Source: Candidatus Saccharimonadota bacterium (lineage in GTDB: Bacteria; Patescibacteriota; Saccharimonadia; Saccharimonadales; Saccharimonadaceae). From it: a stretch of 64,000 nucleotides of DNA. Both the position numbers and the translations under genes were made by a program. The stretch spans positions 33,710 to 97,709 of the forward strand of contig JAEUQU010000001.1 of NCBI GenBank assembly GCA_016789455.1, written 5' to 3'. Shown piece after piece: positions 1 through 64,000 of the stretch. Numbering within the stretch: position 1 is the first letter of the stretch; each line of letters begins with the position of its first letter. The notes beneath the pieces are model-generated. The model worked only from the letters and a program-made list of their open reading frames with translations. It made no database searches and was not told the origin of the DNA.

Positions 1-339
1 CGCCATCATTATGCCAACCGCAGTGATAACAAGTACTGCACTTTGTTGCCATTTACCACCCGGAATGCTCTTATAAGCCAGCCGCGCGAACATGGCCAGC
101 GCGATAAGCGCACCCAGACCCGCCCACGGCAACGAACTTAATATGGACCTCCCGACCGATACTTGTGCCACAGAAGGACCATACGCTATCGTGGGTGGGC
201 TTCCCACTCCGTTGAGCAGGCCGGGGCCGTACGTATCATAGAGGTGCAGCAGGAATACGGGCAAGCCGACGATTACTAGAAAAGCGATAAGGCAAAATGG
301 TACCAAGAAGTTTGATTCTTCATGCTTACCACGGAGCAT
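1..339 (-). CDS. small polytopic membrane protein, N-terminal 113 codons only (ORF runs off the window start); paralog of 1002-1355 and 11681-12019
   Basis: Own translation of the minus strand from the ATG at 337-339: MLRGKHEESNFLVPFCLIAFLVIVGLPVFLLHLYDTYGPGLLNGVGSPP... It shares the Y-x3-GPGLLNG segment with the 11681-12019 product. It is absent from the ORF track because it is open at the window edge. Confidence 0.45.
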   Translation of the reverse strand, partial: MLRGKHEESNFLVPFCLIAFLVIVGLPVFLLHLYDTYGPGLLNGVGSPPTIAYGPSVAQVSVGRSILSSLPWAGLGALIALAMFARLAYKSIPGGKWQQSAVLVITAVGIMMA

Positions 340-341
340 AA

Positions 342-953
342 CTACCATTCCGATGAATCATAGTAGTCGCGTGTTTCTTTAGAGCATTCTACTTGAGTGC
401 GCACAGCTGCATCAGTGTTGTCATTATTCAATGCCACAACTGCATACCTAACATTACAGTAACTGCTTTCTACATTTGCAAGCTGAAATTTTTCAACCCC
501 GCCCTTATCAATTTTATGACTACTTGTAGATATAATTTCTTGAAGTGATAGCGATGAATCAGGGTAGATACCGTTCACTTCTTGCAATTTCTCAACGTGC
601 TTAGATGTAGCAAGCTTTTCGTGCATAGCACCAATGACACCTCTCGCTTCCTCTACAGTAGCAACAGGCTTCTTGCTGGTTATCGTGACACCACAATAAC
701 CACTTTGCGGATGAATATCCTTGTAACAGCTTTTTTCTAGTACAGGATCAACGCCATCACCAGAAGACTTTTCGCTTACAATCAAGGATGAGACTTCCGA
801 CAGGTTTCTTAATTCGTTTATTTCACCGGCTCGCGAATTTGCCCTAAGCTGCAAGAATCCAACATACGCCAGCGCGACAATCAGAAGTGTAATTACTATA
901 AGGATAAAACTGATTTTCCTATCAACAGCATTCGTATTGCGCCTATCGCCCAA
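342..953 (-). CDS. N-terminally anchored four-cysteine ectodomain protein (ORFan family, copy A)
   Basis: 203-aa ORF with one N-terminal TM helix (ISFILIVITLLIVALAYVGF). It has two Cys pairs (CYKDIHPQSGYC and CNVRY...VEC) and a C-terminal ...SSEW. The layout matches 12056-12658, 12660-13262 and 13256-13888. Its stop lies 2 nt from the start of the 1-339 ORF. Confidence 0.6.
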   Translation of the reverse strand: MGDRRNTNAVDRKISFILIVITLLIVALAYVGFLQLRANSRAGEINELRNLSEVSSLIVSEKSSGDGVDPVLEKSCYKDIHPQSGYCGVTITSKKPVATVEEARGVIGAMHEKLATSKHVEKLQEVNGIYPDSSLSLQEIISTSSHKIDKGGVEKFQLANVESSYCNVRYAVVALNNDNTDAAVRTQVECSKETRDYYDSSEW

Positions 954-1001
954 CTTCCTAGCGCTTTGCTTCTTCTGTGTTTTTTCATATGTAACTTTGC
1001 A

Positions 1002-1355
1002 TTACGTTGTAATCCAGCGCCAAAAACCGACGACGCAACTTGCGCCAAATGCAATGAACGTTAGCAGGCCTACCATCATTTTGCCCTCATCGTCTGAAAA
1101 TCGGAACGCCTTTACTGCAGCGATGCCCGTCAGCACAAAAGCCAGCGACATACTTAGCGGCATAAAGATATGCAGCATGAACCATCCAAAATTATTTCTA
1201 AAGCCACCGCCACCAGTGACATAACCGCCCCCTCCAAAGCCAAATATGTCAGGGCCAAGGAATACATACAGCAACACGCATATTACTGGCAGTGCAAATA
1301 CGTTCAATAAAAACAGCCTGTAGAAACTGGCCAGATACTTTTTTGGCTTACTCAT
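1002..1355 (-). CDS. small polytopic membrane protein (paralog family, C-terminal FWRxxTT)
   Basis: 117-aa hydrophobic ORF with a Gly-rich loop GFGGGGYVTGGGGF. It ends in FWRWITT, compared with FWRSLTT in 11681-12019. The overlapping + strand ORF 937-1224 is judged spurious. Confidence 0.55.
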   Translation of the reverse strand: MSKPKKYLASFYRLFLLNVFALPVICVLLYVFLGPDIFGFGGGGYVTGGGGFRNNFGWFMLHIFMPLSMSLAFVLTGIAAVKAFRFSDDEGKMMVGLLTFIAFGASCVVGFWRWITT

Positions 1356-1480
1356 CCAGACACTCCGTAGGTACGGTAATTTCCCAACAAACTGTCATCC
1401 TTTTGCTTTTTCTTGCAGATAATTACTGTCTTTGGCATTGGTAATCATAGCTACAGACTACCATAAGCAACATGACCGAT

Positions 1481-1517
1481 GAAAAGAAAATACCCCCTGA
1501 TCGTCGATGCCAGGGGG
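1481..1517 (-). terminator. rho-independent terminator downstream of 1553-2182
   Basis: GC stem CCCCCTG (1493-1499) / CAGGGGG (1511-1517). On the minus strand it is followed by TATTTTCTTTTC. Confidence 0.55.
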
Positions 1518-1552
1518 CGCGGTTTTCCGTCATCCGCCGACGCACTGCAGCC

Positions 1553-2182
1553 TCACTGCCGCGGCCAGCCCGCCGTCATGTCGACGGGCGTGAACCAGTA
1601 CTCCCAGGGAGGGTTGTACCTGCTCATCAGGTCGTAGGCCGACTTGCGCCGCTCGTACTCCCCGAAGCTGCCGTCGGTCTGGGGTTGGATGTCCGGTGGC
1701 ATGTTCTCCCACTCGTACACCGCCGTCTGGGCCATGCTGGCCAGGCCGTGGGCCGATGCGACGGTTTGCAACGTCACCTCCGGCTGGATTTCCAGTCCGC
1801 CATCGGGCTTGGTGTGGAGCAGCAGCACGACCGGCTCACCGCCGATCGCCCTGGCGCGGAAGGCAGAGTACTCCTCCGTAGCCCCGGGCCTGATGCCGAT
1901 GTACTCGGGTTCACCAAAGCCCACGACCTGCAGGAACGTCGCTGCCTGCTCAACGCGCGAGGGCTGCGACTCCGGCGGCGCCGCCGGCAGCAGGAACCTG
2001 CCAACCAGGACGCTCAGCCCAGCCAGAAGGACCGCAATGAGGATGAAGGCGGCCGGTTTACTGCCGGTCGGATTCCTTTCCTCGCCGTTGGTGCCTGCGG
2101 CACTTGTGCCTGTCACGGTATCTCCTCCGTGGTGCGATGGGATGATGTCGACAGTCCTTGACCGTCGGATGTACTTATACAA
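1553..2182 (-). CDS. hypothetical N-anchored secreted protein
   Basis: 209-aa ORF with a TM segment AAFILIAVLLAGLSVLVGRFLL and ordinary amino-acid composition. The competing + strand ORFs (1472-2161, 1644-2186) are Arg/Ser/Pro-rich, which is typical of antisense frames in GC-rich DNA. A terminator follows. Confidence 0.5.
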   Translation of the reverse strand: MYKYIRRSRTVDIIPSHHGGDTVTGTSAAGTNGEERNPTGSKPAAFILIAVLLAGLSVLVGRFLLPAAPPESQPSRVEQAATFLQVVGFGEPEYIGIRPGATEEYSAFRARAIGGEPVVLLLHTKPDGGLEIQPEVTLQTVASAHGLASMAQTAVYEWENMPPDIQPQTDGSFGEYERRKSAYDLMSRYNPPWEYWFTPVDMTAGWPRQ

Positions 2183-2210
2183 CTAAAATAAAACTAAGTC
2201 AATTGGCAGA

Positions 2211-2630
2211 CTACTGCTCGTTGAGGTAGCGGATCACCTCATCCACCGTCTTCATCCTCATCACCGCCGGATGAAAATAAAACACCGACATATGGTTCAT
2301 CTGGCCAATCAAAAAGATAAGCGGCGTCCCATGCGTAACATTCAAGGCCAGCGCCGCCCCAAGCTCCACGTACATGCCCTTGCCGCTGCTGGCGTTATCG
2401 GTGCAGATGACGTACGCGTCGCATTCGACGACGCCCTGGATGTCCAGCTGGGCGCGGCGGCCGGTCTCTTCGGTATCGCGCAGTTTGTCCTCGACACTGC
2501 CCAGCATCCTATCGCCGGTCTCATTGCGGGTCCAGTCGTGCGTGATGGTGTGGCCGGCGTCAACCAGCGCCTGCTGCACGGCGCGGACGCTGCTGATGTC
2601 GGTGATCTGGCCGGAAACGAATACTTTCAT
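2211..2630 (-). CDS. nucleoside 2-deoxyribosyltransferase-like protein
   Basis: Start trimmed to the ATG at 2628-2630 (MKVFVSGQI...). It is about 139 aa with a Rossmann-like pattern, and GKGMYVELGAALA resembles the NDT/DNPH1-type G-x-x-x-x-E-x-G motif. The longer ORF (to 2888) has an implausible Trp/Cys/Arg-rich N-terminus. Confidence 0.5.
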   Translation of the reverse strand: MKVFVSGQITDISSVRAVQQALVDAGHTITHDWTRNETGDRMLGSVEDKLRDTEETGRRAQLDIQGVVECDAYVICTDNASSGKGMYVELGAALALNVTHGTPLIFLIGQMNHMSVFYFHPAVMRMKTVDEVIRYLNEQ

Positions 2631-2703
2631 ACTTATGCCAATTGTACCTGAAAACCCGGCAGAAAGGAGAACGCCCCTGGCCAGATGAGGCCAGGGGCGA
2701 GGC

Positions 2704-3213
2704 TCAGCCGGCCTGCCGCAGCAACAACGGGAAGCGTCGCCAGCGGCGCAGCTGCTGCGTAGAATACCACTGCAGCAGGATGACCACGATGCCTCCCGCC
2801 AGCGCGGCCACCAGGTCCATCGAGTCGAAGATGTCGGTGTCGGGCGCGCCCAGCCAGCGAAGGATGATGCCGGGGTCAAAGCCGCCATCCCTGTCCCAGC
2901 CCATGTGGTCCTCGAGCTCGATGTAGAAGCCGTGCAGCGTGCCGAGCAGCACGATGACCATGTGTAGGTTGGTCTGGAATCTCACGGCCCTGTCACTGCC
3001 CTGCTGCCGGTGGCGGCGCGGCGTCAGCAACGCGATGAACGTGGAGAAGATGGCCGTGAAGAAGGCAGGGTAGCCAAAGTCGGCCATGTGGTGGCGCAGC
3101 AGCCGCGGCAACCAGTACCACTCCACCAGATACACACGGAAGGCGAACGCCAGCACGGCCAGTAGCAGGATGGCGGCGTACGGCCAGTTGATACGGGGTG
3201 AAGGCCGGGCCAT
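2704..3213 (-). CDS. hypothetical integral membrane protein
   Basis: 169-aa ORF with about 4 hydrophobic segments. GAAAGGA lies upstream of the ATG on the minus strand. No family recognised with confidence. Confidence 0.5.
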   Translation of the reverse strand: MARPSPRINWPYAAILLLAVLAFAFRVYLVEWYWLPRLLRHHMADFGYPAFFTAIFSTFIALLTPRRHRQQGSDRAVRFQTNLHMVIVLLGTLHGFYIELEDHMGWDRDGGFDPGIILRWLGAPDTDIFDSMDLVAALAGGIVVILLQWYSTQQLRRWRRFPLLLRQAG

Positions 3214-3279
3214 GACCGGGGTCCTTTCGGGTCGGGGACGGGTGCGGGATGCCTAGGGTATAGTGTAGCGCTTCTGCCT

Positions 3280-3876
3280 TTAACGGTAAATTTTTAGGCG
3301 ATACGTCCAGCCAGGTTGCCACGCCCCTGTTTTGCGCCAGTCCTCAGCAAAGACCCGCTCCCACGTCTTGCCGTTGGCGATATGTTCCAGTGCCAATTGT
3401 GGCGCCTGGTGGGCAACTATGGCGATATGCTTGCCCGTATACTTCTTAGCAATGTCACGGCGGAAGTCCTGGATGCGACCGGCCACATCCTCATAACTTT
3501 CGCCATGAGGAAATGGCTTTTTTACGTACTGGGTCATATCACTCTTAAAGCCGGCGGTAGGCGTGCCGTTCAGATCTCCATAGTTGCACTCGCGCAGCCG
3601 TTCATCCTGGATGATCTCGTACTTGCCGCCGAACCCAAGCCGGGCCGAATCGACCGCTCTTTGCAAATCAGAGCAGAAAACGACGTCAAAATGTTTGTCT
3701 GCCGCCTGCTCTCCCAGCTTTATTGCCTGGGCACGACCAGTCTCCGATAGTTCTCCGGGCAGCCAGCCGGTTGCCAAGCCTTGCTCGTTGTCCGTGGTCG
3801 TGCCGTGGACGAAATACGCAATTAATACTTCGTCAAAATTGGCACCTTCTTTGTTTTGCATGATTCCCCCGTTCAT
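3280..3876 (-). CDS. histidine phosphatase (phosphoglycerate-mutase-like) family protein
   Basis: Motifs FVHGTTTDNE, CSDLQRAVDSA and IVAHQAPQLAL match the family layout. The usual RHG is VHG here. It has a 4-nt ATGA overlap with the upstream rdgB-like gene. Confidence 0.6.
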   Translation of the reverse strand: MNGGIMQNKEGANFDEVLIAYFVHGTTTDNEQGLATGWLPGELSETGRAQAIKLGEQAADKHFDVVFCSDLQRAVDSARLGFGGKYEIIQDERLRECNYGDLNGTPTAGFKSDMTQYVKKPFPHGESYEDVAGRIQDFRRDIAKKYTGKHIAIVAHQAPQLALEHIANGKTWERVFAEDWRKTGAWQPGWTYRLKIYR

Positions 3877-4421
3877 CGTTGCCGCAAAAAATCCCGCAAC
3901 CCATCATAATCACGCAGCTTGTTATACGTAATAAGGTCATCCTCCTCAGACAGCTCAGCCCGCGTCAACCCGCCATACCCTTCAGGTTCAAAGATGCGGT
4001 CCCAGCCATAGCCGCCCTTCCCGCGTGGGCTGCTTGCTATGACACCGTCCAGATGCCCTGCAAAGAACCGTAGCTCAGTACCATCAAAATAGCCGTAGGT
4101 AGCCGAGCCATAGGCTGAACGGTCAGCAAAGCCATCCAGCATACGGCACATATTCTCCAGACCGTTCTCCGCATCGACGAAAAACCTGACAAACGGGCCA
4201 GGCAGACCACCCAGCGCGTTAAAGCCGAGGATGGTGTCCTCTACCAGCACGGGTGCCTGTAGCAGCTCATACGCCTGTAGTACCTTATGCTCAATCACCA
4301 CCTTCGGGTCGGCGGATTGTATCTCATCCAGGTCAAGTTTTCGGTGTTCCAAAGTGATGCCAAGAATCTTAGCCAGATAGTCGGCCTTGTTCTGATTGCC
4401 GGTAATAAAGACGGGTAACAT
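3873..4421 (-). CDS. rdgB: non-canonical purine NTP pyrophosphatase (RdgB/HAM1/ITPase family)
   Basis: The N-terminal FITGNQNKADY (TGNxxK) and the overall 182-aa length and pattern are typical of ITPases. Confidence 0.75.
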   Translation of the reverse strand: MLPVFITGNQNKADYLAKILGITLEHRKLDLDEIQSADPKVVIEHKVLQAYELLQAPVLVEDTILGFNALGGLPGPFVRFFVDAENGLENMCRMLDGFADRSAYGSATYGYFDGTELRFFAGHLDGVIASSPRGKGGYGWDRIFEPEGYGGLTRAELSEEDDLITYNKLRDYDGLRDFLRQR

Positions 4422-4433
4422 GCCCTCATACTA

Positions 4434-4487
4434 GCAAAAAATGAAATACCCCGCCTCCCCGGAGTATTTCGTCTCAGGGGGACGGGG
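4434..4487 (-). terminator. rho-independent terminator downstream of 4497-5225
   Basis: Stem CCCCGCCTCCCC (4449-4460) / GGGGGACGGGG (4477-4487). On the minus strand it is followed by TATTTCATTTTTTGC. Confidence 0.5.
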
Positions 4488-4496
4488 TGATGGCCG

Positions 4497-5225
4497 TCAG
4501 GCCGATGGGTCCTGTGCGCCCTGCGCAGCGACGGCCGCCAGCTCACGGTCCGTGCGGCGCAGGTCCAGGGCGAGCGCCCGCACCCTGTCGTGCCGGATGG
4601 CGTCGAGCAGGTCGTCACGGCTGGCGCCGCGGCGGTGTGCCTCCAGCAGGTAGCGCGCCAGCACCAGTTGACCGTACAGCCGGCACTGATCGACCAGATC
4701 CTCCGCCAGCTCCCGCTCCATGCCGCGGCGGCGCAGCTGCAGGTACTCGCGGTGCCGCATAGCATTCCACTGGGCCAGCCACAAGCACTCGTCGTGCTCC
4801 AGGCCGGCGCGGCGGGCGCGGATGTAGGCCCGGATGCGGCCCAGGGAACGCCCGCTGCCGAGTTCGCCGGCGAACAACGGCACGGACAGTACTGCCCAGT
4901 GCTCAGTGAACGCCTCGATGGCGATGCCCGCCTCGCCGGCCTTGCACCGTTCATAGTGGTGCTGCAGCCAGGCTCGGAAGTTCTCGGGGCCGCCGCCGGC
5001 GTTGAAGTGCCAGAGGTGTACCGGCACACCCTCCTCGGGCAGACGGTGCGTGCTGTAGTTGTACCCCGTCTGGGCAGCCAGCAGCAGTTCGTCGCTAGTC
5101 CAACCGTACGTCAACAGTTCGGCGTACGTACCTGCCAGCTCGCGGACATTGCGCGGGCCAAGCCCGTCGTTCGCCTCCAGAAAGGTCAGGAAGTCGCGGT
5201 TGATGAAGGGCGTCGTGTCGTACAC
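4497..5225 (-). CDS. hypothetical protein (very GC-rich ORFan)
   Basis: 242-aa ORF with a GTG start at 5223-5225 preceded by TGGAG. Its composition is balanced (E, L, R, A, W), whereas the overlapping ORFs 4295-5029 and 4590-5309 are low-complexity. No family recognised. Confidence 0.5.
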   Translation of the reverse strand: MYDTTPFINRDFLTFLEANDGLGPRNVRELAGTYAELLTYGWTSDELLLAAQTGYNYSTHRLPEEGVPVHLWHFNAGGGPENFRAWLQHHYERCKAGEAGIAIEAFTEHWAVLSVPLFAGELGSGRSLGRIRAYIRARRAGLEHDECLWLAQWNAMRHREYLQLRRRGMERELAEDLVDQCRLYGQLVLARYLLEAHRRGASRDDLLDAIRHDRVRALALDLRRTDRELAAVAAQGAQDPSA

Positions 5226-5327
5226 GGTAACTCCAAAATGGTCGTGTGCAGTCGAACTATACTATTATATAGTAAAACTAGCTTTTTGTCAAACAATCCG
5301 CTGCCATAAGCAGCATGGGCGACTTCA

Positions 5328-5336
5328 TGCTATAGT
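5328..5336 (+). promoter_or_regulatory. extended -10 box TGCTATAGT, 9 nt upstream of ATG 5346
   Basis: Matches the recurrent TGCTAnAnT motif seen at six other sites in the window. No Shine-Dalgarno lies between the box and the ATG. Confidence 0.4.
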
Positions 5337-5345
5337 GCAGATATC

Positions 5346-6464
5346 ATGCAACTCATCCGCACCCTCTTCGGCCTCCGGTCCATTTATGTTAAGCAGACCG
5401 TGGAGCGGATGCTCTATATATACGTATTGGTGGCGGTCGGCGTCTGCCTGCTGGTAGACATCGCGGTCGATAACAACCTGCCGTACACCACCATCTACGG
5501 CCTGGTCGCCATTGCCGCTTATGCCCTGCTCCGCTCCATTCTGCGTACCTTCATCGTCAACCGCTACGTGCGCCGCTACTCAGCTTCTTTACTCAGCGTT
5601 CCGGCGGCCACCGGTACCGCCAGCACCTCTATCGATATCGAGCTGAACGAAGTCGACCGCATCCACCCCATCGCCACCTTCGGCGATGCCCGGGTCATCC
5701 TGGCTGCCTTTGATTTTTATGGTAAATCCAAGGACCACGAGTACCTGGCCCGCCAGGCGTTCTATGTGGTCTGCGAACTGCCGCTGCGGCGGGTCTTGCC
5801 GCACATCGTCTTTGACAGCAAGCGGGCTAAGCGGTCACAGTTCAAATACTTGTATCTGCGCTCGCAGCGCTTCTCCGTGCAGGGTGCCTTTGATGATATC
5901 TTTGACACATATGTGCCGGATGGCTACCACATCGATTCACTCAGCTTTGTCACCCCGGAAGTCATGCAGGCGATGGTTGAGGCCAGCCGCTACGACATCG
6001 AAATCATCAACGACAAGCTGCTGCTGTACGCACCCTTGATTGACGAGCGCGAGATCGAGGGATTTGCCGCGCACGCCCGTGCCATCGCCCAGCACCTCAA
6101 CGACAACATCGACACCTACCGCGACGACCGCCTGACCGGCAAGGCCCGCAAGACCAGTGTGACCTTGTTTGCGCGGACGCTGCTACGCAATCCGCTGAAG
6201 TTCTTTGTGGCGGCGGGCGGCTTTGGGCTGGTTGCGCTGACTATCATTATCATCGCGCTGGTGGAGTATCCCGAAGGGGCGTTTGACCTTATCTTTAATC
6301 AGTTGACGCTGGTGATTTACATCGGGCTGTTTGCCAACCTGATGCAGGCCCTGAGCATCCGGCGGGAGAATGAGAAGCTGCAGGCGAGCTACCGGGTGAT
6401 TTTGCAGGGTGGGACGAGTGGGTTGAATCCGTATCTGAAGAAGCGGGTAATGAGAAGTAAATAG
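5346..6464 (+). CDS. hypothetical membrane protein (2 N-terminal and 2-3 C-terminal TM segments around a soluble core)
   Basis: 372-aa ORF. The hydrophobic N-terminus is MLYIYVLVAVGVCLLV / IYGLVAIAAYALL and the C-terminal segment is FFVAAGGFGLVALTIIIIALV. The central domain is unrecognised (possibly DUF3137-like, not verified). Confidence 0.55.
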   Translation: MQLIRTLFGLRSIYVKQTVERMLYIYVLVAVGVCLLVDIAVDNNLPYTTIYGLVAIAAYALLRSILRTFIVNRYVRRYSASLLSVPAATGTASTSIDIELNEVDRIHPIATFGDARVILAAFDFYGKSKDHEYLARQAFYVVCELPLRRVLPHIVFDSKRAKRSQFKYLYLRSQRFSVQGAFDDIFDTYVPDGYHIDSLSFVTPEVMQAMVEASRYDIEIINDKLLLYAPLIDEREIEGFAAHARAIAQHLNDNIDTYRDDRLTGKARKTSVTLFARTLLRNPLKFFVAAGGFGLVALTIIIIALVEYPEGAFDLIFNQLTLVIYIGLFANLMQALSIRRENEKLQASYRVILQGGTSGLNPYLKKRVMRSK

Positions 6465-6492
6465 CCCCCGCAGTCGAGGGCTATATATCCGC

Positions 6493-9400
6493 CTACTCTC
6501 CCATGACCACATCCACCCAATAGTTATTCCCATTGAACGAACTCTCCGGGAAGCCGCCCCCATACCGGAACACCCCGCCGCCAGCCTGGGCCGTCAACGG
6601 GCCGTTGGTGAAGGCTGCGTTCAGGCCGCCAGCCGTGTAGCTGTAGTGGCCGGCCGTGCTGCGATACGAAGCAGTATAGGTAGCATTAGCCGTGATGGCG
6701 ATTGGCGTAGCGAAGGTAGCCGTCTGCCAGCCGCTGGCAGTTTCCGTGCCGGTGGTTGCCGTGCCGAGCGGCGCGCCGGCAGCGTCCCAAAGCGTCACGG
6801 TGTGGCTGGTGAGCGTATCGGCCGGGGATTTGTAGAACGTGATGGCTTTGACGCTGCCGTTCTGGCTGCTGGCGAACTTCAATCCCAGTTCCACGTCGTT
6901 GTCGGCGGCGGCCGAGACGGTCTGTGGCTGTGGCGCCCAGAGCGAGAAGACGTTGGCGCCGGTGGTGAAGCTGCTGGAGTATGCACTGGCCAGGGCCACG
7001 CCGTTCGCATCCTTCACGCCGGTAGAGACCTGGACGGTATAGACGGTTTCCGGGCTCAACGAGGCGTTCGGGTTGATGGTGATCCTGTTGCTGGCTGTGG
7101 CGTAGCTGACAGCGGCAGGTACCGGCGTGGTGCCATTCAGCAGCTGGACATTAGTACTGTTGACGGTGCTGGCGTCCAGCGGCTCACTGAAGGTCAGCTC
7201 AATGTTGCCGCCTGGCGCGACGTTGGTAGCACCGGCCGCGGGCGACACCGTGGTGACGGTCGGCGGCGTCACATCCTGGCCATAGGTGGCAGCATAGGCA
7301 CCGCTCGTCACTGGGAAGACGGCATAGGCGACGCCCTTCATCGTCTCGGTATCGAAGCTGACGTTCGTACCGTCCTTTTGCAGGCTCAGCAGCGTGCCGT
7401 TCTTGGAACTCAGCGGCAGCAGGGCGCGGCCCATGGAGCGCAATTTAGCGTCCATAGAGGCAGTGAAGTTCAGGGTTGAGCCGTTCCAACTGGTACCGGT
7501 GAAGTACGAAGCATTGCGGCCATCAGTCCAGTCCAGCAGCTGCTGGCCGGAGACCAGCGGCACGCCGCGGGATTTGGCGGCCTGCACCAGCTGGCGGTCA
7601 AACTGGTCGGAGTAGTCGTAATGCGTGCCGAGTGCGCCGTAGAAACCTTCCGGCCCCAGCGCCCTGTCCAGCTGCAGGTTGATGTTACCTGGGAAGGATT
7701 GGCCGCTTTCATTGACCAGGTGCGAGGGCAGCTGATAGCTGTCGATAAGGCTGCCATCGGTGTCGGCAAAGCGCATGTTCAGGCCGCTGCCGGTCATGAA
7801 GCCCGGGCGGTTCTGGACCCAGCTGCCGGGCCAGTAGTAATAGTTGAGGTCGAGGCGCAGGCCCTTGTCGACACCGATCTTGGCGGCATCGGCATACGTG
7901 CTCCAGGCAATGCAGTGGATGCGGTTGACGCGCTGCACCGGCAGGCTGGCGTACTTGGCGCGGAAGGCAGCCAGGTCGCTGTCGTAGGCAGCGCTGAGCG
8001 AGGCAGGCGTCCAGTTGTTGCAGCCGGTGCTGGCGTGGACACCAAAGTCGAAGCCTTGGGCGTGATAGCCGGCGGCCTGGGCGTCGGTCAGCGGCGTGTC
8101 GGTGTAGATGAGCGAGGTGGAGCGGACGCATTCCCAGTCTGCCACCGAGCAGCCAGGGGCGCTTTGGGCCAGCTGGTAGTCCAACGCGGAGACAGTGCCG
8201 TTGCCGGTGGCGTGGTCGTCGGCCACCATCACCATGACGGCTTTTTTGTTGTACGGGAAGTAGGATAGCTTTGGCAGCGGCTTACGGTCTTTGTTGACCT
8301 CGGCGATCAGGTTGGCCAGCAGGCGCTGTTGTTCGTCGGCCTGCGGGATGGCAACTTTATTGAGGTTGACGTAGTCTGGCTGCAGGTCACCGGCTTTGGC
8401 ACCGTAGAACAGATCGTTGGGACGGATGACGGAGTTGCCATCGCGCTCGTCGCCGGACCAGGCCGGGTTACCCTGGTGCATCAGCACGATGGAGCGGGCC
8501 AGATCGTAGGTAAAGGCGGCTGCCTGCCCGCCGTTACTGCCCACGGAGCGCACGGTCACGGCCGGATTGGTAGTGGCGGTAGTGCCGTTGCTGTAAAGTG
8601 TGGCCACCGTGGCGGTACCGTTGTTGGCCGAGTAGCGGTCGGCGACGCCGTGGTATTGGATGGTCTCGTCGACGATGCCGGCACCAGGCGCAGTGCTCGT
8701 GTTCACCTTGAGATAGGCATCAGACAGCAAAGCCGACTGGTCGGTCAGGCCCAGCAGGCCGGCCAGCTTCTTGTCCGGGCGCATGGCAATCAGGTTACCG
8801 CCAGAGTTCACCCAATTGCTCAGGCTGCTGACCTGTGAATCGGTAAGGGTCATATCGCCAAGAATGGCAACATCGTAGTTGGCCAGCATTGTGCTGTTGA
8901 CCGCGCCGATCTCGACGGTCTTGAAGGAGTTGAGGCCTTCGGCGCGCAAGATCTCACTGTAGTAGGCGCTGAACGGCTGACCGGCCTTGGTGATGACCAG
9001 GATGGGGCCGTCGTGGCCTTGCGCCAGCGGGTCAACGGCACCGGCGGTGGTGGCTTGGGTGGTAAAGCTCCAGGTGTAATCGGCGGCCAGGGCATTACCG
9101 GCAGCGTCCTTGATGGCGGTAGTCAGGGTGACGGTATACTGCGTGCCCTGCTCCAATGCGGCGGTCGGGGTCAGGCTTATCTTATTGGCAGCGGCATCAT
9201 AGCTGACGGTAGCTGGCACCACGGCATTCTGGGCATTACGCAGGACTACGGATGAAGCCGTGACGGTCGAGGCGGTCAGCGCCTCATTGAAGGTAGCGGT
9301 AATAGTGGCATCGGTGGCCGCATTGGTGGCACCACCCGTCGGCGTGGCTGCAGTGACGGTCGGGGCGGCGTTATCCAGCGGCACCGAGATGACATCCACC

Positions 9401-10755
9401 CAGTAGTTGGAGGCCATGTAGGTCTGGTCAGGGAAACTGCTGGCGCTGCCGTACTTGTAGACACCGTTACCGCCATCCGTTCCCTGTTGCAGGGCGCTCA
9501 GGTTGCCGTTGGTGGCGGCGGTGTTGGCAAAGTAATTCTGGTTGACGGCGTAGCGGCCATTTGGCGCAAAGTACGAGACCACATAGGTAGTGTTGGCGGC
9601 GATAGCAACCGGTTCCGCAAACTGCACTTCCTGCCAGCCGGTGGCCGATTCGTTCTGGAAGGTGGCGGTGGCCAGGCGGGTACCGGTGGCGCTCCACAAC
9701 GAGCCGGTGTGCGTGCCCGTGTTGCCGGTGCCCTTGTAGAATTTGACGCCAGAGATCTTGACGGCCGTGCTGGAGCGGAATTTCACGCCCAGCTCCACGG
9801 CGCCCGTGTCATTGGCAGCGGCCACCGCCGGCGTGGTTGAATTGGGCCAGATACTGGCAGCCACAGCCGGCGCCTGGTTGCTGACGGTCACGGTGACGGC
9901 GCTACTGGTGGTGACATTGCCGGATGTGTCGGTGGCGACGGCGGTCAGGACGTGCGTACCATTATTGACACCGGATGTATTCCAATTGACGCTGTACGGG
10001 CTGCTGGTATCGGCGCTACCGATATTGTTGCCGTCCACTTTGAACTGGACATGCGCCACGGCGGCGTTATCGGCAGCATCTGCCGTGACGGCGAGCGTAC
10101 CGGAAACAGTCGCACCCCCAGCCGGTGCAGTCAGGCTGACGGTCGGGCCGGTGGTGTCTGAGCTGGCCGTAACCACATCCACCCAGTAGTTGCTGGAGTT
10201 GAAGGAGGCGTTGGGGAAATTACTGGCGCCGTAGCGGTAGACGCCATTCGGACCGTCAGTGCCGCTTTGCAGGGCGGTCAGGGTGCCGTTGGTGGCAGCC
10301 TGGTTGGCAAAATACCCCTCAGTGACCGCATAATGGCCGTTAGGGGCATGGTAGGAAACGATGTAAGTAGTGTTGGCGGCGATGGAAACCGGCGTCGTAA
10401 ATAGGGCTTGTTGCCAGCCACTGGCCGTCTCATTTTGGAAGGTGACGGTGGCCAGGCGCGTACCGTTCGCGGACCAAAGCGAGCCGGTGTGCGTGCCGGT
10501 GTTGCCCGTGCCCTTGTAAAATTTAACGCCGGTCACAGTGGTGGCTATGGAACTACGGAACTTAGTGCCCAGCTCGACGGCGTCACTATCCGGGTCGCTG
10601 AGGACCGCCGGTACTTCTGCACCAGTAAAGACCGACGCTGCCTCGGTCCGTCGCGAGAGCGAGACGAACAACGTCGCGCCCACCAGCAGCACCGCCACCA
10701 TGAATGCGGCGAGCGCCCTCGCCCTTGTATTGCGTTTAATGACAGCTAATGCCAT
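6493..10755 (-). CDS. giant secreted surface protein with three DUF4082-like modules, Ig-like domains and a large central domain
   Basis: 1420-aa ORF with an N-terminal signal/anchor (ALAAFMVAVLLVGATLFVSL). A roughly 150-aa module AVELG(T/V)KFRSS...GVKFYKGTGNTGTHTGSLWSA.G.RLAT.TFQNE.A.GWQ...NTTY.VSY.APNG.YA...NYWVDV occurs twice near the N-terminus and once, more diverged, at the C-terminus. Ig-like stretches of the form VTATFNEALTASTV / IELTFSEPLDASTV are present. Confidence 0.8.
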   Translation of the reverse strand: MALAVIKRNTRARALAAFMVAVLLVGATLFVSLSRRTEAASVFTGAEVPAVLSDPDSDAVELGTKFRSSIATTVTGVKFYKGTGNTGTHTGSLWSANGTRLATVTFQNETASGWQQALFTTPVSIAANTTYIVSYHAPNGHYAVTEGYFANQAATNGTLTALQSGTDGPNGVYRYGASNFPNASFNSSNYWVDVVTASSDTTGPTVSLTAPAGGATVSGTLAVTADAADNAAVAHVQFKVDGNNIGSADTSSPYSVNWNTSGVNNGTHVLTAVATDTSGNVTTSSAVTVTVSNQAPAVAASIWPNSTTPAVAAANDTGAVELGVKFRSSTAVKISGVKFYKGTGNTGTHTGSLWSATGTRLATATFQNESATGWQEVQFAEPVAIAANTTYVVSYFAPNGRYAVNQNYFANTAATNGNLSALQQGTDGGNGVYKYGSASSFPDQTYMASNYWVDVISVPLDNAAPTVTAATPTGGATNAATDATITATFNEALTASTVTASSVVLRNAQNAVVPATVSYDAAANKISLTPTAALEQGTQYTVTLTTAIKDAAGNALAADYTWSFTTQATTAGAVDPLAQGHDGPILVITKAGQPFSAYYSEILRAEGLNSFKTVEIGAVNSTMLANYDVAILGDMTLTDSQVSSLSNWVNSGGNLIAMRPDKKLAGLLGLTDQSALLSDAYLKVNTSTAPGAGIVDETIQYHGVADRYSANNGTATVATLYSNGTTATTNPAVTVRSVGSNGGQAAAFTYDLARSIVLMHQGNPAWSGDERDGNSVIRPNDLFYGAKAGDLQPDYVNLNKVAIPQADEQQRLLANLIAEVNKDRKPLPKLSYFPYNKKAVMVMVADDHATGNGTVSALDYQLAQSAPGCSVADWECVRSTSLIYTDTPLTDAQAAGYHAQGFDFGVHASTGCNNWTPASLSAAYDSDLAAFRAKYASLPVQRVNRIHCIAWSTYADAAKIGVDKGLRLDLNYYYWPGSWVQNRPGFMTGSGLNMRFADTDGSLIDSYQLPSHLVNESGQSFPGNINLQLDRALGPEGFYGALGTHYDYSDQFDRQLVQAAKSRGVPLVSGQQLLDWTDGRNASYFTGTSWNGSTLNFTASMDAKLRSMGRALLPLSSKNGTLLSLQKDGTNVSFDTETMKGVAYAVFPVTSGAYAATYGQDVTPPTVTTVSPAAGATNVAPGGNIELTFSEPLDASTVNSTNVQLLNGTTPVPAAVSYATASNRITINPNASLSPETVYTVQVSTGVKDANGVALASAYSSSFTTGANVFSLWAPQPQTVSAAADNDVELGLKFASSQNGSVKAITFYKSPADTLTSHTVTLWDAAGAPLGTATTGTETASGWQTATFATPIAITANATYTASYRSTAGHYSYTAGGLNAAFTNGPLTAQAGGGVFRYGGGFPESSFNGNNYWVDVVMGE

Positions 10756-11025
10756 ATAGCCTCCCTGATTGTTTCACCGTTTTTGTTTTTTGAATGGTTT
10801 ACACCCAGTATACACCAAAAATGATGTGAGCAATCATCAAGTTCGGTTGCGGTTTAGTACAGTTCAATTGCCTCACGAAGCTCGCTATAAGGTCTGCGAC
10901 AAATTGCCGTCCCTTCCCGACTAAGTGCGATATGCCGCCTTTCTGCAGGTACCGGGCGAGGTTATCGGCACCGACCGCTCCATGCGTACGTCCAGTTGTA
11001 GTAGACTGAGGCGGAAATACTGGAG

Positions 11026-11595
11026 CTAAAGTACAGCAGCCAGATCTTGCTTGAGCTGCTCAAACGACTCGTACTGGATAGCCGTCATCCCTAAGGAGCG
11101 TGCTCCGTCACAATATGCAATCACATCATCAACGAACACGCATTCCGCAGGCCCAACACCAAGCCGTTGCGCCGCCAGCTGAAATATCTTTGCGTCAGGC
11201 TTTCGGATGCCATGCTGATACGACAGGACGAAATCATCAAACAGCGCCTGATTTTCCTTTGAGAATAGCTCATCAAGCCAATCATCGGCAGCATTGGAAA
11301 GAAAACCAATCTTATACTTGGGCTTCAAATCAGTCTTGATGTAATTGAGCAGTTCATCGTTGTTTGGATTAAGTTCCAGGAATGACTTCACCTCATCCAG
11401 CCCGACGCCAGACAACTCAGATGTCCGCTGCAGTAGCTCGTCGAAGCTTATTTTTCCTTCGGTAGATAAGTGGTCTAGCGCCTTGATCTGCTCGACAATG
11501 TCAGGCTTATCGGATAGGTATGTTGAGTAAAAACGGGTGATACTATCCTCAACCAGGACACCGAAACAGTCGAAGATGATTGCTTTTTTAGCCAT
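11026..11595 (-). CDS. HAD-superfamily hydrolase
   Basis: Motif I is IIFDCFGVL, motif II FLSNA and motif IV FVDD. The start is set at ATG 11593-11595 (MAKKAIIFD...). The ORF is open up to a GTG at 11634. Confidence 0.7.
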   Translation of the reverse strand: MAKKAIIFDCFGVLVEDSITRFYSTYLSDKPDIVEQIKALDHLSTEGKISFDELLQRTSELSGVGLDEVKSFLELNPNNDELLNYIKTDLKPKYKIGFLSNAADDWLDELFSKENQALFDDFVLSYQHGIRKPDAKIFQLAAQRLGVGPAECVFVDDVIAYCDGARSLGMTAIQYESFEQLKQDLAAVL

Positions 11596-11680
11596 ACCCT
11601 TAATAATACTCTGCATTTGCACCATAATTGCCACGTATTAAACCACTCTCAAACAAGACGTTGATCAGCCTTATAGCCCC

Positions 11681-12019
11681 CTATGTGGTCAACGACCGCC
11701 AAAATAGTATCAGTAAGTCAACAAAAATGGCGATACACCCCGTGACAACAACCCCTGCCAAGCGTACTTTTGATGTTTTCTGGCCGTGAATTGCAGTGAA
11801 CCCCAACCATGAAACAATCAAAGCAGCCGCCAACCCCACAATAGGCAGGAGGCCAATTAAGATATTCCCAAAAACTATCCGCCATGGGGCGACTGCGCTT
11901 CCGCCCCAGATGCCATTCAGTAAGCCGGGGCCTGCAAATTCGTACAATAGCAGTAGCGCCAGAGGCAAGAATATAATATTAGAAAGAGCGGTGGTGTAGA
12001 ACAATTTGTTTTGACGCAT
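11681..12019 (-). CDS. small polytopic membrane protein (paralog of 1-339 and 1002-1355)
   Basis: 112-aa hydrophobic ORF. It has YEFAGPGLLNG (compare YDTYGPGLLNG in 1-339) and ends in FWRSLTT. Confidence 0.55.
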   Translation of the reverse strand: MRQNKLFYTTALSNIIFLPLALLLLYEFAGPGLLNGIWGGSAVAPWRIVFGNILIGLLPIVGLAAALIVSWLGFTAIHGQKTSKVRLAGVVVTGCIAIFVDLLILFWRSLTT

Positions 12020-12055
12020 CGTTTTTCTCCAAGGCTAAACTTAATAATTGACCCG

Positions 12056-12658
12056 TCACGCACGAGGCCAGTAGCCAGTGCCATGAGTCGGCACTGTGCA
12101 GCTCATAGCCAATGTAAGTATTGCATCATCAGATTCGGGTTTACTAAGCTTAACACTATATGCTCCTCCGCACTGAACCAGCTTCTGTGCGCGAACATTG
12201 AACGAAAACTCACGCGATAGCGAACGCAGGGCTGCTTCGTCATTTTGAGAGTAAGCCGGGTAGGCTGTAGTGGGCGCTTCAGATGCATCAACATGCTGGT
12301 CATTGCGAATTGCCTTAAGGAGGGCGCCCACAGCTTTACTAACTTCTGCTTTTTTGGACACCGCCAGCTCCACGTTGGCATCATACCTACAGGCTGTGCC
12401 CTTGAATAGTCCAAAGCCCTCCCCTACATCCCTGCAGTCTTTATTCTTCTCTAAGGTCAGGCCTCTGGAGGCTTCAATATCACTCACGATGCGGTCCATT
12501 ATAGTACTGGTAGTTTTAAGAACTTCCCTGTCATTCGAATCTTGAACTCTGCCGTAAATCAAGTATCCGAGGCTCAAGAACAGAGGCGTAAGGGCCAGTC
12601 CCGATAGGAGCAGGATGAGGTATGCGCCGTTCGTTTTTGTAGCTTTAGTGCTTTTCAT
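12056..12658 (-). CDS. N-anchored four-cysteine ectodomain protein (copy B)
   Basis: Start set at ATG 12656-12658 (MKSTKATKTNGAYLILLLSGLAL...), 1 nt after the stop of the upstream paralog. The Cys pairs are CRDVGEGFGLFKGTAC and C...SC, and a Trp lies near the C-terminus. Confidence 0.6.
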   Translation of the reverse strand: MKSTKATKTNGAYLILLLSGLALTPLFLSLGYLIYGRVQDSNDREVLKTTSTIMDRIVSDIEASRGLTLEKNKDCRDVGEGFGLFKGTACRYDANVELAVSKKAEVSKAVGALLKAIRNDQHVDASEAPTTAYPAYSQNDEAALRSLSREFSFNVRAQKLVQCGGAYSVKLSKPESDDAILTLAMSCTVPTHGTGYWPRA

Positions 12659-12659
12659 A

Positions 12660-13262
12660 TCACCACTGATCCTCGGCCAATAACGCTCGCGAGGGAGCAT
12701 AGCATCGTATCTCAGTCTTCATTCTGACAGGATCACCCTCAAGCAGTACCTCATTACGCAGATAGTAGTCTATAAAGCACTTTGAAGAAGTTACATCACT
12801 CAATGCAAAATCGGCGTGCCATATTTTCACTTGGCTTCGAAGCTCCTGATAACCCTCGGGGAGTTTCAGATCAAACGGAACAGTGGGCTCAAATTTCGAC
12901 ACGTTGGCGTCTGCTTCTATTACACTGGCACTTTCGCTCGTGAACGTTTTAACATAAATAGGTGAATGCACGTCGTTATCCGAAACTGCAGATATTGAGC
13001 ATAGCATTGCGCCCATCCTTATGAAACCTTCTCCTGGGGCTTCACAATTCTTCTCGTAAGTAAACTTTAGATTCTTATTTTTTGCCTCTATATTTGTCGC
13101 TAACCTCTCAACTTCACTTTTCATGTGCAAAAGATTGCTTTTTGAATGAAGCATTAGGAGAAAATTTACTAGCAGAATCAATAGAACGCCCGCTGCCGCC
13201 ACCCCTAGGATAATATGTAAGGGTTTTGCTTTTTTGTGAGTTGTTGGCTGATATCTCACCAT
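12660..13262 (-). CDS. N-anchored four-cysteine ectodomain protein (copy C)
   Basis: 200-aa ORF with TM segment IILGVAAAGVLLILLVNFLL. The Cys pairs are CEAPGEGFIRMGAMLC and CFIDYY...IRC, and it ends in ...AEDQW. Confidence 0.6.
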   Translation of the reverse strand: MVRYQPTTHKKAKPLHIILGVAAAGVLLILLVNFLLMLHSKSNLLHMKSEVERLATNIEAKNKNLKFTYEKNCEAPGEGFIRMGAMLCSISAVSDNDVHSPIYVKTFTSESASVIEADANVSKFEPTVPFDLKLPEGYQELRSQVKIWHADFALSDVTSSKCFIDYYLRNEVLLEGDPVRMKTEIRCYAPSRALLAEDQW

Positions 13263-13888
13263 TCGCTTGGCGCATAATTATCAAGCGTCCCAATGGTGCA
13301 GCTGACACCGATTTGTAACAATGCCCTAGCCTCATCCGAGTCTGCCTCGCCAATAAAGTACCCGATTCCACAATCGGCAGCATTAGGCTTTTTAATTTCG
13401 AAACTCATGCTGGCTCTTTTTTCATAATCAAGAAACCCCTCACTTTTTATAAGTTCGTCTAATGGTTTTTTTAGATTTGGGTACTTTTTATCCTCGGCAA
13501 CACTTACTCGCACCACATGCTCCGACTGCTCGACCAACTTATTTGTCTCATCAATCAGCCGCTTGACCTGTTCGGTGCTATCCACTTTATACTGGGCCTG
13601 TGCAATTATCCAGCACGAGGACGGCTCGGGCCTTGGCCTGAATGTCAAACCACCGGTAGGGCAATCGTTTTCATGGGTAAAAGCAATATTTTTGTTGTTC
13701 TGATGCACTTTATCACTTATTTCGGTAACCGCAGATCTCATTGCCTTCAATTCATTCAAATCAAGCGTGCGTATGATATGAAGGTATACGTTGTATAGAA
13801 GGATCATCGCAGCTAGCACAGCTAAAAGTGTGAGTATAAATTTCTTCCTAGAGCTCGCTCCGTTTAAAACTGTATGTGTTTTTTTCAT
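13256..13888 (-). CDS. N-anchored four-cysteine ectodomain protein (copy D)
   Basis: 210-aa ORF with TM segment FILTLLAVLAAMILLY. The Cys pairs are CPTGGLTFRPRPEPSSC and CGIGYF...VSC, and it ends in ...APSEW. It overlaps copy C by 7 nt. Confidence 0.6.
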   Translation of the reverse strand: MKKTHTVLNGASSRKKFILTLLAVLAAMILLYNVYLHIIRTLDLNELKAMRSAVTEISDKVHQNNKNIAFTHENDCPTGGLTFRPRPEPSSCWIIAQAQYKVDSTEQVKRLIDETNKLVEQSEHVVRVSVAEDKKYPNLKKPLDELIKSEGFLDYEKRASMSFEIKKPNAADCGIGYFIGEADSDEARALLQIGVSCTIGTLDNYAPSEW

Positions 13889-13904
13889 AGCTCTCCTATC
13901 TTTA

Positions 13905-16900
13905 TTAATTTATACAGCTGCTTCCGCTGGGCAGCGCTACGAGCGAAACATCTCGAGCTTCGCCATGTTTGACAACAGACAGGCTTGCAGGTATTAATGC
14001 CTGACATTGGTCATTCGCATCCATAAACAGGGCAGTAGGTACTCCCGAATTATCAATTAGGCTATTGGAAACTCCGTACTGCGAAGGCTCACTTGACACA
14101 CCAATCAATGCCCATCCGTCGTAGTTCGTATCGTTATCACTAATTCCAAGCTGCGCCTCAGCCGAAAAGATATTACGTTCGATATAAATCTTCTGCGGAT
14201 CTTCACTGATACTACTTTCTCCATTGCGTACGCGATATAAAGGCTGGGTACTGTCCGGAATGCCATTGCCATCAGCGTCATGGGAGGGGTTCTCTGGACG
14301 GCATGTAGAGGTATTGTATGCTTCAACTGTCAGACCACTGATTTGCGACTGCTGAACCACCGCGAGACTTGATGGCGCAACTTGTACGCAGCCGTTATCC
14401 GGGCTTCGGAAGCTTACATGCGGCACACCTTGAGAGTCAGTCCAAAAATTCGCCTTTATACCTTTTGTTGCCGCAGTTTGGCTTTGCGCAACCACAGCCC
14501 AGCCATCTGAATTGTCGTCATAGTCTCCAACTATATTTACATCTTCAGCCAAGTTAACATTACGTTCTATGTATATTACATCTTCGGTCGTGCTTGTTGT
14601 TCCGTTTCTTACCCTATACAGCTGTGGGGGGCCTTCCACTACCAAGTCACACCCATCGTCCGTGCCATCCATATCAACGTCTTCGTTTAAAGCGGCGGCA
14701 AATAAGCACGGATCCTGGTTATCTAAAATGCTATCTCCATCCTTATCGTTTTGAGATTCGTGTACTTCAATTGGCTGGTAAAGGTCTATCGAGTCACCAG
14801 CCGCCGATGTTCCGTAAATGTGAAGTGTATGGGAGCCGGGCTCAAACGTAGAGGGCAGAGAAACCTCTTGTTCAATCTTACCCTCTGAATCAACAGTGAA
14901 CGTTCCGAGGCTTGTGGGTGTTGATGCCATTACGACCTCGACCTGGCTATTAGGACTGATGCCTTTAGCAGATATGTCAAACGATAGGCTGTCAGACTTA
15001 ACGATTGTGCTGAGCTCAGTGTTAACATGGTAATAAGGCCAAAAGTTGTAGGTGGCACCAGTTGGATTGAAGTAGGTTGGTACGCCCGGCTTGGTGGTTT
15101 GATTGTTCGGCAAAGCTAGTCCATCACTTGCAATTGTCTTTGGGCTTGAAGGGTCGGGGTTTAGAATTACAGAGGATATAGTTTTATGGCCTGCCGCATT
15201 GGGGTGGAAGCTTTCGCTTCTTTCGCTGGCACCCGCAAGCGCGATGCCAGTGACCTTTGGCGTAAACTCATCGCATAGCCTGTAGCCTGCCAATGCGTTT
15301 TCTATGTCTATGTATTCTATACTAGCTTTTTTCGCAGCATATTTTATATGGTTATTAAAGTAAGCCACCGCTTCCTTCAGCATTTCCCTCTCGGCAGAAG
15401 TAAGTAATACATTTGCCGGACATATAGTTGCTTCATCATTCACAAATTGAGGGTAGCCAATTGCATATATTTTGCTGTCGGGAGCTGCATCTTTTAAGTC
15501 TTTGAATAACTTTACGAGCTTATTGCCCGCTTCTTGAATAAATAGACCAACTTGTTTACGGCCATTATCGGTATCAGCCCAGTCACAAGTAAGCAAGTCA
15601 TGCTGCACGCAGTCTTTTACAACTCTTTCAAACTGGGCGTCGTTGCCACCAATTCCGATGGTAATAATTTCTGGCTGGTATTTTTCTGCAAATTCTATTT
15701 GGTTTTCTCTGCCTGGAATAAAATCCAGTAAAGCTGCCGCTTTAGCATTTGCAACTTCCAGTTCGTCCAAAAAAATATGTGAAAGTCTTCCGTTAAGAAG
15801 CCCGTAGTTAATATCAGGCTGACCGAGATAGTTCTTTAATCCTACTTTATAATTTTTGATGTCATTAATCATTGCACCTGAGCATGCCACCGACTTAAAA
15901 TCACCACTGCTAATTCCCAGCATTTTTGCCAATCGATAGGGGTATGCCCTTGTACTCTGATGACATTTTTCGCGCAAAACCACTGGGTTGGCCGAATAAT
16001 CTCCATCCACATCAGTTATCGCCCTATAATATTTTTGACCTGTTTCTGGATTAATTTCTGTGTCCCCTTCTCCTGACGAGTAGGAGTCGCCCATGGCCAA
16101 ATACTCAAGCCTGTCATTACTGTGCCCTGCGGCCGTCAGCGTGTACTCCTGCTGCGCTCCAATCTTCAAGCTTGTGCCGTCGTAATTAAATGAGAGAAAG
16201 TATGCCCCATTATACTGTGCACCCGCTGCCGCTACTTGATTTTTCAAGAACTGAGTATGATCTTTTTCTCCGCAGCCGCTTACCACTTGGAGCTCATCTT
16301 GAGGGTTGGGACTGGCACAAGAATCGAGGTCAAATATTTTTACATAGTCAGTACCATAGTACAATGAGCCGCCCGACACTGCCGCTCGCTGGCCGTCGTT
16401 ACTGATAGCAATATCATATTCACTAGGGGAGTTAATCTGAATGCTAGCAAATGTAAGCACTTCATATGTATCAAGGTTGATGCGTAGTACCTTATTGTTG
16501 TTGGTGTATGCAATCAACCATTTTCCGTTTGGAGACGAGTCGATGGCTCGAGTGTAAACATCATTATCATTTGCGTCCTTTAAGGCTTTCCCCACTGTCA
16601 AATTATCGAGCTTGTACATTTTTTGGTAGTCATTGTAGCCTGAACCAATTGGCATAGTATCCGGATTTTCATAAATCTTCAGCCAAGCATAGTTGCCTAC
16701 GCCGGCGACAACCAGCTTGTCCGTATTGGGCACCAGCACCGGCGCAGCCCAGTGCCCGGTATCAATAACGTAGGACAATTTATTAAAGCCCATTTTGAGC
16801 GCACCACTCTGGCCGAGTTCACCAAAGGCGGTCTGAACAGCACATTCATCCCTATCAATAGTTACAGTTGTTTGGCCATAGTTAGCTAGGGTACTGTAGA

Positions 16901-17117
16901 TACTTAGCGGCACCTTGGAACAGTGCTTCCCTTCGGTACCATCAAGAGCTTTGTTAGGGTCCGGAGGTGTGTAGGTGAATGTGGGATTGGAGCTGACGCT
17001 CCACATAGCCGTCGCCTTAACGGCAGATGCATATGCAAAAATAATGCCCAGCACAGCAATTATCAGTAGCGGTGCAATAATTACTCTTTTGCCTGGGCTG
17101 CCAAAACGGCTTTTCAT
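13905..17117 (-). CDS. large secreted multidomain protein with a central SGNH/GDSL hydrolase domain, Ca-binding Asp-rich motifs and a tandem C-terminal repeat
   Basis: 1070-aa ORF with signal/anchor VIIAPLLIIAVLGIIFAYASA. SGNH block I is YLAMGDSYSSGEG, block III is TIGIGGNDAQF, and the late FHPNAAGH resembles block V. Asp-rich motifs are DKDGDSILDNQDPC, DVDMDGTDDGCD and DADGNGIPD. Two roughly 110-aa C-terminal repeats both begin (P)(Q)LYRVRNG...YIERN. Confidence 0.75.
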   Translation of the reverse strand: MKSRFGSPGKRVIIAPLLIIAVLGIIFAYASAVKATAMWSVSSNPTFTYTPPDPNKALDGTEGKHCSKVPLSIYSTLANYGQTTVTIDRDECAVQTAFGELGQSGALKMGFNKLSYVIDTGHWAAPVLVPNTDKLVVAGVGNYAWLKIYENPDTMPIGSGYNDYQKMYKLDNLTVGKALKDANDNDVYTRAIDSSPNGKWLIAYTNNNKVLRINLDTYEVLTFASIQINSPSEYDIAISNDGQRAAVSGGSLYYGTDYVKIFDLDSCASPNPQDELQVVSGCGEKDHTQFLKNQVAAAGAQYNGAYFLSFNYDGTSLKIGAQQEYTLTAAGHSNDRLEYLAMGDSYSSGEGDTEINPETGQKYYRAITDVDGDYSANPVVLREKCHQSTRAYPYRLAKMLGISSGDFKSVACSGAMINDIKNYKVGLKNYLGQPDINYGLLNGRLSHIFLDELEVANAKAAALLDFIPGRENQIEFAEKYQPEIITIGIGGNDAQFERVVKDCVQHDLLTCDWADTDNGRKQVGLFIQEAGNKLVKLFKDLKDAAPDSKIYAIGYPQFVNDEATICPANVLLTSAEREMLKEAVAYFNNHIKYAAKKASIEYIDIENALAGYRLCDEFTPKVTGIALAGASERSESFHPNAAGHKTISSVILNPDPSSPKTIASDGLALPNNQTTKPGVPTYFNPTGATYNFWPYYHVNTELSTIVKSDSLSFDISAKGISPNSQVEVVMASTPTSLGTFTVDSEGKIEQEVSLPSTFEPGSHTLHIYGTSAAGDSIDLYQPIEVHESQNDKDGDSILDNQDPCLFAAALNEDVDMDGTDDGCDLVVEGPPQLYRVRNGTTSTTEDVIYIERNVNLAEDVNIVGDYDDNSDGWAVVAQSQTAATKGIKANFWTDSQGVPHVSFRSPDNGCVQVAPSSLAVVQQSQISGLTVEAYNTSTCRPENPSHDADGNGIPDSTQPLYRVRNGESSISEDPQKIYIERNIFSAEAQLGISDNDTNYDGWALIGVSSEPSQYGVSNSLIDNSGVPTALFMDANDQCQALIPASLSVVKHGEARDVSLVALPSGSSCIN

Positions 17118-17181
17118 GTTTTTTGTTTTCCTTAAGTTTGTACTTTTATTGTACGCGATAAATCAAACTAAAAATAGTAAC

Positions 17182-17257
17182 TGGTACCCCGGGTTGGGAT
17201 CGAACCAACGACCTTAGGCTTAGAAGTCCTCTGCTCTATCCACTGAGCTACCGGGGC
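17182..17257 (-). tRNA. tRNA-Arg (anticodon UCU)
   Basis: The minus-strand read GCCCCGGTAGCTCAGTGGATAGAGCAGAGGACTTCTAAGCCTAAGGTCGTTGGTTCGATCCCAACCCGGGGTACCA folds by hand into a cloverleaf. The acceptor is 7 bp with G1-U72, the T arm is GTTGG/TTCGATC/CCAAC, the anticodon loop is CTTCTAA and CCA is encoded. The anticodon stem has only 3 Watson-Crick pairs plus two mismatches. Confidence 0.8.
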
Positions 17258-17273
17258 GTATAAATACAGTGTG

Positions 17274-17282
17274 AGTATAGCA
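17274..17282 (-). promoter_or_regulatory. extended -10 box TGCTATACT, 16 nt upstream of the tRNA-Arg 5' end
   Basis: The plus strand reads AGTATAGCA at 17274-17282. The 9-mer is identical to those at 17342-17350, 20904-20912 and 27837-27845. Confidence 0.5.
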
Positions 17283-17341
17283 TGCGCCGCAGTTCCTGGG
17301 GTATTCCTTGGCGGGTGTTTATATGTGATAATTGCCAAGTT

Positions 17342-17350
17342 TGCTATACT
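17342..17350 (+). promoter_or_regulatory. extended -10 box TGCTATACT, 31 nt upstream of tRNA-Gly
   Basis: Exact TGCTATACT, arranged divergently with the tRNA-Arg promoter. Confidence 0.5.
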
Positions 17351-17381
17351 AAGGCGTACTCATAAGAAATCACAGCCACGT

Positions 17382-17456
17382 GCGGGTGTGGTATAACGGT
17401 TATTATTCCAGTTTTCCAAACTGGCGAAGAGAGTTCGATTCTCTCCACCCGCACCA
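17382..17456 (+). tRNA. tRNA-Gly (anticodon UCC)
   Basis: Sequence GCGGGTGTGGTATAACGGTTATTATTCCAGTTTTCCAAACTGGCGAAGAGAGTTCGATTCTCTCCACCCGCACCA. The acceptor is GCGGGTG/CACCCGC, the anticodon stem CCAGT/ACTGG, the loop TTTCCAA and the T arm GAGAG/TTCGATT/CTCTC. CCA is encoded. Confidence 0.9.
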
Positions 17457-17515
17457 GGTTGTGGTTTTTTGTTTGCTGAAATTCCCAAGCATTAGCGGTT
17501 TCCGCCAAATTCCCC

Positions 17516-17521
17516 TATACT
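17516..17521 (+). promoter_or_regulatory. -10 box TATACT, 6 nt upstream of ATG 17528
   Basis: TATACT followed by GGCCTT and then ATG. No Shine-Dalgarno, which is consistent with a leaderless mRNA. Confidence 0.35.
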
Positions 17522-17527
17522 GGCCTT

Positions 17528-17995
17528 ATGCTTGAGTCCTGGCTCCAACCTTTTATCTACCTCTGGCAATGGGTCCTGCAGGAACAACCTTGGATGGTGG
17601 CTGCGCTCAGTTCACTGCTGGCGCTGGGCTTTGGGTTCCTGCTCATCGGCACCATTCGCCACCGCCGGATGTGGTGGGCCATCCATAAACAGAATAATCT
17701 TATCCGCAAACTGGCCTGGGAACTGTACCTGAAGCAGATGGTGATGATCGGGCATGTCGACATCGAGGAGCTGCTCTTTTTCTGCCACGATCACGACATC
17801 ACCGATGAAAGCCCGAGCGCCATCGAGCTGTTGCAGGCCGTTTATTATGATTCGACTGATATCATCGGCACGCACCTGCGGGCGGAGGATGCTCGTGTCA
17901 TCATTGAGGAGTATATTTTGCACCGTGAAGAGATTATGGCGTTGGCGTATAAGGATCCGCGGGCTCAGAACGACCAGCCCGCTCCACAGCAATAA
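17528..17995 (+). CDS. hypothetical membrane-anchored protein
   Basis: 155-aa ORF with TM segment WMVAALSSLLALGFGFLLIGTI and ordinary composition. The overlapping ORFs on both strands are shorter and low-complexity. Confidence 0.45.
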   Translation: MLESWLQPFIYLWQWVLQEQPWMVAALSSLLALGFGFLLIGTIRHRRMWWAIHKQNNLIRKLAWELYLKQMVMIGHVDIEELLFFCHDHDITDESPSAIELLQAVYYDSTDIIGTHLRAEDARVIIEEYILHREEIMALAYKDPRAQNDQPAPQQ

Positions 17996-18017
17996 GCCTT
18001 AGCCCAATAGTGCGGGC

Positions 18018-20492
18018 CTACTCGCCGCCCGCACCCGCGTCAGTCGTCGCCGGCAACGCCGGCTTGGCGCCGCTCTGCAACTCACCCTGCTGCTCCAAGC
18101 TCGCCACAATATCATCGCGAGTCAAGGTGATAGTCTGCCCCGCCATCACACTCCCGCTCAACATCTGCTTAGCCACCAGGTTCTCAACACTACGGCTGAC
18201 CATGCGCCGCATCGGACGGGCACCCAGCCGTGGGTCGTAGCCTTTTTCAACCAGCAGGCGGCGGGCGTCCTCGGACACTTCCACGGCGATCTTCTGCAGG
18301 GCCAGGTTCTTGTTGATCCCCTTGAGGATAAGGTCGATGACCTGCAGCAACTCCTCCTGGTTCAGCGGCCTAAACAGCACGATCTCATCAAAGCGGTTCA
18401 GGAACTCCGGCTTGAAGGCCTTCTGGTTGATAAGCTCATTGACGAACGTCGTCTCCACCTGCTCCATGGTGTAGCCGGCCTTGAGCGCATTACGGATCAT
18501 ATCGGCGCCGGCGTTACTGGTGGCAATGATGATGCTGTCGCGGAAGCTGACATCGCGGTTGTTGATGTCGCGCAGAATACCCTCGTCCAGCACCTGCAGC
18601 AAGGCGTTCAGCACGCTGGGGTGCGCCTTTTCAATCTCATCCAGCAACACTACAGAGAACGGCTGCTTGGAGACCTGGGCCGTCAGGCTGTGCGGGTCCT
18701 GGGCGGCATCGGCGATCAAGCGTGACACGTCACCCGGCTGCGAATACTCGTTCAGGTCCAGACGTACCAGCTTACTCTCGCCATTGAAATATACCTCAGA
18801 TAGCGCCTTGGACAATTCCGTCTTACCCACACCGGTCGGCCCCAGGAACAGGAAGGTGCCGATGGGCCGGTCCTGGTTACGCACACCGGCCCGGGCGCGG
18901 CGCAGGGCATCGCTCACCACCTTGACGGCGCGCGTCTGGTTGATCATGCGCTCGTGTATGAGGTTCTCCATGTTCAGTAGGCGGTCGCGCTCTTCATGCG
19001 TGTTGACGTTGCTGACCTTGATACCGGTGGTCTGCTCAATCGCCTTCTGTACGGAGACGGCCGAGACGATGCCGCCCTCGGCATAATGCGCGGCGCTCGT
19101 CAGCAGTTTCAGGGCCTTGCCCGGCATAGCCTGTTCATTGATGTAGCGCTCGCTCAAGCGGTACGATTCCGTCAACGCCTGGAACATATAGGTAATGCGG
19201 TTGTGATACTCAATGGGAATCAGCTGATCCTGCAATACCCGCATCGTCTCCTCGCGCGTCGGCGACTCGATGACGATGCGGTTCAGCGCGGTTGCCAAGG
19301 CCGGCGTCCGCTGGCCGATCTGCAGCCAGCGGTGCTCGTCCATGGTAAGGATGACGCGCACCGCCCCGCCCTCCAGCACTGGCAGGAGCACGTTGCTGAT
19401 ATCTACGGAACCGGTACCTTCTTCAAAGAACAGCTGCGCATTATCCAGGCAGAGGATAACGTTCTTGGCGCGGAAGGCCTCTACCAAGATTTCATGCACT
19501 AATTGTTCCAGCTCACCCCGGCCCGGCGCGTGCGAGATAAGCGCGCTGGCGTCCAGGCTGATGACCTGGCGGTAGCGCAACGAAGCCGGCAGGTTATGAC
19601 TACCCGCCTCCAGCAGGTGCGCCGCAAAAGCCTCAACGATGGTAGTCTTACCTACGCCGAGCGGCCCCACCAGCGCCGCGTTCTGCCGTCCGCTGTGCGT
19701 GAACAGCTGGACGATCTGCGCCCGGGCCGCATCGTGGCTTTCCAAATCGACGTTCAGCAGTGCGCCGTGCGCAATCTGCTCACTGATATTCGTCCCAAAA
19801 CGGCTGAGCAGCGGCGTGTAGCCAAACGACCAGTCCCGCGCAATGCCCCCGGTCCGCTTGGGCCGGTTATGGTAGGCAATCAGGTCCTGGATATGACGGT
19901 GCCAGTGCATGCCCGCCTCAATGTCATCCAGATCCAACTGCAGCTGCGCCAACACCGTCTCGACATTGGGGATGGAGCGCACCAGCGCCACCACCAGCTC
20001 GGAGCCAAGCACCGGACCAGGCCGCGAACCGTGCAGGCTCAAGGCTACGCGCCAGACATCACCCGTATCCGCCGGGTTACTGCTAGTCAGCGAGGCCAAA
20101 AAGTTAGGACCGATACCAAAGCGGCCGGCAAAGAACAGCCCACCGCTGGTCTGCATCACCGCCTCCGCCAGGCGTGAGGGCGACGGCTCGGCGTCCAGCT
20201 TGCCCAGGATACGGCTATCCAGTAAATCTGCCAGGGTCTGTCCGCTGCCGGTAGAAATATCAGTCAAGCCGCGCTGCAGCCACAGGATCATCATGATAAA
20301 GGGACTGGCCAGGCTCGCCAGGAACCAACCGATGTTGACGCCCATCAGCCCCAGGATGACCCCGCCCAGTAGCAGGGTCACCGAAATCAGCACTAACAGC
20401 GCCTTGGTCAGCGGAATATTGAAACGGTTGGCAAACCGCGCCTGCTGCCAGCGCGGATGCGCCAACATGCCTACCTGGGTTATGCCCGCCAT
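18018..20492 (-). CDS. membrane-anchored double-AAA+ Clp/Hsp100-family ATPase (ClpA/B/C-like)
   Basis: 824-aa ORF with two N-terminal TM helices (ALLVLISVTLLLGGVILGLMGV, WFLASLASPFIMMILWL). D1 Walker A is GPLGVGKTTIVEAFA, and the D1 Walker B position reads VILCLDNAQ (DN rather than DE). D2 Walker A is GPTGVGKTELSKAL, D2 Walker B is VVLLDEIEKAH, and the sensor region is GARPMRR. I saw no IGF/IGL ClpP-docking loop after the IIATSNAG segment. Confidence 0.8.
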   Translation of the reverse strand: MAGITQVGMLAHPRWQQARFANRFNIPLTKALLVLISVTLLLGGVILGLMGVNIGWFLASLASPFIMMILWLQRGLTDISTGSGQTLADLLDSRILGKLDAEPSPSRLAEAVMQTSGGLFFAGRFGIGPNFLASLTSSNPADTGDVWRVALSLHGSRPGPVLGSELVVALVRSIPNVETVLAQLQLDLDDIEAGMHWHRHIQDLIAYHNRPKRTGGIARDWSFGYTPLLSRFGTNISEQIAHGALLNVDLESHDAARAQIVQLFTHSGRQNAALVGPLGVGKTTIVEAFAAHLLEAGSHNLPASLRYRQVISLDASALISHAPGRGELEQLVHEILVEAFRAKNVILCLDNAQLFFEEGTGSVDISNVLLPVLEGGAVRVILTMDEHRWLQIGQRTPALATALNRIVIESPTREETMRVLQDQLIPIEYHNRITYMFQALTESYRLSERYINEQAMPGKALKLLTSAAHYAEGGIVSAVSVQKAIEQTTGIKVSNVNTHEERDRLLNMENLIHERMINQTRAVKVVSDALRRARAGVRNQDRPIGTFLFLGPTGVGKTELSKALSEVYFNGESKLVRLDLNEYSQPGDVSRLIADAAQDPHSLTAQVSKQPFSVVLLDEIEKAHPSVLNALLQVLDEGILRDINNRDVSFRDSIIIATSNAGADMIRNALKAGYTMEQVETTFVNELINQKAFKPEFLNRFDEIVLFRPLNQEELLQVIDLILKGINKNLALQKIAVEVSEDARRLLVEKGYDPRLGARPMRRMVSRSVENLVAKQMLSGSVMAGQTITLTRDDIVASLEQQGELQSGAKPALPATTDAGAGGE

Positions 20493-20857
20493 ACGATGCT
20501 CGCAATCAGGCCGATAATCGGCATCAGGGGCAATACTACCCAGCCGACAATTAATCCCAGGCCGGCCACAGCCGCCACCGCCAGGGTTATCAGGCCAGAG
20601 AACATAGTAATGGTACGGATGACCGCCCCCACCAGGCGCGACACCAGCTTATCCAGCCAGGCCCGCCAGCGCACGCCCAGCGGCCCGCTGACATTGGTGG
20701 CAGAGATCTGCTTGAACGGCGCAAACAGCGTCCGCATCAGCAGGACGATAGAAAAATAATCGGACGTAGCGCTAAGCATCCGTGCCACCCGGCCGATCTG
20801 CCCATAGAGGCCTTCGCTGTACCACCAGCGAACCATGCTTATGAGAATCATAAGCAT
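20480..20857 (-). CDS. small integral membrane protein, translationally coupled to the Clp-like ATPase
   Basis: 125-aa ORF whose C-terminal half is strongly hydrophobic (LITLAVAAVAGLGLIVGWVVLPLMPIIGLIASIVW). Its 3' end overlaps the ATPase start by 13 nt. Confidence 0.5.
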   Translation of the reverse strand: MLMILISMVRWWYSEGLYGQIGRVARMLSATSDYFSIVLLMRTLFAPFKQISATNVSGPLGVRWRAWLDKLVSRLVGAVIRTITMFSGLITLAVAAVAGLGLIVGWVVLPLMPIIGLIASIVWRA

Positions 20858-20903
20858 ATTGTATCATCTACATGCCTTTTGGTGTCGCCCTACCAGATAT
20901 ATT

Positions 20904-20912
20904 TGCTATACT
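20904..20912 (+). promoter_or_regulatory. extended -10 box TGCTATACT, 11 nt upstream of the murT ATG
   Basis: Exact copy of the recurrent 9-mer. It lies downstream of the TTG at 20879, which argues for the ATG at 20924 as the true start. Confidence 0.45.
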
Positions 20913-20923
20913 TACAGGCGGAT

Positions 20924-22228
20924 ATGCCTCGTAAACACACTATAGCGGCCGGAAAACTCTTCCGCCGGATCGCGCGGTTGCGCGGCGGCGGCTCTGCCCT
21001 CCCCGGCCTGCTGATTGAAAAACTGGAACCTGCCTTCCTCTCTGAAGCCCTCGGACAACTCCCCGAGGGTGTCATTTTAGTATCCGGCACCAACGGCAAG
21101 ACGACCACGACCAAGATGATCACCGAACTGCTGGAGGCTTCCGGGCTACGCGTCTTCACCAACCGTACCGGCAGCAACTTCACACGCGGCGTGGTGTCGG
21201 CCTTGATTGAGGCCGTCAACAAGGATGGCACATTGCCGTACGACATCGCGGTGCTGGAGCTGGATGAGGCGCACGCCGTCAAATTCGCAGCCCAGGCCAA
21301 GCCACGCATCAGCGTTTTCTTAAATGTGTTGCGCGACCAGCTGGATCGCTTCGGCGAAATTGATTACACCGCGCGCCTCCTGGGCGACGTCGCCGCCGAA
21401 ACGACCGAAATGGTGATATTAAATTATGATGATCCTTTAATTAAACGGCTGGCCAAGAACGTACAGCCCGGCGTCAAAACCGTCTTCTTTGGCGCGCATG
21501 ACAACCTCCACCACCTCTTTTTGAGCGACGAGATGCTGGGCGCCGTCAACGCTGGCAAACCGAAAGCCGCCGCCAAGAAAAGCACCACAGCCAATCAGGA
21601 CACCGATGTCGAACTCTGCGCCTTCAAAGATCAGCTGGTCGGCTTCCGCGTCGGTAGCAAAGTGTATAAATCTGAGCTGAAGGTCAGTGGTTTTTATAAT
21701 TATCTGAATGCCGCCGCGGCGATAAGCACCGTACGGCAGGTCAAGCCGCGCGTCGGCGTGGAAACCTGGCTCAAAGCACTGACCAAGGTAGAACCGGCCT
21801 TTGGGCGCGGCGAGCGGGTGATGCACCACGGCAAGCCACTGGAGTTTGTGCTGGTGAAGAACCCGGCCGGTTTCCGCCTGGCCCTGGCCTCGGCCGGCAC
21901 CGCCGCCTCTACCGAAGCCACCATGATCGCCATCAATGACAATTTTGCTGATGGCCGCGACATGTCCTGGCTCTGGGACGTTGACTTTAGCAGCCTCAAG
22001 GACCACGGCGTGGCTATGATTAGCGGTGTGCGTGCCTACGACATGGCCCTGCGCCTGCAGTATGATGCCGTCACCGTCGGCGACATTGAACCCGACACCG
22101 CCAAAGCGTTTAAAGCAATGCTGAGCAAGCACGGCGGCAAACCGATGCGTATTTATTGTACGTACACCGCCATGCTGAAGCTGCGCCGCCAGGCCGAGAA
22201 GGAGCTGCGTATGGAGAAAGCATTATGA
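20924..22228 (+). CDS. murT: lipid II isoglutaminyl synthase, Mur-ligase-type subunit MurT
   Basis: Mur ligase P-loop VSGTNGKTTTTKMITELL. The C-terminal segment VLVKNPAGFRLAL is typical of the MurT DUF1727 region. It has a 4-nt ATGA overlap with the gatD-like gene. Confidence 0.8.
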   Translation: MPRKHTIAAGKLFRRIARLRGGGSALPGLLIEKLEPAFLSEALGQLPEGVILVSGTNGKTTTTKMITELLEASGLRVFTNRTGSNFTRGVVSALIEAVNKDGTLPYDIAVLELDEAHAVKFAAQAKPRISVFLNVLRDQLDRFGEIDYTARLLGDVAAETTEMVILNYDDPLIKRLAKNVQPGVKTVFFGAHDNLHHLFLSDEMLGAVNAGKPKAAAKKSTTANQDTDVELCAFKDQLVGFRVGSKVYKSELKVSGFYNYLNAAAAISTVRQVKPRVGVETWLKALTKVEPAFGRGERVMHHGKPLEFVLVKNPAGFRLALASAGTAASTEATMIAINDNFADGRDMSWLWDVDFSSLKDHGVAMISGVRAYDMALRLQYDAVTVGDIEPDTAKAFKAMLSKHGGKPMRIYCTYTAMLKLRRQAEKELRMEKAL

Positions 22229-22944
22229 GTAAGGGCACCATCCATATTCTGTGTCTCTACCCCAACGAGATGAATATCTACGGCGACTGGGGTAATGTGC
22301 TGACGGTAGCCCGCCGGCTGATGTGGCACGGCTACACACCCAAGATCACCCAGTTGCACCCCGGCAAGAACGTTCCCAAAAACGTCAATATTGTGATTGG
22401 CGGCGGCGGGCAGGACTCCGGGCAGATGCTGGTGGAGGCCGATCTGCAGCGCCACGCCAAGACGCTTCAGGCCCTGGCGGATGATAACGTTCCAATGCTG
22501 GTCGTCTGCGGCCTCTACCAGCTCTTTGGCCGCTTCTTCAAAACCGCCACTGATGAGAAGCTGCGCGGCATCGGCATCTTCAACGCCGAGACACACGCCA
22601 GCAACAAGCGCATGATCGGCAACATCGTCGTCAACACGCAGTTCGGCGAGATCGTCGGCTACGAGAACCATAGCGGCATGACCATGCTCGATAGCGGCCA
22701 GGCCAGCTTTGGCGGCGTCAGCAAGGGCGCTGGCAATAACGGCACCGATAAGACCGAGGGTGCGGTGTATAACAATGTGTATGGGACGTATATGCATGGG
22801 TCGCTATTGCCCAAGAACCCGAATTTTGCCGATGAGCTGATTAAGAAGGCGGTGGAGCATGCCGGGCTGGAGTTTGACCCTAACGTAATAGATGATTTGT
22901 TTGCGGATAAGGCGCGGGCGATTGCCAAGCGGCGGCCACGGTAG
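22225..22944 (+). CDS. gatD: lipid II isoglutaminyl synthase, glutamine amidotransferase subunit GatD (CobQ-type GATase)
   Basis: Start at ATG 22225 (MSKGTIHILCLYPNEMNIYGDWGN). The nucleophile context is VVCGLYQLFG and the His region is GYENHSG. It is paired with murT. Confidence 0.8.
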   Translation: MSKGTIHILCLYPNEMNIYGDWGNVLTVARRLMWHGYTPKITQLHPGKNVPKNVNIVIGGGGQDSGQMLVEADLQRHAKTLQALADDNVPMLVVCGLYQLFGRFFKTATDEKLRGIGIFNAETHASNKRMIGNIVVNTQFGEIVGYENHSGMTMLDSGQASFGGVSKGAGNNGTDKTEGAVYNNVYGTYMHGSLLPKNPNFADELIKKAVEHAGLEFDPNVIDDLFADKARAIAKRRPR

Positions 22945-23009
22945 TCTTTTCGTCATCCGTATAGCACATTTTATCTAAAATGTCAAGGGGTGCAGCTTAC
23001 ACCGTTTAT

Positions 23010-23017
23010 TGTATAAT
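23010..23017 (+). promoter_or_regulatory. extended -10 box TGTATAAT, 21 nt upstream of tRNA-Pro(CGG)
   Basis: TGTATAAT at 23010-23017. Confidence 0.4.
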
Positions 23018-23038
23018 GTCCTAGAAGATACCACCTAT

Positions 23039-23114
23039 CGGGGTGTGGCGCAGTTGGTAGCGCGCGGCGTTCGGGACGCCGAGGTCGTCCGTTCGAGTCG
23101 GATCACCCCGACCA
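23039..23114 (+). tRNA. tRNA-Pro (anticodon CGG)
   Basis: Sequence CGGGGTGTGGCGCAGTTGGTAGCGCGCGGCGTTCGGGACGCCGAGGTCGTCCGTTCGAGTCGGATCACCCCGACCA. The anticodon stem CGGCG/CGCCG is perfect, the loop is TTCGGGA, C1-G72 is present and CCA is encoded. Confidence 0.9.
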
Positions 23115-23207
23115 TGTCTTAGTTTTAGCCCTTTAGCGGCTATTTTTTAGTTATGGCAATGTGATAGTGTTAAAGCATAAGTTATAATTATTTTAAGGAA
23201 TAAACAC

Positions 23208-25811
23208 TTGAAAAACTTAATTCGCACAATACCCGTTTTATTGCTACTGACGCTTTTCTCATCACTCGTCCTCGCAGGACTCAGTAGCCGCCCGGCAGGT
23301 GCATCCGCCACTCATATTCCTTTAAACGTCACCTCGGCACAGTACATCCCAAATAGAATATCCGCCCACAGAGACGGGAGTGTTACGGGCTCATCCTGCA
23401 GCCCATCATCGTATCCTTGGACTTATCTCAAAACTTATGCATCAAACAATCAGATTGTCACAGGTCTTGAAAAGGCCAACACTAGCGATTGGATGGGAGC
23501 CAATTGTAATGACCAAGGCATAGCCACCGGCCACGACAATACAGTTTACATGTACGAAAACCGTTATCTCAATAGCAGCACGGAGCGTCGACTTGCGGCC
23601 TATAAAGATGATGTATTACTTTGGGCGAAATCATTTGTTGGCTGCAACAATAGTAACTCAAACGACTTATCGCAAGCCGAGTTGTACTATCCAACACTTG
23701 GCTTTGACAATACGCTCTATGTCTTTGGCTTCGCGCAGTCAGACTGTACGGACTCCAATAAAAATAATGCACTCTACGCTCTTGATCTTGCCAATGGCGA
23801 TATCGTGTCTCAAGCTCAAGTTTATGCCAAATCGCCAATAAATAGTTCCGACTCAAGTTTAATAGTACCGATGGAAGATGGCGTTGCATTTCTCGACCAT
23901 GAGATAATTTACACTAACGGACAACCCACCACCGATAGAAAATTTATGCGTTATTATGGCTGGCAGGATGGATTGCTTGTCGAAAATACTAATCGAGCCT
24001 ACGACATATCGAATGTAAGCTACAGCGCCAGGCAGTATGTATCACAGCTTGCGGGCGACCCTGAAGGCAATATATATGTACAGATGTATCCTGATTCCCA
24101 GCCTTACAACAACTGCACAGGGAGTACTGAAATTGTTAGGCTTGACCAAAGCCAGAGCAGCCCAGCCCTATCAAGAGTTCCTCTAGACGACTGTAACTTT
24201 ATGTCTACACGTATGGCCATCACGCCCGATAGAGGTGTCGTAGTGCTAGGCGGGGACGGGAGTGGAGCCGGTGCATATGATGATAGGATGATAAAATTTT
24301 CTTCAAGCGGTTCTATTGTTTATGATAAAAACCTCAATAATCTATCGGGTGACGGATTTAACAACCCATTTATCAATAGCTTCCCTGTAGTAGATGCCAA
24401 CGGCACAGTTATTGTCGTATCGGCTGCAGATTCCGCAACTGCATGGCCCATGGATCGCTATCTTATCGTAAGGACATTTGATAATTCTAGTGGTAATCAA
24501 ACCATTATATATAAATCTTCGGACGACCAAATTCTTGATCCAAACGCCCAGGATAAGTTTGCCACCATATCTTACATCGATGTTCAGGATGGCACTGTAT
24601 ACTTTTTGACATGCAAGTCTGATTACGCATATTACTGCAGTGGCACACAAAGCGTTTCGTTATCAAAAGTAAATGACTCTAGTCTTGATGATGCGTACCC
24701 ACGCTCAGAGCTGACAAACTCATCAGATTTTGACGGTGATGGCGTCTCCGTTAACGGCGAAGCTTCTCAGGGTACAAGTGAACACAGAATCGATTCCGAT
24801 AATGACGGGTTGAATGACTTGGTTGAATCAGTATACTATACTCAACGAACTGCGGCCTTTTGCAAAGTCGTCAATAGCACTCCTGCGAACTGTGCCTACC
24901 CCGATCCCATAAAGAAGGATATTTTTATCGAAATAGACTGGCTTTATGATAGCGAGGAGGGTCGATCAACACTCCCCAGCCCCAATCAGCTTTCAAAGAT
25001 TGGAGAAGCCTTTGCTGCCAAAGATATAAAGGTGCATTTTGATATTGGCGACTATACAGGAAATGAAGATGATGAGGTTAGTAGCTCAGTCCAAATTGGA
25101 GACTTTGGCGGCGGGAACGAAGTGCCCTACAGAGCACTGATTCAGTTTGATTCAAGTGAAGATGGCGCTCTCGCCAATGTGCCTGACTTGATCGACTACA
25201 AAAAAGGCAATGAAGATGTTTACAATATTACTTCACAGTTCAACTATGGCAACAGAGGAAACATTTGGCGCTACTTTCTCTCTGCAAAAGTAGTGAACAT
25301 TCCAAGCAACGCCAATGATGATCCTGTGCACGGCAAAGCTGTAGTCGGTAATGACGAAGCTATAATTGCATACGATATGGTAGAAGCAAACACATTAGAC
25401 TCTGCAGATTTTAATAGAATTTTACCTAAAGTCTTTGCGCATGAGCTAGGACACCAGCTATGCCTATCAGGCTTATCGGGCACTTCAAGCAATACATTCT
25501 ACTCTGAACAAATTGAGACATGTGCCTTTGCGGGAGTTGACAGTGATAGTGCTTCAACAAATTATAAAAGTATTATGAACTACGATATTTTAGAAGATAA
25601 TATTTATGAAACTGTCAACGATCCGTTCCCTCATACGGATAGGTTACTCTACCCCTTGCCTGCGTATAGCTTTTCTGAGGGAAATAATGGAAGTGGAGAC
25701 CATGATGATTGGAACAGTGTATTAAATAGCGTAGGGGATTTTGCAAAGGACAAAGACTACTATTATCTCTTACCTCCCATTAACACACCGTGCCGCATGG
25801 AATGTAATTAG
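23208..25811 (+). CDS. large secreted protein with a C-terminal HEXXH zinc-metalloprotease-like domain
   Basis: 867-aa ORF with a TTG start and signal peptide MKNLIRTIPVLLLLTLFSSLVLAGLSSRPAGASA. An Asp-rich Ca-binding-like stretch DFDGDGVSVNGE...DSDNDGLNDLVE is present. VFAHELGHQLCL provides the HEXXH, and KSIMNYD further downstream resembles a metzincin Met-turn. Confidence 0.7.
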   Translation: MKNLIRTIPVLLLLTLFSSLVLAGLSSRPAGASATHIPLNVTSAQYIPNRISAHRDGSVTGSSCSPSSYPWTYLKTYASNNQIVTGLEKANTSDWMGANCNDQGIATGHDNTVYMYENRYLNSSTERRLAAYKDDVLLWAKSFVGCNNSNSNDLSQAELYYPTLGFDNTLYVFGFAQSDCTDSNKNNALYALDLANGDIVSQAQVYAKSPINSSDSSLIVPMEDGVAFLDHEIIYTNGQPTTDRKFMRYYGWQDGLLVENTNRAYDISNVSYSARQYVSQLAGDPEGNIYVQMYPDSQPYNNCTGSTEIVRLDQSQSSPALSRVPLDDCNFMSTRMAITPDRGVVVLGGDGSGAGAYDDRMIKFSSSGSIVYDKNLNNLSGDGFNNPFINSFPVVDANGTVIVVSAADSATAWPMDRYLIVRTFDNSSGNQTIIYKSSDDQILDPNAQDKFATISYIDVQDGTVYFLTCKSDYAYYCSGTQSVSLSKVNDSSLDDAYPRSELTNSSDFDGDGVSVNGEASQGTSEHRIDSDNDGLNDLVESVYYTQRTAAFCKVVNSTPANCAYPDPIKKDIFIEIDWLYDSEEGRSTLPSPNQLSKIGEAFAAKDIKVHFDIGDYTGNEDDEVSSSVQIGDFGGGNEVPYRALIQFDSSEDGALANVPDLIDYKKGNEDVYNITSQFNYGNRGNIWRYFLSAKVVNIPSNANDDPVHGKAVVGNDEAIIAYDMVEANTLDSADFNRILPKVFAHELGHQLCLSGLSGTSSNTFYSEQIETCAFAGVDSDSASTNYKSIMNYDILEDNIYETVNDPFPHTDRLLYPLPAYSFSEGNNGSGDHDDWNSVLNSVGDFAKDKDYYYLLPPINTPCRMECN

Positions 25812-25831
25812 TAATACGGATGCAATAGATT

Positions 25832-26539
25832 ATGATTAGAAAAAGAACCATAGTTTTAGCAAGCTTCGCGCTGGTGATATGCTTAGTAATAGCCGCTATT
25901 TTAGTAAACCGCACAGGCACCAAGGACATGGAGCGACCAATTGATAATTCAAGCGCCGACACTAAAAATCCCAGTGATAACAAAGCGAATAATAAAAATG
26001 TAGAAGAAGTAGATAAGCTTCAAAGCGTTGTGCCAGAGCCACTGCCCGCTAGCTGGACCGAGGTTGCCCCCGAAAGCATGGCCATAAAAATTGCCTATCC
26101 ATCAGAATGGAGCTTTAATGGGGGTCAGCCTCGGCCCTCGACTGACGGCAAAGCTGAAACCCAAACACTATATGTATCTTATCTAGGCTCAGACTCCCAG
26201 CTAATTGACCGCCCTTGTAGGTTGACTGTTCAGACTCAGTCATTCGCGGAAGTTATTAAAATAACAGAGAGTCAGGATACTGACGATGATGGAGTAATCA
26301 CCGATACTCCATACAAGCTTTGGACGGATGTAGTAGAGAAGGATTACTTTACTTATGATGACCGCCAGGCGGTACGCTACCTCTTTGCAAATCGTGTATC
26401 AACGAGCGATGATAAGAAATATAAGATCTTTTACCTAGTAGAAGGCAACTCTAAAACTTACTCTTTGGTCTGTAGTGTGCGAGATGGATTAAACGAAAAA
26501 GAAATTGACAGTTTGTTTAAGCAAATTCACTTGCAGTAA
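25832..26539 (+). CDS. N-anchored hypothetical protein (paralog pair, copy E)
   Basis: 235-aa ORF with TM segment IVLASFALVICLVIAAILV. The segments PASWTEVAPESMAIKIAYPSEWSF, RPCRLTVQTQSFAEVIK and YSLVCSV align with PAGWTDYSNGALKTSLSHPTNWMT, ERCVLEIKNVSFAVSVK and YELSCPI of the next ORF. Confidence 0.55.
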   Translation: MIRKRTIVLASFALVICLVIAAILVNRTGTKDMERPIDNSSADTKNPSDNKANNKNVEEVDKLQSVVPEPLPASWTEVAPESMAIKIAYPSEWSFNGGQPRPSTDGKAETQTLYVSYLGSDSQLIDRPCRLTVQTQSFAEVIKITESQDTDDDGVITDTPYKLWTDVVEKDYFTYDDRQAVRYLFANRVSTSDDKKYKIFYLVEGNSKTYSLVCSVRDGLNEKEIDSLFKQIHLQ

Positions 26540-26663
26540 TTGCGTACATTTACAGAAAACAACATAACTCACAACGATCGGGCTGGCGTCATGAGTGGGA
26601 TTGGCGATTTTTCTAAACATAGAGAGTATTCTCCTGTTACGGGAATGTGCATGAAAGTTTGTT

Positions 26664-27365
26664 ATGAATAAAAAGCAAAGAGTTTTCCTTCTACTTATTG
26701 TTGCGGTGGCTATGCTTGGTATCGTAGCATACCTTACAAATGTTGGTAGTTACAAACCCATTCCATCAGAAAGAAGCAATAAGGGTACTACCGACACTCC
26801 ACCGACAGTGCAAGCAGTAGAAAAGCCTGCGCGTGGCATAAGTAGCGTTGACAGACTATCAAACATTACGAGAGAGCCGACACCAGCGGGCTGGACTGAT
26901 TACAGTAATGGGGCGCTTAAGACTTCACTCTCTCACCCGACGAACTGGATGACCGACAGCGTAGATAATATCTCTCCTACTGGAAAACAGTATAGCTTTG
27001 ACATAATATTAAGCGCCAATCCTAAATCCGAAGTCGAACGATGCGTCCTGGAAATCAAGAACGTATCTTTTGCTGTTTCTGTAAAAAATTTGGAAAGTAC
27101 CGACAAAAATGATCCTGGCACAATTGATCCAAATGCAATGGTAATATGGAGAGACATAAAAGAGCGTGATGATCTTATACTTAACGGAAACACGGCATTT
27201 CGCTACCTCATGAGTCGTAGGGACGCAGCTCGGCAAGAAGCGCAAGTTAGCGTCATCTACATGATCGACTCACAAAATAAGACCTATGAATTATCCTGTC
27301 CTATACAAGGAGAAATTACAGAGCAAGTCGTTGATAAGATTGCCCAGCAAACAATCATAAATTAA
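26664..27365 (+). CDS. N-anchored hypothetical protein (paralog pair, copy F)
   Basis: 233-aa ORF with TM segment VFLLLIVAVAMLGIVAYL, collinear with 25832-26539 (see that entry). Confidence 0.55.
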   Translation: MNKKQRVFLLLIVAVAMLGIVAYLTNVGSYKPIPSERSNKGTTDTPPTVQAVEKPARGISSVDRLSNITREPTPAGWTDYSNGALKTSLSHPTNWMTDSVDNISPTGKQYSFDIILSANPKSEVERCVLEIKNVSFAVSVKNLESTDKNDPGTIDPNAMVIWRDIKERDDLILNGNTAFRYLMSRRDAARQEAQVSVIYMIDSQNKTYELSCPIQGEITEQVVDKIAQQTIIN

Positions 27366-27829
27366 TTGACAATTCGCTTTCTTCGCTGTAGCTCCCCTAC
27401 TACCTGCTCCCCATGATTCAGTGGCGTCACCCTCCCATACACCTTCACAATCCGCCCCTCCGGATTAATAATGAACGTCTTGCGCAGGATGCCTTCCCGC
27501 CCGAACATCTTCTTACCCCACGCGCTATACGCCTCGATGACTTTTCCTTCCGTATCGCTCAATAATGAAAAGTTAATATCGTATTTGGCTTTGAACTTGT
27601 CATGCGTGCTAGGATCGTCTTTAGAGATGCCGACAACTTTGGCACCAAGTGCCGTCAGTTCGTCCCGGGCGTCGCGGAAGGAGCAGGCTTCTACCGTGCA
27701 ACCCGGTGTGTCATCTTTGGGATAGAAATACAAAACGAGCCACGAACCGGCAAAGTCACCCAGGCTGACGGGCGTACCGTTATGGTCTGTTAGTGTAAAA
27801 TCCGGGGCGATTTGCAGTGGCGTATCCAT
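27362..27829 (-). CDS. bcp: thioredoxin-dependent thiol peroxidase (peroxiredoxin Bcp)
   Basis: Active-site motif FYPKDDTPGCTVEACSFRD. The start is set at ATG 27827-27829 (MDTPLQIAPDFTL). Confidence 0.85.
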   Translation of the reverse strand: MDTPLQIAPDFTLTDHNGTPVSLGDFAGSWLVLYFYPKDDTPGCTVEACSFRDARDELTALGAKVVGISKDDPSTHDKFKAKYDINFSLLSDTEGKVIEAYSAWGKKMFGREGILRKTFIINPEGRIVKVYGRVTPLNHGEQVVGELQRRKRIVN

Positions 27830-27836
27830 GGAGTAC

Positions 27837-27845
27837 AGTATAGCA
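27837..27845 (-). promoter_or_regulatory. extended -10 box TGCTATACT, 7 nt upstream of the bcp ATG
   Basis: The minus strand reads TGCTATACT GTACTCC ATG. It overlaps a plus-strand TACAGT (27834-27839) that lies 8 nt upstream of ATG 27848. Confidence 0.45.
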
Positions 27846-27847
27846 GT

Positions 27848-29086
27848 ATGGACATTCAGCAATTGCACACCCGTATCCGCGAAGAAGAACAACGTAACAA
27901 CCGTTTCCTGCACCTCACCCCTAATGAGCCGTATCCGTCGGAGACTGCCCGGGCCTTCTTGGGCTCGCGGCTGAGCGACCGCTATTACATGGGTGCTGGC
28001 GAGGATAACATGGTCGACCTGGGGCCGTTTACCGCCTTGGGCTTCCCTGGCATAGAAACGCTAGTGACCAAGGCAGAGGAAGCCGCCAAGGAAATGCTGG
28101 GCGCCAGCGTGGTCAACCTTGCCTGCCTCTCCGGTGTACACGCCATGATGTGTGCCATCCTCACCACTACCGAGCCGGGCGACGTGGTCATGACCATCCA
28201 CCACGACCATGGCGGGCATTTTGCCACCAAGGGCGTCATTGATAGGATTGGGCGCGGGCACGTCTTTACGCCGGCCTACAACACGGATAACCTTTCGTTT
28301 GACACGGAGGAGCTTGGCAAGGCCTTCAGGGAGTCCGGCGCCAAAGCCTTTTATATGGACGCCTCGTATTACCTGAACCCGCATGACCTGCAGGCCATCC
28401 GTGCCGCCCTGGGCGATGACGCCATCATCATCTACGATGCCAGCCACACCATGGGCCTCATCATGGGGCAGCAGTTTCAGGCACCACTGCGCGAGGGCGC
28501 GGATGTCATCACGGCCAATACGCACAAGACGCTGCCGGGGCCGCAGAAAGGTATGATTGCCTTCCGGGATAAGGCTTTGGGCGCCAAGGCCAATCAGATT
28601 ATCGATGATTGCCTCTACTCCAGCCCGCACACTACCTCGATGATTGCGCTGGCCACCACCATTCTGGAGATGAAGGAGTTTGGGGAGGCGTATGCCCGCC
28701 AGGTCATCGCCAATTCCAATGCGCTAGGCCAGGCCCTGGCTGACCGCGGCTACATGATGCGCAAAGCCAATACCGGCCGCTACTCCGAAAATCATCAGGT
28801 GCACTGGCTGACGGAGGGCGTCGGGGAGTACCGCAAGCTCTACAAGCAGTTCTACGCCAACAACATCACCCTCGCCTTCGACCACCCCGATATTCTGGGC
28901 CAAGGCATCTTTGTACGGCTTGGCACGCAGGAAATCACCCGCCGCGGCATGACCGAAGAAGATATGGAGAAGATTGCCGACTTCCTGGACCGCACCGTCC
29001 GCGGCGAAAAGTTCCCCGACGAGGTGGCGGTCTTTGCAGATTGGTTCCGCAAGGCACATTTCTCGTTCGACACCGTAGAGCAGTAA
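27848..29086 (+). CDS. divergent serine hydroxymethyltransferase-family PLP enzyme
   Basis: The PLP-lysine motif is TANTHKTLPGPQKGMI (canonical THKTLRGPRGG). Also present are HHDHGGHFATKG (canonical HGGHLTHG) and DASHTMGLIMG (canonical DMAHxAGLVA). The N-terminal region LHLTPNEPYPSE departs from the canonical LIASENF. The start is set at ATG 27848. Confidence 0.6.
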   Translation: MDIQQLHTRIREEEQRNNRFLHLTPNEPYPSETARAFLGSRLSDRYYMGAGEDNMVDLGPFTALGFPGIETLVTKAEEAAKEMLGASVVNLACLSGVHAMMCAILTTTEPGDVVMTIHHDHGGHFATKGVIDRIGRGHVFTPAYNTDNLSFDTEELGKAFRESGAKAFYMDASYYLNPHDLQAIRAALGDDAIIIYDASHTMGLIMGQQFQAPLREGADVITANTHKTLPGPQKGMIAFRDKALGAKANQIIDDCLYSSPHTTSMIALATTILEMKEFGEAYARQVIANSNALGQALADRGYMMRKANTGRYSENHQVHWLTEGVGEYRKLYKQFYANNITLAFDHPDILGQGIFVRLGTQEITRRGMTEEDMEKIADFLDRTVRGEKFPDEVAVFADWFRKAHFSFDTVEQ

Positions 29087-29119
29087 ACAACACCTTTCAG
29101 CACCTGTTCAGCTAAAGCT

Positions 29120-29128
29120 TGCTACACT
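29120..29128 (+). promoter_or_regulatory. extended -10 box TGCTACACT, 9 nt upstream of ATG 29138
   Basis: Variant of the recurrent motif with no Shine-Dalgarno before the ATG. Confidence 0.4.
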
Positions 29129-29137
29129 ATAGGCAGT

Positions 29138-30259
29138 ATGCCTGAGAAAATCGCTCAAGCGGCCGCCAAAGCGGAGCGCATTATTGCCCTTGATTATCTG
29201 CGCGGTTTTTTCATATTCGTCATCATCGTCGATCATCTGAACCGCTGGCCCAACATCTACGAGTTCTTCACGGGGCGCGGGGCGCTGTGGGCCTCGGCTG
29301 CCGAAGGCTTCTTCATCATCTCCGGCTTCCTCATCGGCTACATCCGCGGCCATAAGAACCTGCGCAAGCCGCTGCGTGAAATTACCGTGACGCTCTGGAA
29401 GCGCGCCGCCATCCTCTACCTCTGGTCAGTGCTGCTGAGCCTGCTGTTCATCATCACCATCTGGTATACCAACATTTCGGATACGCTGCGGCCCAACATG
29501 CCGTTCACGCCGGGCGACATCTGGGAGCCGCTCAAGCAGGTACTGCTGCAGAACTACGCCGCCGGCTGGTCGTACTTCCTTAAGCTGTACTGGATAATGC
29601 TGCTGATCGCGCCGCTGGCTGTCTGGCTGTTCCGTAAGCGGCAGGAGTGGCTGGTATTGCTGCTTTCGCTCGGTATCTGGTTCTGGGGGCAGTTTGCCAA
29701 TGTGGACTGGATGCAGTGGCAGCTGCTGTTCTTCGTGCCGGCCATCGCGGGGTTCCACCTGGACACTATCCGGGGCTGGTTCGGCAGGCTCGCCAAGCCC
29801 ACGCAGCGCCGGCTGACCATCGGCATCTTCACGGCTTTTGGATTGACGCTACTTATGGCTGCTTTTTGGACGCTCGGCTGGTTCTTCGTTGAACACCAGT
29901 ATCACATCATGACGCGCGAGCAGTACGTGGCCGAACGCTTCTGGATTGACGCGATCTTCCTGCGTGACCCGCTGACCATAGGGCGCATATTGCTTTCCTA
30001 TCTATGGTTCCTGGGGCTGCTGATGCTCTTCCACAAGCTGGTGCCGTTCATCAAGCGCTGGCTGGCCTGGCTGCTCCTCCCCTTTGGCACGCGATCACTG
30101 ACGGCCTATATTTTGCACGGCCTGGTGCTGATCATCGTCCAAGGCCTGGTGCCGGTGACTGATAATTTCTTCTTCAATACGCTGCTAGCCACCCTCATTG
30201 TGCTGGTGGTCTGGGGGTTATTGCGGCTGCGCTGGGTCCAGCGCGTCATTCCGCAGTAA
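29138..30259 (+). CDS. OpgC/acyltransferase-3-like integral membrane protein
   Basis: 373-aa polytopic ORF. The N-terminal LDYLRGFFIFVIIVDHLNRW...AEGFFIISGFLIGY is typical of OpgC/acyltransferase family 3 proteins. Confidence 0.6.
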   Translation: MPEKIAQAAAKAERIIALDYLRGFFIFVIIVDHLNRWPNIYEFFTGRGALWASAAEGFFIISGFLIGYIRGHKNLRKPLREITVTLWKRAAILYLWSVLLSLLFIITIWYTNISDTLRPNMPFTPGDIWEPLKQVLLQNYAAGWSYFLKLYWIMLLIAPLAVWLFRKRQEWLVLLLSLGIWFWGQFANVDWMQWQLLFFVPAIAGFHLDTIRGWFGRLAKPTQRRLTIGIFTAFGLTLLMAAFWTLGWFFVEHQYHIMTREQYVAERFWIDAIFLRDPLTIGRILLSYLWFLGLLMLFHKLVPFIKRWLAWLLLPFGTRSLTAYILHGLVLIIVQGLVPVTDNFFFNTLLATLIVLVVWGLLRLRWVQRVIPQ

Positions 30260-31663
30260 GCCCAACTGACTCTTACTCACGCCGTAGCGCCGGTCCAGTT
30301 CCGCCAGCCACTGCTGATGGCGCGGGTCAAACGGGTTGAACTTGCCGCCGTCGCCGCGGAAAATATGCTCTACGTCTTCGGCGGCCAGGCGCCAATAGCC
30401 GGTGTTGGCCATCAGGTAGCAGGTGTCTTTGCGGTAGGCGCCGCCACGGCCGTCGGTGCCGTTGAGCAGGCGGATGGTCAGGGCCCAGGCTAAATCGTGG
30501 GCGTAATGCTCGGCAGCCTTTTTATCATCAGGATGGCGGGAGAGTTCCCAGGCATGGAACAGGGCGTGCAATAGCCGGTACAGCTGGCTGAACGTCCACT
30601 TGCTGCCGTCCAACCCCATGGCCAGGCTGACACCGAAATGGCGGAGAATGATGTTTTCCCAGGTCACCTGGCGCGACGCCTCATTAATGCTGGCAAACTG
30701 TATCTGTTCACGCAGGTATGCCCGGCCCTCATTGGCCATCTCGTAGCCGTCCAAGCCCACGGCCAGCAGGCGCAGCGGCTGACGCATGCCGTTGAGGCGT
30801 TCCAACAGATGGCTGCCAAGCTCGTGCGCGATGACGCCACGGAACATGACCACGTCGTAGCTGTAGATTTCCGGCCTTAGGATCGTCAGCGTTTCGTAAC
30901 TCATAGACCAGTAGCGGCTGACTGCATCACCGATGGTGAAATCCGCGCCCAAGTTACGCAGAATCTGACGGACCACTATGTCCCCCTGCTCCCGCTCAAT
31001 CTCGCCCGCCGCAGGCAATTCCACTCCCGCCAGTAACTGGTCAAAGTAGCCGTCCTCTTGGAAATGCACGGCACGCACCCGCTGGAACAGCGTCTCATCG
31101 GGCAGCAAGGCTTCGCGGCCCGGTCCGCCGGGTGGTACTTGTGGCAGCAACGTCAGGGCATGGCGTGCAGCCTTCTGCACTGCTGCATTATCGTGCCCAC
31201 TCAAGCCGGTCATGGTGAAATGCAGCCAGTCGGCCGCAGCCGCGAACAACCGCCTGTCCGGCATGCCGAACAGTGTATCGTTGATGGCATGATAGGTGTC
31301 ATTGTCGTGCGCCGCGGCCGCCAGCAGCAGGTCAAGGTTAAGGATCAGCTCATCGATGCGCCGGATATACACCTCTTTCACCAGCTCGTCCGGCTCGTCA
31401 CCGGCAATTTCGTATTTCAGGCTTTCCAGGTCGCTACGCTGTATGCGGTAGCGCTCCATATCCTGCAGGTGCACCCGCAGATTTACGTCCGCGTCATAGT
31501 CTGCCGCCTCGAACTGCTGGCGCAGGGTCCGCAGCTGGGCGGGCGGCGGCAACATCGGCTCGTATATCTCCCCCGCCGCGCCCACCAAGGGCAACAAACG
31601 GTCAAACCAGCGCTGGTCGAGCGCTGGTTGCCGCGGTATCAGTAAGCGGGAGTGGCTAGGCAC
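30218..31663 (-). CDS. DUF1704-like (QEGLA-motif / MATCAP-type) putative metallocarboxypeptidase
   Basis: 481-aa ORF. The segment VIAHELGSHLLERLNG...GLDGYEMANEGRAYLRE matches my recollection of the DUF1704 signature (HExxxH ... NG ... EG-x-A). Its 3' end overlaps the convergent 29138-30259 gene by 42 nt. Confidence 0.5.
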   Translation of the reverse strand: MPSHSRLLIPRQPALDQRWFDRLLPLVGAAGEIYEPMLPPPAQLRTLRQQFEAADYDADVNLRVHLQDMERYRIQRSDLESLKYEIAGDEPDELVKEVYIRRIDELILNLDLLLAAAAHDNDTYHAINDTLFGMPDRRLFAAAADWLHFTMTGLSGHDNAAVQKAARHALTLLPQVPPGGPGREALLPDETLFQRVRAVHFQEDGYFDQLLAGVELPAAGEIEREQGDIVVRQILRNLGADFTIGDAVSRYWSMSYETLTILRPEIYSYDVVMFRGVIAHELGSHLLERLNGMRQPLRLLAVGLDGYEMANEGRAYLREQIQFASINEASRQVTWENIILRHFGVSLAMGLDGSKWTFSQLYRLLHALFHAWELSRHPDDKKAAEHYAHDLAWALTIRLLNGTDGRGGAYRKDTCYLMANTGYWRLAAEDVEHIFRGDGGKFNPFDPRHQQWLAELDRRYGVSKSQLGLLRNDALDPAQPQ

Positions 31664-32138
31664 GCCCCACCTGGCTCGTGTTAAAGTCTACCAAGCCGAC
31701 GTAGCTCTCCCAGGCGGCTTTGTCTTCGGCGCTGAGGTTTTTGGCGGCGTCCATCCACTGCTTCAGGGAGGCGAGGCTGAACTCGACGGTCTGGCCCTCG
31801 CTGACGGCGGGCGAACCGGCCGCCTGGGCCAGGTTGGTCTCTACAAAGATAATGCCGGCTTTGCCGACCTCGATCTTCTGCGTCAGGCCGTAGGTCTGGG
31901 CAGCCTTGCGGGCCAGGGTGTGGTACGAGTCTCCAGCTTGAGCAGTGTAGCGGTAGGTGGCCTGTGAGGCCGGGTTTTGAATGTGGCCTTGGTTCTGGTT
32001 TTGCGTGGCTGGAGGCTGGCTTGGCGCGGCTGGCGTGGCCGCGGCGGCAGTGCCGGCAGGAACAAGTAGCTGGGCGACGGCGGCAACCGCAATAAGAGCC
32101 GCGGCGCGGGCGGCAACCGAAAATAGAGATGTAATCAT
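31656..32138 (-). CDS. secreted protein with a LysM-like motif
   Basis: Start at ATG 32136-32138, preceded by GAGGAAA. The signal peptide is MITSLFSVAARAAALIAVAAVAQLLVPAGTAAA, followed by a Pro/Gln-rich linker and then YRYTAQAGDSYHTLARKAAQTYG. It overlaps the downstream DUF1704-like gene by 8 nt. Confidence 0.45.
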   Translation of the reverse strand: MITSLFSVAARAAALIAVAAVAQLLVPAGTAAAATPAAPSQPPATQNQNQGHIQNPASQATYRYTAQAGDSYHTLARKAAQTYGLTQKIEVGKAGIIFVETNLAQAAGSPAVSEGQTVEFSLASLKQWMDAAKNLSAEDKAAWESYVGLVDFNTSQVGRA

Positions 32139-32377
32139 TGAATTTCCTCTGCCCACCGCTTGTTAGTTTTTTGTGTGACGTGTTGGTCACAGGCATTATA
32201 ACAACGCTTATGCATAAAGTGCAAATATAGCGTACGGCTGCTTGTAAAATTAACATTTAATGAAGTAACTCTTGCGTTTATTGTGAGGCTTGGTAGTATG
32301 GTTCAGGTAAATCCGACGTACATGTCCGGAAAATAAAAAGTATAAGGGTTGTAGCAGCGAAGCATGCTTTTTTAGTT

Positions 32378-32920
32378 ATGATGCAATTCCAAAAAATGAC
32401 ACATTTTACCCCCGCACACGCCGCCAGTCGGGCCGGCTTCACCATCGTGGAGCTGCTTATCGTCATCGTGGTCATCGGCATCCTGGGCGCCATAGTCCTC
32501 AATACTTTTGCCAGTGCGCGCGAGCGTGGTTATGAATCAGCCATTCAGAGCGATGTGCGTAATGCCGCCCAGAAAATCAAAGCCTTCCATGCCGAGAACG
32601 GCTATTACCCCAATACCGCCAGCGAACTGGCCGGCCTCAAACTATCTTTTACCAAGGACGCCTACGACGGCACTGTCAACGGCATGATTTATTGCACTAT
32701 CACGGGCGGCGCCAATGAGCGCTTCTCTATCGGCGGCTGGAGCAAGGCAGGCAAGCGCGGACATTATTACTCCAGTGCATCCGGCCTGAAGCAGACCACC
32801 AGCTGGACCAATACCAATGCCTCCCTCTGCCCGCTGCTCAATGTAGATGCCACGGCACCCGGGTACATCAACCATTGGGGGCTTCTGGGCGGCAATAACT
32901 GGCAAAGTTGGACCAATTAA
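32378..32920 (+). CDS. type IV prepilin (class III signal, N-methylation motif)
   Basis: The sequence SRAG/FTIVELLIVIVVIGILGAIVLNTF has Glu at +5. The leader before the G/F cleavage site is unusually long at 19-20 residues. Two Cys lie in the C-terminal half. Confidence 0.75.
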   Translation: MMQFQKMTHFTPAHAASRAGFTIVELLIVIVVIGILGAIVLNTFASARERGYESAIQSDVRNAAQKIKAFHAENGYYPNTASELAGLKLSFTKDAYDGTVNGMIYCTITGGANERFSIGGWSKAGKRGHYYSSASGLKQTTSWTNTNASLCPLLNVDATAPGYINHWGLLGGNNWQSWTN

Positions 32921-33066
32921 CACTGGTTTTTGAGTGATTATTCTAACACTGACGCACCTTTCAACAGAGGTGACGCCACAATTATTTTTCCCTTATAAAA
33001 AATATTACAGCCACTTATGCCCAATACCGGCATTATAGGGTTGTAAACAACGTAAGGAGGAAAGAT

Positions 33067-33342
33067 ATGTTGCTAGATATCGTGTTATGGATTCTATTCG
33101 GTGCACTAGCTGGCTGGGTCGCTTCCAAGATTATGGGCACTGACGCTCAGATGGGTGCCGTTGCCAACATCGTGGTTGGTATCATCGGTGCCTTCCTCGG
33201 TGGCTTCCTGGTCCGTACGCTGACCGGCAACACCGTTGAGGGATTCAACCTCACTAGCCTGATCGTCGCCATCCTTGGCTCAGTCATCCTACTGGCTATC
33301 GTCAAGGCGTTCCGCGGCCATGGTCACCCGACCAAAGTCTAA
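33067..33342 (+). CDS. GlsB/YeaQ/YmgE-family (transglycosylase-associated) stress membrane protein
   Basis: 91 aa with ILFGALAGWVASKIMG...GIIGAFLGGFL and a strong AAGGAGGAAAG ribosome-binding site. Confidence 0.8.
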   Translation: MLLDIVLWILFGALAGWVASKIMGTDAQMGAVANIVVGIIGAFLGGFLVRTLTGNTVEGFNLTSLIVAILGSVILLAIVKAFRGHGHPTKV

Positions 33343-33454
33343 TCCCCCTAGCGTAAGCTAGTAGACTAACACCCTACCCACCCCACCCTAACTCCGAGCC
33401 TGCAGTGCACACTTCCCTGGTGAATGCTGCAGGCTCACTCTTTTATAAACAACC

Positions 33455-34225
33455 GTGAAACCGACTTTTACTACTACACGCCTGACCATCCCCACATCCG
33501 GCGCGCCCTATCATATCGATGTCCGCACACTAAAGCCGGCCCGGCCCGGCGGACGCAGTTTTATTCTTATCCATGGCATCGGGGTATCCGGCCGATACTT
33601 CATGCCGCTTGCACTGAAGCTGGCACGGCACCACACGGTATACGTACTTGATCTGCCGGGGCATGGCGACACGCCCAAGCCGGCGCGGGCGCTCGACATA
33701 AGACAGCTGGCCACGGTGGTAAATGCTTTCGTACATCACCAGCACATCAGCCGGCCCATTCTCGTCGGTCATTCCATGGGCTGCCAGATTGCCGCCAAAG
33801 CCATTGAGCTGGCACCGCGCCTGCATGGCGGCATCATATTGCTGTCACCCACCGTCAACCGCTACCGGCGCAATCGTCTCCTGCAAGCATATAGCCTGCT
33901 TTGCGATGGGCTACGCGAGCCTTTGCGGGTCAACCTGATAGCTTTTGGTGATTACCTGCAGTTTGGCCTGGCGCGCTACCTGCGCACTTCAAGCTTTATG
34001 ATGCGGGATCGGCTTGAGCAATCCATCCGGCACTGCCCGTTGCCGGGACTGATCGTGCGGGGCGGCCGTGATCCTATCACTTCGGACCGCTGGTTGGATT
34101 ATCTTTGCCGCAGTAACCCCCGGTTCACGCCAGTCAGACTGAATGACGGGCCGCACGTCATCCAATACACGCATGCCGTAGAGCTGGCGGACATCTGTGA
34201 GGGGTATGTGTTGTCTTTAGAGTAG
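33455..34225 (+). CDS. alpha/beta-fold hydrolase
   Basis: FILIHGIGVSGRYF (oxyanion region), nucleophile elbow VGHSMGCQIA, and a late DGPHVIQ His. The start codon is GTG. Confidence 0.7.
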   Translation: MKPTFTTTRLTIPTSGAPYHIDVRTLKPARPGGRSFILIHGIGVSGRYFMPLALKLARHHTVYVLDLPGHGDTPKPARALDIRQLATVVNAFVHHQHISRPILVGHSMGCQIAAKAIELAPRLHGGIILLSPTVNRYRRNRLLQAYSLLCDGLREPLRVNLIAFGDYLQFGLARYLRTSSFMMRDRLEQSIRHCPLPGLIVRGGRDPITSDRWLDYLCRSNPRFTPVRLNDGPHVIQYTHAVELADICEGYVLSLE

Positions 34226-34227
34226 GG

Positions 34228-35160
34228 CTATTGGGGCAACAGCCGGGTCACTACTTCGACGAACGGTATAGAGTAATGGTCAATGCCCGCCGGCGTCTCA
34301 ATTGACGTCTCAAAACCTTTTTCCCGATAATACGCTTCACCCTCTTTTGCGTCAGACAGGGCGTCGTAGCCGTCGGACGCGTTAGCTGCGACATCCTCCT
34401 GGCCGGTATACCACTTCATAGTGAAGGAATTGATGAACTCTTGTGACTGCGCCGCGCCCTGACCGCTATACGGCCGGCCACCGCCGCCAAAGGCGATGGA
34501 ACCGCCGCCACAGAACAGGTCGGAGTGGCCGTGCACCAAAAACGAGGTGATAAATACCGAGCCGCCGGAGTAGCCGATAAGCCAGGCGTTGCTGCGGTTG
34601 ATGTTGTATTTGGGGTAAATTTCATTTTCGAGGAAGTCGCGGACCCATTCGGCATTAGTGCCGCCGTCTTCCCACCAGGTGACCGTGCCGCTATCGGGCG
34701 TGCGGATGGCAATCAGCAGCATTTCGCGCTGCTTGGCCTGCTCGGCGTAGCCCTCCAGTGTGCCCTCGCGCAGGTTGTCAAACTCTTCGGCGCCGTCGCC
34801 GTGGAACTGCAGCATCAGGCCGAGTGGTTTGTCGGTCGGCAGGCCTTGGCCAAAGAGGTGATACTGGGCAGTGCCGGCGCTGCCGGAATAGCTTTGGTCC
34901 GTGGCGTCGGTCAGCGTGCCGCCGGTGCCGTTAGTAGCGCAGCCCTGGGCGACCGGCGGGGCCGCACCCATGAATGACAGTGCTTTGCTGGCTGAGGCCG
35001 ATGGATCGTTTTGTACGCTGGTGCCGTTGGGCGTGGCGTCTTCTGCTTCAATGCTTTTGGTGACGCCTGCGGCATAAGCAAAAGCCAAGATTATACCGGA
35101 TACAAGGACGATGGCCGCCAGCGAGACGGCGATTTGCAGTTTTAGTGTTTTCATCTGCAA
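34228..35160 (-). CDS. secreted esterase (alpha/beta hydrolase, PHB-depolymerase/feruloyl-esterase-like)
   Basis: Signal peptide MQMKTLKLQIAVSLAAIVLVSGIILAFAYAAG and nucleophile elbow LIGYSGGSVF. The overlapping ORFs are judged spurious. Confidence 0.6.
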   Translation of the reverse strand: MQMKTLKLQIAVSLAAIVLVSGIILAFAYAAGVTKSIEAEDATPNGTSVQNDPSASASKALSFMGAAPPVAQGCATNGTGGTLTDATDQSYSGSAGTAQYHLFGQGLPTDKPLGLMLQFHGDGAEEFDNLREGTLEGYAEQAKQREMLLIAIRTPDSGTVTWWEDGGTNAEWVRDFLENEIYPKYNINRSNAWLIGYSGGSVFITSFLVHGHSDLFCGGGSIAFGGGGRPYSGQGAAQSQEFINSFTMKWYTGQEDVAANASDGYDALSDAKEGEAYYREKGFETSIETPAGIDHYSIPFVEVVTRLLPQ

Positions 35161-35240
35161 TTACTATAGCATGGCGGTGTGGTCATGCTCACATTGCCAG
35201 ACTAAGGAAACATGCTATTATATGGCGGTCGTGACCACTT

Positions 35241-35534
35241 GTGCCCGCACGGCACACAAAGCGAAAGGGGCATGCGCCCATGCAAAGAACGACCGTACGT
35301 ATCTGGTGGCGCGCCATGGGGCCCGGAGAACGGGCACTCATCGGACTCGTCGCCTTCACGCTGTTGTCGATCTCCATCTCGCTGATCCTGGCCTGGATGG
35401 GACACCCCTTCGGTGCGCAGTTCACCTCGATGGGCGGGTTCCTTATCTCCTTCGTGGTGGCAGGGCTGTACCTCGAGTACAAGAGGCGACGGCGCACCGG
35501 CGGGTCCGGCGACAACACCAGTTCAGGCGGGTAG
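35241..35534 (+). CDS. possible small two-TM membrane protein
   Basis: 97-aa GC-rich ORF with segments ALIGLVAFTLLSISISLILAW and GGFLISFVVAGLYL and a basic tail RRRRTGGSG. The start is uncertain (an internal ATG lies at 35280). Other frames are open here as well. Confidence 0.3.
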   Translation: MPARHTKRKGHAPMQRTTVRIWWRAMGPGERALIGLVAFTLLSISISLILAWMGHPFGAQFTSMGGFLISFVVAGLYLEYKRRRRTGGSGDNTSSGG

Positions 35535-35535
35535 C

Positions 35536-35608
35536 CTGGCTGGGACGTGACCTAGGGTTAAGTAGGTTGGGAGGGTCCTGGCTGAAGTAGATTTTCTCCC
35601 CTAGGTCG
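35536..35608 (+). terminator. long-range hairpin plus T-run at the GC-to-AT transition (terminator and/or left island boundary)
   Basis: CGTGACCTAGGG (35536-35547) pairs with CCCTAGGTCGCG (35589-35600), including one G-U pair. GATTTTTTAA follows. Confidence 0.35.
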
Positions 35609-35638
35609 CGGATTTTTTAATATGCAATAGATGTATCG

Positions 35639-35644
35639 TATAAT
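35639..35644 (+). promoter_or_regulatory. -10 box TATAAT, 8 nt upstream of the RT ATG
   Basis: TATAAT, then AGCACGCA, then ATG at 35653. No Shine-Dalgarno, which is consistent with a leaderless transcript. Confidence 0.4.
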
Positions 35645-35652
35645 AGCACGCA

Positions 35653-36999
35653 ATGTTTGATGATATAGAGCAAGTTGTTGATAAAAAGTTTTGGCGAGTA
35701 ATTAATGATTTGAGAGTTCATGCAACTAGAAAACAAAGGAAGCCGTTTTTATTGGAGCTGGCGAAAAAGTTAAAGCATCATGAGTACTTTCCTAGCCTGC
35801 CATTGACAGTAAAAGAGGCAGACAAAGGATTTAGCGTAGCCCGCCAAATACCCATATTTAACCTCGAAGACTATAGTGTTTACTATTATTGCGTCCGCAA
35901 ACTGGAGCACGTACTCGCAAAGAACAGGATTAAAGGCACCTACGGCGGATGGTCAATGGGTGGCAAATTAAGAAACTTGGAGGATTTTGAAGATCCGGGC
36001 GATGAATACAGCCTCACATACTCTTACAATCCAGCTGCATGGAGTAAATACTATGGCGATTTTAACGCTAGGCTATACGGAAAAATTAAAGAAATTCAAG
36101 ATTCCAACAACCCACGCCAAGTCGTATTTGAGCTAGACATCGCCAATTACTATGACAATATTCAGCTTTCCATATTGGAGAACAAAATTAGACAAGATGC
36201 CGACTATTCAGAGTCAGGAATTTTAGACCTGCTCATGTATTTCCTCGGCTACAGCAATCGATTAGTAACCCATTACCAGAAAAGAAGCGTGGGAATTCCA
36301 CAAGATGCGTTTGGCGACTGCTCCCGCTTGCTGGCTAACTATTATTTACAAGACTATGACCTATTCATGAACGAACTGACCAAGCAGCATGGCGCCAGTT
36401 ACTTCCGCTACGCTGACGATCAAATTATTTTTGTTCCCAGTGATGCAGTCGGTCATTCAATCATTCAACTTGCCTCGCGAAAACTGGCTCAGATAGGGTT
36501 AAACTTTAACCAACAAAAAGTCGCAAGGCGTACTCTTGATGAGCTTTACACATATCGCTCCTTTGATATTAACGATATTTTTCAAGAACCAAACTCAAAG
36601 AAAGATGCTACAAAAGTGAATGAATTTGCATATAGAGCTTTTGAGGCGATAGATCAAGATGTCAGCTGTTTAAAGAACAGGGGTTATCCACTAATTAAAA
36701 GGCTACTTAATGCTGAGTATAATTTATTATCCCCTACATACAGAGCACGACTAATGGCATACGTTTTTGACAAAGAATTTACCAAAGCTGGAAAAGCGTA
36801 TAATTTTAGAATGGCATATGAAAAGATGTATGAAGACGAAAAGAATGGTTACCTCATTCTATTAAATGATCTTTTGGATAACTGCAGTCATTCTGCATTT
36901 CACTACGAGATATTAACCTTTTACAGACAACTAGGCCTAGATACAGAGAGGCTTGAAAATAGAATAGCTGAACTTAAAAAGGATATTTATTCTATATAA
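35653..36999 (+). CDS. stand-alone reverse transcriptase (prokaryotic RT; retron/Abi/DRT-like, class unassigned)
   Basis: 448-aa ORF. Motif A is VFELDIANYYDNI, motif B GIPQDAFGDCSRLLANYYL, motif C YFRYADDQIIFV (YADD) and motif E IGLNFNQQKV. It has an N-terminal extension of about 150 aa and a helical C-terminal region of about 130 aa with no recognisable extra domain. Confidence 0.85.
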   Translation: MFDDIEQVVDKKFWRVINDLRVHATRKQRKPFLLELAKKLKHHEYFPSLPLTVKEADKGFSVARQIPIFNLEDYSVYYYCVRKLEHVLAKNRIKGTYGGWSMGGKLRNLEDFEDPGDEYSLTYSYNPAAWSKYYGDFNARLYGKIKEIQDSNNPRQVVFELDIANYYDNIQLSILENKIRQDADYSESGILDLLMYFLGYSNRLVTHYQKRSVGIPQDAFGDCSRLLANYYLQDYDLFMNELTKQHGASYFRYADDQIIFVPSDAVGHSIIQLASRKLAQIGLNFNQQKVARRTLDELYTYRSFDINDIFQEPNSKKDATKVNEFAYRAFEAIDQDVSCLKNRGYPLIKRLLNAEYNLLSPTYRARLMAYVFDKEFTKAGKAYNFRMAYEKMYEDEKNGYLILLNDLLDNCSHSAFHYEILTFYRQLGLDTERLENRIAELKKDIYSI

Positions 37000-37061
37000 A
37001 ATATTTTTGTTATTACAGTCAAACTACAAACGGCTAAGATTATATTTTACTTTTTGCAGAG

Positions 37062-37194
37062 TGGGAGAAAGGACTCGATCTTGTTTTGCTCGCTCTACGT
37101 TCGCTTCTGTTTCACTTCAGCTCACCCGCTCGGCCAAGCATTGCATACGGAACGTCCACTGGACGTTCCGCCTATCGGTTCGAGTCTTTTCCCA
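37062..37194. repeat. imperfect inverted repeat enclosing about 100 nt with a perfect internal hairpin; both arms resemble the 3' end of tRNA-Pro(UGG)
   Basis: The left arm TGGGAGAAAGGACTCGA (37062-37078) pairs with the right arm TCGAGTCTTTTCCCA (37180-37194) as 7 bp, a bulge, then 6-7 bp. The internal hairpin is CGGAACGTCC-ACT-GGACGTTCCG (37148-37170). GAAAGGACTCGA (37067-37078) is identical to 42283-42294. GGTTCGAGTC (37177-37186) is identical to the tRNA-Pro(UGG) T-arm in sense orientation. Confidence 0.55.
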
Positions 37195-37202
37195 TGCTCA
37201 AA

Positions 37203-37244
37203 CAAGAAAATAGCTTAGACATGAATGCCTAAGCTATTTTCTTG
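37203..37244 (+). terminator. perfect 16-bp hairpin (putative terminator closing the RT transcription unit)
   Basis: CAAGAAAATAGCTTAG (37203-37218), a 10-nt loop, then CTAAGCTATTTTCTTG (37229-37244). The 3' arm itself supplies a T-rich tract, but there is no separate U-run. Confidence 0.4.
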
Positions 37245-37466
37245 GTCGCGCAAAGGCGAACAAGATTGAACCGGACTTTGCGGGTTTACTGCACTCCTTA
37301 CGCGAGGCATGGGACACAATAGCTTACCGCGAAATGACCGAGCCTATCCTAGTGACCATTGACTCTAACAGTAGTGAGTTCGTAGATAAGAACCCTCTCT
37401 ATGTATATTAGCTATCATCTACCACTGATGTATTAAACCTAATTGCAAGTAACAGGAATCGAAAAA

Positions 37467-37865
37467 ATGAAAGCAAACGATATGCAGAAACAGGCGGGGG
37501 TAAGCCCCAAAGGAACCCTCTCGCCCCTTGCACCACGCCAACAGAGATTTATGGAATACTATCTGAATGCTGACAGCCCCACATTTAGTAACTGCTACAG
37601 TTCGGCCGTGCGTGCAGGGTATTCCGAGCAGACGGCGCGTAATCTAACGCACTTACGACCAGCGTGGTTATCGGAAACTATCGGACAAAATGTAACCTTT
37701 GAGCCAGCGGATTTACTGGCGAAACTCGCACAAATTATTGATGACCGCAACGAGACTACCCATAATAAACTACGCGCAATAGATATGATGATGAAGCATT
37801 ACCATATGTTTGCCCCGACAAGCGTAACAGCCGTACAGCTGAATATTCAGAGTGTATTGGACTAA
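37467..37865 (+). CDS. phage terminase small-subunit-like HTH protein (Terminase_2/P27-type)
   Basis: PRQQRFMEYYLNADSPTFSNCYSSAVRAGYSEQTARN matches the TerS N-terminal pattern (F..EYL...N.T.AA..AGYS.KTA). The start is set at ATG 37467 with AGGAA upstream. The ORF is open from a TTG at 37443. Confidence 0.55.
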   Translation: MKANDMQKQAGVSPKGTLSPLAPRQQRFMEYYLNADSPTFSNCYSSAVRAGYSEQTARNLTHLRPAWLSETIGQNVTFEPADLLAKLAQIIDDRNETTHNKLRAIDMMMKHYHMFAPTSVTAVQLNIQSVLD

Positions 37866-38390
37866 CTAGAACGTGCGACCTTCTTGGCGGAACAGGTCTA
37901 TTACGGATGTTCGCTTTACACCCTGGTTGCTGCATACGTTAGGTATCCGAGGGTTTTTCTTGCTGATAGCTACGGTTTCACGCTCTGATGTAATTACTGT
38001 TAGCCCGCGTGCTTTTCCCAGAGCAACAACGCAAAGGTCGGCATAACTGCCGCGCTGCAAATCGTTATATATGGGGTACTCAGTTACAATAGGCCCCATG
38101 GCAGCCACCTGGTCATCGTCTAGCTCTACGAACATATACTCGTGCTGCTTAGCCCAGGCTTTAAGCGGGTCGTCTTTTTCCTTACCCTTCATTATTTCGT
38201 CGTGAACCGCCATAGGTGCAATAATCTCACCCGTCTCAATCTTCTTTTCGATAATTTCCCATTGTGTTTTAAAGACATCTTTACCATAAGGCTCATCAGG
38301 CCCTAGCTTCCAAAAATTGAAGAACACATTGGTATCAATACAATGCGTAGCTAGATTAGCCAGTAAACTAGAAGTGGCGGGGCGGGTCAT
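37866..38390 (-). CDS. DUF4411-like PIN-fold protein (putative toxin/nuclease partner of ImmA/IrrE)
   Basis: 174 aa. The pattern is CIDTNVFFNFW ... G.IIAPMAVHDEI ... ADLCVVALGKARGLTVITSE ... RIPNVC. It has a 4-nt overlap with the upstream ImmA/IrrE gene. Confidence 0.55.
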   Translation of the reverse strand: MTRPATSSLLANLATHCIDTNVFFNFWKLGPDEPYGKDVFKTQWEIIEKKIETGEIIAPMAVHDEIMKGKEKDDPLKAWAKQHEYMFVELDDDQVAAMGPIVTEYPIYNDLQRGSYADLCVVALGKARGLTVITSERETVAISKKNPRIPNVCSNQGVKRTSVIDLFRQEGRTF

Positions 38391-39535
38391 AATGCAATTC
38401 CACTACCGTTCCCCACCCGAGTTTTAAATTCTTGTAAATTTTTTACCGAAATACCCAACATACGCGACAATGTCCGTGAACCTATCCGACCATCTGCATA
38501 GGCGTCGAAAGCTTCTACTGTAAACCGCTTACTATTGTTAGCGAGTTTATTACGGTAATAATCGCCGCCTTTGCTTTTCTTCTTATGCTCTTCAGGTTTT
38601 TCATAGTCATCGCTATATTCGCCCTGGATTGTTTCGTACTGCTGCTTAGATATGTAGCCCAACGTATGCAGGCGTCGGTAAGCTGCAAGCCTGCTGACAC
38701 CGAATAACTTGCGCAAACGCTTAACTTGTTCACCTGAAGGCATACTGCCTACTAGGACGCCAAGTTCATTGGCTGCTTGACGGAACTTATTTTCAGGCAT
38801 TAGGAATGCGGCCGCGAAGCGATTACAGAGCGCTTCAACGTCGTCTGCATCATCGTGCAAATCACAGATACCACTTTGTTTATGTATAACGTGACAGAGT
38901 TCGTGCAACAGAGAGAAGAGTCGAGGCTGAGGTTCTTCTTTGGTGCTAAGTACAATAATGGCGCGGCTTTTCTTGATGATTGAAAAAGCTCGGACACTCT
39001 TTGTTTCCCAGCCCATCTCTGATATATACAGACCACGCTCAGTTAATAAGTCCTTCCAGAATCGCAGGGGGCCAAAGTCATCCGTAAGGCTTTGTAGTTT
39101 AACCTCGTTAGGCTTCAGACCTTCCCTAAATTGCTGGGCAAATAGTTCAGGGTTTCGGGATAAATCAGCAGTAGGGTTAGGTAATTCTACACCACTCCCA
39201 CTTGCTAACTCTGCGCCTGACTCGATAATATACTCTGCTGCATCCAGCGCGTTGAGCAGGTCAATATCTAAGACTTCTGTCCTGTTATGGCGGGAGCGGT
39301 TATCGTTGCCGTGCTTAGGAGCCTGTTCGGGAACCTGCAATAAAAATATAGTCCAGCGCTTCTTATAGGCTTTAGCAAGTTTTTCTAGTGTTACCATATC
39401 GATACTACTATCTTGCTGGTCATATTGCTCAAGTTCATCAACAGCAATACCCGTATCACGGCTCAGGCGCTCAATATCGAAACTTCTATTGAGTCGCAAA
39501 CTACGAAATACAGCCGCTTTTACCTTGATTTCCAT
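38387..39535 (-). CDS. Xre-type HTH fused to an ImmA/IrrE-family zinc metallopeptidase
   Basis: 382 aa. The N-terminal region is HTH-like (FRSLRLNRSFDIERLSRDTGIAVDELEQYD). The HEXXH motif is in LLHELCHVIHK, followed by FAAAFLMPE, which is typical of the COG2856/DUF955 domain. Confidence 0.75.
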   Translation of the reverse strand: MEIKVKAAVFRSLRLNRSFDIERLSRDTGIAVDELEQYDQQDSSIDMVTLEKLAKAYKKRWTIFLLQVPEQAPKHGNDNRSRHNRTEVLDIDLLNALDAAEYIIESGAELASGSGVELPNPTADLSRNPELFAQQFREGLKPNEVKLQSLTDDFGPLRFWKDLLTERGLYISEMGWETKSVRAFSIIKKSRAIIVLSTKEEPQPRLFSLLHELCHVIHKQSGICDLHDDADDVEALCNRFAAAFLMPENKFRQAANELGVLVGSMPSGEQVKRLRKLFGVSRLAAYRRLHTLGYISKQQYETIQGEYSDDYEKPEEHKKKSKGGDYYRNKLANNSKRFTVEAFDAYADGRIGSRTLSRMLGISVKNLQEFKTRVGNGSGIAL

Positions 39536-39593
39536 ACCCTAATTGTATTGCAAGCAACCGAGAGTCCCAAACAGACGCTATCTGCTATGTGTC

Positions 39594-40304
39594 CTAGTTT
39601 TGCTTTGCAGTCTGCCCATTCTCAACTTTATATCGAAGGTGGAGATATGAGCTGCTAAGAGTTTGAGCGCTTTGCAATGTTAGTGGCTTAAGCAGTTTCA
39701 AATCATCGTCCGTTGCAAGCGACTTGCCGCCAATAAGCGTTGCCGTGTCCTTGCCGCCCACGAGCAATGGAGCAACTACCAAAGAGACAAAATCAATAAG
39801 CCCGCTCCGTGCAAGTTCGGCATTTAGCTCACTGCCGGACTGGATAGTCATTTTTTCAATACCTTTTGCCTTTAATTTTGCAAATAGGTCGGCAAAATCT
39901 ATATCGTCATCGTAAGCTATTAGTTCAAGATTGGGGTCGCTCAAGCCTGCGGCAGGATGCAATTTGTTGGTCGTAACAATATATAGTTTATTTGTCCGCT
40001 TCAAAAGGTTCAGGACTCCGCGCTCGGTCAAGTGCGGCTTGCTATCGATAACCACGAAGTCTACGGGGATTTTTTCAATCTCTGTTTTGTCGTCATTCCA
40101 TCCTACCTTTGCCAATACACGCCCCGTATTAAGTGAACAGAGGTCAGTTTCTTGCTCTAAATCGTAATACTGCTGCAAACCCTCTTTTACGCCATTAACT
40201 CCTTGTAAGTCCTTATCAAAATCACGGTCATCGCTGGAACCTGTTGATATTTTGCCATCAAGGGACATAAGCATAAAAAGAGTTGTTATAGGTCTATCAT
40301 TCAT
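39594..40304 (-). CDS. RibD C-terminal-domain / dihydrofolate-reductase-like protein
   Basis: 236 aa. The pattern is TLFMLMSLDGKISTG ... SGSELNAELARSGLIDFVSLVVAPLLVGG ... LHLRYKV, typical of the RibD_C reductase fold. Confidence 0.6.
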   Translation of the reverse strand: MNDRPITTLFMLMSLDGKISTGSSDDRDFDKDLQGVNGVKEGLQQYYDLEQETDLCSLNTGRVLAKVGWNDDKTEIEKIPVDFVVIDSKPHLTERGVLNLLKRTNKLYIVTTNKLHPAAGLSDPNLELIAYDDDIDFADLFAKLKAKGIEKMTIQSGSELNAELARSGLIDFVSLVVAPLLVGGKDTATLIGGKSLATDDDLKLLKPLTLQSAQTLSSSYLHLRYKVENGQTAKQN

Positions 40305-40699
40305 AGCGGCAATTATAGCAGCTTCCGGTAAGTAAACACCGGGTTAGTGTTTATGCTTTACAATATTTCGTTGCTCTTGTATACCCCGCTTGTTACACTA
40401 TGTGCAGTAGACGCTATACGCGAAAAAAGTTTTCATCAACCGCAGTCCGCTTGAAGACAAGTGTGTAACCCGCCTCCAACGTGAGCCGGACGGGAACGGA
40501 CAGGAAGGGTCACTATGACGCTTTGGCAAACTTTTCGCGTACAAAACAAAAACCAATCATAACAGATAGAGCCAAAATGCTCATTGAGCTAGTTGTAATA
40601 CTGCAAAGGATTGACTTAAGTAGTCCGCTGGCTAAACTAAACGCAACCACGATAAGTGATAATAATGGTGGCCGCATCCTCCTATAACAGGGGTGAAAA

Positions 40700-40708
40700 T
40701 GGTATAAT
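40700..40708 (+). promoter_or_regulatory. extended -10 box TGGTATAAT, 8 nt upstream of the recombinase ATG
   Basis: TGGTATAAT, then ATACTCAG, then ATG at 40717, with no Shine-Dalgarno. Confidence 0.45.
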
Positions 40709-40716
40709 ATACTCAG

Positions 40717-42366
40717 ATGCAAGACGAGCCTCAATTAGATATGACTCAACTCAGATACGCCCTTTATGTGCGTAAATCTACTGATGATAAAGAGCGCCAG
40801 CAGCGCTCTGTCGATGACCAAATAGCCGAATGCGAAGACCTGGCAGCCAAACTTGGCGTGAAGCTCGCAAAGCCTTATTACAGGGATGACGGTTCAGCAA
40901 AGATACCTAACAACCCAAAACGCAACCGCTTTTACGATTTATTGGCAGACTTAGAGGCGGGCAAAGTGGATGGCATTATGGCGTGGCACCCTGACCGACT
41001 GGCGCGAAATATGCAAGACAGCGGCCTGATATTCGGGCTATTAGACAATCGACACATCAAAGACCTCCGGTTTGTCACACACTACTTTACCAACGATGCA
41101 AGTGGGCGAATGCTCTTGGGCATTCAATTTACACTCTCTACTTACTACTCGGCTAACTTATCGCAGAATGTAAAGCGTGGCCACCGGCGCGGATTGATGG
41201 AGGGCAAATCGTCAGGTGCGGCCAAGCACGGTTATGTGCGTACCGAGGAAGGTATTTATGTGCCCGACGGCAAGAACTATGAATGGGTTGTTGAGGCATG
41301 GCAACTACGCAAAGACGGCGTAGGACTGCGCGAAATTGCTGAGTACCTAAACGAGCAAGGTTACGGCCGAAAAATTAAAAGCAAAAAGTCGAAGAAATAT
41401 GGCCAAACCGTGAAGATGACGTACCAAATCCTGAGCGAAATGTTTAAGGACTCTTTCTACTACGGCTTGCTGAGCCAGACCAATAAAACCGTAGACCTTT
41501 GTGAAGCGTACGACTTTCAGCCAGCAGTCAGCAAGGATGAATGGGATGAAGTGCAGCGGCTCAGCAGAGCGCTGAGGATACCTTTGGTAGATAACCGACG
41601 TAAAACATTCTATCCGCTACGCGGTCTTGTTAAATGTGCGCTGTGTGAGCACACGATGATACCGGCCGCATCTAAATCGCGGGCGGGTACGCGCTACTTA
41701 TACTTCCGTTGCGCAAATGAGGACTGCACGCGAGCCAAAAAGTCTATTAGAGCCAACGTCATATTCAGTTACATATATGATTTGCTTAAAGGCGGCCTGA
41801 ACTTTACTGAAAAAGATTACCAAACATACCGAGATGGCTTGGTGGCCGAAGCCGACAATGAACGACTACAAATCAAGACTGAGTTAAACAGCAAGCAAGG
41901 TGCGCTAAAAGCAACAAAGCGGCGCATCGACGAGCTGAGCAAGAAGATTATAAATTACGATAAAGAAAGCCGTATATGGCAGGTCAATGACGAGCAGCTA
42001 ACCACTCTCGTAAGTGATGAAGCCGACTTGAAGAAGCAAATCGCCGAACTCAAAGCTTACGAAGTAGACCCTGAGCGCGACGTGCTAAGCATTGAGCAAT
42101 TTTTAAACCTAGCAAAAGACGTTGGTCGTAAGGTGGAAGCGGCCGACACGGTGGCAAAAGACCACCTTGTGCAGTTAATCTTTTTAAACCTAGTCGTAGA
42201 CGAAGAAAAAGTAGTGTCTTATATCTTAAAAGAGCCGTTCAAAACGGCTCTTGAAAGTAAGGTTGTCTTAAATGGTCGGGGTGAAAGGACTCGAACCTTC
42301 GGCCTCGCGGTCCCAAACCGCGCGCGCTACCAACTGCGCCACACCCCGGACTTTTATATCTATTGA
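40717..42366 (+). CDS. large serine recombinase (resolvase domain + recombinase domain + zinc ribbon + coiled coil)
   Basis: YALYVRKSTDDKERQQRSVDDQ carries the catalytic Ser context. Also present are WHPDRLARN, a zinc ribbon CALCEHTM...FRCANEDC and a long coiled coil. The last roughly 30 codons (42273-42366) are antisense to tRNA-Pro(UGG). Confidence 0.85.
   Translation: MQDEPQLDMTQLRYALYVRKSTDDKERQQRSVDDQIAECEDLAAKLGVKLAKPYYRDDGSAKIPNNPKRNRFYDLLADLEAGKVDGIMAWHPDRLARNMQDSGLIFGLLDNRHIKDLRFVTHYFTNDASGRMLLGIQFTLSTYYSANLSQNVKRGHRRGLMEGKSSGAAKHGYVRTEEGIYVPDGKNYEWVVEAWQLRKDGVGLREIAEYLNEQGYGRKIKSKKSKKYGQTVKMTYQILSEMFKDSFYYGLLSQTNKTVDLCEAYDFQPAVSKDEWDEVQRLSRALRIPLVDNRRKTFYPLRGLVKCALCEHTMIPAASKSRAGTRYLYFRCANEDCTRAKKSIRANVIFSYIYDLLKGGLNFTEKDYQTYRDGLVAEADNERLQIKTELNSKQGALKATKRRIDELSKKIINYDKESRIWQVNDEQLTTLVSDEADLKKQIAELKAYEVDPERDVLSIEQFLNLAKDVGRKVEAADTVAKDHLVQLIFLNLVVDEEKVVSYILKEPFKTALESKVVLNGRGERTRTFGLAVPNRARYQLRHTPDFYIY
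42273..42348 (-). tRNA. tRNA-Pro (anticodon UGG)
   Basis: The minus-strand read is CGGGGTGTGGCGCAGTTGGTAGCGCGCGCGGTTTGGGACCGCGAGGCCGAAGGTTCGAGTCCTTTCACCCCGACCA. The anticodon stem is CGCGG/CCGCG, the loop TTTGGGA and the T arm GAAGG/TTCGAGT/CCTTT. CCA is encoded. Confidence 0.9.
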
Positions 42367-42455
42367 TATACTCAATTGTTTATATCATAGGAGACGCGAG
42401 AATACCAGAGGTGGGGGATTTCACGAAGATTTAATATGAGTGTGCAATAGTGAGA

Positions 42456-42938
42456 CTAGCCGCTGATGCGCTGATAGCCGTCGTCTTCTATCTCGCGTTG
42501 GCGGACCTGCTGCATATAGGCGCTCATCTGCTGGGCGAATTGTTCGACGGTCTGGAAGCGGTTACGCAGATCAGCCATCTGCTGTGCCGTGTAGTCAGCC
42601 ATCTGGGCGCCGCGCTGGGCGCCGACCACAGCCTGCTGCACTTGCTGCATCTGTTGTTGTAGCGCCTGGATCTGCTGCTGCAAGCCCTGTACCTGCTGTT
42701 GCATCTGCTGGGTCTGTTGTTGCAGTTCCTGAACGTTCTGGTGCGTGCTGTCGACACGCGGCTTGGCCTCTTCGACGTGCTGTCGGACACGCTGGACATC
42801 ATCGGTATCGCGCGACATGTTGGCAACCTGGGTACGCAGCTCCTGCAAGCTGTTACGGATATCGCTGAGCGTGTTTTTGACCGGGTTTGTGCTGTCGTTG
42901 ACGATTCGTTGGACGTCGTTGTAGTTCAATTCTGCCAT
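42456..42938 (-). CDS. glutamine-rich coiled-coil protein (hypothetical)
   Basis: 160-aa ORF with a central heptad-like run QNVQELQQQTQQMQQQVQGLQQQIQALQQQMQQVQQAV. It lies immediately downstream of rny on the same strand. Confidence 0.55.
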   Translation of the reverse strand: MAELNYNDVQRIVNDSTNPVKNTLSDIRNSLQELRTQVANMSRDTDDVQRVRQHVEEAKPRVDSTHQNVQELQQQTQQMQQQVQGLQQQIQALQQQMQQVQQAVVGAQRGAQMADYTAQQMADLRNRFQTVEQFAQQMSAYMQQVRQREIEDDGYQRISG

Positions 42939-42978
42939 ATAGCCCTATTATATAGAGCTGGCAGTTATTGGGCTAGTG

Positions 42979-44499
42979 CTATTTGGCGAATTCGATCGCC
43001 CGCGTCTCACGGATGACGCTGACCTTGATGGTGCCAGGGTACTGCATGCTGCTTTCAATCTTGTTGGCGATGTCACGGGCCAGCTTGATGGCGGACAGGT
43101 CGTCGATTTCACGCGGCTTGACCATCACGCGCACCTCGCGGCCGGCGCTGATGGCATATGACTTGTCGATGCCCGGGAAGCTGTTGGCAATGTTCTCCAG
43201 CTCACGCATGCGCTCGGCAAAGTTCTCGGCGCTGATGTTGCGGGCACCTGGGCGGGCGGCCGACAGGGCGTCCACCACACGGATGACCAGTGCTTCTGGT
43301 GTTGTAGCTTCAACATCATCATGGTGGGCTTCGATGGCGTGAGAAATCTTCTCCGGTACACCGTACTTGCGGGCCAGCTCGGCACCGATGTGGTGGTGCT
43401 TACCCTCTACCTTGTGGGTGACGGCCTTGCCGATGTCGTGCAGCAGTGCGGCATACTTGACGGTCCGGACATCCGCGCCCAGCTCGCTGGCGATTAGCCC
43501 AGCCACATGCGCCATCTCGGTGCTGTGCTTCAGGACGTTCTGGCCATAGCTGGTGCGATACTTCAGCTCACCGAGCAGGCGCAGCAGTTCACGCGGGATG
43601 CCGGTCACGCCGACTTCCCGTGCGGCGTCCTCGCCGGCGCGCTCCACTTCCTTATCGATCTGGCGGCGGGCTTTCTCAACCACTTCTTCGATGCGTCCGG
43701 GGTGAATGCGCCCATCCTTCATCAGCATCTCAAGGGTCACACGGGCCACCTGGCGGCGGATCGGGTCGAAGCTGGAAAGTACTACCATGCCCGGGGTGTC
43801 ATCCACCAGCACATCCACGCCGGTAGCACGTTGGATAGCCTGGATATTGCGGCCTTCCTTGCCGATGATGCGGCCCTTCATCTCCTCGTCCTCAAGCTTG
43901 AGGGCAGTGACGGTGCGTTCGGCAGTCACTTCAGACGCCATGCGCTCCATAGCGCTGACCAGGATGACCTGCGCCTTCTCTTCGGCATCATCCTGGGCAT
44001 CGCGCCGCATCTTGTTCACCAGGCCGACCAGGTCATGCTTGATGTCGCGCTCCGTCATGGCCATCAGCTTATCGGCAGCTTCGCCCTTGGAAAGCTTGGC
44101 GATCTTTTCCAGCTTCTCCTGTTGCTTGCTGCGGATGTCGCGGATTTCTTCTTTAAGCCCCTCCACTTCATCTTCGGCCTTGCGCAGGTTTTCGGCGCGC
44201 TTGTCCAGTTCCTCGAGTTTGCGGTCGAGGTTGCTTTCGCGATCAATGATGCGGCGCTCAATCTTGGTGATCTCGTCACGGCGCTGCCGCTCTTCCTTCT
44301 TGGCCTCGTCAGCGATGCGCAGCGCTTTGTCGGCGGCGTCCAGCTCAATCTTCTTAGCCTTTTTTTCGGCATCAGCAACAAGCCGGTCTGCGCGGCTGCC
44401 AGCAGCCGAGCGTTTTCGTCGCTCGAGCGCTATTGCACCGCCCGCGCCGGCGCCGACACCGACAATTACAGCAATGACGCTGCTTATCAGTGGGTCCAT
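42979..44499 (-). CDS. rny: ribonuclease Y
   Basis: N-terminal TM helix, a long charged coiled coil, a KH domain (IIGKEGRNIQAIQRATGVDV) and an HD domain (ALLHDIGKA...HH). Confidence 0.9.
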   Translation of the reverse strand: MDPLISSVIAVIVGVGAGAGGAIALERRKRSAAGSRADRLVADAEKKAKKIELDAADKALRIADEAKKEERQRRDEITKIERRIIDRESNLDRKLEELDKRAENLRKAEDEVEGLKEEIRDIRSKQQEKLEKIAKLSKGEAADKLMAMTERDIKHDLVGLVNKMRRDAQDDAEEKAQVILVSAMERMASEVTAERTVTALKLEDEEMKGRIIGKEGRNIQAIQRATGVDVLVDDTPGMVVLSSFDPIRRQVARVTLEMLMKDGRIHPGRIEEVVEKARRQIDKEVERAGEDAAREVGVTGIPRELLRLLGELKYRTSYGQNVLKHSTEMAHVAGLIASELGADVRTVKYAALLHDIGKAVTHKVEGKHHHIGAELARKYGVPEKISHAIEAHHDDVEATTPEALVIRVVDALSAARPGARNISAENFAERMRELENIANSFPGIDKSYAISAGREVRVMVKPREIDDLSAIKLARDIANKIESSMQYPGTIKVSVIRETRAIEFAK

Positions 44500-44708
44500 A
44501 CGGTTCCTTTCTTTTTAACGACGGCACTGCTCGCACTTCTCAGTAGTGCGATGGTTTTATGATTAAAGACAGTGTCGTAGAGGGTGATGTGAACGAAACA
44601 GGTATGACTGGGTCGTCATACGGATTGCAGAGAGGCCGCTGCTGTATTGACTGGCCTTAAAAAGATATGTAAAGCAAGTGACGCAAGCGCCCTCAGTGTC
44701 ATTGTACT

Positions 44709-45101
44709 TTATTTACGCGGTTGCGTCACCCTGGCTTCGGCGCCGTAGAACGGCAGGGCCGTCCGGTCGGTGTCGCCAGCCTGCAGCCGGGCCACGCCGT
44801 CACTGAGCCAGTTATCACCGCGGGTCGCCACTACCGGCACCTGCTGGCCGTACGCCAGTGCGTTGGCGGTAGCAGCACCGATGCGCAGGCCGGTAAAACT
44901 GCCCGGCCCGGCATAAAAGATCACACCGCTCAGGTCGCCCAGCGCCAGGCCGGCCTGGGCAAGCAGTGCAGCGATCCTCCCCGGCAGCTCGCGCGCCATC
45001 TGCCGCCCCAGTTCATCAAACGATTCATTCGCCACCTTGCCCTGTTCATCAAGCAGTGTCAGGTTGGCAGCAGCGGCGTCGGTACGCAGTGCAAGTATCA
45101 T
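44709..45101 (-). CDS. tsaB: tRNA t6A37 biosynthesis protein TsaB (short form)
   Basis: MILALRTDAAAANLTLL ... FYAGPGSFTGLRIGAATANALA matches the YeaZ/TsaB N-terminal domain. It is only 130 aa and directly follows tsaE. Confidence 0.65.
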   Translation of the reverse strand: MILALRTDAAAANLTLLDEQGKVANESFDELGRQMARELPGRIAALLAQAGLALGDLSGVIFYAGPGSFTGLRIGAATANALAYGQQVPVVATRGDNWLSDGVARLQAGDTDRTALPFYGAEARVTQPRK

Positions 45102-45623
45102 TTAGGTCGTCTCCTTTTTCAGTACAGGCAGCAGGTAGTCAAAACGTTCCGGCACGGTGACGGTCAGTCGGCGTCCGGTCTCGCCATCGTAGGCAAAGTC
45201 GCAGATGATAGTGCCGCTTTCCGGCAGCACGTCACGGATAATCTCATTCCACTCAATCACCACCACGTTGCCAGGCGTGGTTAGCGCCTCTTCAAGCTCA
45301 GCCCGCATGATGCCGGCATCAGCCAGACGGTAAAAATCGTAATGGGCGAGCTGGCGCTGCTCCGGTGCGTCATATAGCCGCTCGATGGTAAAGGTCGGGC
45401 TTTGCACCACTTCCGTGATGCCCATGCCAGCAGCCAAGCCCTTGGTCATGGTTGTCTTGCCCGTGCCGACGTCGCCGTTCAGCGCAAAGACCTCGCCACC
45501 CCGAAGCAGGACGCCGAGTTGGCGCCCGAATGCCTCCATCGCATCACCGGTGGCGATCGTCACAGTATGGACCGTATGCATATCGCCCACCAGTATACCA
45601 GTTTTCATAAATCGCCTGTACAT
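45102..45623 (-). CDS. tsaE: tRNA t6A37 biosynthesis ATPase TsaE
   Basis: P-loop LNGDVGTGKTTMTKGLA followed by VQSPTFTI. The exact start is uncertain because there are several in-frame Met codons. Confidence 0.75.
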   Translation of the reverse strand: MYRRFMKTGILVGDMHTVHTVTIATGDAMEAFGRQLGVLLRGGEVFALNGDVGTGKTTMTKGLAAGMGITEVVQSPTFTIERLYDAPEQRQLAHYDFYRLADAGIMRAELEEALTTPGNVVVIEWNEIIRDVLPESGTIICDFAYDGETGRRLTVTVPERFDYLLPVLKKETT

Positions 45624-45699
45624 TTCATCCTATTGCGGTTATGCTAGAAGCAAACGTATACACTGTGGATCACTACCGGTATCCGACGAAATAACACAA

Positions 45700-47490
45700 A
45701 TGAGAATCGCTGACGAAACACTAGTAAAGCTGCTCCAGCAGACTGGGAAGATCACCGACGAGAAGCTGGCACCCTTGGCTGAAGAAGCCAAGAAGCTGAA
45801 TCGTCCGCTGCTTGATGTCGTCCTGAAGCGCAGCATCGTCGGCGAAAAGGAACTGACCAAGCTCTACGCCGCCTACCTTGAAGTCCCCTTCACCGCCCTG
45901 GAGCCCAACACCGTCACCAAAGGCACGCTTAGCCTGATTCCAGAGCGTATCGCCCGGCAGTATAATGCTGTCGTCTTCAGCGTCGCCGACGGTGCCGCCC
46001 AGCTGGCCATGGAAGACCCCGAGGACGTCCAGGCCATCAACTTCCTGCAAAAATACATCGGCAGCAAGTTCAAGCTCTTCATGGCCACCCGTGAAGACAT
46101 CCTGATGACACTGGAGAACTACCGCGAAGAAGTCTCCTCCCAGATTGACAAGGTCATCGAGGTACAGGCCCAAAAAGACGGCCCGGCCAACGCCGACCAA
46201 GCCGTCAAGGAAGAAGATGTCTCCGAGAATTCGCCAGTCGCCCAGACCGTCAATCTGCTCTTGGAATACGCTATCCGTTCCGGCGCCTCGGACATCCACC
46301 TGGAGCCGCGCGAAGACTACCTGCAGGTCCGCTACCGTATCGACGGCGTCCTGAAAGAGGCTAACCGCCTGCCGGCCCATGTCGTCAATGCGCTTATCAG
46401 CCGCATCAAGATTCTGGCCGCCCTCAAGATTGACGAACGGCGCGTGCCGCAGGACGGCCGCTTTAAGATTACTGTCGCCGGCAAGAAGTACGCCCTGCGT
46501 GTCAGCACCCTGCCCATCTCCGACGGCGAGAAGGTGGTCATGCGTATCCTTGATGAGAGTAACCGCGCCCTGTCGCTGGAAAGCCTCGGCTACTGGGGCC
46601 GCGACCTCGAAGAAGTCAACAAGGCGCTGGTGCAGCCGCACGGCATGGTGCTGGTCACCGGCCCGACCGGTTCCGGCAAGTCCACCAGCCTCTTCAGCGC
46701 CTTAACCATCCTCAACCGCCCCGAGGTCAACATCTCTACCGTCGAAGACCCGGTCGAGTACAAGATCGTCGGTGCCAACCAGACCCAGGTCAACCCCAAG
46801 GCTGGCATGACCTTCGTCGCCGGCCTCCGCGCCCTGCTGCGTCAGGACCCCAATATCATCATGGTCGGTGAGATCCGTGACGGCGAAACGGCCAACCTGG
46901 CCGTGCAGGCCGCCCTGACCGGCCACCTGGTCTTCAGTACGCTGCACACCAACAACGCCGCCACCTGTCTGCCGCGTCTGCTGGACATGGGCATCGAGCC
47001 CTTCCTGATTGCCTCGACCGTCCGCGCCGTCATCGGCCAGCGCCTGGTGCGCCGCCTGTGCACCAACTGCCGCGAACAGCACGCGCCCTCCCCTGAGGAA
47101 ATCGCTGAGATCAGCAGCATCTTCCATCTGACTGATGCCGCCGCCTTCGCCCGCCTCCACGCCTTGGAGGCCCGGGCCGCCAAGGAGAAGATCGGTGTCG
47201 AAGAAAAGAACATGAGCACCACCGAGTCCGGCATCCAGAGCCTCTGGAAAGCCCGCACCGGTGGCTGCGACAACTGCAACAAGACCGGCTACAAAGGCCG
47301 GATGGGCATTTACGAAGTCCTGACCAATTCCAACAACGTCCAGCGCCTGATCGTCGGCAGCGGCACCAGTGAAGAAATCCAGCGCACCGCCATTGCTGAA
47401 GGCATGACCACCATGCAGGTGGATGGGTTTATCAAGTCGCTGCGCGGCGAAACCAGTATTGAAGAAATCTTAAGGGTAACGAGAGAATAA
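45700..47490 (+). CDS. pilB: type IV pilus assembly ATPase PilB (GspE family)
   Basis: Start at ATG 45700 (MRIADETLVKLL...). Present are a GspII_E N-domain, Walker A GPTGSGKSTSL, MVGEIRD, and the tetracysteine CTNC...CDNC. The 5' extension of the ORF (45385-45699) is antisense to tsaE. Confidence 0.9.
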   Translation: MRIADETLVKLLQQTGKITDEKLAPLAEEAKKLNRPLLDVVLKRSIVGEKELTKLYAAYLEVPFTALEPNTVTKGTLSLIPERIARQYNAVVFSVADGAAQLAMEDPEDVQAINFLQKYIGSKFKLFMATREDILMTLENYREEVSSQIDKVIEVQAQKDGPANADQAVKEEDVSENSPVAQTVNLLLEYAIRSGASDIHLEPREDYLQVRYRIDGVLKEANRLPAHVVNALISRIKILAALKIDERRVPQDGRFKITVAGKKYALRVSTLPISDGEKVVMRILDESNRALSLESLGYWGRDLEEVNKALVQPHGMVLVTGPTGSGKSTSLFSALTILNRPEVNISTVEDPVEYKIVGANQTQVNPKAGMTFVAGLRALLRQDPNIIMVGEIRDGETANLAVQAALTGHLVFSTLHTNNAATCLPRLLDMGIEPFLIASTVRAVIGQRLVRRLCTNCREQHAPSPEEIAEISSIFHLTDAAAFARLHALEARAAKEKIGVEEKNMSTTESGIQSLWKARTGGCDNCNKTGYKGRMGIYEVLTNSNNVQRLIVGSGTSEEIQRTAIAEGMTTMQVDGFIKSLRGETSIEEILRVTRE

Positions 47491-48713
47491 TGGCACACTT
47501 CAACTACAAAGCTGTCAATCCTGCCGGCAAGACCGTCACCGGCACTATCGAGGCCGTCGACCGCAACACCGCGCTCAACGTCCTCTACAAGGACAAGATG
47601 CGTCCCTTGACGCTGACCATCGCCTCGGGCAGCAAGAAGAACATGAATATCAACATCCTTGGTGCCGGCCGCGTCAAGAGTGACGCCCTGGTGGTCTTCA
47701 CCCGTCAGCTCAGCACCATGGTCAGCGCCGGCGTGCCGCTGCTAAAGGCGCTTGGCACCCTGCAGGCCCAGTCCGAAAGCGCTGCTCTCAAAACCACCTT
47801 GGCCGATGTCGTCAAGGATGTCCAAGGCGGTATGTCACTGGGTGACGCCCTGGGCAAGCACCCCAAGGTCTTTAACGACGTCTACGTCAACATGGTCCGC
47901 GCCGGCGAGGCTGCCGGTATTCTCGATGACATCCTTAAGCGTGTCGCTTCACAGCAGGAGCGCAACGCCACCATCCGTAAGAAGGTCAAGGGTGCCATGA
48001 CGTATCCGATGGTGCTGATCGGCATTACCATCGGCTCGTTCTTCGTGCTGATGCTGTTCGTCGTGCCCAAGATCGGCGGCATCATCAAGGACCTGGGCGG
48101 TCCCGATGCCGAACTGCCGGCCCTGACCCAGGCCATGTTGAGCATCAGTGATTTCCTGCAGGCCTACTGGTACTTCGTCTTTGCCGGTGTCATCGCCGGT
48201 GTCATCGTGCTGAAGCGCTACATTTCGACCAAACAGGGTAAGGAGCAGTTCCATGCCCTCATTCTTAAGGTGCCGGCGCTGGGTACTATCATCAAGAAGG
48301 TCGCCGTGGCCCGCTTTGCCCGCACCTTCGCCTCACTGATGGGCGCCGGTGTCAGCGTGCTTGAAGCCCTCAAGGTAACCGGCCGCGCCATTGGTAACCG
48401 CAGCTATGAGAAGTCGCTCGAGGAAGCTGCCAAGCAGGTGCAGAATGGCAAGCAGCTGTCCGACTGCCTGCAGAACAATCCGCTCTTCCCCGCCATCGTG
48501 CCGCAGATGCTGGCCGTGGGTGAAGAAACCGGCCAGACTGATACCGTCCTGGTCAAGGTCGCCGACTTTTACGAAGAAGAGGTCAACGTGGCCATCGATG
48601 GCATCAGCGGCATCATCGAGCCGGTCATGATTGTCATGATGGGCGGCATGGTGGGTGTTATCGCCATCAGCGTGCTCGGACCCATCAGCAGCATCTCGCA
48701 GAACATCAAGTAG
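47490..48713 (+). CDS. pilC: type IV pilus platform protein PilC (GspF family)
   Basis: 407 aa with the typical MAHFNYKAVNPAGK start and a duplicated T2SSF domain with 3 TM segments. It has a 1-nt overlap with the pilB stop (TAATG). Confidence 0.9.
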   Translation: MAHFNYKAVNPAGKTVTGTIEAVDRNTALNVLYKDKMRPLTLTIASGSKKNMNINILGAGRVKSDALVVFTRQLSTMVSAGVPLLKALGTLQAQSESAALKTTLADVVKDVQGGMSLGDALGKHPKVFNDVYVNMVRAGEAAGILDDILKRVASQQERNATIRKKVKGAMTYPMVLIGITIGSFFVLMLFVVPKIGGIIKDLGGPDAELPALTQAMLSISDFLQAYWYFVFAGVIAGVIVLKRYISTKQGKEQFHALILKVPALGTIIKKVAVARFARTFASLMGAGVSVLEALKVTGRAIGNRSYEKSLEEAAKQVQNGKQLSDCLQNNPLFPAIVPQMLAVGEETGQTDTVLVKVADFYEEEVNVAIDGISGIIEPVMIVMMGGMVGVIAISVLGPISSISQNIK

Positions 48714-48738
48714 CCGGACGAAGGTGTCCGGCCATGCA

Positions 48739-48766
48739 GAAACGGCGCTTGATGCACCGTTTTTTG
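48739..48766 (+). terminator. rho-independent terminator after pilBC
   Basis: GAAACGG (48739-48745), loop, CCGTTT (48757-48762), followed by TTTGTT. Confidence 0.5.
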
Positions 48767-48833
48767 TTATGCCGTTTGTCATGCGTGCGTCAACTGCGGT
48801 TGACGTACGACACTGGCGCAGCGTTTTTCGCTG

Positions 48834-49163
48834 TTATTCTTCGAAAGGATTGTCGCGGGTGGGGTCGAAATTGGGGTCGATCTTCTCGGTGTCGGCCGTC
48901 TGCAGCTGCTCAATCTTCTTTATGACGTCCGGGTCCTTCTTGATGGTCGCTCCGGTCAGCTCAGTCTGCTTTTGCTGCCGGTAGGCTTCGTCGTCTTCTG
49001 AGAACAACGTGGCGGTCGTGTAGACGGTAAACGCCAGCGCCCCCAACAGCACCAATACGAAGATGAAGAACAGCTGGCGCTTCAGCGGCTTAGCAACCTT
49101 GCCAAGCGCTGCCTTGGCCTTCTTGATGCTTTCCTGTGATGATGCTGAGCCTTCGAGTTTCAT
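48834..49163 (-). CDS. small membrane-anchored protein, last gene of the pilMNO operon
   Basis: 109 aa with TM segment LFFIFVLVLLGALAFTVYTTA and a charged C-terminal tail. It lies 3 nt downstream of the pilO-like gene. Confidence 0.45.
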   Translation of the reverse strand: MKLEGSASSQESIKKAKAALGKVAKPLKRQLFFIFVLVLLGALAFTVYTTATLFSEDDEAYRQQKQTELTGATIKKDPDVIKKIEQLQTADTEKIDPNFDPTRDNPFEE

Positions 49164-49166
49164 TGC

Positions 49167-49721
49167 CTATTTTTCCGTGTAAAGTTCTACTTTTAATGAG
49201 GCCGATGACAGTCTGCCCGGGTCGGTGGCATCCGGCTGCATGTTCAGTGATTTGACCTCGACGTGCTGCAGATTGTTCTCGAGCTTTTTTACGAACTCGG
49301 TGAAACCATTGTAGGTCAGGTCGCTGCCGAACGCGATGGACATCGGGATGGCCTGGGCGCCGGCAGGGGCCGGTGATGCGCCAGTAGTTGATTCGTCAAA
49401 GGTGACACCGCTCAGGCTGACACCGGAATCCTCGGCATATTTATAGACATCAGCCACAAACTGCGATTTGTACTCTGCCGGAGGAATCACCTGCTTCATA
49501 TACTCGCTCAGCTTTTGAACTTCGGGGTCGTTGAAAGAGTTTTGGACGGCCGCCAGGCTTTCCTGGGCCTTATCGTTGACCTCGGCATCGATACGGATGC
49601 GGTTGGTAGCAGTAATGCTCTCACGGACCAGACCATGCATATAATACATACCTGCGCCCGTGCCGACAAACATAAGGCCGAGCAGGCCAAGCAGGACATA
49701 CATCAGTTTGCGGGCGGTCAT
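49167..49721 (-). CDS. PilO-like pilus assembly protein
   Basis: 184 aa with an N-terminal TM segment (LMYVLLGLLGLMFVGTGAG), a helical segment and then a small alpha/beta domain. The call rests on its position after pilN, which it overlaps by 4 nt. Confidence 0.55.
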   Translation of the reverse strand: MTARKLMYVLLGLLGLMFVGTGAGMYYMHGLVRESITATNRIRIDAEVNDKAQESLAAVQNSFNDPEVQKLSEYMKQVIPPAEYKSQFVADVYKYAEDSGVSLSGVTFDESTTGASPAPAGAQAIPMSIAFGSDLTYNGFTEFVKKLENNLQHVEVKSLNMQPDATDPGRLSSASLKVELYTEK

Positions 49722-50317
49722 GGCTGTGCGCCTCCTTCCGGTGGGGTAGCTGCCTGCGATTTCAACGCCTCAGGCTTGAGCGTGGCAGTAATGTTCACGG
49801 TGTATGGGTACTGGCCGGTCGAGGTGCGGGGATCACCGGTGATGCCACCAAGCTTTATATCCTTGAAGACACCGGATATCTCGAAGTTCTCCTTGACGAT
49901 TGCACCCTTGTTGAAGCTGTCGGTCTGGATGGTCAGCGACAGGGGCTTATCTATCTGGGCGGCGTCAAGCGAGATGGTGCCAATGATGGCGCCGGGCGGC
50001 AAAGCCTTGGAGATGCTGACGACGGCATTGCTCAGGATGAGCTCTTTGCTATAGATGCCTTTGACGCGGTCGACATTGGCGTTGAACTGCTGCACCTGGG
50101 CTTTGATCTCGTTAAGCTTGCCCAGCTGCTTTTCGCTGTCCTGCCGCAGCAGTGTGTAATCGGCCTTGTTGCGTTCGTTCAGGATGAGTGAGACGCCGAA
50201 GACAGCCATGATGGCCACGGCCGCCACAGCCATGGTAATGAGATATTTGATAAGCAGTGTATTGACCCGGCCGGCACGGAACTCGCGCTTGACCTCGGGC
50301 GGCAGCAGGTTGATCAT
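49718..50317 (-). CDS. pilN: PilN (fimbrial assembly) protein
   Basis: MINLLPPEVKRE start, a single TM segment and a coiled coil. It has a 4-nt overlap with pilM. Confidence 0.7.
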   Translation of the reverse strand: MINLLPPEVKREFRAGRVNTLLIKYLITMAVAAVAIMAVFGVSLILNERNKADYTLLRQDSEKQLGKLNEIKAQVQQFNANVDRVKGIYSKELILSNAVVSISKALPPGAIIGTISLDAAQIDKPLSLTIQTDSFNKGAIVKENFEISGVFKDIKLGGITGDPRTSTGQYPYTVNITATLKPEALKSQAATPPEGGAQP

Positions 50318-51363
50318 TGCCAGACCTCCCTATGGTCGACCATGCCCAGACCGATGGCGGTGATGAAGCGTGGCTGTAGCTGTTTGGGAATCGGCTTGAG
50401 CTTACCGAAGTCCAAAATCTGCCATGGGCTGGCCACGCGGGAGGCGATGACCATGTTCTCGGTAAAGTAATCACCCAGGCCGGGCATGTTAGAGCCACCG
50501 CCGACGATGATCAGCTGCTCGATCTTATTCTTGCTGCCAAGCCGCTCGGTGTAGTAGCGCATGACCTTCTTGGTTTCGGAAATAATCCTGTCGAGTGATG
50601 GTTCGAGCGATTTGCGGATGAGGGTCTGCTTGGGGCCAAGGTTCAGGCCGCTTTGGGTACGCAGCACATGCGCCGCTTCGCGAGTAACTTTGGCAGCCTT
50701 CATGATGGCCTGTGTCATGGTGTGGCCGCCGACGTCGACAGAGCCGGTGACACGGATGGATTTGTCCAGGATGGCAATATCAGTCGAATCAGCTCCGACG
50801 TCCAGGATGACCGTTGGCAGCTCACCGCCTTCGGCCCGGCGGATAAGGCGGGCGACGGCCATGATGCCCGGCTCCACCAGTACTGGTGTCAGTCCGATGG
50901 AGGTGCAGGCGGACATAGTAGCATCGACATACAGCTTGGGTACGGCCGACATCAAGGCCTCTATGGTGTCGTCGCGTTTCTCGATGACCTCATGGTCAAT
51001 GTAGAGCTCATTGATACTGACCGGGATGTATTGCTCGGCCTCAAGGTGGATGGCACTCAGCAGGTCGTCCTCGGCAGCCCGCGGCAAGCTGATACTGCGG
51101 GTAAAGGTCCGGTAAGTTGGCACACTGACCGCTACGTGGCGGCTTGGCAGCCGGCCGATAGAATGCTTATTGAGCATCTCATTCAGCTGGGTCTTAAGAT
51201 GGGCTTCTATTTCCTGGACGTTTTGCATCCGTGCCTGATCAAGCTCGATGTAGCCATACGAGCTGACATTACCACTCTTTGGGGACAGGCCAATGAACTT
51301 CGCGCTCGATTGCGATATATCCAGTCCGATCAATGGTTTTTCTTTAAAAAATAGCTGACTCAT
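50314..51363 (-). CDS. pilM: type IV pilus assembly protein PilM (actin-like ATPase fold)
   Basis: 349 aa. Contains IGLDISQSSAKFIGL ... VILDVGADSTDIAIL ... IIVGGGSNMPGL. Confidence 0.85.
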   Translation of the reverse strand: MSQLFFKEKPLIGLDISQSSAKFIGLSPKSGNVSSYGYIELDQARMQNVQEIEAHLKTQLNEMLNKHSIGRLPSRHVAVSVPTYRTFTRSISLPRAAEDDLLSAIHLEAEQYIPVSINELYIDHEVIEKRDDTIEALMSAVPKLYVDATMSACTSIGLTPVLVEPGIMAVARLIRRAEGGELPTVILDVGADSTDIAILDKSIRVTGSVDVGGHTMTQAIMKAAKVTREAAHVLRTQSGLNLGPKQTLIRKSLEPSLDRIISETKKVMRYYTERLGSKNKIEQLIIVGGGSNMPGLGDYFTENMVIASRVASPWQILDFGKLKPIPKQLQPRFITAIGLGMVDHREVWQ

Positions 51364-51534
51364 AGGCCCACATAATCATTATGCTTATTATATACCAAAA
51401 CGCGTGCAGTACTATGACATTTAAGGCTTTTCCCTACTTTTTATGCAGACCATGCCCTATTGCCTCCGTCACAGTAACGAAAAGGCTCCAGTATATCTGG
51501 AGCCTCCCCGAGTTTGGCCTTAGCCGTAGTGAGA

Positions 51535-52038
51535 CTACTGGTTCAGGCTGTCCTTGGTCTTCTGGCCGCCGCCTGAGCCGTTGACGGCTTCTTCGTTCCA
51601 GTTCAGGACGAACTTGCCACAGTTGTTGGCAGCAGCACAAGGAGTGGTACCACCGGCGATGTATGGGTTGTAGCCGTACTGCGAAGTAGTTGGGCTAGTA
51701 CCAGTGATGAGCGAGTTGGCGTTGCCACCAGGAGCCTGGATAGCGTTGGCGTCGATACCCTTGAGGACAAGCTGTACGGCTGCAGGTGTCGCACCCACCA
51801 AGGATGAACCAAGCGGGTAGTTGCCCGGGTTGGCGTTTGCCGGGTCGACAGCGAATGCCTCCAGCTGGCTTGAAAGGCCCTTGATGTCAGTCTGGCGCTC
51901 GGTGTTGCGTGCGCGTGCCTGGACACCGCTGAACGTGTTCAGGACGATTGCAGCCAGGATACCGATCACTACGATGACGATCAGCAGCTCAACGATAGTG
52001 AAGCCGGCCTTTCGGTTCTTTGTAAGTGTTTTTAGCAT
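51535..52038 (-). CDS. pilA: type IV prepilin (likely major pilin)
   Basis: MLKTLTKNRKAG/FTIVELLIVIVVIGILAAIVLNTF has a short leader and Glu+5. AGGGGG lies upstream and the gene heads the pilMNO operon. Two C-terminal Cys are present. Confidence 0.8.
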   Translation of the reverse strand: MLKTLTKNRKAGFTIVELLIVIVVIGILAAIVLNTFSGVQARARNTERQTDIKGLSSQLEAFAVDPANANPGNYPLGSSLVGATPAAVQLVLKGIDANAIQAPGGNANSLITGTSPTTSQYGYNPYIAGGTTPCAAANNCGKFVLNWNEEAVNGSGGGQKTKDSLNQ

Positions 52039-52153
52039 TTGTAATGCCCCCTAATTAGTTATTGTCTTAGTCAGGAACAATCCTGTTCTGACACTAATAG
52101 TAATTCCCGGCTCATGTGCTGTCAATATGCTTATGCAAGTTTAATTGTCCGGC

Positions 52154-53614
52154 TTATCCACTTGCCCCATTCGACCCTTTGCCAGAGGTACACCGCTCAT
52201 AGAGCCGCCGGAAGACCGAACGGTAATCGTAGGCCAGGTAGCCGCTTGTCACCATGGCCATGCCGCCCGCCACCCATACACTTGCGTCACGCTTGGCCGA
52301 CGCCTCCTTGGCCTCTACGGGCGTGCTGGCGGCCTTTTCCTTCTTTGCCTTAGGGGCTTTGGCGGCCTTGGCCTTGGCGGGCTTCTTGGCAGCCGGTTTT
52401 TTCGTACTGGCCTTTGGTGCCTTGACTGTGGTCTTAAGCGTCAGCATGTTGGCAGCCCCAGGCGTGAGCGTATCAGTCCATTGCCAGCCGCCCGCCTCGT
52501 TCCTGGCCCATGCCACATCGGGCTTGGCGCCAGTATAGGTTGTTGCATCAAGCGTCAGGCCACCCGGAGTCAGTAACGTTACCGTCGCGCCGGCATTCGT
52601 CAGCGCCAGACCGGTGTCCCTGGCGTACACCGCGAGATATTCGCCAGGAGTAAGGGCAGTATCGTCTTCGAACGTGTAGCGCTGGCTCTTGCTATCCCCT
52701 GTCGTCAGTACAAAGCCCTTCAGGACGATTTCTTGCCGACCGACATTGTGCAGCTCAATATATTCCGCCTGACTGTCCTGTAGCGGTGGCGCCGGATCGG
52801 CCAGCACCTCGTTCAGTCGTAGCTGTGCCGTTTCCTGGGCAAGGTCAGGCTCCACGTCCGGAAGCGGCACGGGCGGCTCCTCTGGCGGAATATAAACGTT
52901 TGCCAGGCCTGGCGTCGGTTCTTCCGCCACGATGAAGTCCTGCCTGTTGTCATCGGTATCGGCCAGTTCATTGTCGGGCAGCACCATCCGTTGCAGGCTC
53001 TCACCGGCTCCGTGCGCTGGCGCCGGCTCCCCTTCGGCGGTTGCGGCCGGCAACCCGCTGCTTGATATCTTGCCATATCCCACAAGATCCTCCTGCTCTT
53101 GCACCTTCGTGGCAGCATCCACCGACACCAGACGCACCTGCCCGCCAGCGCCGGCGAAGCCCAGGTTGGCAGCAGGCGTCACGTCTGCTGCCGCTAGCTT
53201 GGCCGCCGGGCTGGCCACGAGCAGACGCCCTTTGCCGGCAATACTGAGCACACAGCCGCTCCCGCATCCCAGGCGCGCCTTGGTGTCGGCGTCTTTGCCT
53301 GTGGAGCTTTTATCCACCCACGGCTTATCCGGCGTTGCGCTCGCCGTCCGATATTGGATAAGCCAGTTGGTCACGTCGACACTTTCGGCGTTGGGATTGT
53401 ATAGCTCGACAAAGTCCGCATCGGTACTGTCAGCACCATGGCTGCTAAGCTCGGCAATCAGGATTGGCCGACGCACCTGGCCTGGCGGCTCCGCCGTCTC
53501 TCCGCCTGGCGGAAGCGTCGGCTCGACGCCGAGCGCCGCTCCGGGCCTGGCGTTCAGAACGATAAGCGATAGTATCAGTATGCTGTATGAGGTGATGCGA
53601 TATATATGTTTCAT
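52154..53614 (-). CDS. secreted protein with two lamin-tail-like domains, a Lys/Ala/Pro-rich tract and a C-terminal membrane anchor
   Basis: 486 aa with a signal peptide. The LTD-like segments are ILIAELSSHGADSTDADFVELYNPN...VDVTNW and LRLNEVLADP...EYIELHN. They are followed by KAPKASTKKPAAKKPAKAKAAKAPKAKKEKA and then the hydrophobic VWVAGGMAMVTSGYLAY. Confidence 0.6.
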   Translation of the reverse strand: MKHIYRITSYSILILSLIVLNARPGAALGVEPTLPPGGETAEPPGQVRRPILIAELSSHGADSTDADFVELYNPNAESVDVTNWLIQYRTASATPDKPWVDKSSTGKDADTKARLGCGSGCVLSIAGKGRLLVASPAAKLAAADVTPAANLGFAGAGGQVRLVSVDAATKVQEQEDLVGYGKISSSGLPAATAEGEPAPAHGAGESLQRMVLPDNELADTDDNRQDFIVAEEPTPGLANVYIPPEEPPVPLPDVEPDLAQETAQLRLNEVLADPAPPLQDSQAEYIELHNVGRQEIVLKGFVLTTGDSKSQRYTFEDDTALTPGEYLAVYARDTGLALTNAGATVTLLTPGGLTLDATTYTGAKPDVAWARNEAGGWQWTDTLTPGAANMLTLKTTVKAPKASTKKPAAKKPAKAKAAKAPKAKKEKAASTPVEAKEASAKRDASVWVAGGMAMVTSGYLAYDYRSVFRRLYERCTSGKGSNGASG

Positions 53615-53737
53615 AGTGGCCTTAGCCTACCAATACATCCAGCCATCCCACAGTTCTGTTCATTAAATATTCTTAGCACCATAAGCGGCAAGCCGGCCGC
53701 CCTTGAAGTGTGTTCGCAAATAGTTGATACTAAGGGT

Positions 53738-54343
53738 ATGCTTTTATGGAAAGAGCGCCTCGAGAACTGCCCCGTCATGAGCCTGCAGACAGGCGGACAG
53801 CTCGGAGTCGCAAATCAGCCCATCATCGACCCGCGCGACCTGCGCGTGGTTGCCTTTTATGTGACAGGTCCGCAGGTGGACGTCCATCCGGCCGTTCTGC
53901 ACACCTCCGATATCCGTGAGTTCGGCAGTCTCGGCATGATTGTCAATGACAGCGACGACATCATGGCGCTTGACGAAGAGCTGGTCCGCCTCAACGAGAT
54001 TATCAGCTATCATTTTGAACTGGTTGGCATGAAGGTTATCGACACCGATCGGAACAAGCTCGGCAAAATAGTTGATTACGTTGTAGATACTACCAGCTTT
54101 ATGGTCAGTAAATTTAATGTCAAAGCACCGCTGCTCCATGTCGGTGCGCATGCCGGTGACCTGTTGATCGGCCGCCAACAAATCCGTGAGATTACCGATG
54201 ATCACATCGTCGTGGCCGCCCCGACCATCGAGACGCCCGCCGAAGCCCCTGCCGTCCAAGAGGGCCTGGCGCCCTTTGAGAACCCTTTCCGCCAGCCGCA
54301 TACCGAAGGCAACCCGGCTACGCACCACAACAGTCAGTCGTAG
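53738..54343 (+). CDS. hypothetical protein, possibly two PRC-barrel-like repeats
   Basis: Start set at ATG 53738. A repeated pattern (V.SL.TG..LG ... / VGMKVIDTDRNKLGKIVDYVVD) is reminiscent of PRC barrels. The assignment is weak. Confidence 0.35.
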   Translation: MLLWKERLENCPVMSLQTGGQLGVANQPIIDPRDLRVVAFYVTGPQVDVHPAVLHTSDIREFGSLGMIVNDSDDIMALDEELVRLNEIISYHFELVGMKVIDTDRNKLGKIVDYVVDTTSFMVSKFNVKAPLLHVGAHAGDLLIGRQQIREITDDHIVVAAPTIETPAEAPAVQEGLAPFENPFRQPHTEGNPATHHNSQS

Positions 54344-54353
54344 TCCTGGTGCC

Positions 54354-54965
54354 CTACAGCTCCTCGTCTTCCGTCCCGTCCACGGCCGACTTGACATCAT
54401 CATAGCCATACCCTTGCCGCATCAGATAGGCCAGGAATTTTTGGCGGTCCGGGTACCGTGCCCGTTTTTTGGCAACTAAACGACGCAAGGCATCTTTTTC
54501 GTCAAAGTCCTTATCGACCGCCAAAGCCGCCGTCACATGCTCATCGGCCACCCCTTTCTGCCGCAGTTCCATCTGCAGTTTCCTGGTGCTGATCGGTTTG
54601 CCAAGTGCCCGGTGCCGCACCCAGGCCTGCGCGAACGTGGCGTCATCAACGTGCCCCTTGGCGCGCAGCCGCTCTATCACCCTGTCGGCCAAAGCTGGAT
54701 CCCACTGCTTGCGCCAGGCATAATCGCGCAGCTCCTTCTCGCTGCGTGGTCGTCGCATGATATACTCCAGCGCCCGTGCGTATGCCTTGCCAAAGACACT
54801 TTCTTCTTTGAGCTGTTCAAGTTCGGCTTCGGTGTATTCCCGGCCGAGGCGTACTCCAAGATGGATCAGCTGAAACTCATCAAGTGAAAAATTATAAGCG
54901 CCATCAACGAAGATGTTATACCGTCCCTGCGTCTTGACCGCCGCCTTGATGGCAGTGATCTTCAT
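54354..54965 (-). CDS. recX: recombination regulator RecX
   Basis: Start at ATG 54963-54965 (MKITAIK...). It has the three-helix-repeat pattern with conserved aromatic/basic residues and sits immediately downstream of recA. Confidence 0.75.
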   Translation of the reverse strand: MKITAIKAAVKTQGRYNIFVDGAYNFSLDEFQLIHLGVRLGREYTEAELEQLKEESVFGKAYARALEYIMRRPRSEKELRDYAWRKQWDPALADRVIERLRAKGHVDDATFAQAWVRHRALGKPISTRKLQMELRQKGVADEHVTAALAVDKDFDEKDALRRLVAKKRARYPDRQKFLAYLMRQGYGYDDVKSAVDGTEDEEL

Positions 54966-54983
54966 GACACGCCCTTCCACGCC

Positions 54984-55007
54984 AAAAGGCGGGCTGTAAT
55001 ACCCGCC
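54984..55007 (-). terminator. intergenic hairpin plus U-run between recA and recX (partial terminator/attenuator)
   Basis: The minus strand reads GGCGGG TATTACAG CCCGCC TTTTGG. The stems are at 54988-54993 and 55002-55007. Confidence 0.5.
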
Positions 55008-55058
55008 TCATCTGGCGTGCTGCCGGACTGTACGCTTCGGGTCATCGGACCTAAGGAC

Positions 55059-56117
55059 CTAGACTTCTTCGGCTGCGACTTTCTCGCGGACCTTGGTCTC
55101 AATCTCGGCCATGACATCCCGGTGTTCCTTGAGGTATGTCTTGGAGGCTTCGCGGCCCTGGCCGATCTTGGCGTTATTGTAGTCGAACCAGGCACCCGAC
55201 TTGCCAACGATGTTGTGAGTGACCGCCAGGTCAAGCACGTCACCGGTAGCACTGATGCCCTCGTTGTACATGATGTCGAACTCAGCGATACGGAATGGCG
55301 GCGCAATCTTATTCTTGACCACCTTCACCTTGGTACGGTTACCGATGACGTCCTCGCCGGTCTTAATCTGGCCGGTGCGGCGGATATCCAGACGCAGCGA
55401 CGCGTAAAACTTCAAGGCGTTACCACCGGTGGTCGTCTCCGGGTTGCCAAACATGACACCGATCTTCATACGGATCTGGTTGATGAAGATGACCGTCGCC
55501 TTGCTCTTATTAATGATACCGGTCAGCTTACGCAGTGCCTGGCTCATCAGGCGGGCCTGCAGACCCATGTGGCTGTCGCCCATGTCGCCTTCAATTTCTG
55601 CCTGCGGCACCAGGGCGGCCACCGAGTCAACAATAATCAGATCGACGGCATTGCTGCGCACCAGCGTCTCACAGATTTCCAGGGCCTGCTCGCCATTGTC
55701 CGGCTGGGCAACCAGCAGATTGTCGGTGTCCACTCCCACCTTACGGGCGTAACTTGGGTCGAGCGCGTGCTCGGCATCGATGAAGGCCGCCGTACCGCCC
55801 AGTTTCTGCACCTGTGCGATGGCGTGCAAGGTCAGCGTAGTCTTGCCAGAGCTTTCCGGTCCGTAAATCTCAACGATGCGACCCTTGGGGTACCCGCCGC
55901 CCAGAGCCAGGTCCAGGCTTAAGGCGCCTGATGGAATGGTTTCGACCTCTACTTTGTGGGCGTCGCCCAGCTTCATGATTGAGCCGTCGCCGAACTGTTT
56001 GGTTATCTGATCAAGTGCCAGGCCGAGGGCCTTGGTCTTGCCGTCGGTCTTGGCATCACTCTTGTCGTTTTTGTCGGATGCTGTGGCGGCCGCTTGTTTC
56101 TGTTGCTTCTCTGCCAT
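55059..56117 (-). CDS. recA: recombinase RecA
   Basis: Start at ATG 56115-56117 with AAGGAGGAG upstream. Contains Walker [23 protein letters not shown] and [30 protein letters not shown]. Confidence 0.95.
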
Positions 56118-56299
56118 ATGACTCCTCCTTTTGTCCTGTAGGTCTACACTTTTAATCCCCGAAGGCACCTTATAACGGCACCTGCGAATATGCAACCATG
56201 TCCTTATTATACCATAAGTTTAAGCGTTTTACCTCTGGAAATAGGCAATAATTATTTAATAAATGACTGTACAACGCCGCACGGATTCTGCTCTGCATC

Positions 56300-56308
56300 T
56301 GCTAGAAT
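56300..56308 (+). promoter_or_regulatory. extended -10 box TGCTAGAAT, 8 nt upstream of ATG 56317
   Basis: TGCTAGAAT, then AGTACGAG, then ATG, with no Shine-Dalgarno. Confidence 0.4.
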
Positions 56309-56316
56309 AGTACGAG

Positions 56317-56751
56317 ATGAAAACGCAGACGACGACATTGCGCGCCACCAGCCGGCCTACGTCCTACCGCCAGCAAGGTTTTACGCTGGCCGAGGGTTTC
56401 GTGACTGCCACCGCCGCCGTCGCCGTCTTTTTCCTGCTGCTTGGCCAGTGGCAGAACGCCGAGGCCAGCCGCCGTGACTCGTCGCGCAAAGTCGCTATCA
56501 ATACCATCCACTATTACCTGCGCGAAGTCTACTATCAGGAAAATAAGGCCTACCCCGCCATCCTGACCGCCCAGGATCTTAAAGCAATCAATGAAGAACT
56601 CATTAAAGATCCGGCCGGACGGCCCATTGGCGCTCACGATTCAGACCTGCGCTACACCGCCAGCAAGTGCGCCGTCAATGATTGCCAGCACTACGAGCTG
56701 CGTGCCAGCCTCGAAAAAGAAGACGATTTTATACGCTCAAACGAGGACTAA
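56317..56751 (+). CDS. pilin-like protein with a prepilin-type N-terminal motif
   Basis: YRQQG/FTLAEGFVTATAAVAVFFLLLG has G-F-T-L-x-E with Glu at +5 and a long 20-residue leader. A Cys pair (CAVNDC) lies near the C-terminus. Confidence 0.55.
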   Translation: MKTQTTTLRATSRPTSYRQQGFTLAEGFVTATAAVAVFFLLLGQWQNAEASRRDSSRKVAINTIHYYLREVYYQENKAYPAILTAQDLKAINEELIKDPAGRPIGAHDSDLRYTASKCAVNDCQHYELRASLEKEDDFIRSNED

Positions 56752-56771
56752 GCAGCCGGCCGCCCTGGCCA

Positions 56772-57554
56772 CTAGCTGTCGTCCTCACCCTCGTTGCCCA
56801 TGATGGGGCGCCCGTTCTTGAAGGCCTCGACGGCGTCATTGAGCAGGGTAATCTGATGACGTGGATTAGCCACATAGCTGAACCGGTACGTCGTTTCTTC
56901 ACCCTGGGTTGACAACCGGATGTTACCGTAGCCGAAAAGATGTTGCATGATGCCGTGCTGGCGGTAACTGGCGTCCTCGATGTTGGCCAGGCTGATCGTC
57001 TGTTCCTTGCGTGAAAACAGGCTTATCTGGATGAACTGCACCACGCTTTCGTTGGTGAGAAAGAACTTGTTCTGGGTATAGACGAAACTGGAGACGAAAC
57101 CGCCCAGGATGATCAGGGCGACCACGCCCAGGAACGGAAGTAGCAGCGCCGCGAACGAGACCCCGCTGGCACCGCCGATGCCCATCGACGACAACACGCC
57201 GCCCTGGAACTGCATCAGGAAGCCCATGATAAAGAGGAGGAGCAATACGATGATACCCGTGACGACCCAGATGGATATAAGGCCGATAGGATGGCGGCGC
57301 ACCGCACTTATGACAAATTCGCCCTTGCTCAGGTTAAGCTCAGGATACTTGCGCTTGGATTCCTCATGGCGCCGCTGGGCGACTTCGGGAATCTCTGGCT
57401 CGACCGGCATGGACGGCCGGGCTAAATAGACGACCTGCGGGCCGCCTTCACTTGATGATCCACCGCTGACGGGCTGCACCGGCACAACCGGCGTGTACCC
57501 TTGTGGCTGTTGGCTCTGGGGATGTGCTCCGGGTGATGTGGTCTTCTCTGCCAT
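56772..57554 (-). CDS. bacterial PH-domain (bPH_2/YdbS-YdbT-like) membrane protein
   Basis: Pro/Gln-rich N-terminus, two TM helices, then FFLTNESVV...IEDASYRQHGIMQHLFGYGNIRLST, which is typical of bPH_2. Confidence 0.6.
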   Translation of the reverse strand: MAEKTTSPGAHPQSQQPQGYTPVVPVQPVSGGSSSEGGPQVVYLARPSMPVEPEIPEVAQRRHEESKRKYPELNLSKGEFVISAVRRHPIGLISIWVVTGIIVLLLLFIMGFLMQFQGGVLSSMGIGGASGVSFAALLLPFLGVVALIILGGFVSSFVYTQNKFFLTNESVVQFIQISLFSRKEQTISLANIEDASYRQHGIMQHLFGYGNIRLSTQGEETTYRFSYVANPRHQITLLNDAVEAFKNGRPIMGNEGEDDS

Positions 57555-57576
57555 GCCTCTATTATATCAGGCGCGA

Positions 57577-58593
57577 CTAGCTTTCGTCATCTGGTACGCC
57601 TGCGCCAAGATGGCGCCGCGCCTTGAGTGTCACCTTGCGGCCACGCGGCGTGCGCTCGATAAAGCCTATTTGTAGCAGGTACGGCTCATAAAAATCCTCG
57701 ATGGTTGAAGCCTCATCGCCGGTCATGGCCGCCAGGGTGCCCAGGCCTACCGGCCCGCCGCCGCAGTTATCAATCATGGCCCATAGCAGCTGGCGATCAC
57801 TGGGGTCGAGGCCGAGCGTATCGACTTCCAATAACTCCAGCGCCTTGCCAGCCAGTTGCGTATCGATGATGCCGTCACCGTTCACATCAGCGTAATCGCG
57901 CACACGCTTCAACAGCCGGTTGGCGATGCGCGGTGTCAGGCGGGCCCGTGTAGACAGCGACCGTGCCGCTTCCGGCGCAATCTGCACCCCCAGGATCACT
58001 GCCGAGCGATGGATGATCTGCGCAATCTCGGCCGGCTTATAAAACTCCAGCCGGTGCATCAGCCCAAAACGGTCACGCAGCGGCGCCGCCAGGCTGCCGG
58101 TACGCGTGGTGGCACCGATAACCGTGAACTTTGGCAGGTCGAGCCGGACACTGCGGGCCGCCGGCCCCTTGCCGATGACGATATCAAGCTTGAAATCTTC
58201 CATGGCGGAATATAGCACTTCTTCGACCGCCCGGCTCAGCCGGTGAATCTCATCAATGAACAAGATATCACCTTCTTCGAGATTGGTCAGGATGCTCGCC
58301 AGGTCGCCAGCCCGCTCAATGGCAGGTCCGGCCGTAATCTTGATATTCGATCCCATCTCGTTGGCGATGACGCTGGCCATGGTCGTCTTACCCAGGCCTG
58401 GGGGGCCATAGAGCAGTACGTGGTCAACCGGCTCACCACGCTTGCGTGCGGCATCGATGGCCAGCTTGACGTTGGCCTTAAGCCGCTCCTGGCCGATATA
58501 TTCCGTAAACCGTTTTGGCCGCAGCGTCACTTCCAGGTCGACTTCGACCGGATCCTCGGTGACGCTGGTGTCAATAATACGCTCGATTGCCAT
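57577..58593 (-). CDS. ruvB: Holliday junction branch-migration helicase RuvB
   Basis: Contains [30 protein letters not shown] and [17 protein letters not shown]. Confidence 0.95.
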
Positions 58594-58596
58594 TTA

Positions 58597-59172
58597 CTAT
58601 CCCTTCAGCGCCAGTCTGACGCGCTCTTCGGTTGGCAATGTGTCATCAATGCCTTGCAGCGCCTCGGTAGCCTGCGCCAGATTGAATCCCAGGGCCATCA
58701 GCGCCTCCATGGCATCATCGGTCGGCAGTGCCGTCAGTTGTTGCGGCTTGAATACTTCGTACGAGCCGCTTGGCAGCCCTACTTTGTCCTGAAGGTCGAC
58801 GACCACCCGGTCTGCCCCGCGCTTACCGACGCCACTGGCCTTTTGGATGAAGCCGGCATCACCGTTGGCAATGGCACTGCGCACCTGCTCGCTTGGCGCC
58901 AAGCTGAGGATAGCCAAGGCTGCCTTGGGGCCGATACCCTGAACGCTGGTCAGTAATTCGAATAACCGCTTGGCCGCCAGGCTGGAGAAGCCGAACAGGC
59001 TTTGCTCCTGCTCGCGCACCTGGTGGTGCGTATAGAGCTTAATGGGCTCATGGAGATGCGCCGCCTCAAAATCAAGTGCCGATACGAACACCTCGTACCC
59101 GACCCCGCCGACATCAACGATAAGGGAATTGATGAACTTCTCAGCCACAACCCCGGAGACATGCGCTATCAT
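58597..59172 (-). CDS. ruvA: Holliday junction DNA-binding protein RuvA
   Basis: MIAHVSGVVAEKF...VDVGGVGYEV start, and HhH motifs LTSVQGIGPKAALAIL and KASGVGKRGADR. Confidence 0.9.
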   Translation of the reverse strand: MIAHVSGVVAEKFINSLIVDVGGVGYEVFVSALDFEAAHLHEPIKLYTHHQVREQEQSLFGFSSLAAKRLFELLTSVQGIGPKAALAILSLAPSEQVRSAIANGDAGFIQKASGVGKRGADRVVVDLQDKVGLPSGSYEVFKPQQLTALPTDDAMEALMALGFNLAQATEALQGIDDTLPTEERVRLALKG

Positions 59173-59237
59173 ACTTAAGCTATTATAGTTGAAGTGGTAG
59201 AAATTTTGTAAAATAAAATATACAATACATTAAGCTT

Positions 59238-59894
59238 ATGGTAAAAGAAGAAAAATCCCGCCCCGACTCCGCCTCCACGGCCGCCGAGGATGACGGCCCA
59301 TTTCCCTGGAAAGAATGGTTCTTGCTGCGCCTCATCGTCTTTGGCGCCATCGCCATCCTGTTCTTTGTGGCCCTGAACATCTCGGGCTTCTTTGCGGACA
59401 AGGCGGCGACCAATCTGCGCACCACGCGTGATGCGGAGTCACGTATTTCCAGTGAAGACCTGAAAAAAGTCTCCGCCGGCATCGACAAGGCTTATCAGAC
59501 CTTGCCAGCCGAGCTGCCGCTGACCTACCGCGACGCCCAGGATGTCTGCACCGAAGATATCGAAGGCACCGAACGCATCGTCTGCTTCAAGAAGAGTGCC
59601 TACGCCAAGCTGCGCGTCAAGGCGGGCGAGCCGCAGGGCTTACACTTGTCTGATACTATCGCCGCTCACTTCACCACCGCCAAGTGGCAGCAAGAAAAAT
59701 ATGAGGTCGTCAAACAGGACGGCGCCACCGTTGCTCGCAGCGACAGCGACGGCAGCGACATCAAGGATGTTCGGCTGTTCTTCCGCTCTGCAACAATTGA
59801 GGGCAAGCAATACTGCGCCGGCATTGTGTACACTGCGCAGAATGAAGTGCAGTGGATCGGTACTATAAAGGAGTGCGTTCAGAGCCAGCCCTAA
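59238..59894 (+). CDS. N-anchored four-cysteine ectodomain protein (same architecture as copies A-D)
   Basis: 218 aa with TM segment LLRLIVFGAIAILFFVALNISGFF. The Cys pairs are CTEDIEGTERIVC and CAGIVY...KEC. TACAAT lies 11 nt upstream of the ATG. Confidence 0.5.
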   Translation: MVKEEKSRPDSASTAAEDDGPFPWKEWFLLRLIVFGAIAILFFVALNISGFFADKAATNLRTTRDAESRISSEDLKKVSAGIDKAYQTLPAELPLTYRDAQDVCTEDIEGTERIVCFKKSAYAKLRVKAGEPQGLHLSDTIAAHFTTAKWQQEKYEVVKQDGATVARSDSDGSDIKDVRLFFRSATIEGKQYCAGIVYTAQNEVQWIGTIKECVQSQP

Positions 59895-60370
59895 GCGCCG
59901 CGTGACATCATGGCGTGCGTGATAGCCGCCGCCAGCGCATCCGCGCAGTCATCCGGCTTGGGCACTTCGGTCAGGCCGAGATTGATACGCACCATCTCCT
60001 GCACCTGCTTCTTATCCGCCTTACCATAACCGGTGACGGTCTGCTTGATCTGCATCGGCGTGTATTCAAAGATGGTCAGGCCAGCCTGCTTGCCGGCCAG
60101 CATAGCCACGCCACGGGCATGACTGACACTGATGGCGGTGGTGACATTGCGCGCAAAGAACAGCTTTTCGATGCTCATCTGTGTAGGGCTGCTTAGCTTG
60201 ATGACCTCTTGGATTGCTTCGTAAATCTCGACCAGCCGCTCATCAAGCGCCTGATGCACCTTGGTGCGCACCACGCCGGCATCAACCATCTTGAACTTAT
60301 TATTGACGATATCGACCACCCCGAAACCCAGGATGCCGGTGCCAGGATCGATGCCCAGAATCCGTGTCAC
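59891..60370 (-). CDS. ruvC: Holliday junction resolvase RuvC
   Basis: MTRILGIDPGTGILGFGVV start, with the catalytic acidic residues in the expected context (SIEKLFF, DCADALAAAITHA). Confidence 0.9.
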   Translation of the reverse strand: MTRILGIDPGTGILGFGVVDIVNNKFKMVDAGVVRTKVHQALDERLVEIYEAIQEVIKLSSPTQMSIEKLFFARNVTTAISVSHARGVAMLAGKQAGLTIFEYTPMQIKQTVTGYGKADKKQVQEMVRINLGLTEVPKPDDCADALAAAITHAMMSRGA

Positions 60371-60373
60371 TGT

Positions 60374-61096
60374 CTACTCGGCAATCGTGAAGTTGGAGTG
60401 GACGTTGACGACGTCAGCCAGGTCGTCGAGGGCGTCCATCAGTTTCATGATCTTACCGGCAACTTCGGCATCGGTGATCTCGATAGTGGTATTGGGAACG
60501 TATGTCAGCTCGGCACTCTCCAGAGCCAGGCCGCGGGCGCGCAGGTCGTCACGGACGGCCGCCAGTTCCTTAGGGTCGGTGTAGACGGCCAGTTCGCCTT
60601 CTTCGATCTGTTCGGCGTCTTCCGCGCCGGCCTCGATGGCGGCCATCATCGCCTCGTCAGCGTCACCGACGAAGTTTGCCCGGATCATACCTTTACGGGC
60701 AAACTGGAAAGCCACGGCACCGGGCTCTGCCAGGTTGCCGCCGTTCTTGGCGAAGGCGTTACGGACATCGGGGTAGGTGCGGTTTTTGTTGTCGGTGGCG
60801 CACTCGACGATGATAGCGATACCACCAGGACCGTATCCTTCGTACGTCGCTTCCTCGACCGCCACCGCTGATTTATCGGTGACGCGCTGGATGGCCCGCT
60901 CGATGTTGTTCAGCGGCATGCCGGCCTTCTTGGCCTTCTCGATGATCATAGCCAAGTTGGCGTTCATACTGGGGTCGCCGCCGCCCCGGGCTGCAACCGC
61001 TATCTGGTTGCCCAGCTTGGTAAAGAGTGCCCCGCGCTTGGCGTCATTGGCGCCCTTTTGCCGCTTGATGGTCGCCCATTTGGAGTGTCCTGACAT
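60374..61096 (-). CDS. yebC: YebC/PmpR-family DNA-binding transcriptional regulator
   Basis: Start at ATG 61094-61096 (MSGHSKWATIKRQKGANDAKRG). Confidence 0.9.
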   Translation of the reverse strand: MSGHSKWATIKRQKGANDAKRGALFTKLGNQIAVAARGGGDPSMNANLAMIIEKAKKAGMPLNNIERAIQRVTDKSAVAVEEATYEGYGPGGIAIIVECATDNKNRTYPDVRNAFAKNGGNLAEPGAVAFQFARKGMIRANFVGDADEAMMAAIEAGAEDAEQIEEGELAVYTDPKELAAVRDDLRARGLALESAELTYVPNTTIEITDAEVAGKIMKLMDALDDLADVVNVHSNFTIAE

Positions 61097-61229
61097 GAAT
61101 GCCGCCTTTCTTGTTGCTGCCCGCGGCAGTGGCTGGCAGACTGCCATGAGAGCGCCGGGGCATATAGTAGGATATTACCTATATTATAACAGATGTAAGC
61201 GAACTTGTCAGACCTCCGTCGCGCCTTTC

Positions 61230-62681
61230 TCAGACAATCTGCCGGCTCAGCGCCTCCTCCCGCTGCTGCCGCGACAGCTTTAACCACGAAAGCCCCAGCA
61301 CTAACAGGATGAGCGCATACCAGAACACCATTGCCGGCGGCCCGATATACACCTCGATAGCCGCCCACGGCACGGCACTCATCTGAAATATGATCCAAAC
61401 GATAAGTGCCAGGATGGCATGCGCCGGTATAGCCACGATGGCAGCGACACCCGGAAGTGCCAGGTCGGTGAACCCGGCGATTGCCACCAGCAGCATCGCC
61501 AGCGGAATCAAGGGCACAATCACCACGTTGGCCAGCAGCCCCAATATCGACAGGTTGCCAAAGAACAGCAGGGTGATCGGCAACGTCATCAGCTGCGCCA
61601 CGAAGGCCTCGATGGCGATCTGCACCAGCATCGGCGGCGGGCGCTCCGGCCAGAAGGTCGTCGTTACGAGCGGTACCACCAGCAAGATACCGGCAAAGGC
61701 CGTGAAGCTTAGCCACCAACCGATATCACCCCACAGATACGGTGGATAAACGAAAGCCGTCCCCGCCATCACCAACAGCAATGCCACCAATGGCTGCATC
61801 TGCCGCCCGTAGTACCATGCCAATAATGAGATGCCGCTGACCAGGCCGGCTCGTATCATGCTCGGGCTGTTGCCGGTGATCATAAGGAACGTAGCTATCA
61901 GGCCCAGGCTCAGCAGCAGTGTTTGCAGACGCGACTGCTTTTCGCGCAGCTTCTTGGCCGCCCGTACCAACACCGTCAGGTTGTAGCCACTTGCCACTAC
62001 CACATGCGTCAGCGATAGCTGCTGCAGGGCCGTATTCATATCCGGCGGCAATGAGGCCTTCATTCCGATGACAAACCCCAGACCCAGACTGGCATGGGGC
62101 TCGGGCAGCACAGAGGTCACGCCCACTGCGAACCGGCTCCGCAGCAGATCGAACGGGTGCTGCTCATGCGCGATGACCTGCACCTGCGCAAACGACATAC
62201 TCCCCTGGAACGGCCCGAACCCGTCGCGCAGCTTGCCGTTCACCCGCACCCGGTCATGGCGGGTGATGTCCGGTGAGGAGGGCGTCGTGATGAACAGATC
62301 GCCGTTCAGCCGTAACGGCCCTTTGTCCGTCGTCACCGCAATCTCCTCTATTACGAACTGCTTGGCGCCGCTTTTGCCAAAGACCGGGTCCTCTTTCACC
62401 AGCCCTTCCACCTGGATCTTCCGATCTGTGAAGCCCTTGTAGGATGCAACCGATGCCAAAAACGCCGTACCTTGCATAGCACCGAGCAGGCCGCCCAGTA
62501 GCGCGACGACGACCACCGCCAATCTGCTCTTTTTGATACTGACGGCCATAATCAGCCCGACCAGCGGCAAGGCCCACCACGGCTCTCCTATCCGGACTCC
62601 GACCTGGCACGAGGCCAAGCCCAGCAGGATTGCCAGGAAGAGCCAGATGAGCAGTGTGGTACGGTAGACTTTTTGTTGCAT
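61230..62681 (-). CDS. comEC: ComEC/Rec2-family DNA internalisation channel (competence domain only, no beta-lactamase-like domain)
   Basis: 483-aa polytopic ORF with an N-terminal OB-like/DUF4131 region (VEGLVKEDPVFGKSGAKQFVIEE). The competence-domain core is LSLTHVVVASGYNLTVL. Confidence 0.75.
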   Translation of the reverse strand: MQQKVYRTTLLIWLFLAILLGLASCQVGVRIGEPWWALPLVGLIMAVSIKKSRLAVVVVALLGGLLGAMQGTAFLASVASYKGFTDRKIQVEGLVKEDPVFGKSGAKQFVIEEIAVTTDKGPLRLNGDLFITTPSSPDITRHDRVRVNGKLRDGFGPFQGSMSFAQVQVIAHEQHPFDLLRSRFAVGVTSVLPEPHASLGLGFVIGMKASLPPDMNTALQQLSLTHVVVASGYNLTVLVRAAKKLREKQSRLQTLLLSLGLIATFLMITGNSPSMIRAGLVSGISLLAWYYGRQMQPLVALLLVMAGTAFVYPPYLWGDIGWWLSFTAFAGILLVVPLVTTTFWPERPPPMLVQIAIEAFVAQLMTLPITLLFFGNLSILGLLANVVIVPLIPLAMLLVAIAGFTDLALPGVAAIVAIPAHAILALIVWIIFQMSAVPWAAIEVYIGPPAMVFWYALILLVLGLSWLKLSRQQREEALSRQIV

Positions 62682-62841
62682 TGATGGGCATATATTTGTC
62701 GTGTTATAGGTTGCCGTGTCGCACTATATGCCCCTCAATGCTTAGCTTCCAAGCATGGCCGTTTCAATCATTAAATGGCAATAATAATTTCCCGGTGGCG
62801 CGTCGTAACGCTACAATAAAGACATAAACAGGCACAACAAA

Positions 62842-63417
62842 ATGGCAAAACAAAAACCAGTAGCACACCTCCACATAATCGTCATCGTCGCAGGCGTCCT
62901 TGCACTGCAGGTCGCTACATTATCGATGGTATGGATTCAGCACATAGCAGCCGAGTCGCGTTTCGACAAGATAGAGGAACGCCTGGCATTGCAGCTCCCT
63001 ACCAGTGACGATGAAGCCTTCGGCAGCAAACCGGTAGTCGCACCGGCCGAAAAACGCGTCTACCTGCCGGAGCTAGGTCTGTACCTGCCGATGACGCACG
63101 CATCACTTGATGCCCGCTACCGCGTCACCGACCACAGCGGCGGCGGCACCCAGGACGTCGTCTTCACCTCCGGCACCAACTACAGCCTGCAGTCCGAAGA
63201 TGCCTCCGACGACCGCTGCGTCGACCTGGTCCGCCTCGAGATCGGTGCACAGCAATCCCAGCCACGCAGCGACGAAACAACGCTTGATCCGTTCAAACTC
63301 AAAGACGGCCGTATGGTGTACGGCTACGTCAACAACGCCGAGAAGCTATGCCACGACGAATGGATCGTCACGCCCGCCCAGGTGGCCGACGTCGTCAAGC
63401 AGTTGCAGTCGTACTAA
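62842..63417 (+). CDS. hypothetical N-anchored protein
   Basis: 191 aa with TM segment LHIIVIVAGVLALQVATLSMVWI and two Cys. The overlapping ORF 63107-63592 is Pro/Ala/Thr low-complexity. Confidence 0.45.
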   Translation: MAKQKPVAHLHIIVIVAGVLALQVATLSMVWIQHIAAESRFDKIEERLALQLPTSDDEAFGSKPVVAPAEKRVYLPELGLYLPMTHASLDARYRVTDHSGGGTQDVVFTSGTNYSLQSEDASDDRCVDLVRLEIGAQQSQPRSDETTLDPFKLKDGRMVYGYVNNAEKLCHDEWIVTPAQVADVVKQLQSY

Positions 63418-63485
63418 CCCAGCGCCTGACCCGTCTCTACCAATTAAAAAGACCGGCACATCACTTGTATGTGCCGGTCTTTTCG

Positions 63486-63962
63486 TTACACCTCCTCAAC
63501 CAACGTCCCCAACACCTCCACCGACTGCCGCCAGCCACCCTCCATGCCACTGGCCACGTAGGCGTCGCGCCCTTCGACGCTCTGCACCGTAACGGTGGTG
63601 CGCACCTCGGTAGTGTTGTCATCAAGGGCGACGAACTCAGCCTTCTCCAAAGAGACCACGCCGCGTTCCGGCAGGCCCAGGAACTCATTGGTCTGGATGA
63701 TGCGCTCGTTCTCGGCCACTTCATGGATCGTGCCGCGGAAAGCATATTCGTTGCCGTCCTCGGCAACTTCAGCGATGTGCCAGGTGCCGCCGGTCACCGC
63801 GTTGAATTCGTATACCTTCACTTCATGCCCACGTCCCCACCATTTTTTAAACAGTTCAGGGTCAGTGTACGCTTTAAAAACTTTCGCCAGCGGCGCCTTG
63901 ATGACCGCCGTGCCCAAAATGTTTTGTGAACCTGCTGGTGCTTCTACTTTCAATGTCGCCAT
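63486..63962 (-). CDS. SRPBCC-superfamily protein (AHSA1/START-like)
   Basis: 158 aa. The length and pattern, including KAPLAKVFKAYTDPELFKKWWG...G.W, are typical of Aha1-like SRPBCC proteins. Confidence 0.7.
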   Translation of the reverse strand: MATLKVEAPAGSQNILGTAVIKAPLAKVFKAYTDPELFKKWWGRGHEVKVYEFNAVTGGTWHIAEVAEDGNEYAFRGTIHEVAENERIIQTNEFLGLPERGVVSLEKAEFVALDDNTTEVRTTVTVQSVEGRDAYVASGMEGGWRQSVEVLGTLVEEV

Positions 63963-64000
63963 GGTTATTCCTCCTCGAGCATCCGCTCTAAATTATCGTA

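Follow-up and report, generated by a model that had tools for sequence, protein, structure and literature searches.

The window analysed here, a 64,000-nucleotide stretch of a Saccharibacteria genome, carries an intact reverse transcriptase (RT) gene whose sequence identifies it as a full-length member of group UG13b of the UG/Abi RT family. In its product, RT fingers and palm precede a helical repeat domain, and its relatives have neither a conserved partner gene nor a conserved flanking non-coding RNA (ncRNA). The reading we lean towards is that the gene is a stand-alone Class 1 cassette, whose RT would synthesise single-stranded DNA (ssDNA) from a protein primer and without a template, leading to abortive infection.

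Family identity

The PADLOC model RT_UG13b (PDLC03750) matched residues 2-443 of the RT along profile positions 3-429 of 430 (E 6.3e-122, 405.7 bits), far above every other RT model in the reference set; the runners-up were UG9_large (78 bits) and UG13a (74 bits), with a best E value of 1e-22. UG13b was defined, and predicted to be defensive, by Mestre et al. 2022 (PMC9226505); the grouping follows phylogeny and protein length, and the prediction is based on defence-island context (PMC9226505). The initial annotation had proposed a candidate novel RT, a stand-alone orphan from within the retron/Abi/DRT (UG) universe. The placement was right, but the RT is not novel, as the group is published and has a PADLOC model that it matches in full. 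The label "defence-type" is a prediction for UG13b, and a search of the literature on UG13 and DRT11-14 found no experiment on any UG13b member (DRT11 is UG5).

Like other UG13b members, the window RT belongs to a length class of about 430-460 aa, is encoded by a single ORF without known fused domains and is associated with defence islands. It differs in coming from a Saccharibacteria (CPR) genome, and its nearest public relative is only 73% identical; its clade forms one 50%-identity cluster. The suspicion that the host was CPR-like is borne out by an identical flanking protein annotated as Candidatus Saccharibacteria, the host being a Saccharibacteria MAG. Apart from that identical MAG, no orthologue closer than 46% identity was found for the flanking host protein (34228-35160). 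We retrieved 363 homologues of the RT gene, and family members from many phyla retain the full length (221 clusters at E <= 1e-30). CPR genomes hold 19 of the 80 nearest genomic RT loci, a count biased by the query itself coming from a CPR genome. Viral contigs contribute only two loci in 2.9 million contigs.

The RT probably belongs to Class 1 of the UG/Abi RTs, an assignment made by elimination from the published text rather than from a tree: Class 2 comprises nine named groups, UG13 not among them, Class 3 proteins exceed 1000 aa, and UG13 is likewise absent from the unclassified UG groups. The secondary PADLOC matches that cover the fingers are to the Class 1 groups UG21, UG19, UG9 and Drt8/UG7.

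Gene, promoter and protein architecture

The ORF starts with ATG and encodes 448 aa. Public gene sets call a 415-aa protein instead; we favour the start at 35653 because the 449-aa homologues share the same MFDD... beginning. The -10 box of the promoter (Table 1) ends 8 nt 5' of the ATG and a Shine-Dalgarno sequence is absent, so the mRNA is presumably leaderless or nearly so, as first suggested. This layout recurs in five of six close homologues, with a -10 box (TATAAT or TACAAT) 8-10 nt upstream of the ATG and a TTGA-type -35 box (present at loci L001, L081, L085 and L087, absent at L002). The gene had also been described as the most AT-rich in the window, and the bin 36001-37000 is indeed its lowest-GC 1-kb bin (0.379 vs about 0.58 for the host). 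GC content drops from about 0.58 to 0.38 directly past an inverted repeat, which bounds the low-GC RT cassette on the left and lies outside the RT system; this repeat probably terminates transcription of the preceding host gene (35241-35534).

Table 1. Features of the RT locus, in window positions.
Feature	Position	Strand	Evidence
UG13b reverse transcriptase gene	35653..36999	+	PADLOC RT_UG13b, 363 homologues, 47 invariant columns, AF2 model
Sigma-70-type promoter: TTAATA, 16-nt spacer, TATAAT	35617..35644	+	10/12 matches
Inverted repeat GACCTAGGG...CCCTAGGTC, then T-run	35549..35607	+	Sequence reading
RT fingers and palm, residues ~40-300	35770..36552	+	Alignment, AF2 model; Pfam RVT_1 spans residues 145-291
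RT1 DKGFSVARQIP, residues 57-67	35821-35853	+	Invariant in 33 family members
Flexible acidic loop, residues 104-124	35962..36024	+	pLDDT <50; length varies across the family
Motif A ELDIANYYD, residues 160-168	36130-36156	+	Invariant in 33 family members
GIPQD of motif B, residues 214-218	36292-36360 (motif B)	+	Invariant in 33 family members
YADD, residues 253-256	36409-36420	+	Invariant in 33 family members
GLNFNQQKV, residues 282-290	36496-36522	+	Invariant in 33 family members
C-terminal all-helical repeat domain, residues 304-447, nine or ten helices	36562..36993	+	AF2
tRNA-Pro(TGG) T-arm/3'-end-like fragment	37063..37078	-	15/16 identical to 42279-42294
Second tRNA-Pro(TGG) T-arm-like fragment, opposite in orientation to the first	37177..37191	+	14/15 identical; reached by 1/300 shuffles
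Two hairpins: 10-bp stem 37149-37169; perfect 15-bp stem 37204-37218/37229-37243	37149..37243		Both-strand folding, repeat search

All palm motifs, YADD included, are intact as the initial annotation stated, and the RT carries D162, Y253-A-D-D256 and every one of the 47 family-invariant residues. The AF2 model has a pLDDT of 86 and a pTM of 0.84. What had been taken for an N-terminal extension of about 150 aa is mostly an ordinary RT fingers region: RT motifs 1 and 2 begin at residue ~45-57, and Pfam RVT_1 does not align them. The helical C-terminal region reported earlier is confidently all-helical in the model, and reached a pLDDT of 89 when modelled alone. As modelled, this domain looks alphaRep-like, a generic helical repeat without an enzymatic fold. 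Foldseek with the domain alone returned generic helical-repeat proteins only (E >= 0.13) and no DRT4 or AbiK alphaRep, and a PDB sequence search with it gave no match. Domain scan and model together recognised RT fingers/palm and helical repeat only, with no thumb/maturase, nuclease or other effector domain, in agreement with the original description.

The flexible acidic loop ends at the invariant Ser124, after which come the near-invariant Tyr134 and Tyr142; these three residues are candidates for protein priming. Tyr45 belongs to the common Y-x-P of RT motif 0/1 and does not stand out. We also attempted to map Tyr125 of DRT4 and Tyr44 of AbiK onto the window RT, and those regions gave no usable alignment. 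The priming residues of AbiK, Abi-P2 and DRT4 occupy different loops, and since the residue is different in every solved enzyme, it is not mappable by homology.

Comparison with characterised RT systems

DRT4 (UG15) and DRT6 (UG12) are single-protein, protein-primed, template-independent ssDNA synthases (PMC12783706; PDB 9vdv, 9l9s, 9wy8), whose product is shielded from host exonucleases by a phage ssDNA-binding protein. They gave the best, yet moderate, whole-chain TM-scores with the window RT (0.57-0.58 for DRT4, at an rmsd of 6-7 Å, and 0.58 for DRT6), and a PDB profile search matched UG15 over query residues 248-417, from YADD into the helical domain (E 4.5e-5). All three have an RT core followed by a helical domain, in a single-gene arrangement without ncRNA. 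However, the window RT shares only about 14% identity with the other two and is 50-100 aa shorter; the hexamer, the random ssDNA product and the trigger of the ssDNA-binding-protein type belong to DRT4 and DRT6 and would be predictions for the window RT.

With AbiK, Abi-P2 and AbiA, the window RT shares fingers and palm joined to a helical domain that replaces the thumb (PMC9508834, PMC11077055), as well as a flexible loop near the fingers that could carry its priming residue. It differs from these Abi polymerases in a much shorter helical domain, the lack of an AbiA-type HEPN domain and a TMq of 0.45-0.50 (whole-chain TM-scores of 0.50 for AbiA and 0.45-0.49 for AbiK/Abi-P2), and its top PADLOC matches include no Abi model. 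The group II intron RT scored 0.46, at an rmsd of 15 Å. The Class 2 DRTs (DRT2, DRT9, DRT10) and the retrons resemble it in being small, RT-only and located in defence islands, with a detectably similar core, but the window RT has no conserved adjacent ncRNA and TM-scores to them reach only 0.39-0.44.

Several assignments were tried and rejected. NCBIfam Drt2 scored 57 bits against a cut-off of 390 and the relatives have no conserved ncRNA, which argues against a Class 2 DRT; the retron St85 RT model scored 35 bits against 235, with no Rfam retron match. The group II intron model TIGR04416 scored 71 bits against 300, over the RT core only, and Rfam found no intron RNA. The RT of diversity-generating retroelements (DGRs) was a low-ranking fold match, and there is no TR/VR pair: as the initial annotation had it, no DGR repeat pair is present, and none of the direct repeats within 34500-42500 exceeds 22 nt. 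A single longer repeat family exists, a 21-nt tandem array on the far side of the tRNA (42633-42744).

Genomic context of the window RT and its relatives

The neighbours listed in the initial annotation were all recovered: a TerS-like N-terminus, DUF4411/PIN, an ImmA/IrrE-HTH protein, RibD_C, a large serine recombinase and tRNA-Pro; its statement that no cas genes lie near the RT also holds. PADLOC identified a RosmerTA-like pair about 0.9 kb from the RT (RmrA, E 4.5e-23). We saw no hsd genes in the 30-42 kb stretch of the window, and the other low-GC islands of the window had no defence-related Pfam matches.

Homologues of the RT do adjoin defence genes and islands. We classified the 147 genes directly beside the RT at 83 loci, and no families recur except restriction-modification (RM) subunits, HsdS being the commonest (13/147). 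At 20 of 80 loci the RT is part of an HsdM-HsdS-RT-HsdR operon, with overlapping stop and start codons and -8 to +13 nt between genes. This association with type I RM is scattered over the family tree and includes the sister clade of the window clade, whereas type I RM genes do not adjoin the RT anywhere in the window clade, nor at about three quarters of all loci. Close relatives occupy different defence islands, with contexts that include a type IIG RM enzyme and GmrSD, an NgoFVII-type RM system, and a second RT with a ThsB-TIR gene. In these varied contexts the RT is single-copy. Some loci leave little room beside it: gaps are below 100 nt on both sides of the RT at 17 of 77 loci, only 1-86 nt separate it from the next gene at L081 and L087, and in the 73%-identical nearest homologue a convergent gene overlaps the RT stop codon.

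The region downstream of the RT

The structured element and strong hairpin reported downstream of the gene are real. The region 37000-37442 folds better than shuffled sequences, with z-scores of -4.3 on the plus strand and -4.9 on the minus strand; folding on both strands is expected of DNA-level inverted repeats rather than of a strand-specific RNA. Within it, the first tRNA-Pro(TGG) fragment (Table 1) has the orientation of the tRNA-Pro(TGG) gene at 42273-42348, and its score was reached by none of 300 shuffles. Counting all occurrences, the T-arm pattern has three matches in the window against 0.14 expected. A search of the left border (35400-35660) for a second tRNA fragment gave nothing above chance. 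The first fragment is probably the attachment-site scar of the serine-recombinase island and would lie outside the RT system. The RT had been placed at the distal edge of a tRNA-Pro island. It does adjoin that island, but "distal edge" is ambiguous, as a T-arm repeat separates the RT from the remainder of the island.

When 37000-37442 and 35535-35652 were compared with 88 loci by blastn, only window-identical contigs matched. An Rfam scan at E <= 1 returned tRNA-Pro only, plus a chance miRNA-like match at the hairpin. Because the region is absent from the relatives and contains T-arm fragments, it is more likely an island-junction scar than an RT template. The layout proposed in the initial annotation, with RT and downstream RNA as one system, is therefore not supported.

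Weighing the alternatives

That the RT nevertheless reverse-transcribes an RNA from 37000-37442, in the manner of Class 2 DRTs, DRT3 or a rearranged retron, is an idea to which we give almost no weight. The folding beyond shuffles, the long perfect stems and the unusually long intergenic region of 443 nt would suit it, and the ncRNA of DRT3 does sit downstream of its RT. Yet the element is private to window-identical contigs, contains two T-arm fragments, folds even better on its minus strand and has no Rfam match. The tightly spaced relatives leave no place for it either, nor do the operon-embedded members, which overlap their neighbours, and the retron, Drt2 and Drt3 models all score far below their curated cut-offs. 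Very doubtful too is a non-defensive origin, in which the RT would be selfish or in decay, for instance left over from a group II intron, retron or DGR, or would serve to maintain the island without benefit to the host. An AT-rich foreign gene at an island junction, with group II intron RTs among the best sequence and fold matches to its core and no known phenotype, is what one might expect of such an element; an intact ORF that keeps each of the 47 family-invariant residues, in a family whose full length is maintained in many phyla, is not. The low TIGR04416 score and the lack of an intron RNA, maturase/endonuclease or TR/VR pair also speak against it, as do the single-copy occurrence in varied defence contexts and the mere two viral loci.

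The RM neighbourhoods invite another explanation, in which UG13b RTs guard or assist type I RM complexes, much as EcoprrI keeps PrrC latent, and become active once the complex is disabled by an anti-restriction protein of a phage. The window copy would then have been separated from its operon. The 20 operons with their close gene spacing, the prominence of HsdS, the scatter of the association over the tree as far as the sister clade, and the other RM systems beside close homologues all argue for such a role. We nonetheless judge it unlikely, given that about three quarters of the loci and the entire window clade lack type I RM beside the RT and that the window itself has no hsd genes at 30-42 kb. 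Inserted defence genes are known to concentrate in type I RM operons, so the adjacency may only reflect a preferred insertion site.

A possible mechanism

Under our preferred reading of a stand-alone Class 1 cassette, promoter and ORF would form a self-contained unit, inserted in the Saccharibacteria genome beside, or at the edge of, the serine-recombinase island at tRNA-Pro. The RT would most likely form an oligomer and make ssDNA without a nucleic-acid template, by analogy with its characterised counterparts. Synthesis would start from a hydroxyl side chain of the RT itself, perhaps that of Ser124, Tyr134 or Tyr142. Phage infection would then make the activity toxic, for example if a phage ssDNA-binding protein shielded the product from host exonucleases, and the outcome would be abortive infection. 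We infer this mode for the UG13b RT because AbiK, Abi-P2, AbiA, DRT4/UG15, DRT6/UG12 and DRT3b/UG8 share build and chemistry.

The products of Class 1 enzymes are not uniform, DRT3b making a defined poly-dCdA, so a "random ssDNA" product may be wrong in detail for UG13b. That so many members lie within type I RM operons could also point to a different, RM-coupled logic. It is conceivable, though we think it rather unlikely, that UG13b is a mechanistically distinct Class 1 enzyme instead of a DRT4 look-alike, and that it would give a first view of immunity based on DNA synthesis in CPR bacteria. Such an enzyme could be primed at Ser124, could resemble DRT3b in yielding a defined product, or could serve as a second line of defence that comes into play once type I restriction has been disabled.

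These results leave current concepts unaltered. UG13b is probably one of the many uncharacterised groups in Class 1 of the UG/Abi RTs, and the window RT, as a compact and intact promoter and ORF of 1.4 kb, is a candidate for the first UG13b experiment. The comparative results sharpen such experiments, in that no neighbouring gene or ncRNA is needed and about a quarter of the members lie inside type I RM operons. The results also show putative defence genes of the RT type in Saccharibacteria and other CPR genomes, borne on small mobile cassettes.

Identity of the reverse transcriptase

When the reverse transcriptase (RT) was compared with profile models of known RT groups, as the initial annotation had proposed, the PADLOC model RT_UG13b matched over its full length (E 6.3e-122; residues 2-443 to profile positions 3-429 of 430), with runner-up PADLOC models reaching 1e-22 at best. 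Every NCBIfam score was far under its curated cut-off (Group II intron RT, 71 bits vs 300; Drt2, 57 vs 390; Drt3a, 43 vs 200; Retron St85, 35 vs 235). The suggestion that this might be a novel RT is not supported: the gene can be assigned to a published group for which a detection model already exists. Its broad placement as a stand-alone RT of the UG universe in a CPR host, defence-type by prediction, was right.

UG13 was divided into two groups, one being UG13b, by Mestre et al. (2022) (PMC9226505). UG13b is among seven groups predicted there to be defensive by locus-by-locus inspection and lies outside the set of systems tested. Full-text literature searches found no later paper mentioning UG13, and the highest DRT number found was DRT11, which is UG5. 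UG13 is absent from the nine named groups of Class 2, Class 3 consists of proteins longer than 1000 aa, and UG36 and UG37 are left unclassified (PMC9226505); UG13b would therefore fall into Class 1, by elimination from named groups and sizes.

The family is of modest size, comprising 221 clusters at 50% identity (E <= 1e-30) from 1.84 billion representatives, and the window's entire RT clade is one of these. Just two relatives occurred in 2.9 million viral contigs. We fetched 80 genomic loci of relatives from many phyla; Patescibacteria/CPR account for 19, in a ranking biased by the query.

Gene and protein

The ORF exists exactly as first annotated (see table). Public gene calls begin at Met34 (415 aa), but close homologues are all 449 aa with the N-terminus MFDD, which supports 35653 as the probable start. 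The promoter (TTAATA-16-TATAAT) ends 8 nt before the ATG, with no Shine-Dalgarno sequence. In four of five close homologues, from unrelated contexts, a TATAAT or TACAAT box stands 8-10 nt ahead of the start codon, together with a -35 of the TTGA type; the leaderless-type promoter noticed initially is therefore conserved and moves together with the gene. The gene's description as the most AT-rich in the window agrees with its 1-kb bin, which has the lowest GC of all (0.379 vs about 0.58 for the host).

Pfam detects RVT_1 alone (residues 145-291), and conservation spans the entire protein, with 47 invariant positions in an alignment of 33 family members. Invariant elements include a canonical motif 1 (Y45-x-P...K58-G-x-x-x-x-R64-x-x-P67), motif 2 (D73), motif A (D162), motif B (G214-I-P-Q-D218), YADD (residues 253-256) and G282-L-N-x-N-Q-x-K289. 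Because motifs 1 and 2 are invariant there, the N-terminal part of about 150 aa, formerly read as an extension, is mostly the fingers subdomain, unaligned by the Pfam model; just about 40 residues precede the fingers.

Coordinates of features in the window
Feature	Position	Strand	Details
tRNA-Arg/tRNA-Gly	17182-17456		adjoin low-GC island 11000-18000
tRNA-Pro(CGG)	23039-23114		adjoins low-GC island 23039-28000
UG13b RT	35653-36999	+	448 aa, ATG start
Downstream region	37000-37442		443 nt
tRNA-Pro(TGG) T-arm/3'-end fragment 1	37063-37078		orientation of tRNA gene; 15/16 identical; score reached in 0/300 shuffles
tRNA-Pro(TGG) T-arm/3'-end fragment 2	37177-37191		inverted; 14/15 identical; score reached in 1/300 shuffles
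Terminase_2-matching protein	37443-37865	+	140 aa
ImmA/IrrE (Peptidase_M78) and DUF4411/PIN-like genes	37866-39535	-	382 aa (N-terminal HTH) and 174 aa; genes overlap 4 nt
Large serine recombinase	40717-42366	+	runs across whole tRNA-Pro(TGG) gene
tRNA-Pro(TGG)	42273-42348	-	opposite strand to recombinase ORF
21-nt periodic repeat	42633-42744		CTGCTGCA-rich, at least 4 copies

The surrounding island

The RT and a structured RNA downstream had been proposed to form one layout. The downstream region does fold better than shuffles, but the effect is seen for either strand (z -4.3 and -4.9), which is what DNA inverted repeats yield, and it is present just in contigs identical to the window and in no relative. 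A convergent gene overlaps the RT stop codon in the 73%-identical homologue, the next gene follows within 1-190 nt in other close homologues, and gaps are below 100 nt on both sides in 17 of the 77 loci where they were measured. A flanking non-coding RNA is therefore not a feature of the UG13b family, and the proposed layout is not supported.

This region holds two tRNA-Pro(TGG) fragments; the T-arm pattern has three hits across the window vs 0.14 expected, and the T-arm of tRNA-Pro(CGG) is unlike it. The simplest reading is that the fragments are an attachment-site or junction scar of a serine-recombinase element spanning about 37079-42278. The RT cassette would then lie just outside this element, as a separate insertion or a remnant of an earlier one. 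The cassette has 38-39% GC vs 45-48% for the remainder of the island, and no repeat matching the fragments was found at its left edge.

The final ~31 codons of the recombinase ORF are antisense to tRNA-Pro(TGG), and its C-terminus would therefore change upon excision. A serine-recombinase element integrated at a tRNA gene is unusual. The ImmA/IrrE-HTH protein is a match to RmrA, the antitoxin of RosmerTA (E 4.5e-23), and its PIN-like partner has no PADLOC RmrT match; together they are probably a RosmerTA-like toxin-antitoxin defence pair. The neighbouring 140-aa protein aligns solely with the first ~40 residues of the small terminase (Terminase_2), its DNA-binding part. With no other phage genes in the ~5-kb recombinase island, there are hints of a minimal phage-satellite-like element with defence cargo.

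Immediately past tRNA-Pro(TGG), the 21-nt repeat falls in the reading frame of the next minus-strand gene and probably encodes a repetitive Gln/Ala-rich segment. Two more low-GC islands (0.41-0.49), lie each by tRNA genes; the large proteins encoded there have few Pfam matches or none (867 aa, no match; 233-235 aa, no matches; 1070 aa, GDSL-lipase-like).

Genomic neighbourhoods of relatives

Clustering the flanking ORFs of the fetched loci brought out a single recurrent association. In 20 of the 80 loci, the RT lies within a type I restriction-modification (RM) operon (HsdM-HsdS-RT-HsdR) with intergenic distances of -8 to +13 nt (loci L003-L009, L014, L017, L020, L024, L030, L038, L039, L049, L057, L077 and others; RT at ~6001-7350 in most). 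Roughly one UG13b gene in four is inserted in the gap from hsdS to hsdR, or else follows hsdM/S, and the stop and start codons overlap. This embedding recurs in several dispersed clades of the family tree, among them the sister clade to that of the window's RT, and we found no paper describing it for UG13b. Close homologues (64-73% identical) occupy different defence neighbourhoods: a type IIG RM enzyme with GmrSD, an NgoFVII-type endonuclease with a C5 methylase, or a second RT with a ThsB-TIR gene. The homologues are thus associated with defence genes, a point on which the initial reading had depended. On one Patescibacteria-type contig (L087, features at 205-1326 and 2975-3421), a multi-RT defence island, a 68%-identical UG13b RT lies 4.7 kb downstream of a second RT gene (373 aa) and adjoins a ThsB-TIR gene.

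The 147 immediate neighbours are led by HsdS (13), N6 methylases (6), HsdR-type helicases (5-6), Eco57I-type proteins (4) and Mrr (2), with no recurrent family beyond these RM types, and therefore no dedicated effector for the UG13b RT. The repeated embedding in type I RM operons raises a second possibility, less probable than the mechanism proposed below, that part of the family is coupled to, or guards, restriction complexes.

Predicted structure and proposed mechanism

Built from the family alignment, the AlphaFold2 model has high confidence values (pLDDT 86, pTM 0.84). It comprises the fingers and palm of an RT, an acidic loop that is disordered (104-124) and a C-terminal domain that is helical throughout (304-447). 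In whole-chain Foldseek comparison with the PDB (query-normalised TM-scores), the closest folds were DRT4/UG15 (9vdv, 9l9s, 9vdo; TM 0.57-0.58, rmsd 6-7 Å) and DRT6 (9wy8; 0.58, 6.5 Å), above AbiA (0.50) and AbiK and Abi-P2 (0.45-0.49); DRT2 and DRT9 scored 0.39-0.44. The Group II intron RT reached about 0.46, at an rmsd of about 15 Å. A PDB-sequence profile search matched UG15 over residues 248-417 (E 4.5e-5), from YADD deep into the helical domain.

Taken by itself, the C-terminal domain (pLDDT 89 when modelled separately) had no PDB sequence match. Because its structure retrieved generic helical-repeat proteins exclusively (designed repeats, TPR-like, Puf, 14-3-3; E >= 0.13), it is predicted to be a helical-repeat domain that lacks an enzymatic fold, in agreement with the helical region without effector described initially. 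This is consistent in kind with the Class 1 helical domain, alphaRep, although the domain alone retrieves generic repeat proteins rather than solved alphaRep domains.

Since there is no effector, partner or non-coding RNA, and the promoter is self-contained, the evidence favours a UG/Abi system of Class 1 that consists of one protein, its RT core and helical domain under their own promoter. The characterised enzymes built in this way all perform untemplated DNA synthesis with the product covalently primed on an enzyme residue (Tyr44 in AbiK, Tyr61 in Abi-P2, Tyr125 in DRT4, and Tyr666 in DRT3b, whose product is poly-dCdA; AbiA and DRT6 are likewise protein-primed). Synthesis by DRT4 and DRT6 is constitutive and the product is cleared by host exonucleases; a phage ssDNA-binding protein shields it, leading to cell death. 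As every characterised enzyme of the same build works in this way, we infer with moderate confidence that UG13b would carry out protein-primed, untemplated ssDNA synthesis, with abortive infection as the outcome. No two solved enzymes share a priming site, so our candidates are conjecture: Ser124, which is invariant and lies where the flexible loop of variable length ends, and Tyr134 and Tyr142, both near-invariant. The gene is of modest interest, and is useful chiefly as a compact candidate for a first functional study of UG13b.

Follow-up and report, generated by a model that had tools for sequence, protein, structure and literature searches.

We consider it, on balance, probable that the structured element downstream of a UG13b reverse transcriptase (RT) gene in a Candidatus Saccharimonadota bacterium is debris of mobile-DNA junctions at a tRNA-Pro(UGG) integration hot spot, and not an accessory of the RT. 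The element, at 37043–37244, lies between the RT gene and an integrated island; both are contained in the stretch of 64,000 nucleotides that was analysed as a whole, hereafter the window, from the first letter of which all positions are counted. The features on which the argument draws are the following.

35653–36999, plus strand: reverse transcriptase gene, group UG13b, 448 aa (PADLOC E = 6e-122)
37043–37061, no strand assigned: outer extension of the left palindrome arm, TATTTTACTTTTTGCAGAG, complementary to 37195–37212
37062–37078, minus strand: left arm, TGGGAGAAAGGACTCGA, read as a decayed direct copy of the tRNA-Pro(UGG) 3′ end
37079–37147, no strand assigned: stub interior, C/T-rich and weakly structured, without a notable ORF
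37148–37170, no strand assigned: perfect 10-bp hairpin, CGGAACGTCC-ACT-GGACGTTCCG
37180–37194 (with extension, 37177–37204), plus strand: right arm, TCGAGTCTTTTCCCA, an apparent inverted, sense-orientation copy of the full 25-nt tRNA-Pro(UGG) 3′ end
37203–37218 and 37229–37244, no strand assigned: perfect 16-bp hairpin with U-rich arms, probable bidirectional intrinsic terminator
37243–42272, plus strand: integrated island, ~5 kb, at the CCA end of tRNA-Pro(UGG)
37243–37272, plus strand: attL, the 6-nt TGGTCG (37243–37248) and the island P′ arm
Island start, before the terS-like gene: leader, ~200 nt in related islands
37467–37865, plus strand: terS-like gene, weak Terminase_2 match
37866–38390, minus strand: DUF4411/PIN
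38387–39535, minus strand: IrrE/HTH
39594–40304, minus strand: RibD_C
40717–42366, plus strand: large serine recombinase (LSR), 549 aa, with Resolvase and Recombinase domains and a zinc ribbon
42230–42252, no strand assigned: 10-bp hairpin at the island right end, now after the tRNA gene
42273–42348, minus strand: tRNA-Pro(UGG), on the attR side, putative origin of both arms, overlapped on the other strand by the recombinase ORF

The sequences named in the first-pass annotation, namely the two arms, both perfect hairpins, and a 12-mer and a 10-mer in common with the tRNA, are all present in the window. The only slip concerned ACGTTCGC, offered there as an alternative pairing partner for the 10-bp hairpin, which lies at 37097–37104 and had been placed at 37098–37105. 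The 68-aa ORF at 37007–37213, dismissed as low-quality in the same annotation, does exist, with a TTG start, yet no ORF in the region is credible. Folding of 37000–37260 gave −83 kcal/mol, as compared to −58.7 ± 4.5 kcal/mol for dinucleotide shuffles (z −5.4), and 0 of 200 shuffles equalled it, in agreement with the structured character that had been claimed for the element. The predicted fold comprises a long-range stem, in which 37059–37078 pairs with 37180–37198, together with the 10-bp and the 16-bp hairpins. The core alone (37055–37200) folds almost equally well on the plus strand (z −3.7) and on the minus strand (z −3.0), and it is therefore a DNA-level palindrome with little strand preference. 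The inverted repeat exceeds its earlier description: 37043–37078 against 37180–37212 scores 29, and the maximum among 1000 shuffles was 25. Perfect hairpins of at least 10 bp number seven in the window as against 0–2 in ten shuffles, and two of the seven are inside the element. Another of these seven adjoins the tRNA-Pro(UGG) gene.

Searches for relatives of the element itself returned no counterpart. An Rfam scan of 34000–39000, repeated with the element alone, gave only sub-threshold matches to microRNA or terminator-like hairpins; ARAGORN placed no tRNA at the element, and a tRNA model gave no hit at E ≤ 10, even when the search space was confined to 221 nt. Covariance model and blastn searches detected no second copy of the element, whether in the window or across the 795 kb of related loci, and the stub interior (37079–37147), which these searches covered, has no homologue anywhere. 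The pattern of arm, gap and arm had no copy in viral and metagenome collections. Exact matches of the 23-nt hairpin in five viral contigs were traced to unrelated high-G+C coding sequence and set aside. Base composition changes along the locus, from ~60% G+C in the host to 30–46% in the RT gene, 53% in the element and ~46% in the island, with shifts at ~37060 and 35600.

The resemblance of both arms to the 3′ end of tRNA-Pro(UGG) was noted in the first-pass annotation, and it withstood comparison with shuffled controls. The left arm has an exact 12-mer in common with the plus-strand image of the tRNA at 42283–42294, and the right arm has the 10-mer GGTTCGAGTC in common with the tRNA. The accompanying caution that a bare 12-mer is not rare in 64 kb was well placed, as blastn-short E-values over the whole window are 0.2 and 0.8. 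When the whole window was scanned with the 28-nt tRNA-Pro(UGG) 3′ end, the arms reached scores of 14 and 13, where the background was 5.3 ± 1.2, and ranked as the top two after the two real tRNA-Pro genes, with a real tRNA-Gly gene at 12; 0 of 500 local shuffles reached the scores of the arms. Both arms are situated less than 200 nt from the end of the island integrated at tRNA-Pro(UGG). Since the blastn E-values are only 0.2–0.8, the case for a tRNA origin of the arms rests on this ranking and on location. A possible third motif of tRNA type, bordering the RT cassette on its left (35594–35612; TTTCTCCCC, GGTCGCG), was dropped, with a tRNA-scan score of only 7.

The two arms differ in orientation. 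The left arm has the same orientation as the tRNA gene and matches it over 16 nt with one mismatch; without gaps, 17 of 23 positions match, and otherwise a 5-nt deletion must be assumed. We read the left arm as an outer att scar, that is, as an earlier direct copy of the tRNA end, on the outer side. The right arm with its extension (37177–37204) aligns to the whole 25-nt tRNA end and abuts the left arm of the 16-bp hairpin. Matching the entire tRNA end and running into the hairpin, it therefore makes 37177–37222 a mirror of the former arrangement of hairpin right arm and tRNA end; against the reverse complement of these two segments joined, 37177–37222 scores 49, with a shuffle maximum of 20, although the share contributed by the hairpin is trivially palindromic. 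The mirror copy was equalled by 1 of 500 shuffles. Judged from the alignments, the right arm appears to be the tRNA end mirrored across the hairpin, and not the end of a second island. Its assignment as a displaced end of the plus-strand tRNA-Pro(CGG) gene was also considered and rejected, the match to the UGG tRNA being far better. As two copies of a single tRNA segment set in opposite orientation, the arms would be complementary by descent; their pairing probably reflects this common descent and not selection for pairing.

The island downstream of the element belongs to a recurrent type of small island, composed of a leader, a terS-like gene, variable cargo on the opposite strand, and an LSR ORF that extends into a tRNA gene encoded on the other strand. 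The terS-like protein has ~100 relatives in Saccharibacteria; searched as a single sequence and as an alignment, it had no relative in viral contigs. The targets of the island family are tRNA-Pro, tRNA-Leu, tRNA-Glu and tRNA-Arg. Several observations place the left end of the island in the window. Homology of the window with the related loci L106, L125 and L126 begins exactly at TGGTCGCGCAAA (window 37243). At that point stands TGGTCG, the reverse complement of the terminal CGACCA of the tRNA, which is repeated at 42273–42278, and the short repeat varies with the target, being TGGTCG at tRNA-Pro, TGGTGCG at tRNA-Leu and TGGTGA at tRNA-Glu. Finally, for 7 of 7 tRNA-Pro and tRNA-Leu islands, a motif scan put the T-loop motif at position 19 in the tRNA, counted from TGG, and at position 24 in the island arm; in the window, the P′ arm has a T-loop-like TTGAAC 5 nt further out than in the tRNA. 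The scan detected no motif in the island arm of four other islands, three at tRNA-Glu and L138, to which no tRNA was assigned; by eye, an identical +5 offset (GGAAC versus CGAAC) was read from the sequences of these four. A 5-bp offset is reportedly what separates attP from attB half-sites in serine integrases (Rutherford et al. 2013). Taken together, the homology break, the target-dependent repeat and the 5-nt offset indicate that 37243 is a genuine attL and that the LSR island has the CCA end of tRNA-Pro(UGG) as its integration site.

The inner TGGTCG repeat can be attributed to the LSR. The outer arm cannot; with a motif at about position 14, it misfits the site geometry of this recombinase, and no second integrase is present. 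A homology search for empty sites with a 160-aa protein of the right flank found nothing, and exact-protein look-ups returned the same strain only. Of the three readings put forward in the first-pass annotation, the one closest to the truth was that of twin att scars marking the junction of two islands accreted at tRNA-Pro. Its left half survives, in that the left arm can be understood as a tRNA-end scar; the junction, however, lies at the attL at 37243 and not at the arms, and the right arm does not appear to be the end of a second island.

The 16-bp hairpin stands directly outside attL, with the left end of the island at its foot, and it therefore sits where the sequence directly downstream of the uninterrupted tRNA gene was. 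Hairpins with U/A-rich flanks occupy the same position beside attL in L106, L113, L114, L116, L125, L127, L136, L137 and L138. The stem is A/T-rich and carries U-rich 3′ arms on both strands; a consensus terminator scan called nothing at 37203–37244, for which reason we infer a terminator role from position and shape. On these grounds the hairpin is the probable former terminator of tRNA-Pro(UGG), which would now, acting in both directions, also end the convergent RT transcript. It resembles Rho-independent bidirectional terminators in its perfect stem, flanked by U-rich sequence on either strand, in standing between the RT gene (plus strand) and the former tRNA 3′ end (minus strand), and in having counterparts at the same position in at least nine related loci. 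It is unlike them in that the stem is long (16 bp), A/T-rich and missed by the consensus scan, and in that the palindrome extends outwards into tRNA-derived sequence. The hairpin is probably the only working part of the element today, and it would end the RT transcript and insulate that transcript from the island.

Outer copies of a tRNA end are also found at related loci. Repeats outside the inner attL are located at 176 nt in L125, 167 nt in L113 and 185 nt in L114, as compared to 181 nt in the window. The outer copy matches the local tRNA end at 16/16 positions in L125 (tRNA-Pro), 16/18 in L113 and 23/28 in L114 (both tRNA-Glu), and each is the best non-tRNA match in its own locus. The sequence of the outer copy thus tracks the local tRNA, being Pro-like at tRNA-Pro and Glu-like at tRNA-Glu. 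The copies begin at the CCA end and stop in or just past the T-loop; the T-loop is the classical junction for T-loop-type integration. A mirror copy comparable to the right arm is also significant in L113 (5 of 500 shuffles) and not significant in L125 and L114. All four stubs fold strongly (z −3.9 to −5.4), and the L113 stub likewise has no tRNA-model match. At least seven related islands have no stub, and the stub is accordingly not a part of the island. Decay of a tandem insert is directly visible in L106, which carries in its left flank a homologue of the right end of the L136 island. In L025 and L015, moreover, unoccupied tRNA genes have duplicated tRNA 3′ ends behind them; in L025, a 60-nt insert lies between perfect 20-nt tRNA-end repeats.

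Two closer relationships among the stubs were examined and rejected. Homology between the stubs of the window and of L125 seemed indicated by a global alignment score of 68 versus 32 ± 10, but the local score without anchored ends is 22 versus 17.9 ± 2.7. Descent of the stub from an older island of the same family, by way of its right end or its recombinase gene as in L106, found no similarity by tblastn or blastn.

A model for the origin of the locus emerges from these comparisons. A native tRNA-Pro(UGG) gene would at first have been followed by its hairpin terminator. An earlier insertion with a T-loop junction would then have pushed the original tRNA 3′ end outwards, where it may persist as the left arm; this insert would later have shrunk, with only ~100 nt surviving. 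The terminator palindrome would next have gained an inverted copy of the tRNA tail, now the right arm, and fold-back or template-switch repair is judged the most likely mechanism. The low-G+C RT gene would have come to the outer side, and finally the LSR island would have entered at the CCA end. The order of these events is one that we infer, since all four contigs recovered for the organism (4/4) are 100% identical to the window. Apart from the hairpin, the element would be passive in the RT 3′ UTR, if it is transcribed. The long-range stem needs no selection, because two opposed copies of one segment must be complementary.

Features of known tRNA att scars recur here: a partial copy of the tRNA 3′ end in tRNA orientation at the outer edge of foreign DNA, and several nested repeats with older inserts decayed, for which L106 and L125 are direct parallels. 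Att scars, tandem island accretion at tRNA 3′ ends, and the T-loop and CCA-end sublocations are reportedly described by Williams (2002) and in the Islander work. The locus departs from such scars in three respects. The active integrase here is an LSR, with its crossover at the CCA end and a repeat of no more than 6–9 nt left behind; the outer copy implies a different, older T-loop event, the integrase of which is not among the remaining genes; and there is an extra inverted copy, absent from ordinary att scars. Several points weigh against the debris model: an integrase to go with the presumed earlier insertion of T-loop type is lacking; the left arm agrees with the tRNA over only 16 nt, one of them mismatched, and the whole-window blastn E-values are just 0.2–0.8; the hairpin stem is A/T-rich and escaped the terminator scan; and the stubs are oddly similar in length (167–185 nt) and all strongly folded, which could indicate a defined element.

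This latter possibility is the best surviving alternative, although we regard it as unlikely. The ~180-nt stub would be a defined non-autonomous miniature integrative element that inserts at or beside tRNA 3′ ends, or a landing pad mimicking a tRNA end beside which LSR islands settle, and the hairpin-rich fold would be part of its recognition. Four independent loci do carry stubs of 167–185 nt between a tRNA-end repeat and the inner attL, all of them strongly structured, and in the window inverted-repeat ends of 33–36 nt span 37043–37212. The perfect 20-nt repeats about the 60-nt insert of L025, beside an unoccupied tRNA, could be accommodated as well. In its size of ~170 nt, its imperfect terminal inverted repeats, its intergenic position and its hairpin-forming sequence, the element resembles MITEs of the Correia and ERIC type; unlike these, it is single-copy in the data examined, no target duplication was seen, and its ends match the local tRNA. 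The stub interiors are not homologous to one another, the covariance model found nothing in the related loci (795 kb) or in the remainder of the window, the viral and metagenome pattern scans gave no copy, and at least seven related islands do without a stub. That its ends match the local tRNA is more readily reconciled with local duplication than with an element that travels.

An independent small RNA gene, or a cis-acting 3′-UTR element such as a stabiliser or a processing site, for which the tRNA-derived palindrome would have been co-opted, is improbable. Its appeal lies in the very stable predicted structure, in a weak promoter-like site upstream of the element (36974–37002) and in the terminator-like hairpin at its 3′ end. 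The promoter count of the region is not above chance, however (4 versus 3.4 expected), the two strands fold almost equally well, and neither an Rfam match nor a homologue was found by blastn, by covariance model or in the related loci. We give similarly low credence to the proposal that the ~170–185-nt stubs form a functional class, whether as tRNA-end-mimicking landing pads or decoys for the tRNA-targeting serine integrases of Saccharibacteria, or as a minihelix-like RNA that serves the UG13b RT as primer or template.

A reading suggestive at first sight, and one advanced in the first-pass annotation, was that of an RT-associated ncRNA; it is not supported, and its probability is, in our estimate, slighter still. 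It would make the element a lineage-specific ncRNA in the RT 3′ UTR, acting as template or primer for the UG13b RT through an end that resembles a tRNA minihelix. The element does lie 60 nt past the RT stop, on the RT strand and ahead of a terminator-like hairpin; one G-U pair favours the plus strand, which also folds slightly better, as noted above. UG13b is predicted to be defensive and no ncRNA has been described for the group, whereas other UG/Abi RTs, namely UG2, UG28 and UG3+UG8, require adjacent ncRNAs (Mestre et al. 2022, PMC9226505). The RT gene is itself an insert of one gene, low in G+C (30–46%) where the host has ~60%; it forms the setting of the element and not a part of it.

Related RT loci speak against it. 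The comparison set held 120 homologous proteins and 80 genome loci, in addition to contigs of the closest relatives. The element is absent from ~95 related RT loci, as searched by blastn with 37001–37443 and by a covariance model of the fold of the element over 795 kb. In the closest relatives of the RT (72–73% identical; L001 and L083–L090), a convergent gene ends 1–3 nt past the RT stop, and in L100 the next gene begins 2 nt past it; in 22 of 66 loci of the RT family, fewer than 60 nt are available downstream of the RT. The ncRNA reading is not supported because the element is absent from related loci and a gene abuts the RT stop in the closest relatives, which leave no room for it. The G+C break at ~37060 separates the RT cassette from the element, the neighbouring tRNA accounts for the arms, and no Rfam or tRNA-model match was obtained, even in the 221-nt search space. 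A tRNA gene stands beside the RT in only 7 of 85 RT loci, so that the RT is not generally tRNA-adjacent, and analogous stubs adjoin islands without any RT. The element is like the ncRNAs of retrons (msr-msd) and of DRT2, DRT9 and DRT3 in being a structured non-coding stretch beside a defence-type RT, and its long-range closing stem recalls the a1/a2 repeats of retrons; it differs from them in not being conserved alongside the RT family, in its place downstream of the RT gene, in its tRNA-derived arms, and in having analogues at loci that lack an RT.

The last proposal of the first-pass annotation, that the 100 bp of 37079–37179 are a switch inverted by the serine recombinase of the island, can be virtually discounted: the segment does have inverted repeats on both sides, and 3.5 kb off there is a gene for a serine recombinase, but the recombinase has an integrase-type architecture (Resolvase, Recombinase and zinc ribbon, 549 aa), its real sites are anchored on TGG with the distal motif at 19 (tRNA) or 24 (island arm) and not at ~14 as in the left arm, the two arms match imperfectly, with indels between them, and three independent assemblies show a single orientation. 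This last point carries little weight, as an assembly gives a consensus.

Att scars, tandem accretion at tRNA genes and bidirectional terminators are already well known, and the unusual feature of the present example is the mirror copy of the tRNA end. For the UG13b RTs, an uncharacterised defence group, the result removes a tempting but unsupported ncRNA candidate. It also illustrates that a striking ‘structured RNA’ can arise passively, when opposed copies of a tRNA tail come to lie beside a terminator and are complementary through their shared source, which calls for caution in ncRNA scans near tRNA integration hot spots. The island family, with its terS-like gene, variable cargo and LSR, is the more interesting lead and may be the more valuable one: the insertion of these Saccharibacteria islands at the CCA end, with textbook attP/attB geometry, offers natural att-site pairs for the integrases of an almost unstudied phylum.

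The UG13b reverse transcriptase (RT) of the window (35600-37000) is a stand-alone gene whose G+C content is low beside the roughly 60% of its host, and its relatives (L083, L089, L096 and L098 among them, all loci from related genomes) sit in varied defence surroundings, with GmrSD, ThsB-TIR, restriction-modification genes and an S24/LexA-like repressor as neighbors. Because the non-coding DNA on a given side of the RT is shorter than 60 nt in about a third of the UG13b-related loci, it seems unlikely that the group depends on an ncRNA encoded beside the RT. In five samples (L083-L087), every contig carrying the 73%-identical RT stops at the same point, 266 nt past the RT stop; this common end points to a repeat there, or to a junction that varies among strains.

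In L106, the DNA flanking the island on its left (L106 5700-5788) is homologous to the right end of an L136-type island (L136 3150-3259), a segment made up of the recombinase 3′ end and a hairpin; this is a tandem insertion, now decayed, at the same tRNA-Pro. Three loci carry non-coding stubs, each running from an outer tRNA 3′-end copy to the inner attL:

L125 6577-6752, non-coding stub
L113 6699-6865, non-coding stub
L114 5622-5806, non-coding stub

The stubs are similar in length (167-185 nt) and every stub is strongly structured (fold-energy z of -3.9 to -5.0 against shuffled sequence). The stub interiors are mutually unrelated. In other Patescibacteria, a 60-nt insert following tRNA-Arg(CCU) (L025, about 5930-6090) contains a perfect 10-bp palindrome and has on either side a 20-nt stretch that repeats the tRNA 3′ end without mismatch, and a degenerate second tRNA copy follows tRNA-Glu(CUC) (L015, about 7980-8132).

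The two tRNA-Pro genes of the window, CGG (23039-23114, plus strand) and UGG (42273-42348, minus strand), are convergent and 19 kb apart, whereas in L106 (10973-11417) the CGG and UGG genes are adjacent and divergent; the surroundings of this hot spot have been rearranged between lineages. The UGG tRNA has this gene as a neighbor:

42456-42938, minus strand, 160-aa protein, a called gene in three assemblies

A search of 5.8 billion proteins returned no match to its product at E <= 1e-10, and the protein is an apparent orphan.

A family of small islands of about 3-7 kb is present in Saccharibacteria, with the window member at 37243-42348 and further members at L101, L106, L113, L114, L116/L119, L125/L126, L127, L129, L136, L137 and L138. 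The gene order runs from a leader through a terS-like gene and variable cargo to a large serine recombinase. The cargo of the window member is as follows:

37866-39535, minus strand, DUF4411/PIN-like protein and HTH-IrrE (M78 peptidase) protein

The latter has RmrA-like matches in the PADLOC defence-gene profiles (E = 4.5e-23), and the two genes likely form a toxin-antitoxin or defence pair; the cargo differs in related islands, with SocA/Panacea or HAD+NUDIX genes as examples.

The islands are inserted where a tRNA-Pro, -Leu, -Glu or -Arg gene ends in CCA, and a repeat of 6-9 nt is left behind. The island arm carries the T-loop motif 5 nt more distally than the tRNA does; a motif scan gives this offset in all seven Pro/Leu islands, and in the four others it was read by eye. 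The islands supply naturally occurring attP/attB pairs for tRNA-targeting serine integrases. The window recombinase ORF (40717-42366, plus strand) itself crosses attR and overlaps tRNA-Pro(UGG), an overlap also present in L101 and L106, such that the tRNA is read in antisense by the last ~31 codons of the ORF; the recombinase protein would therefore be expected to have one C-terminus while the island is integrated and another once it is excised.
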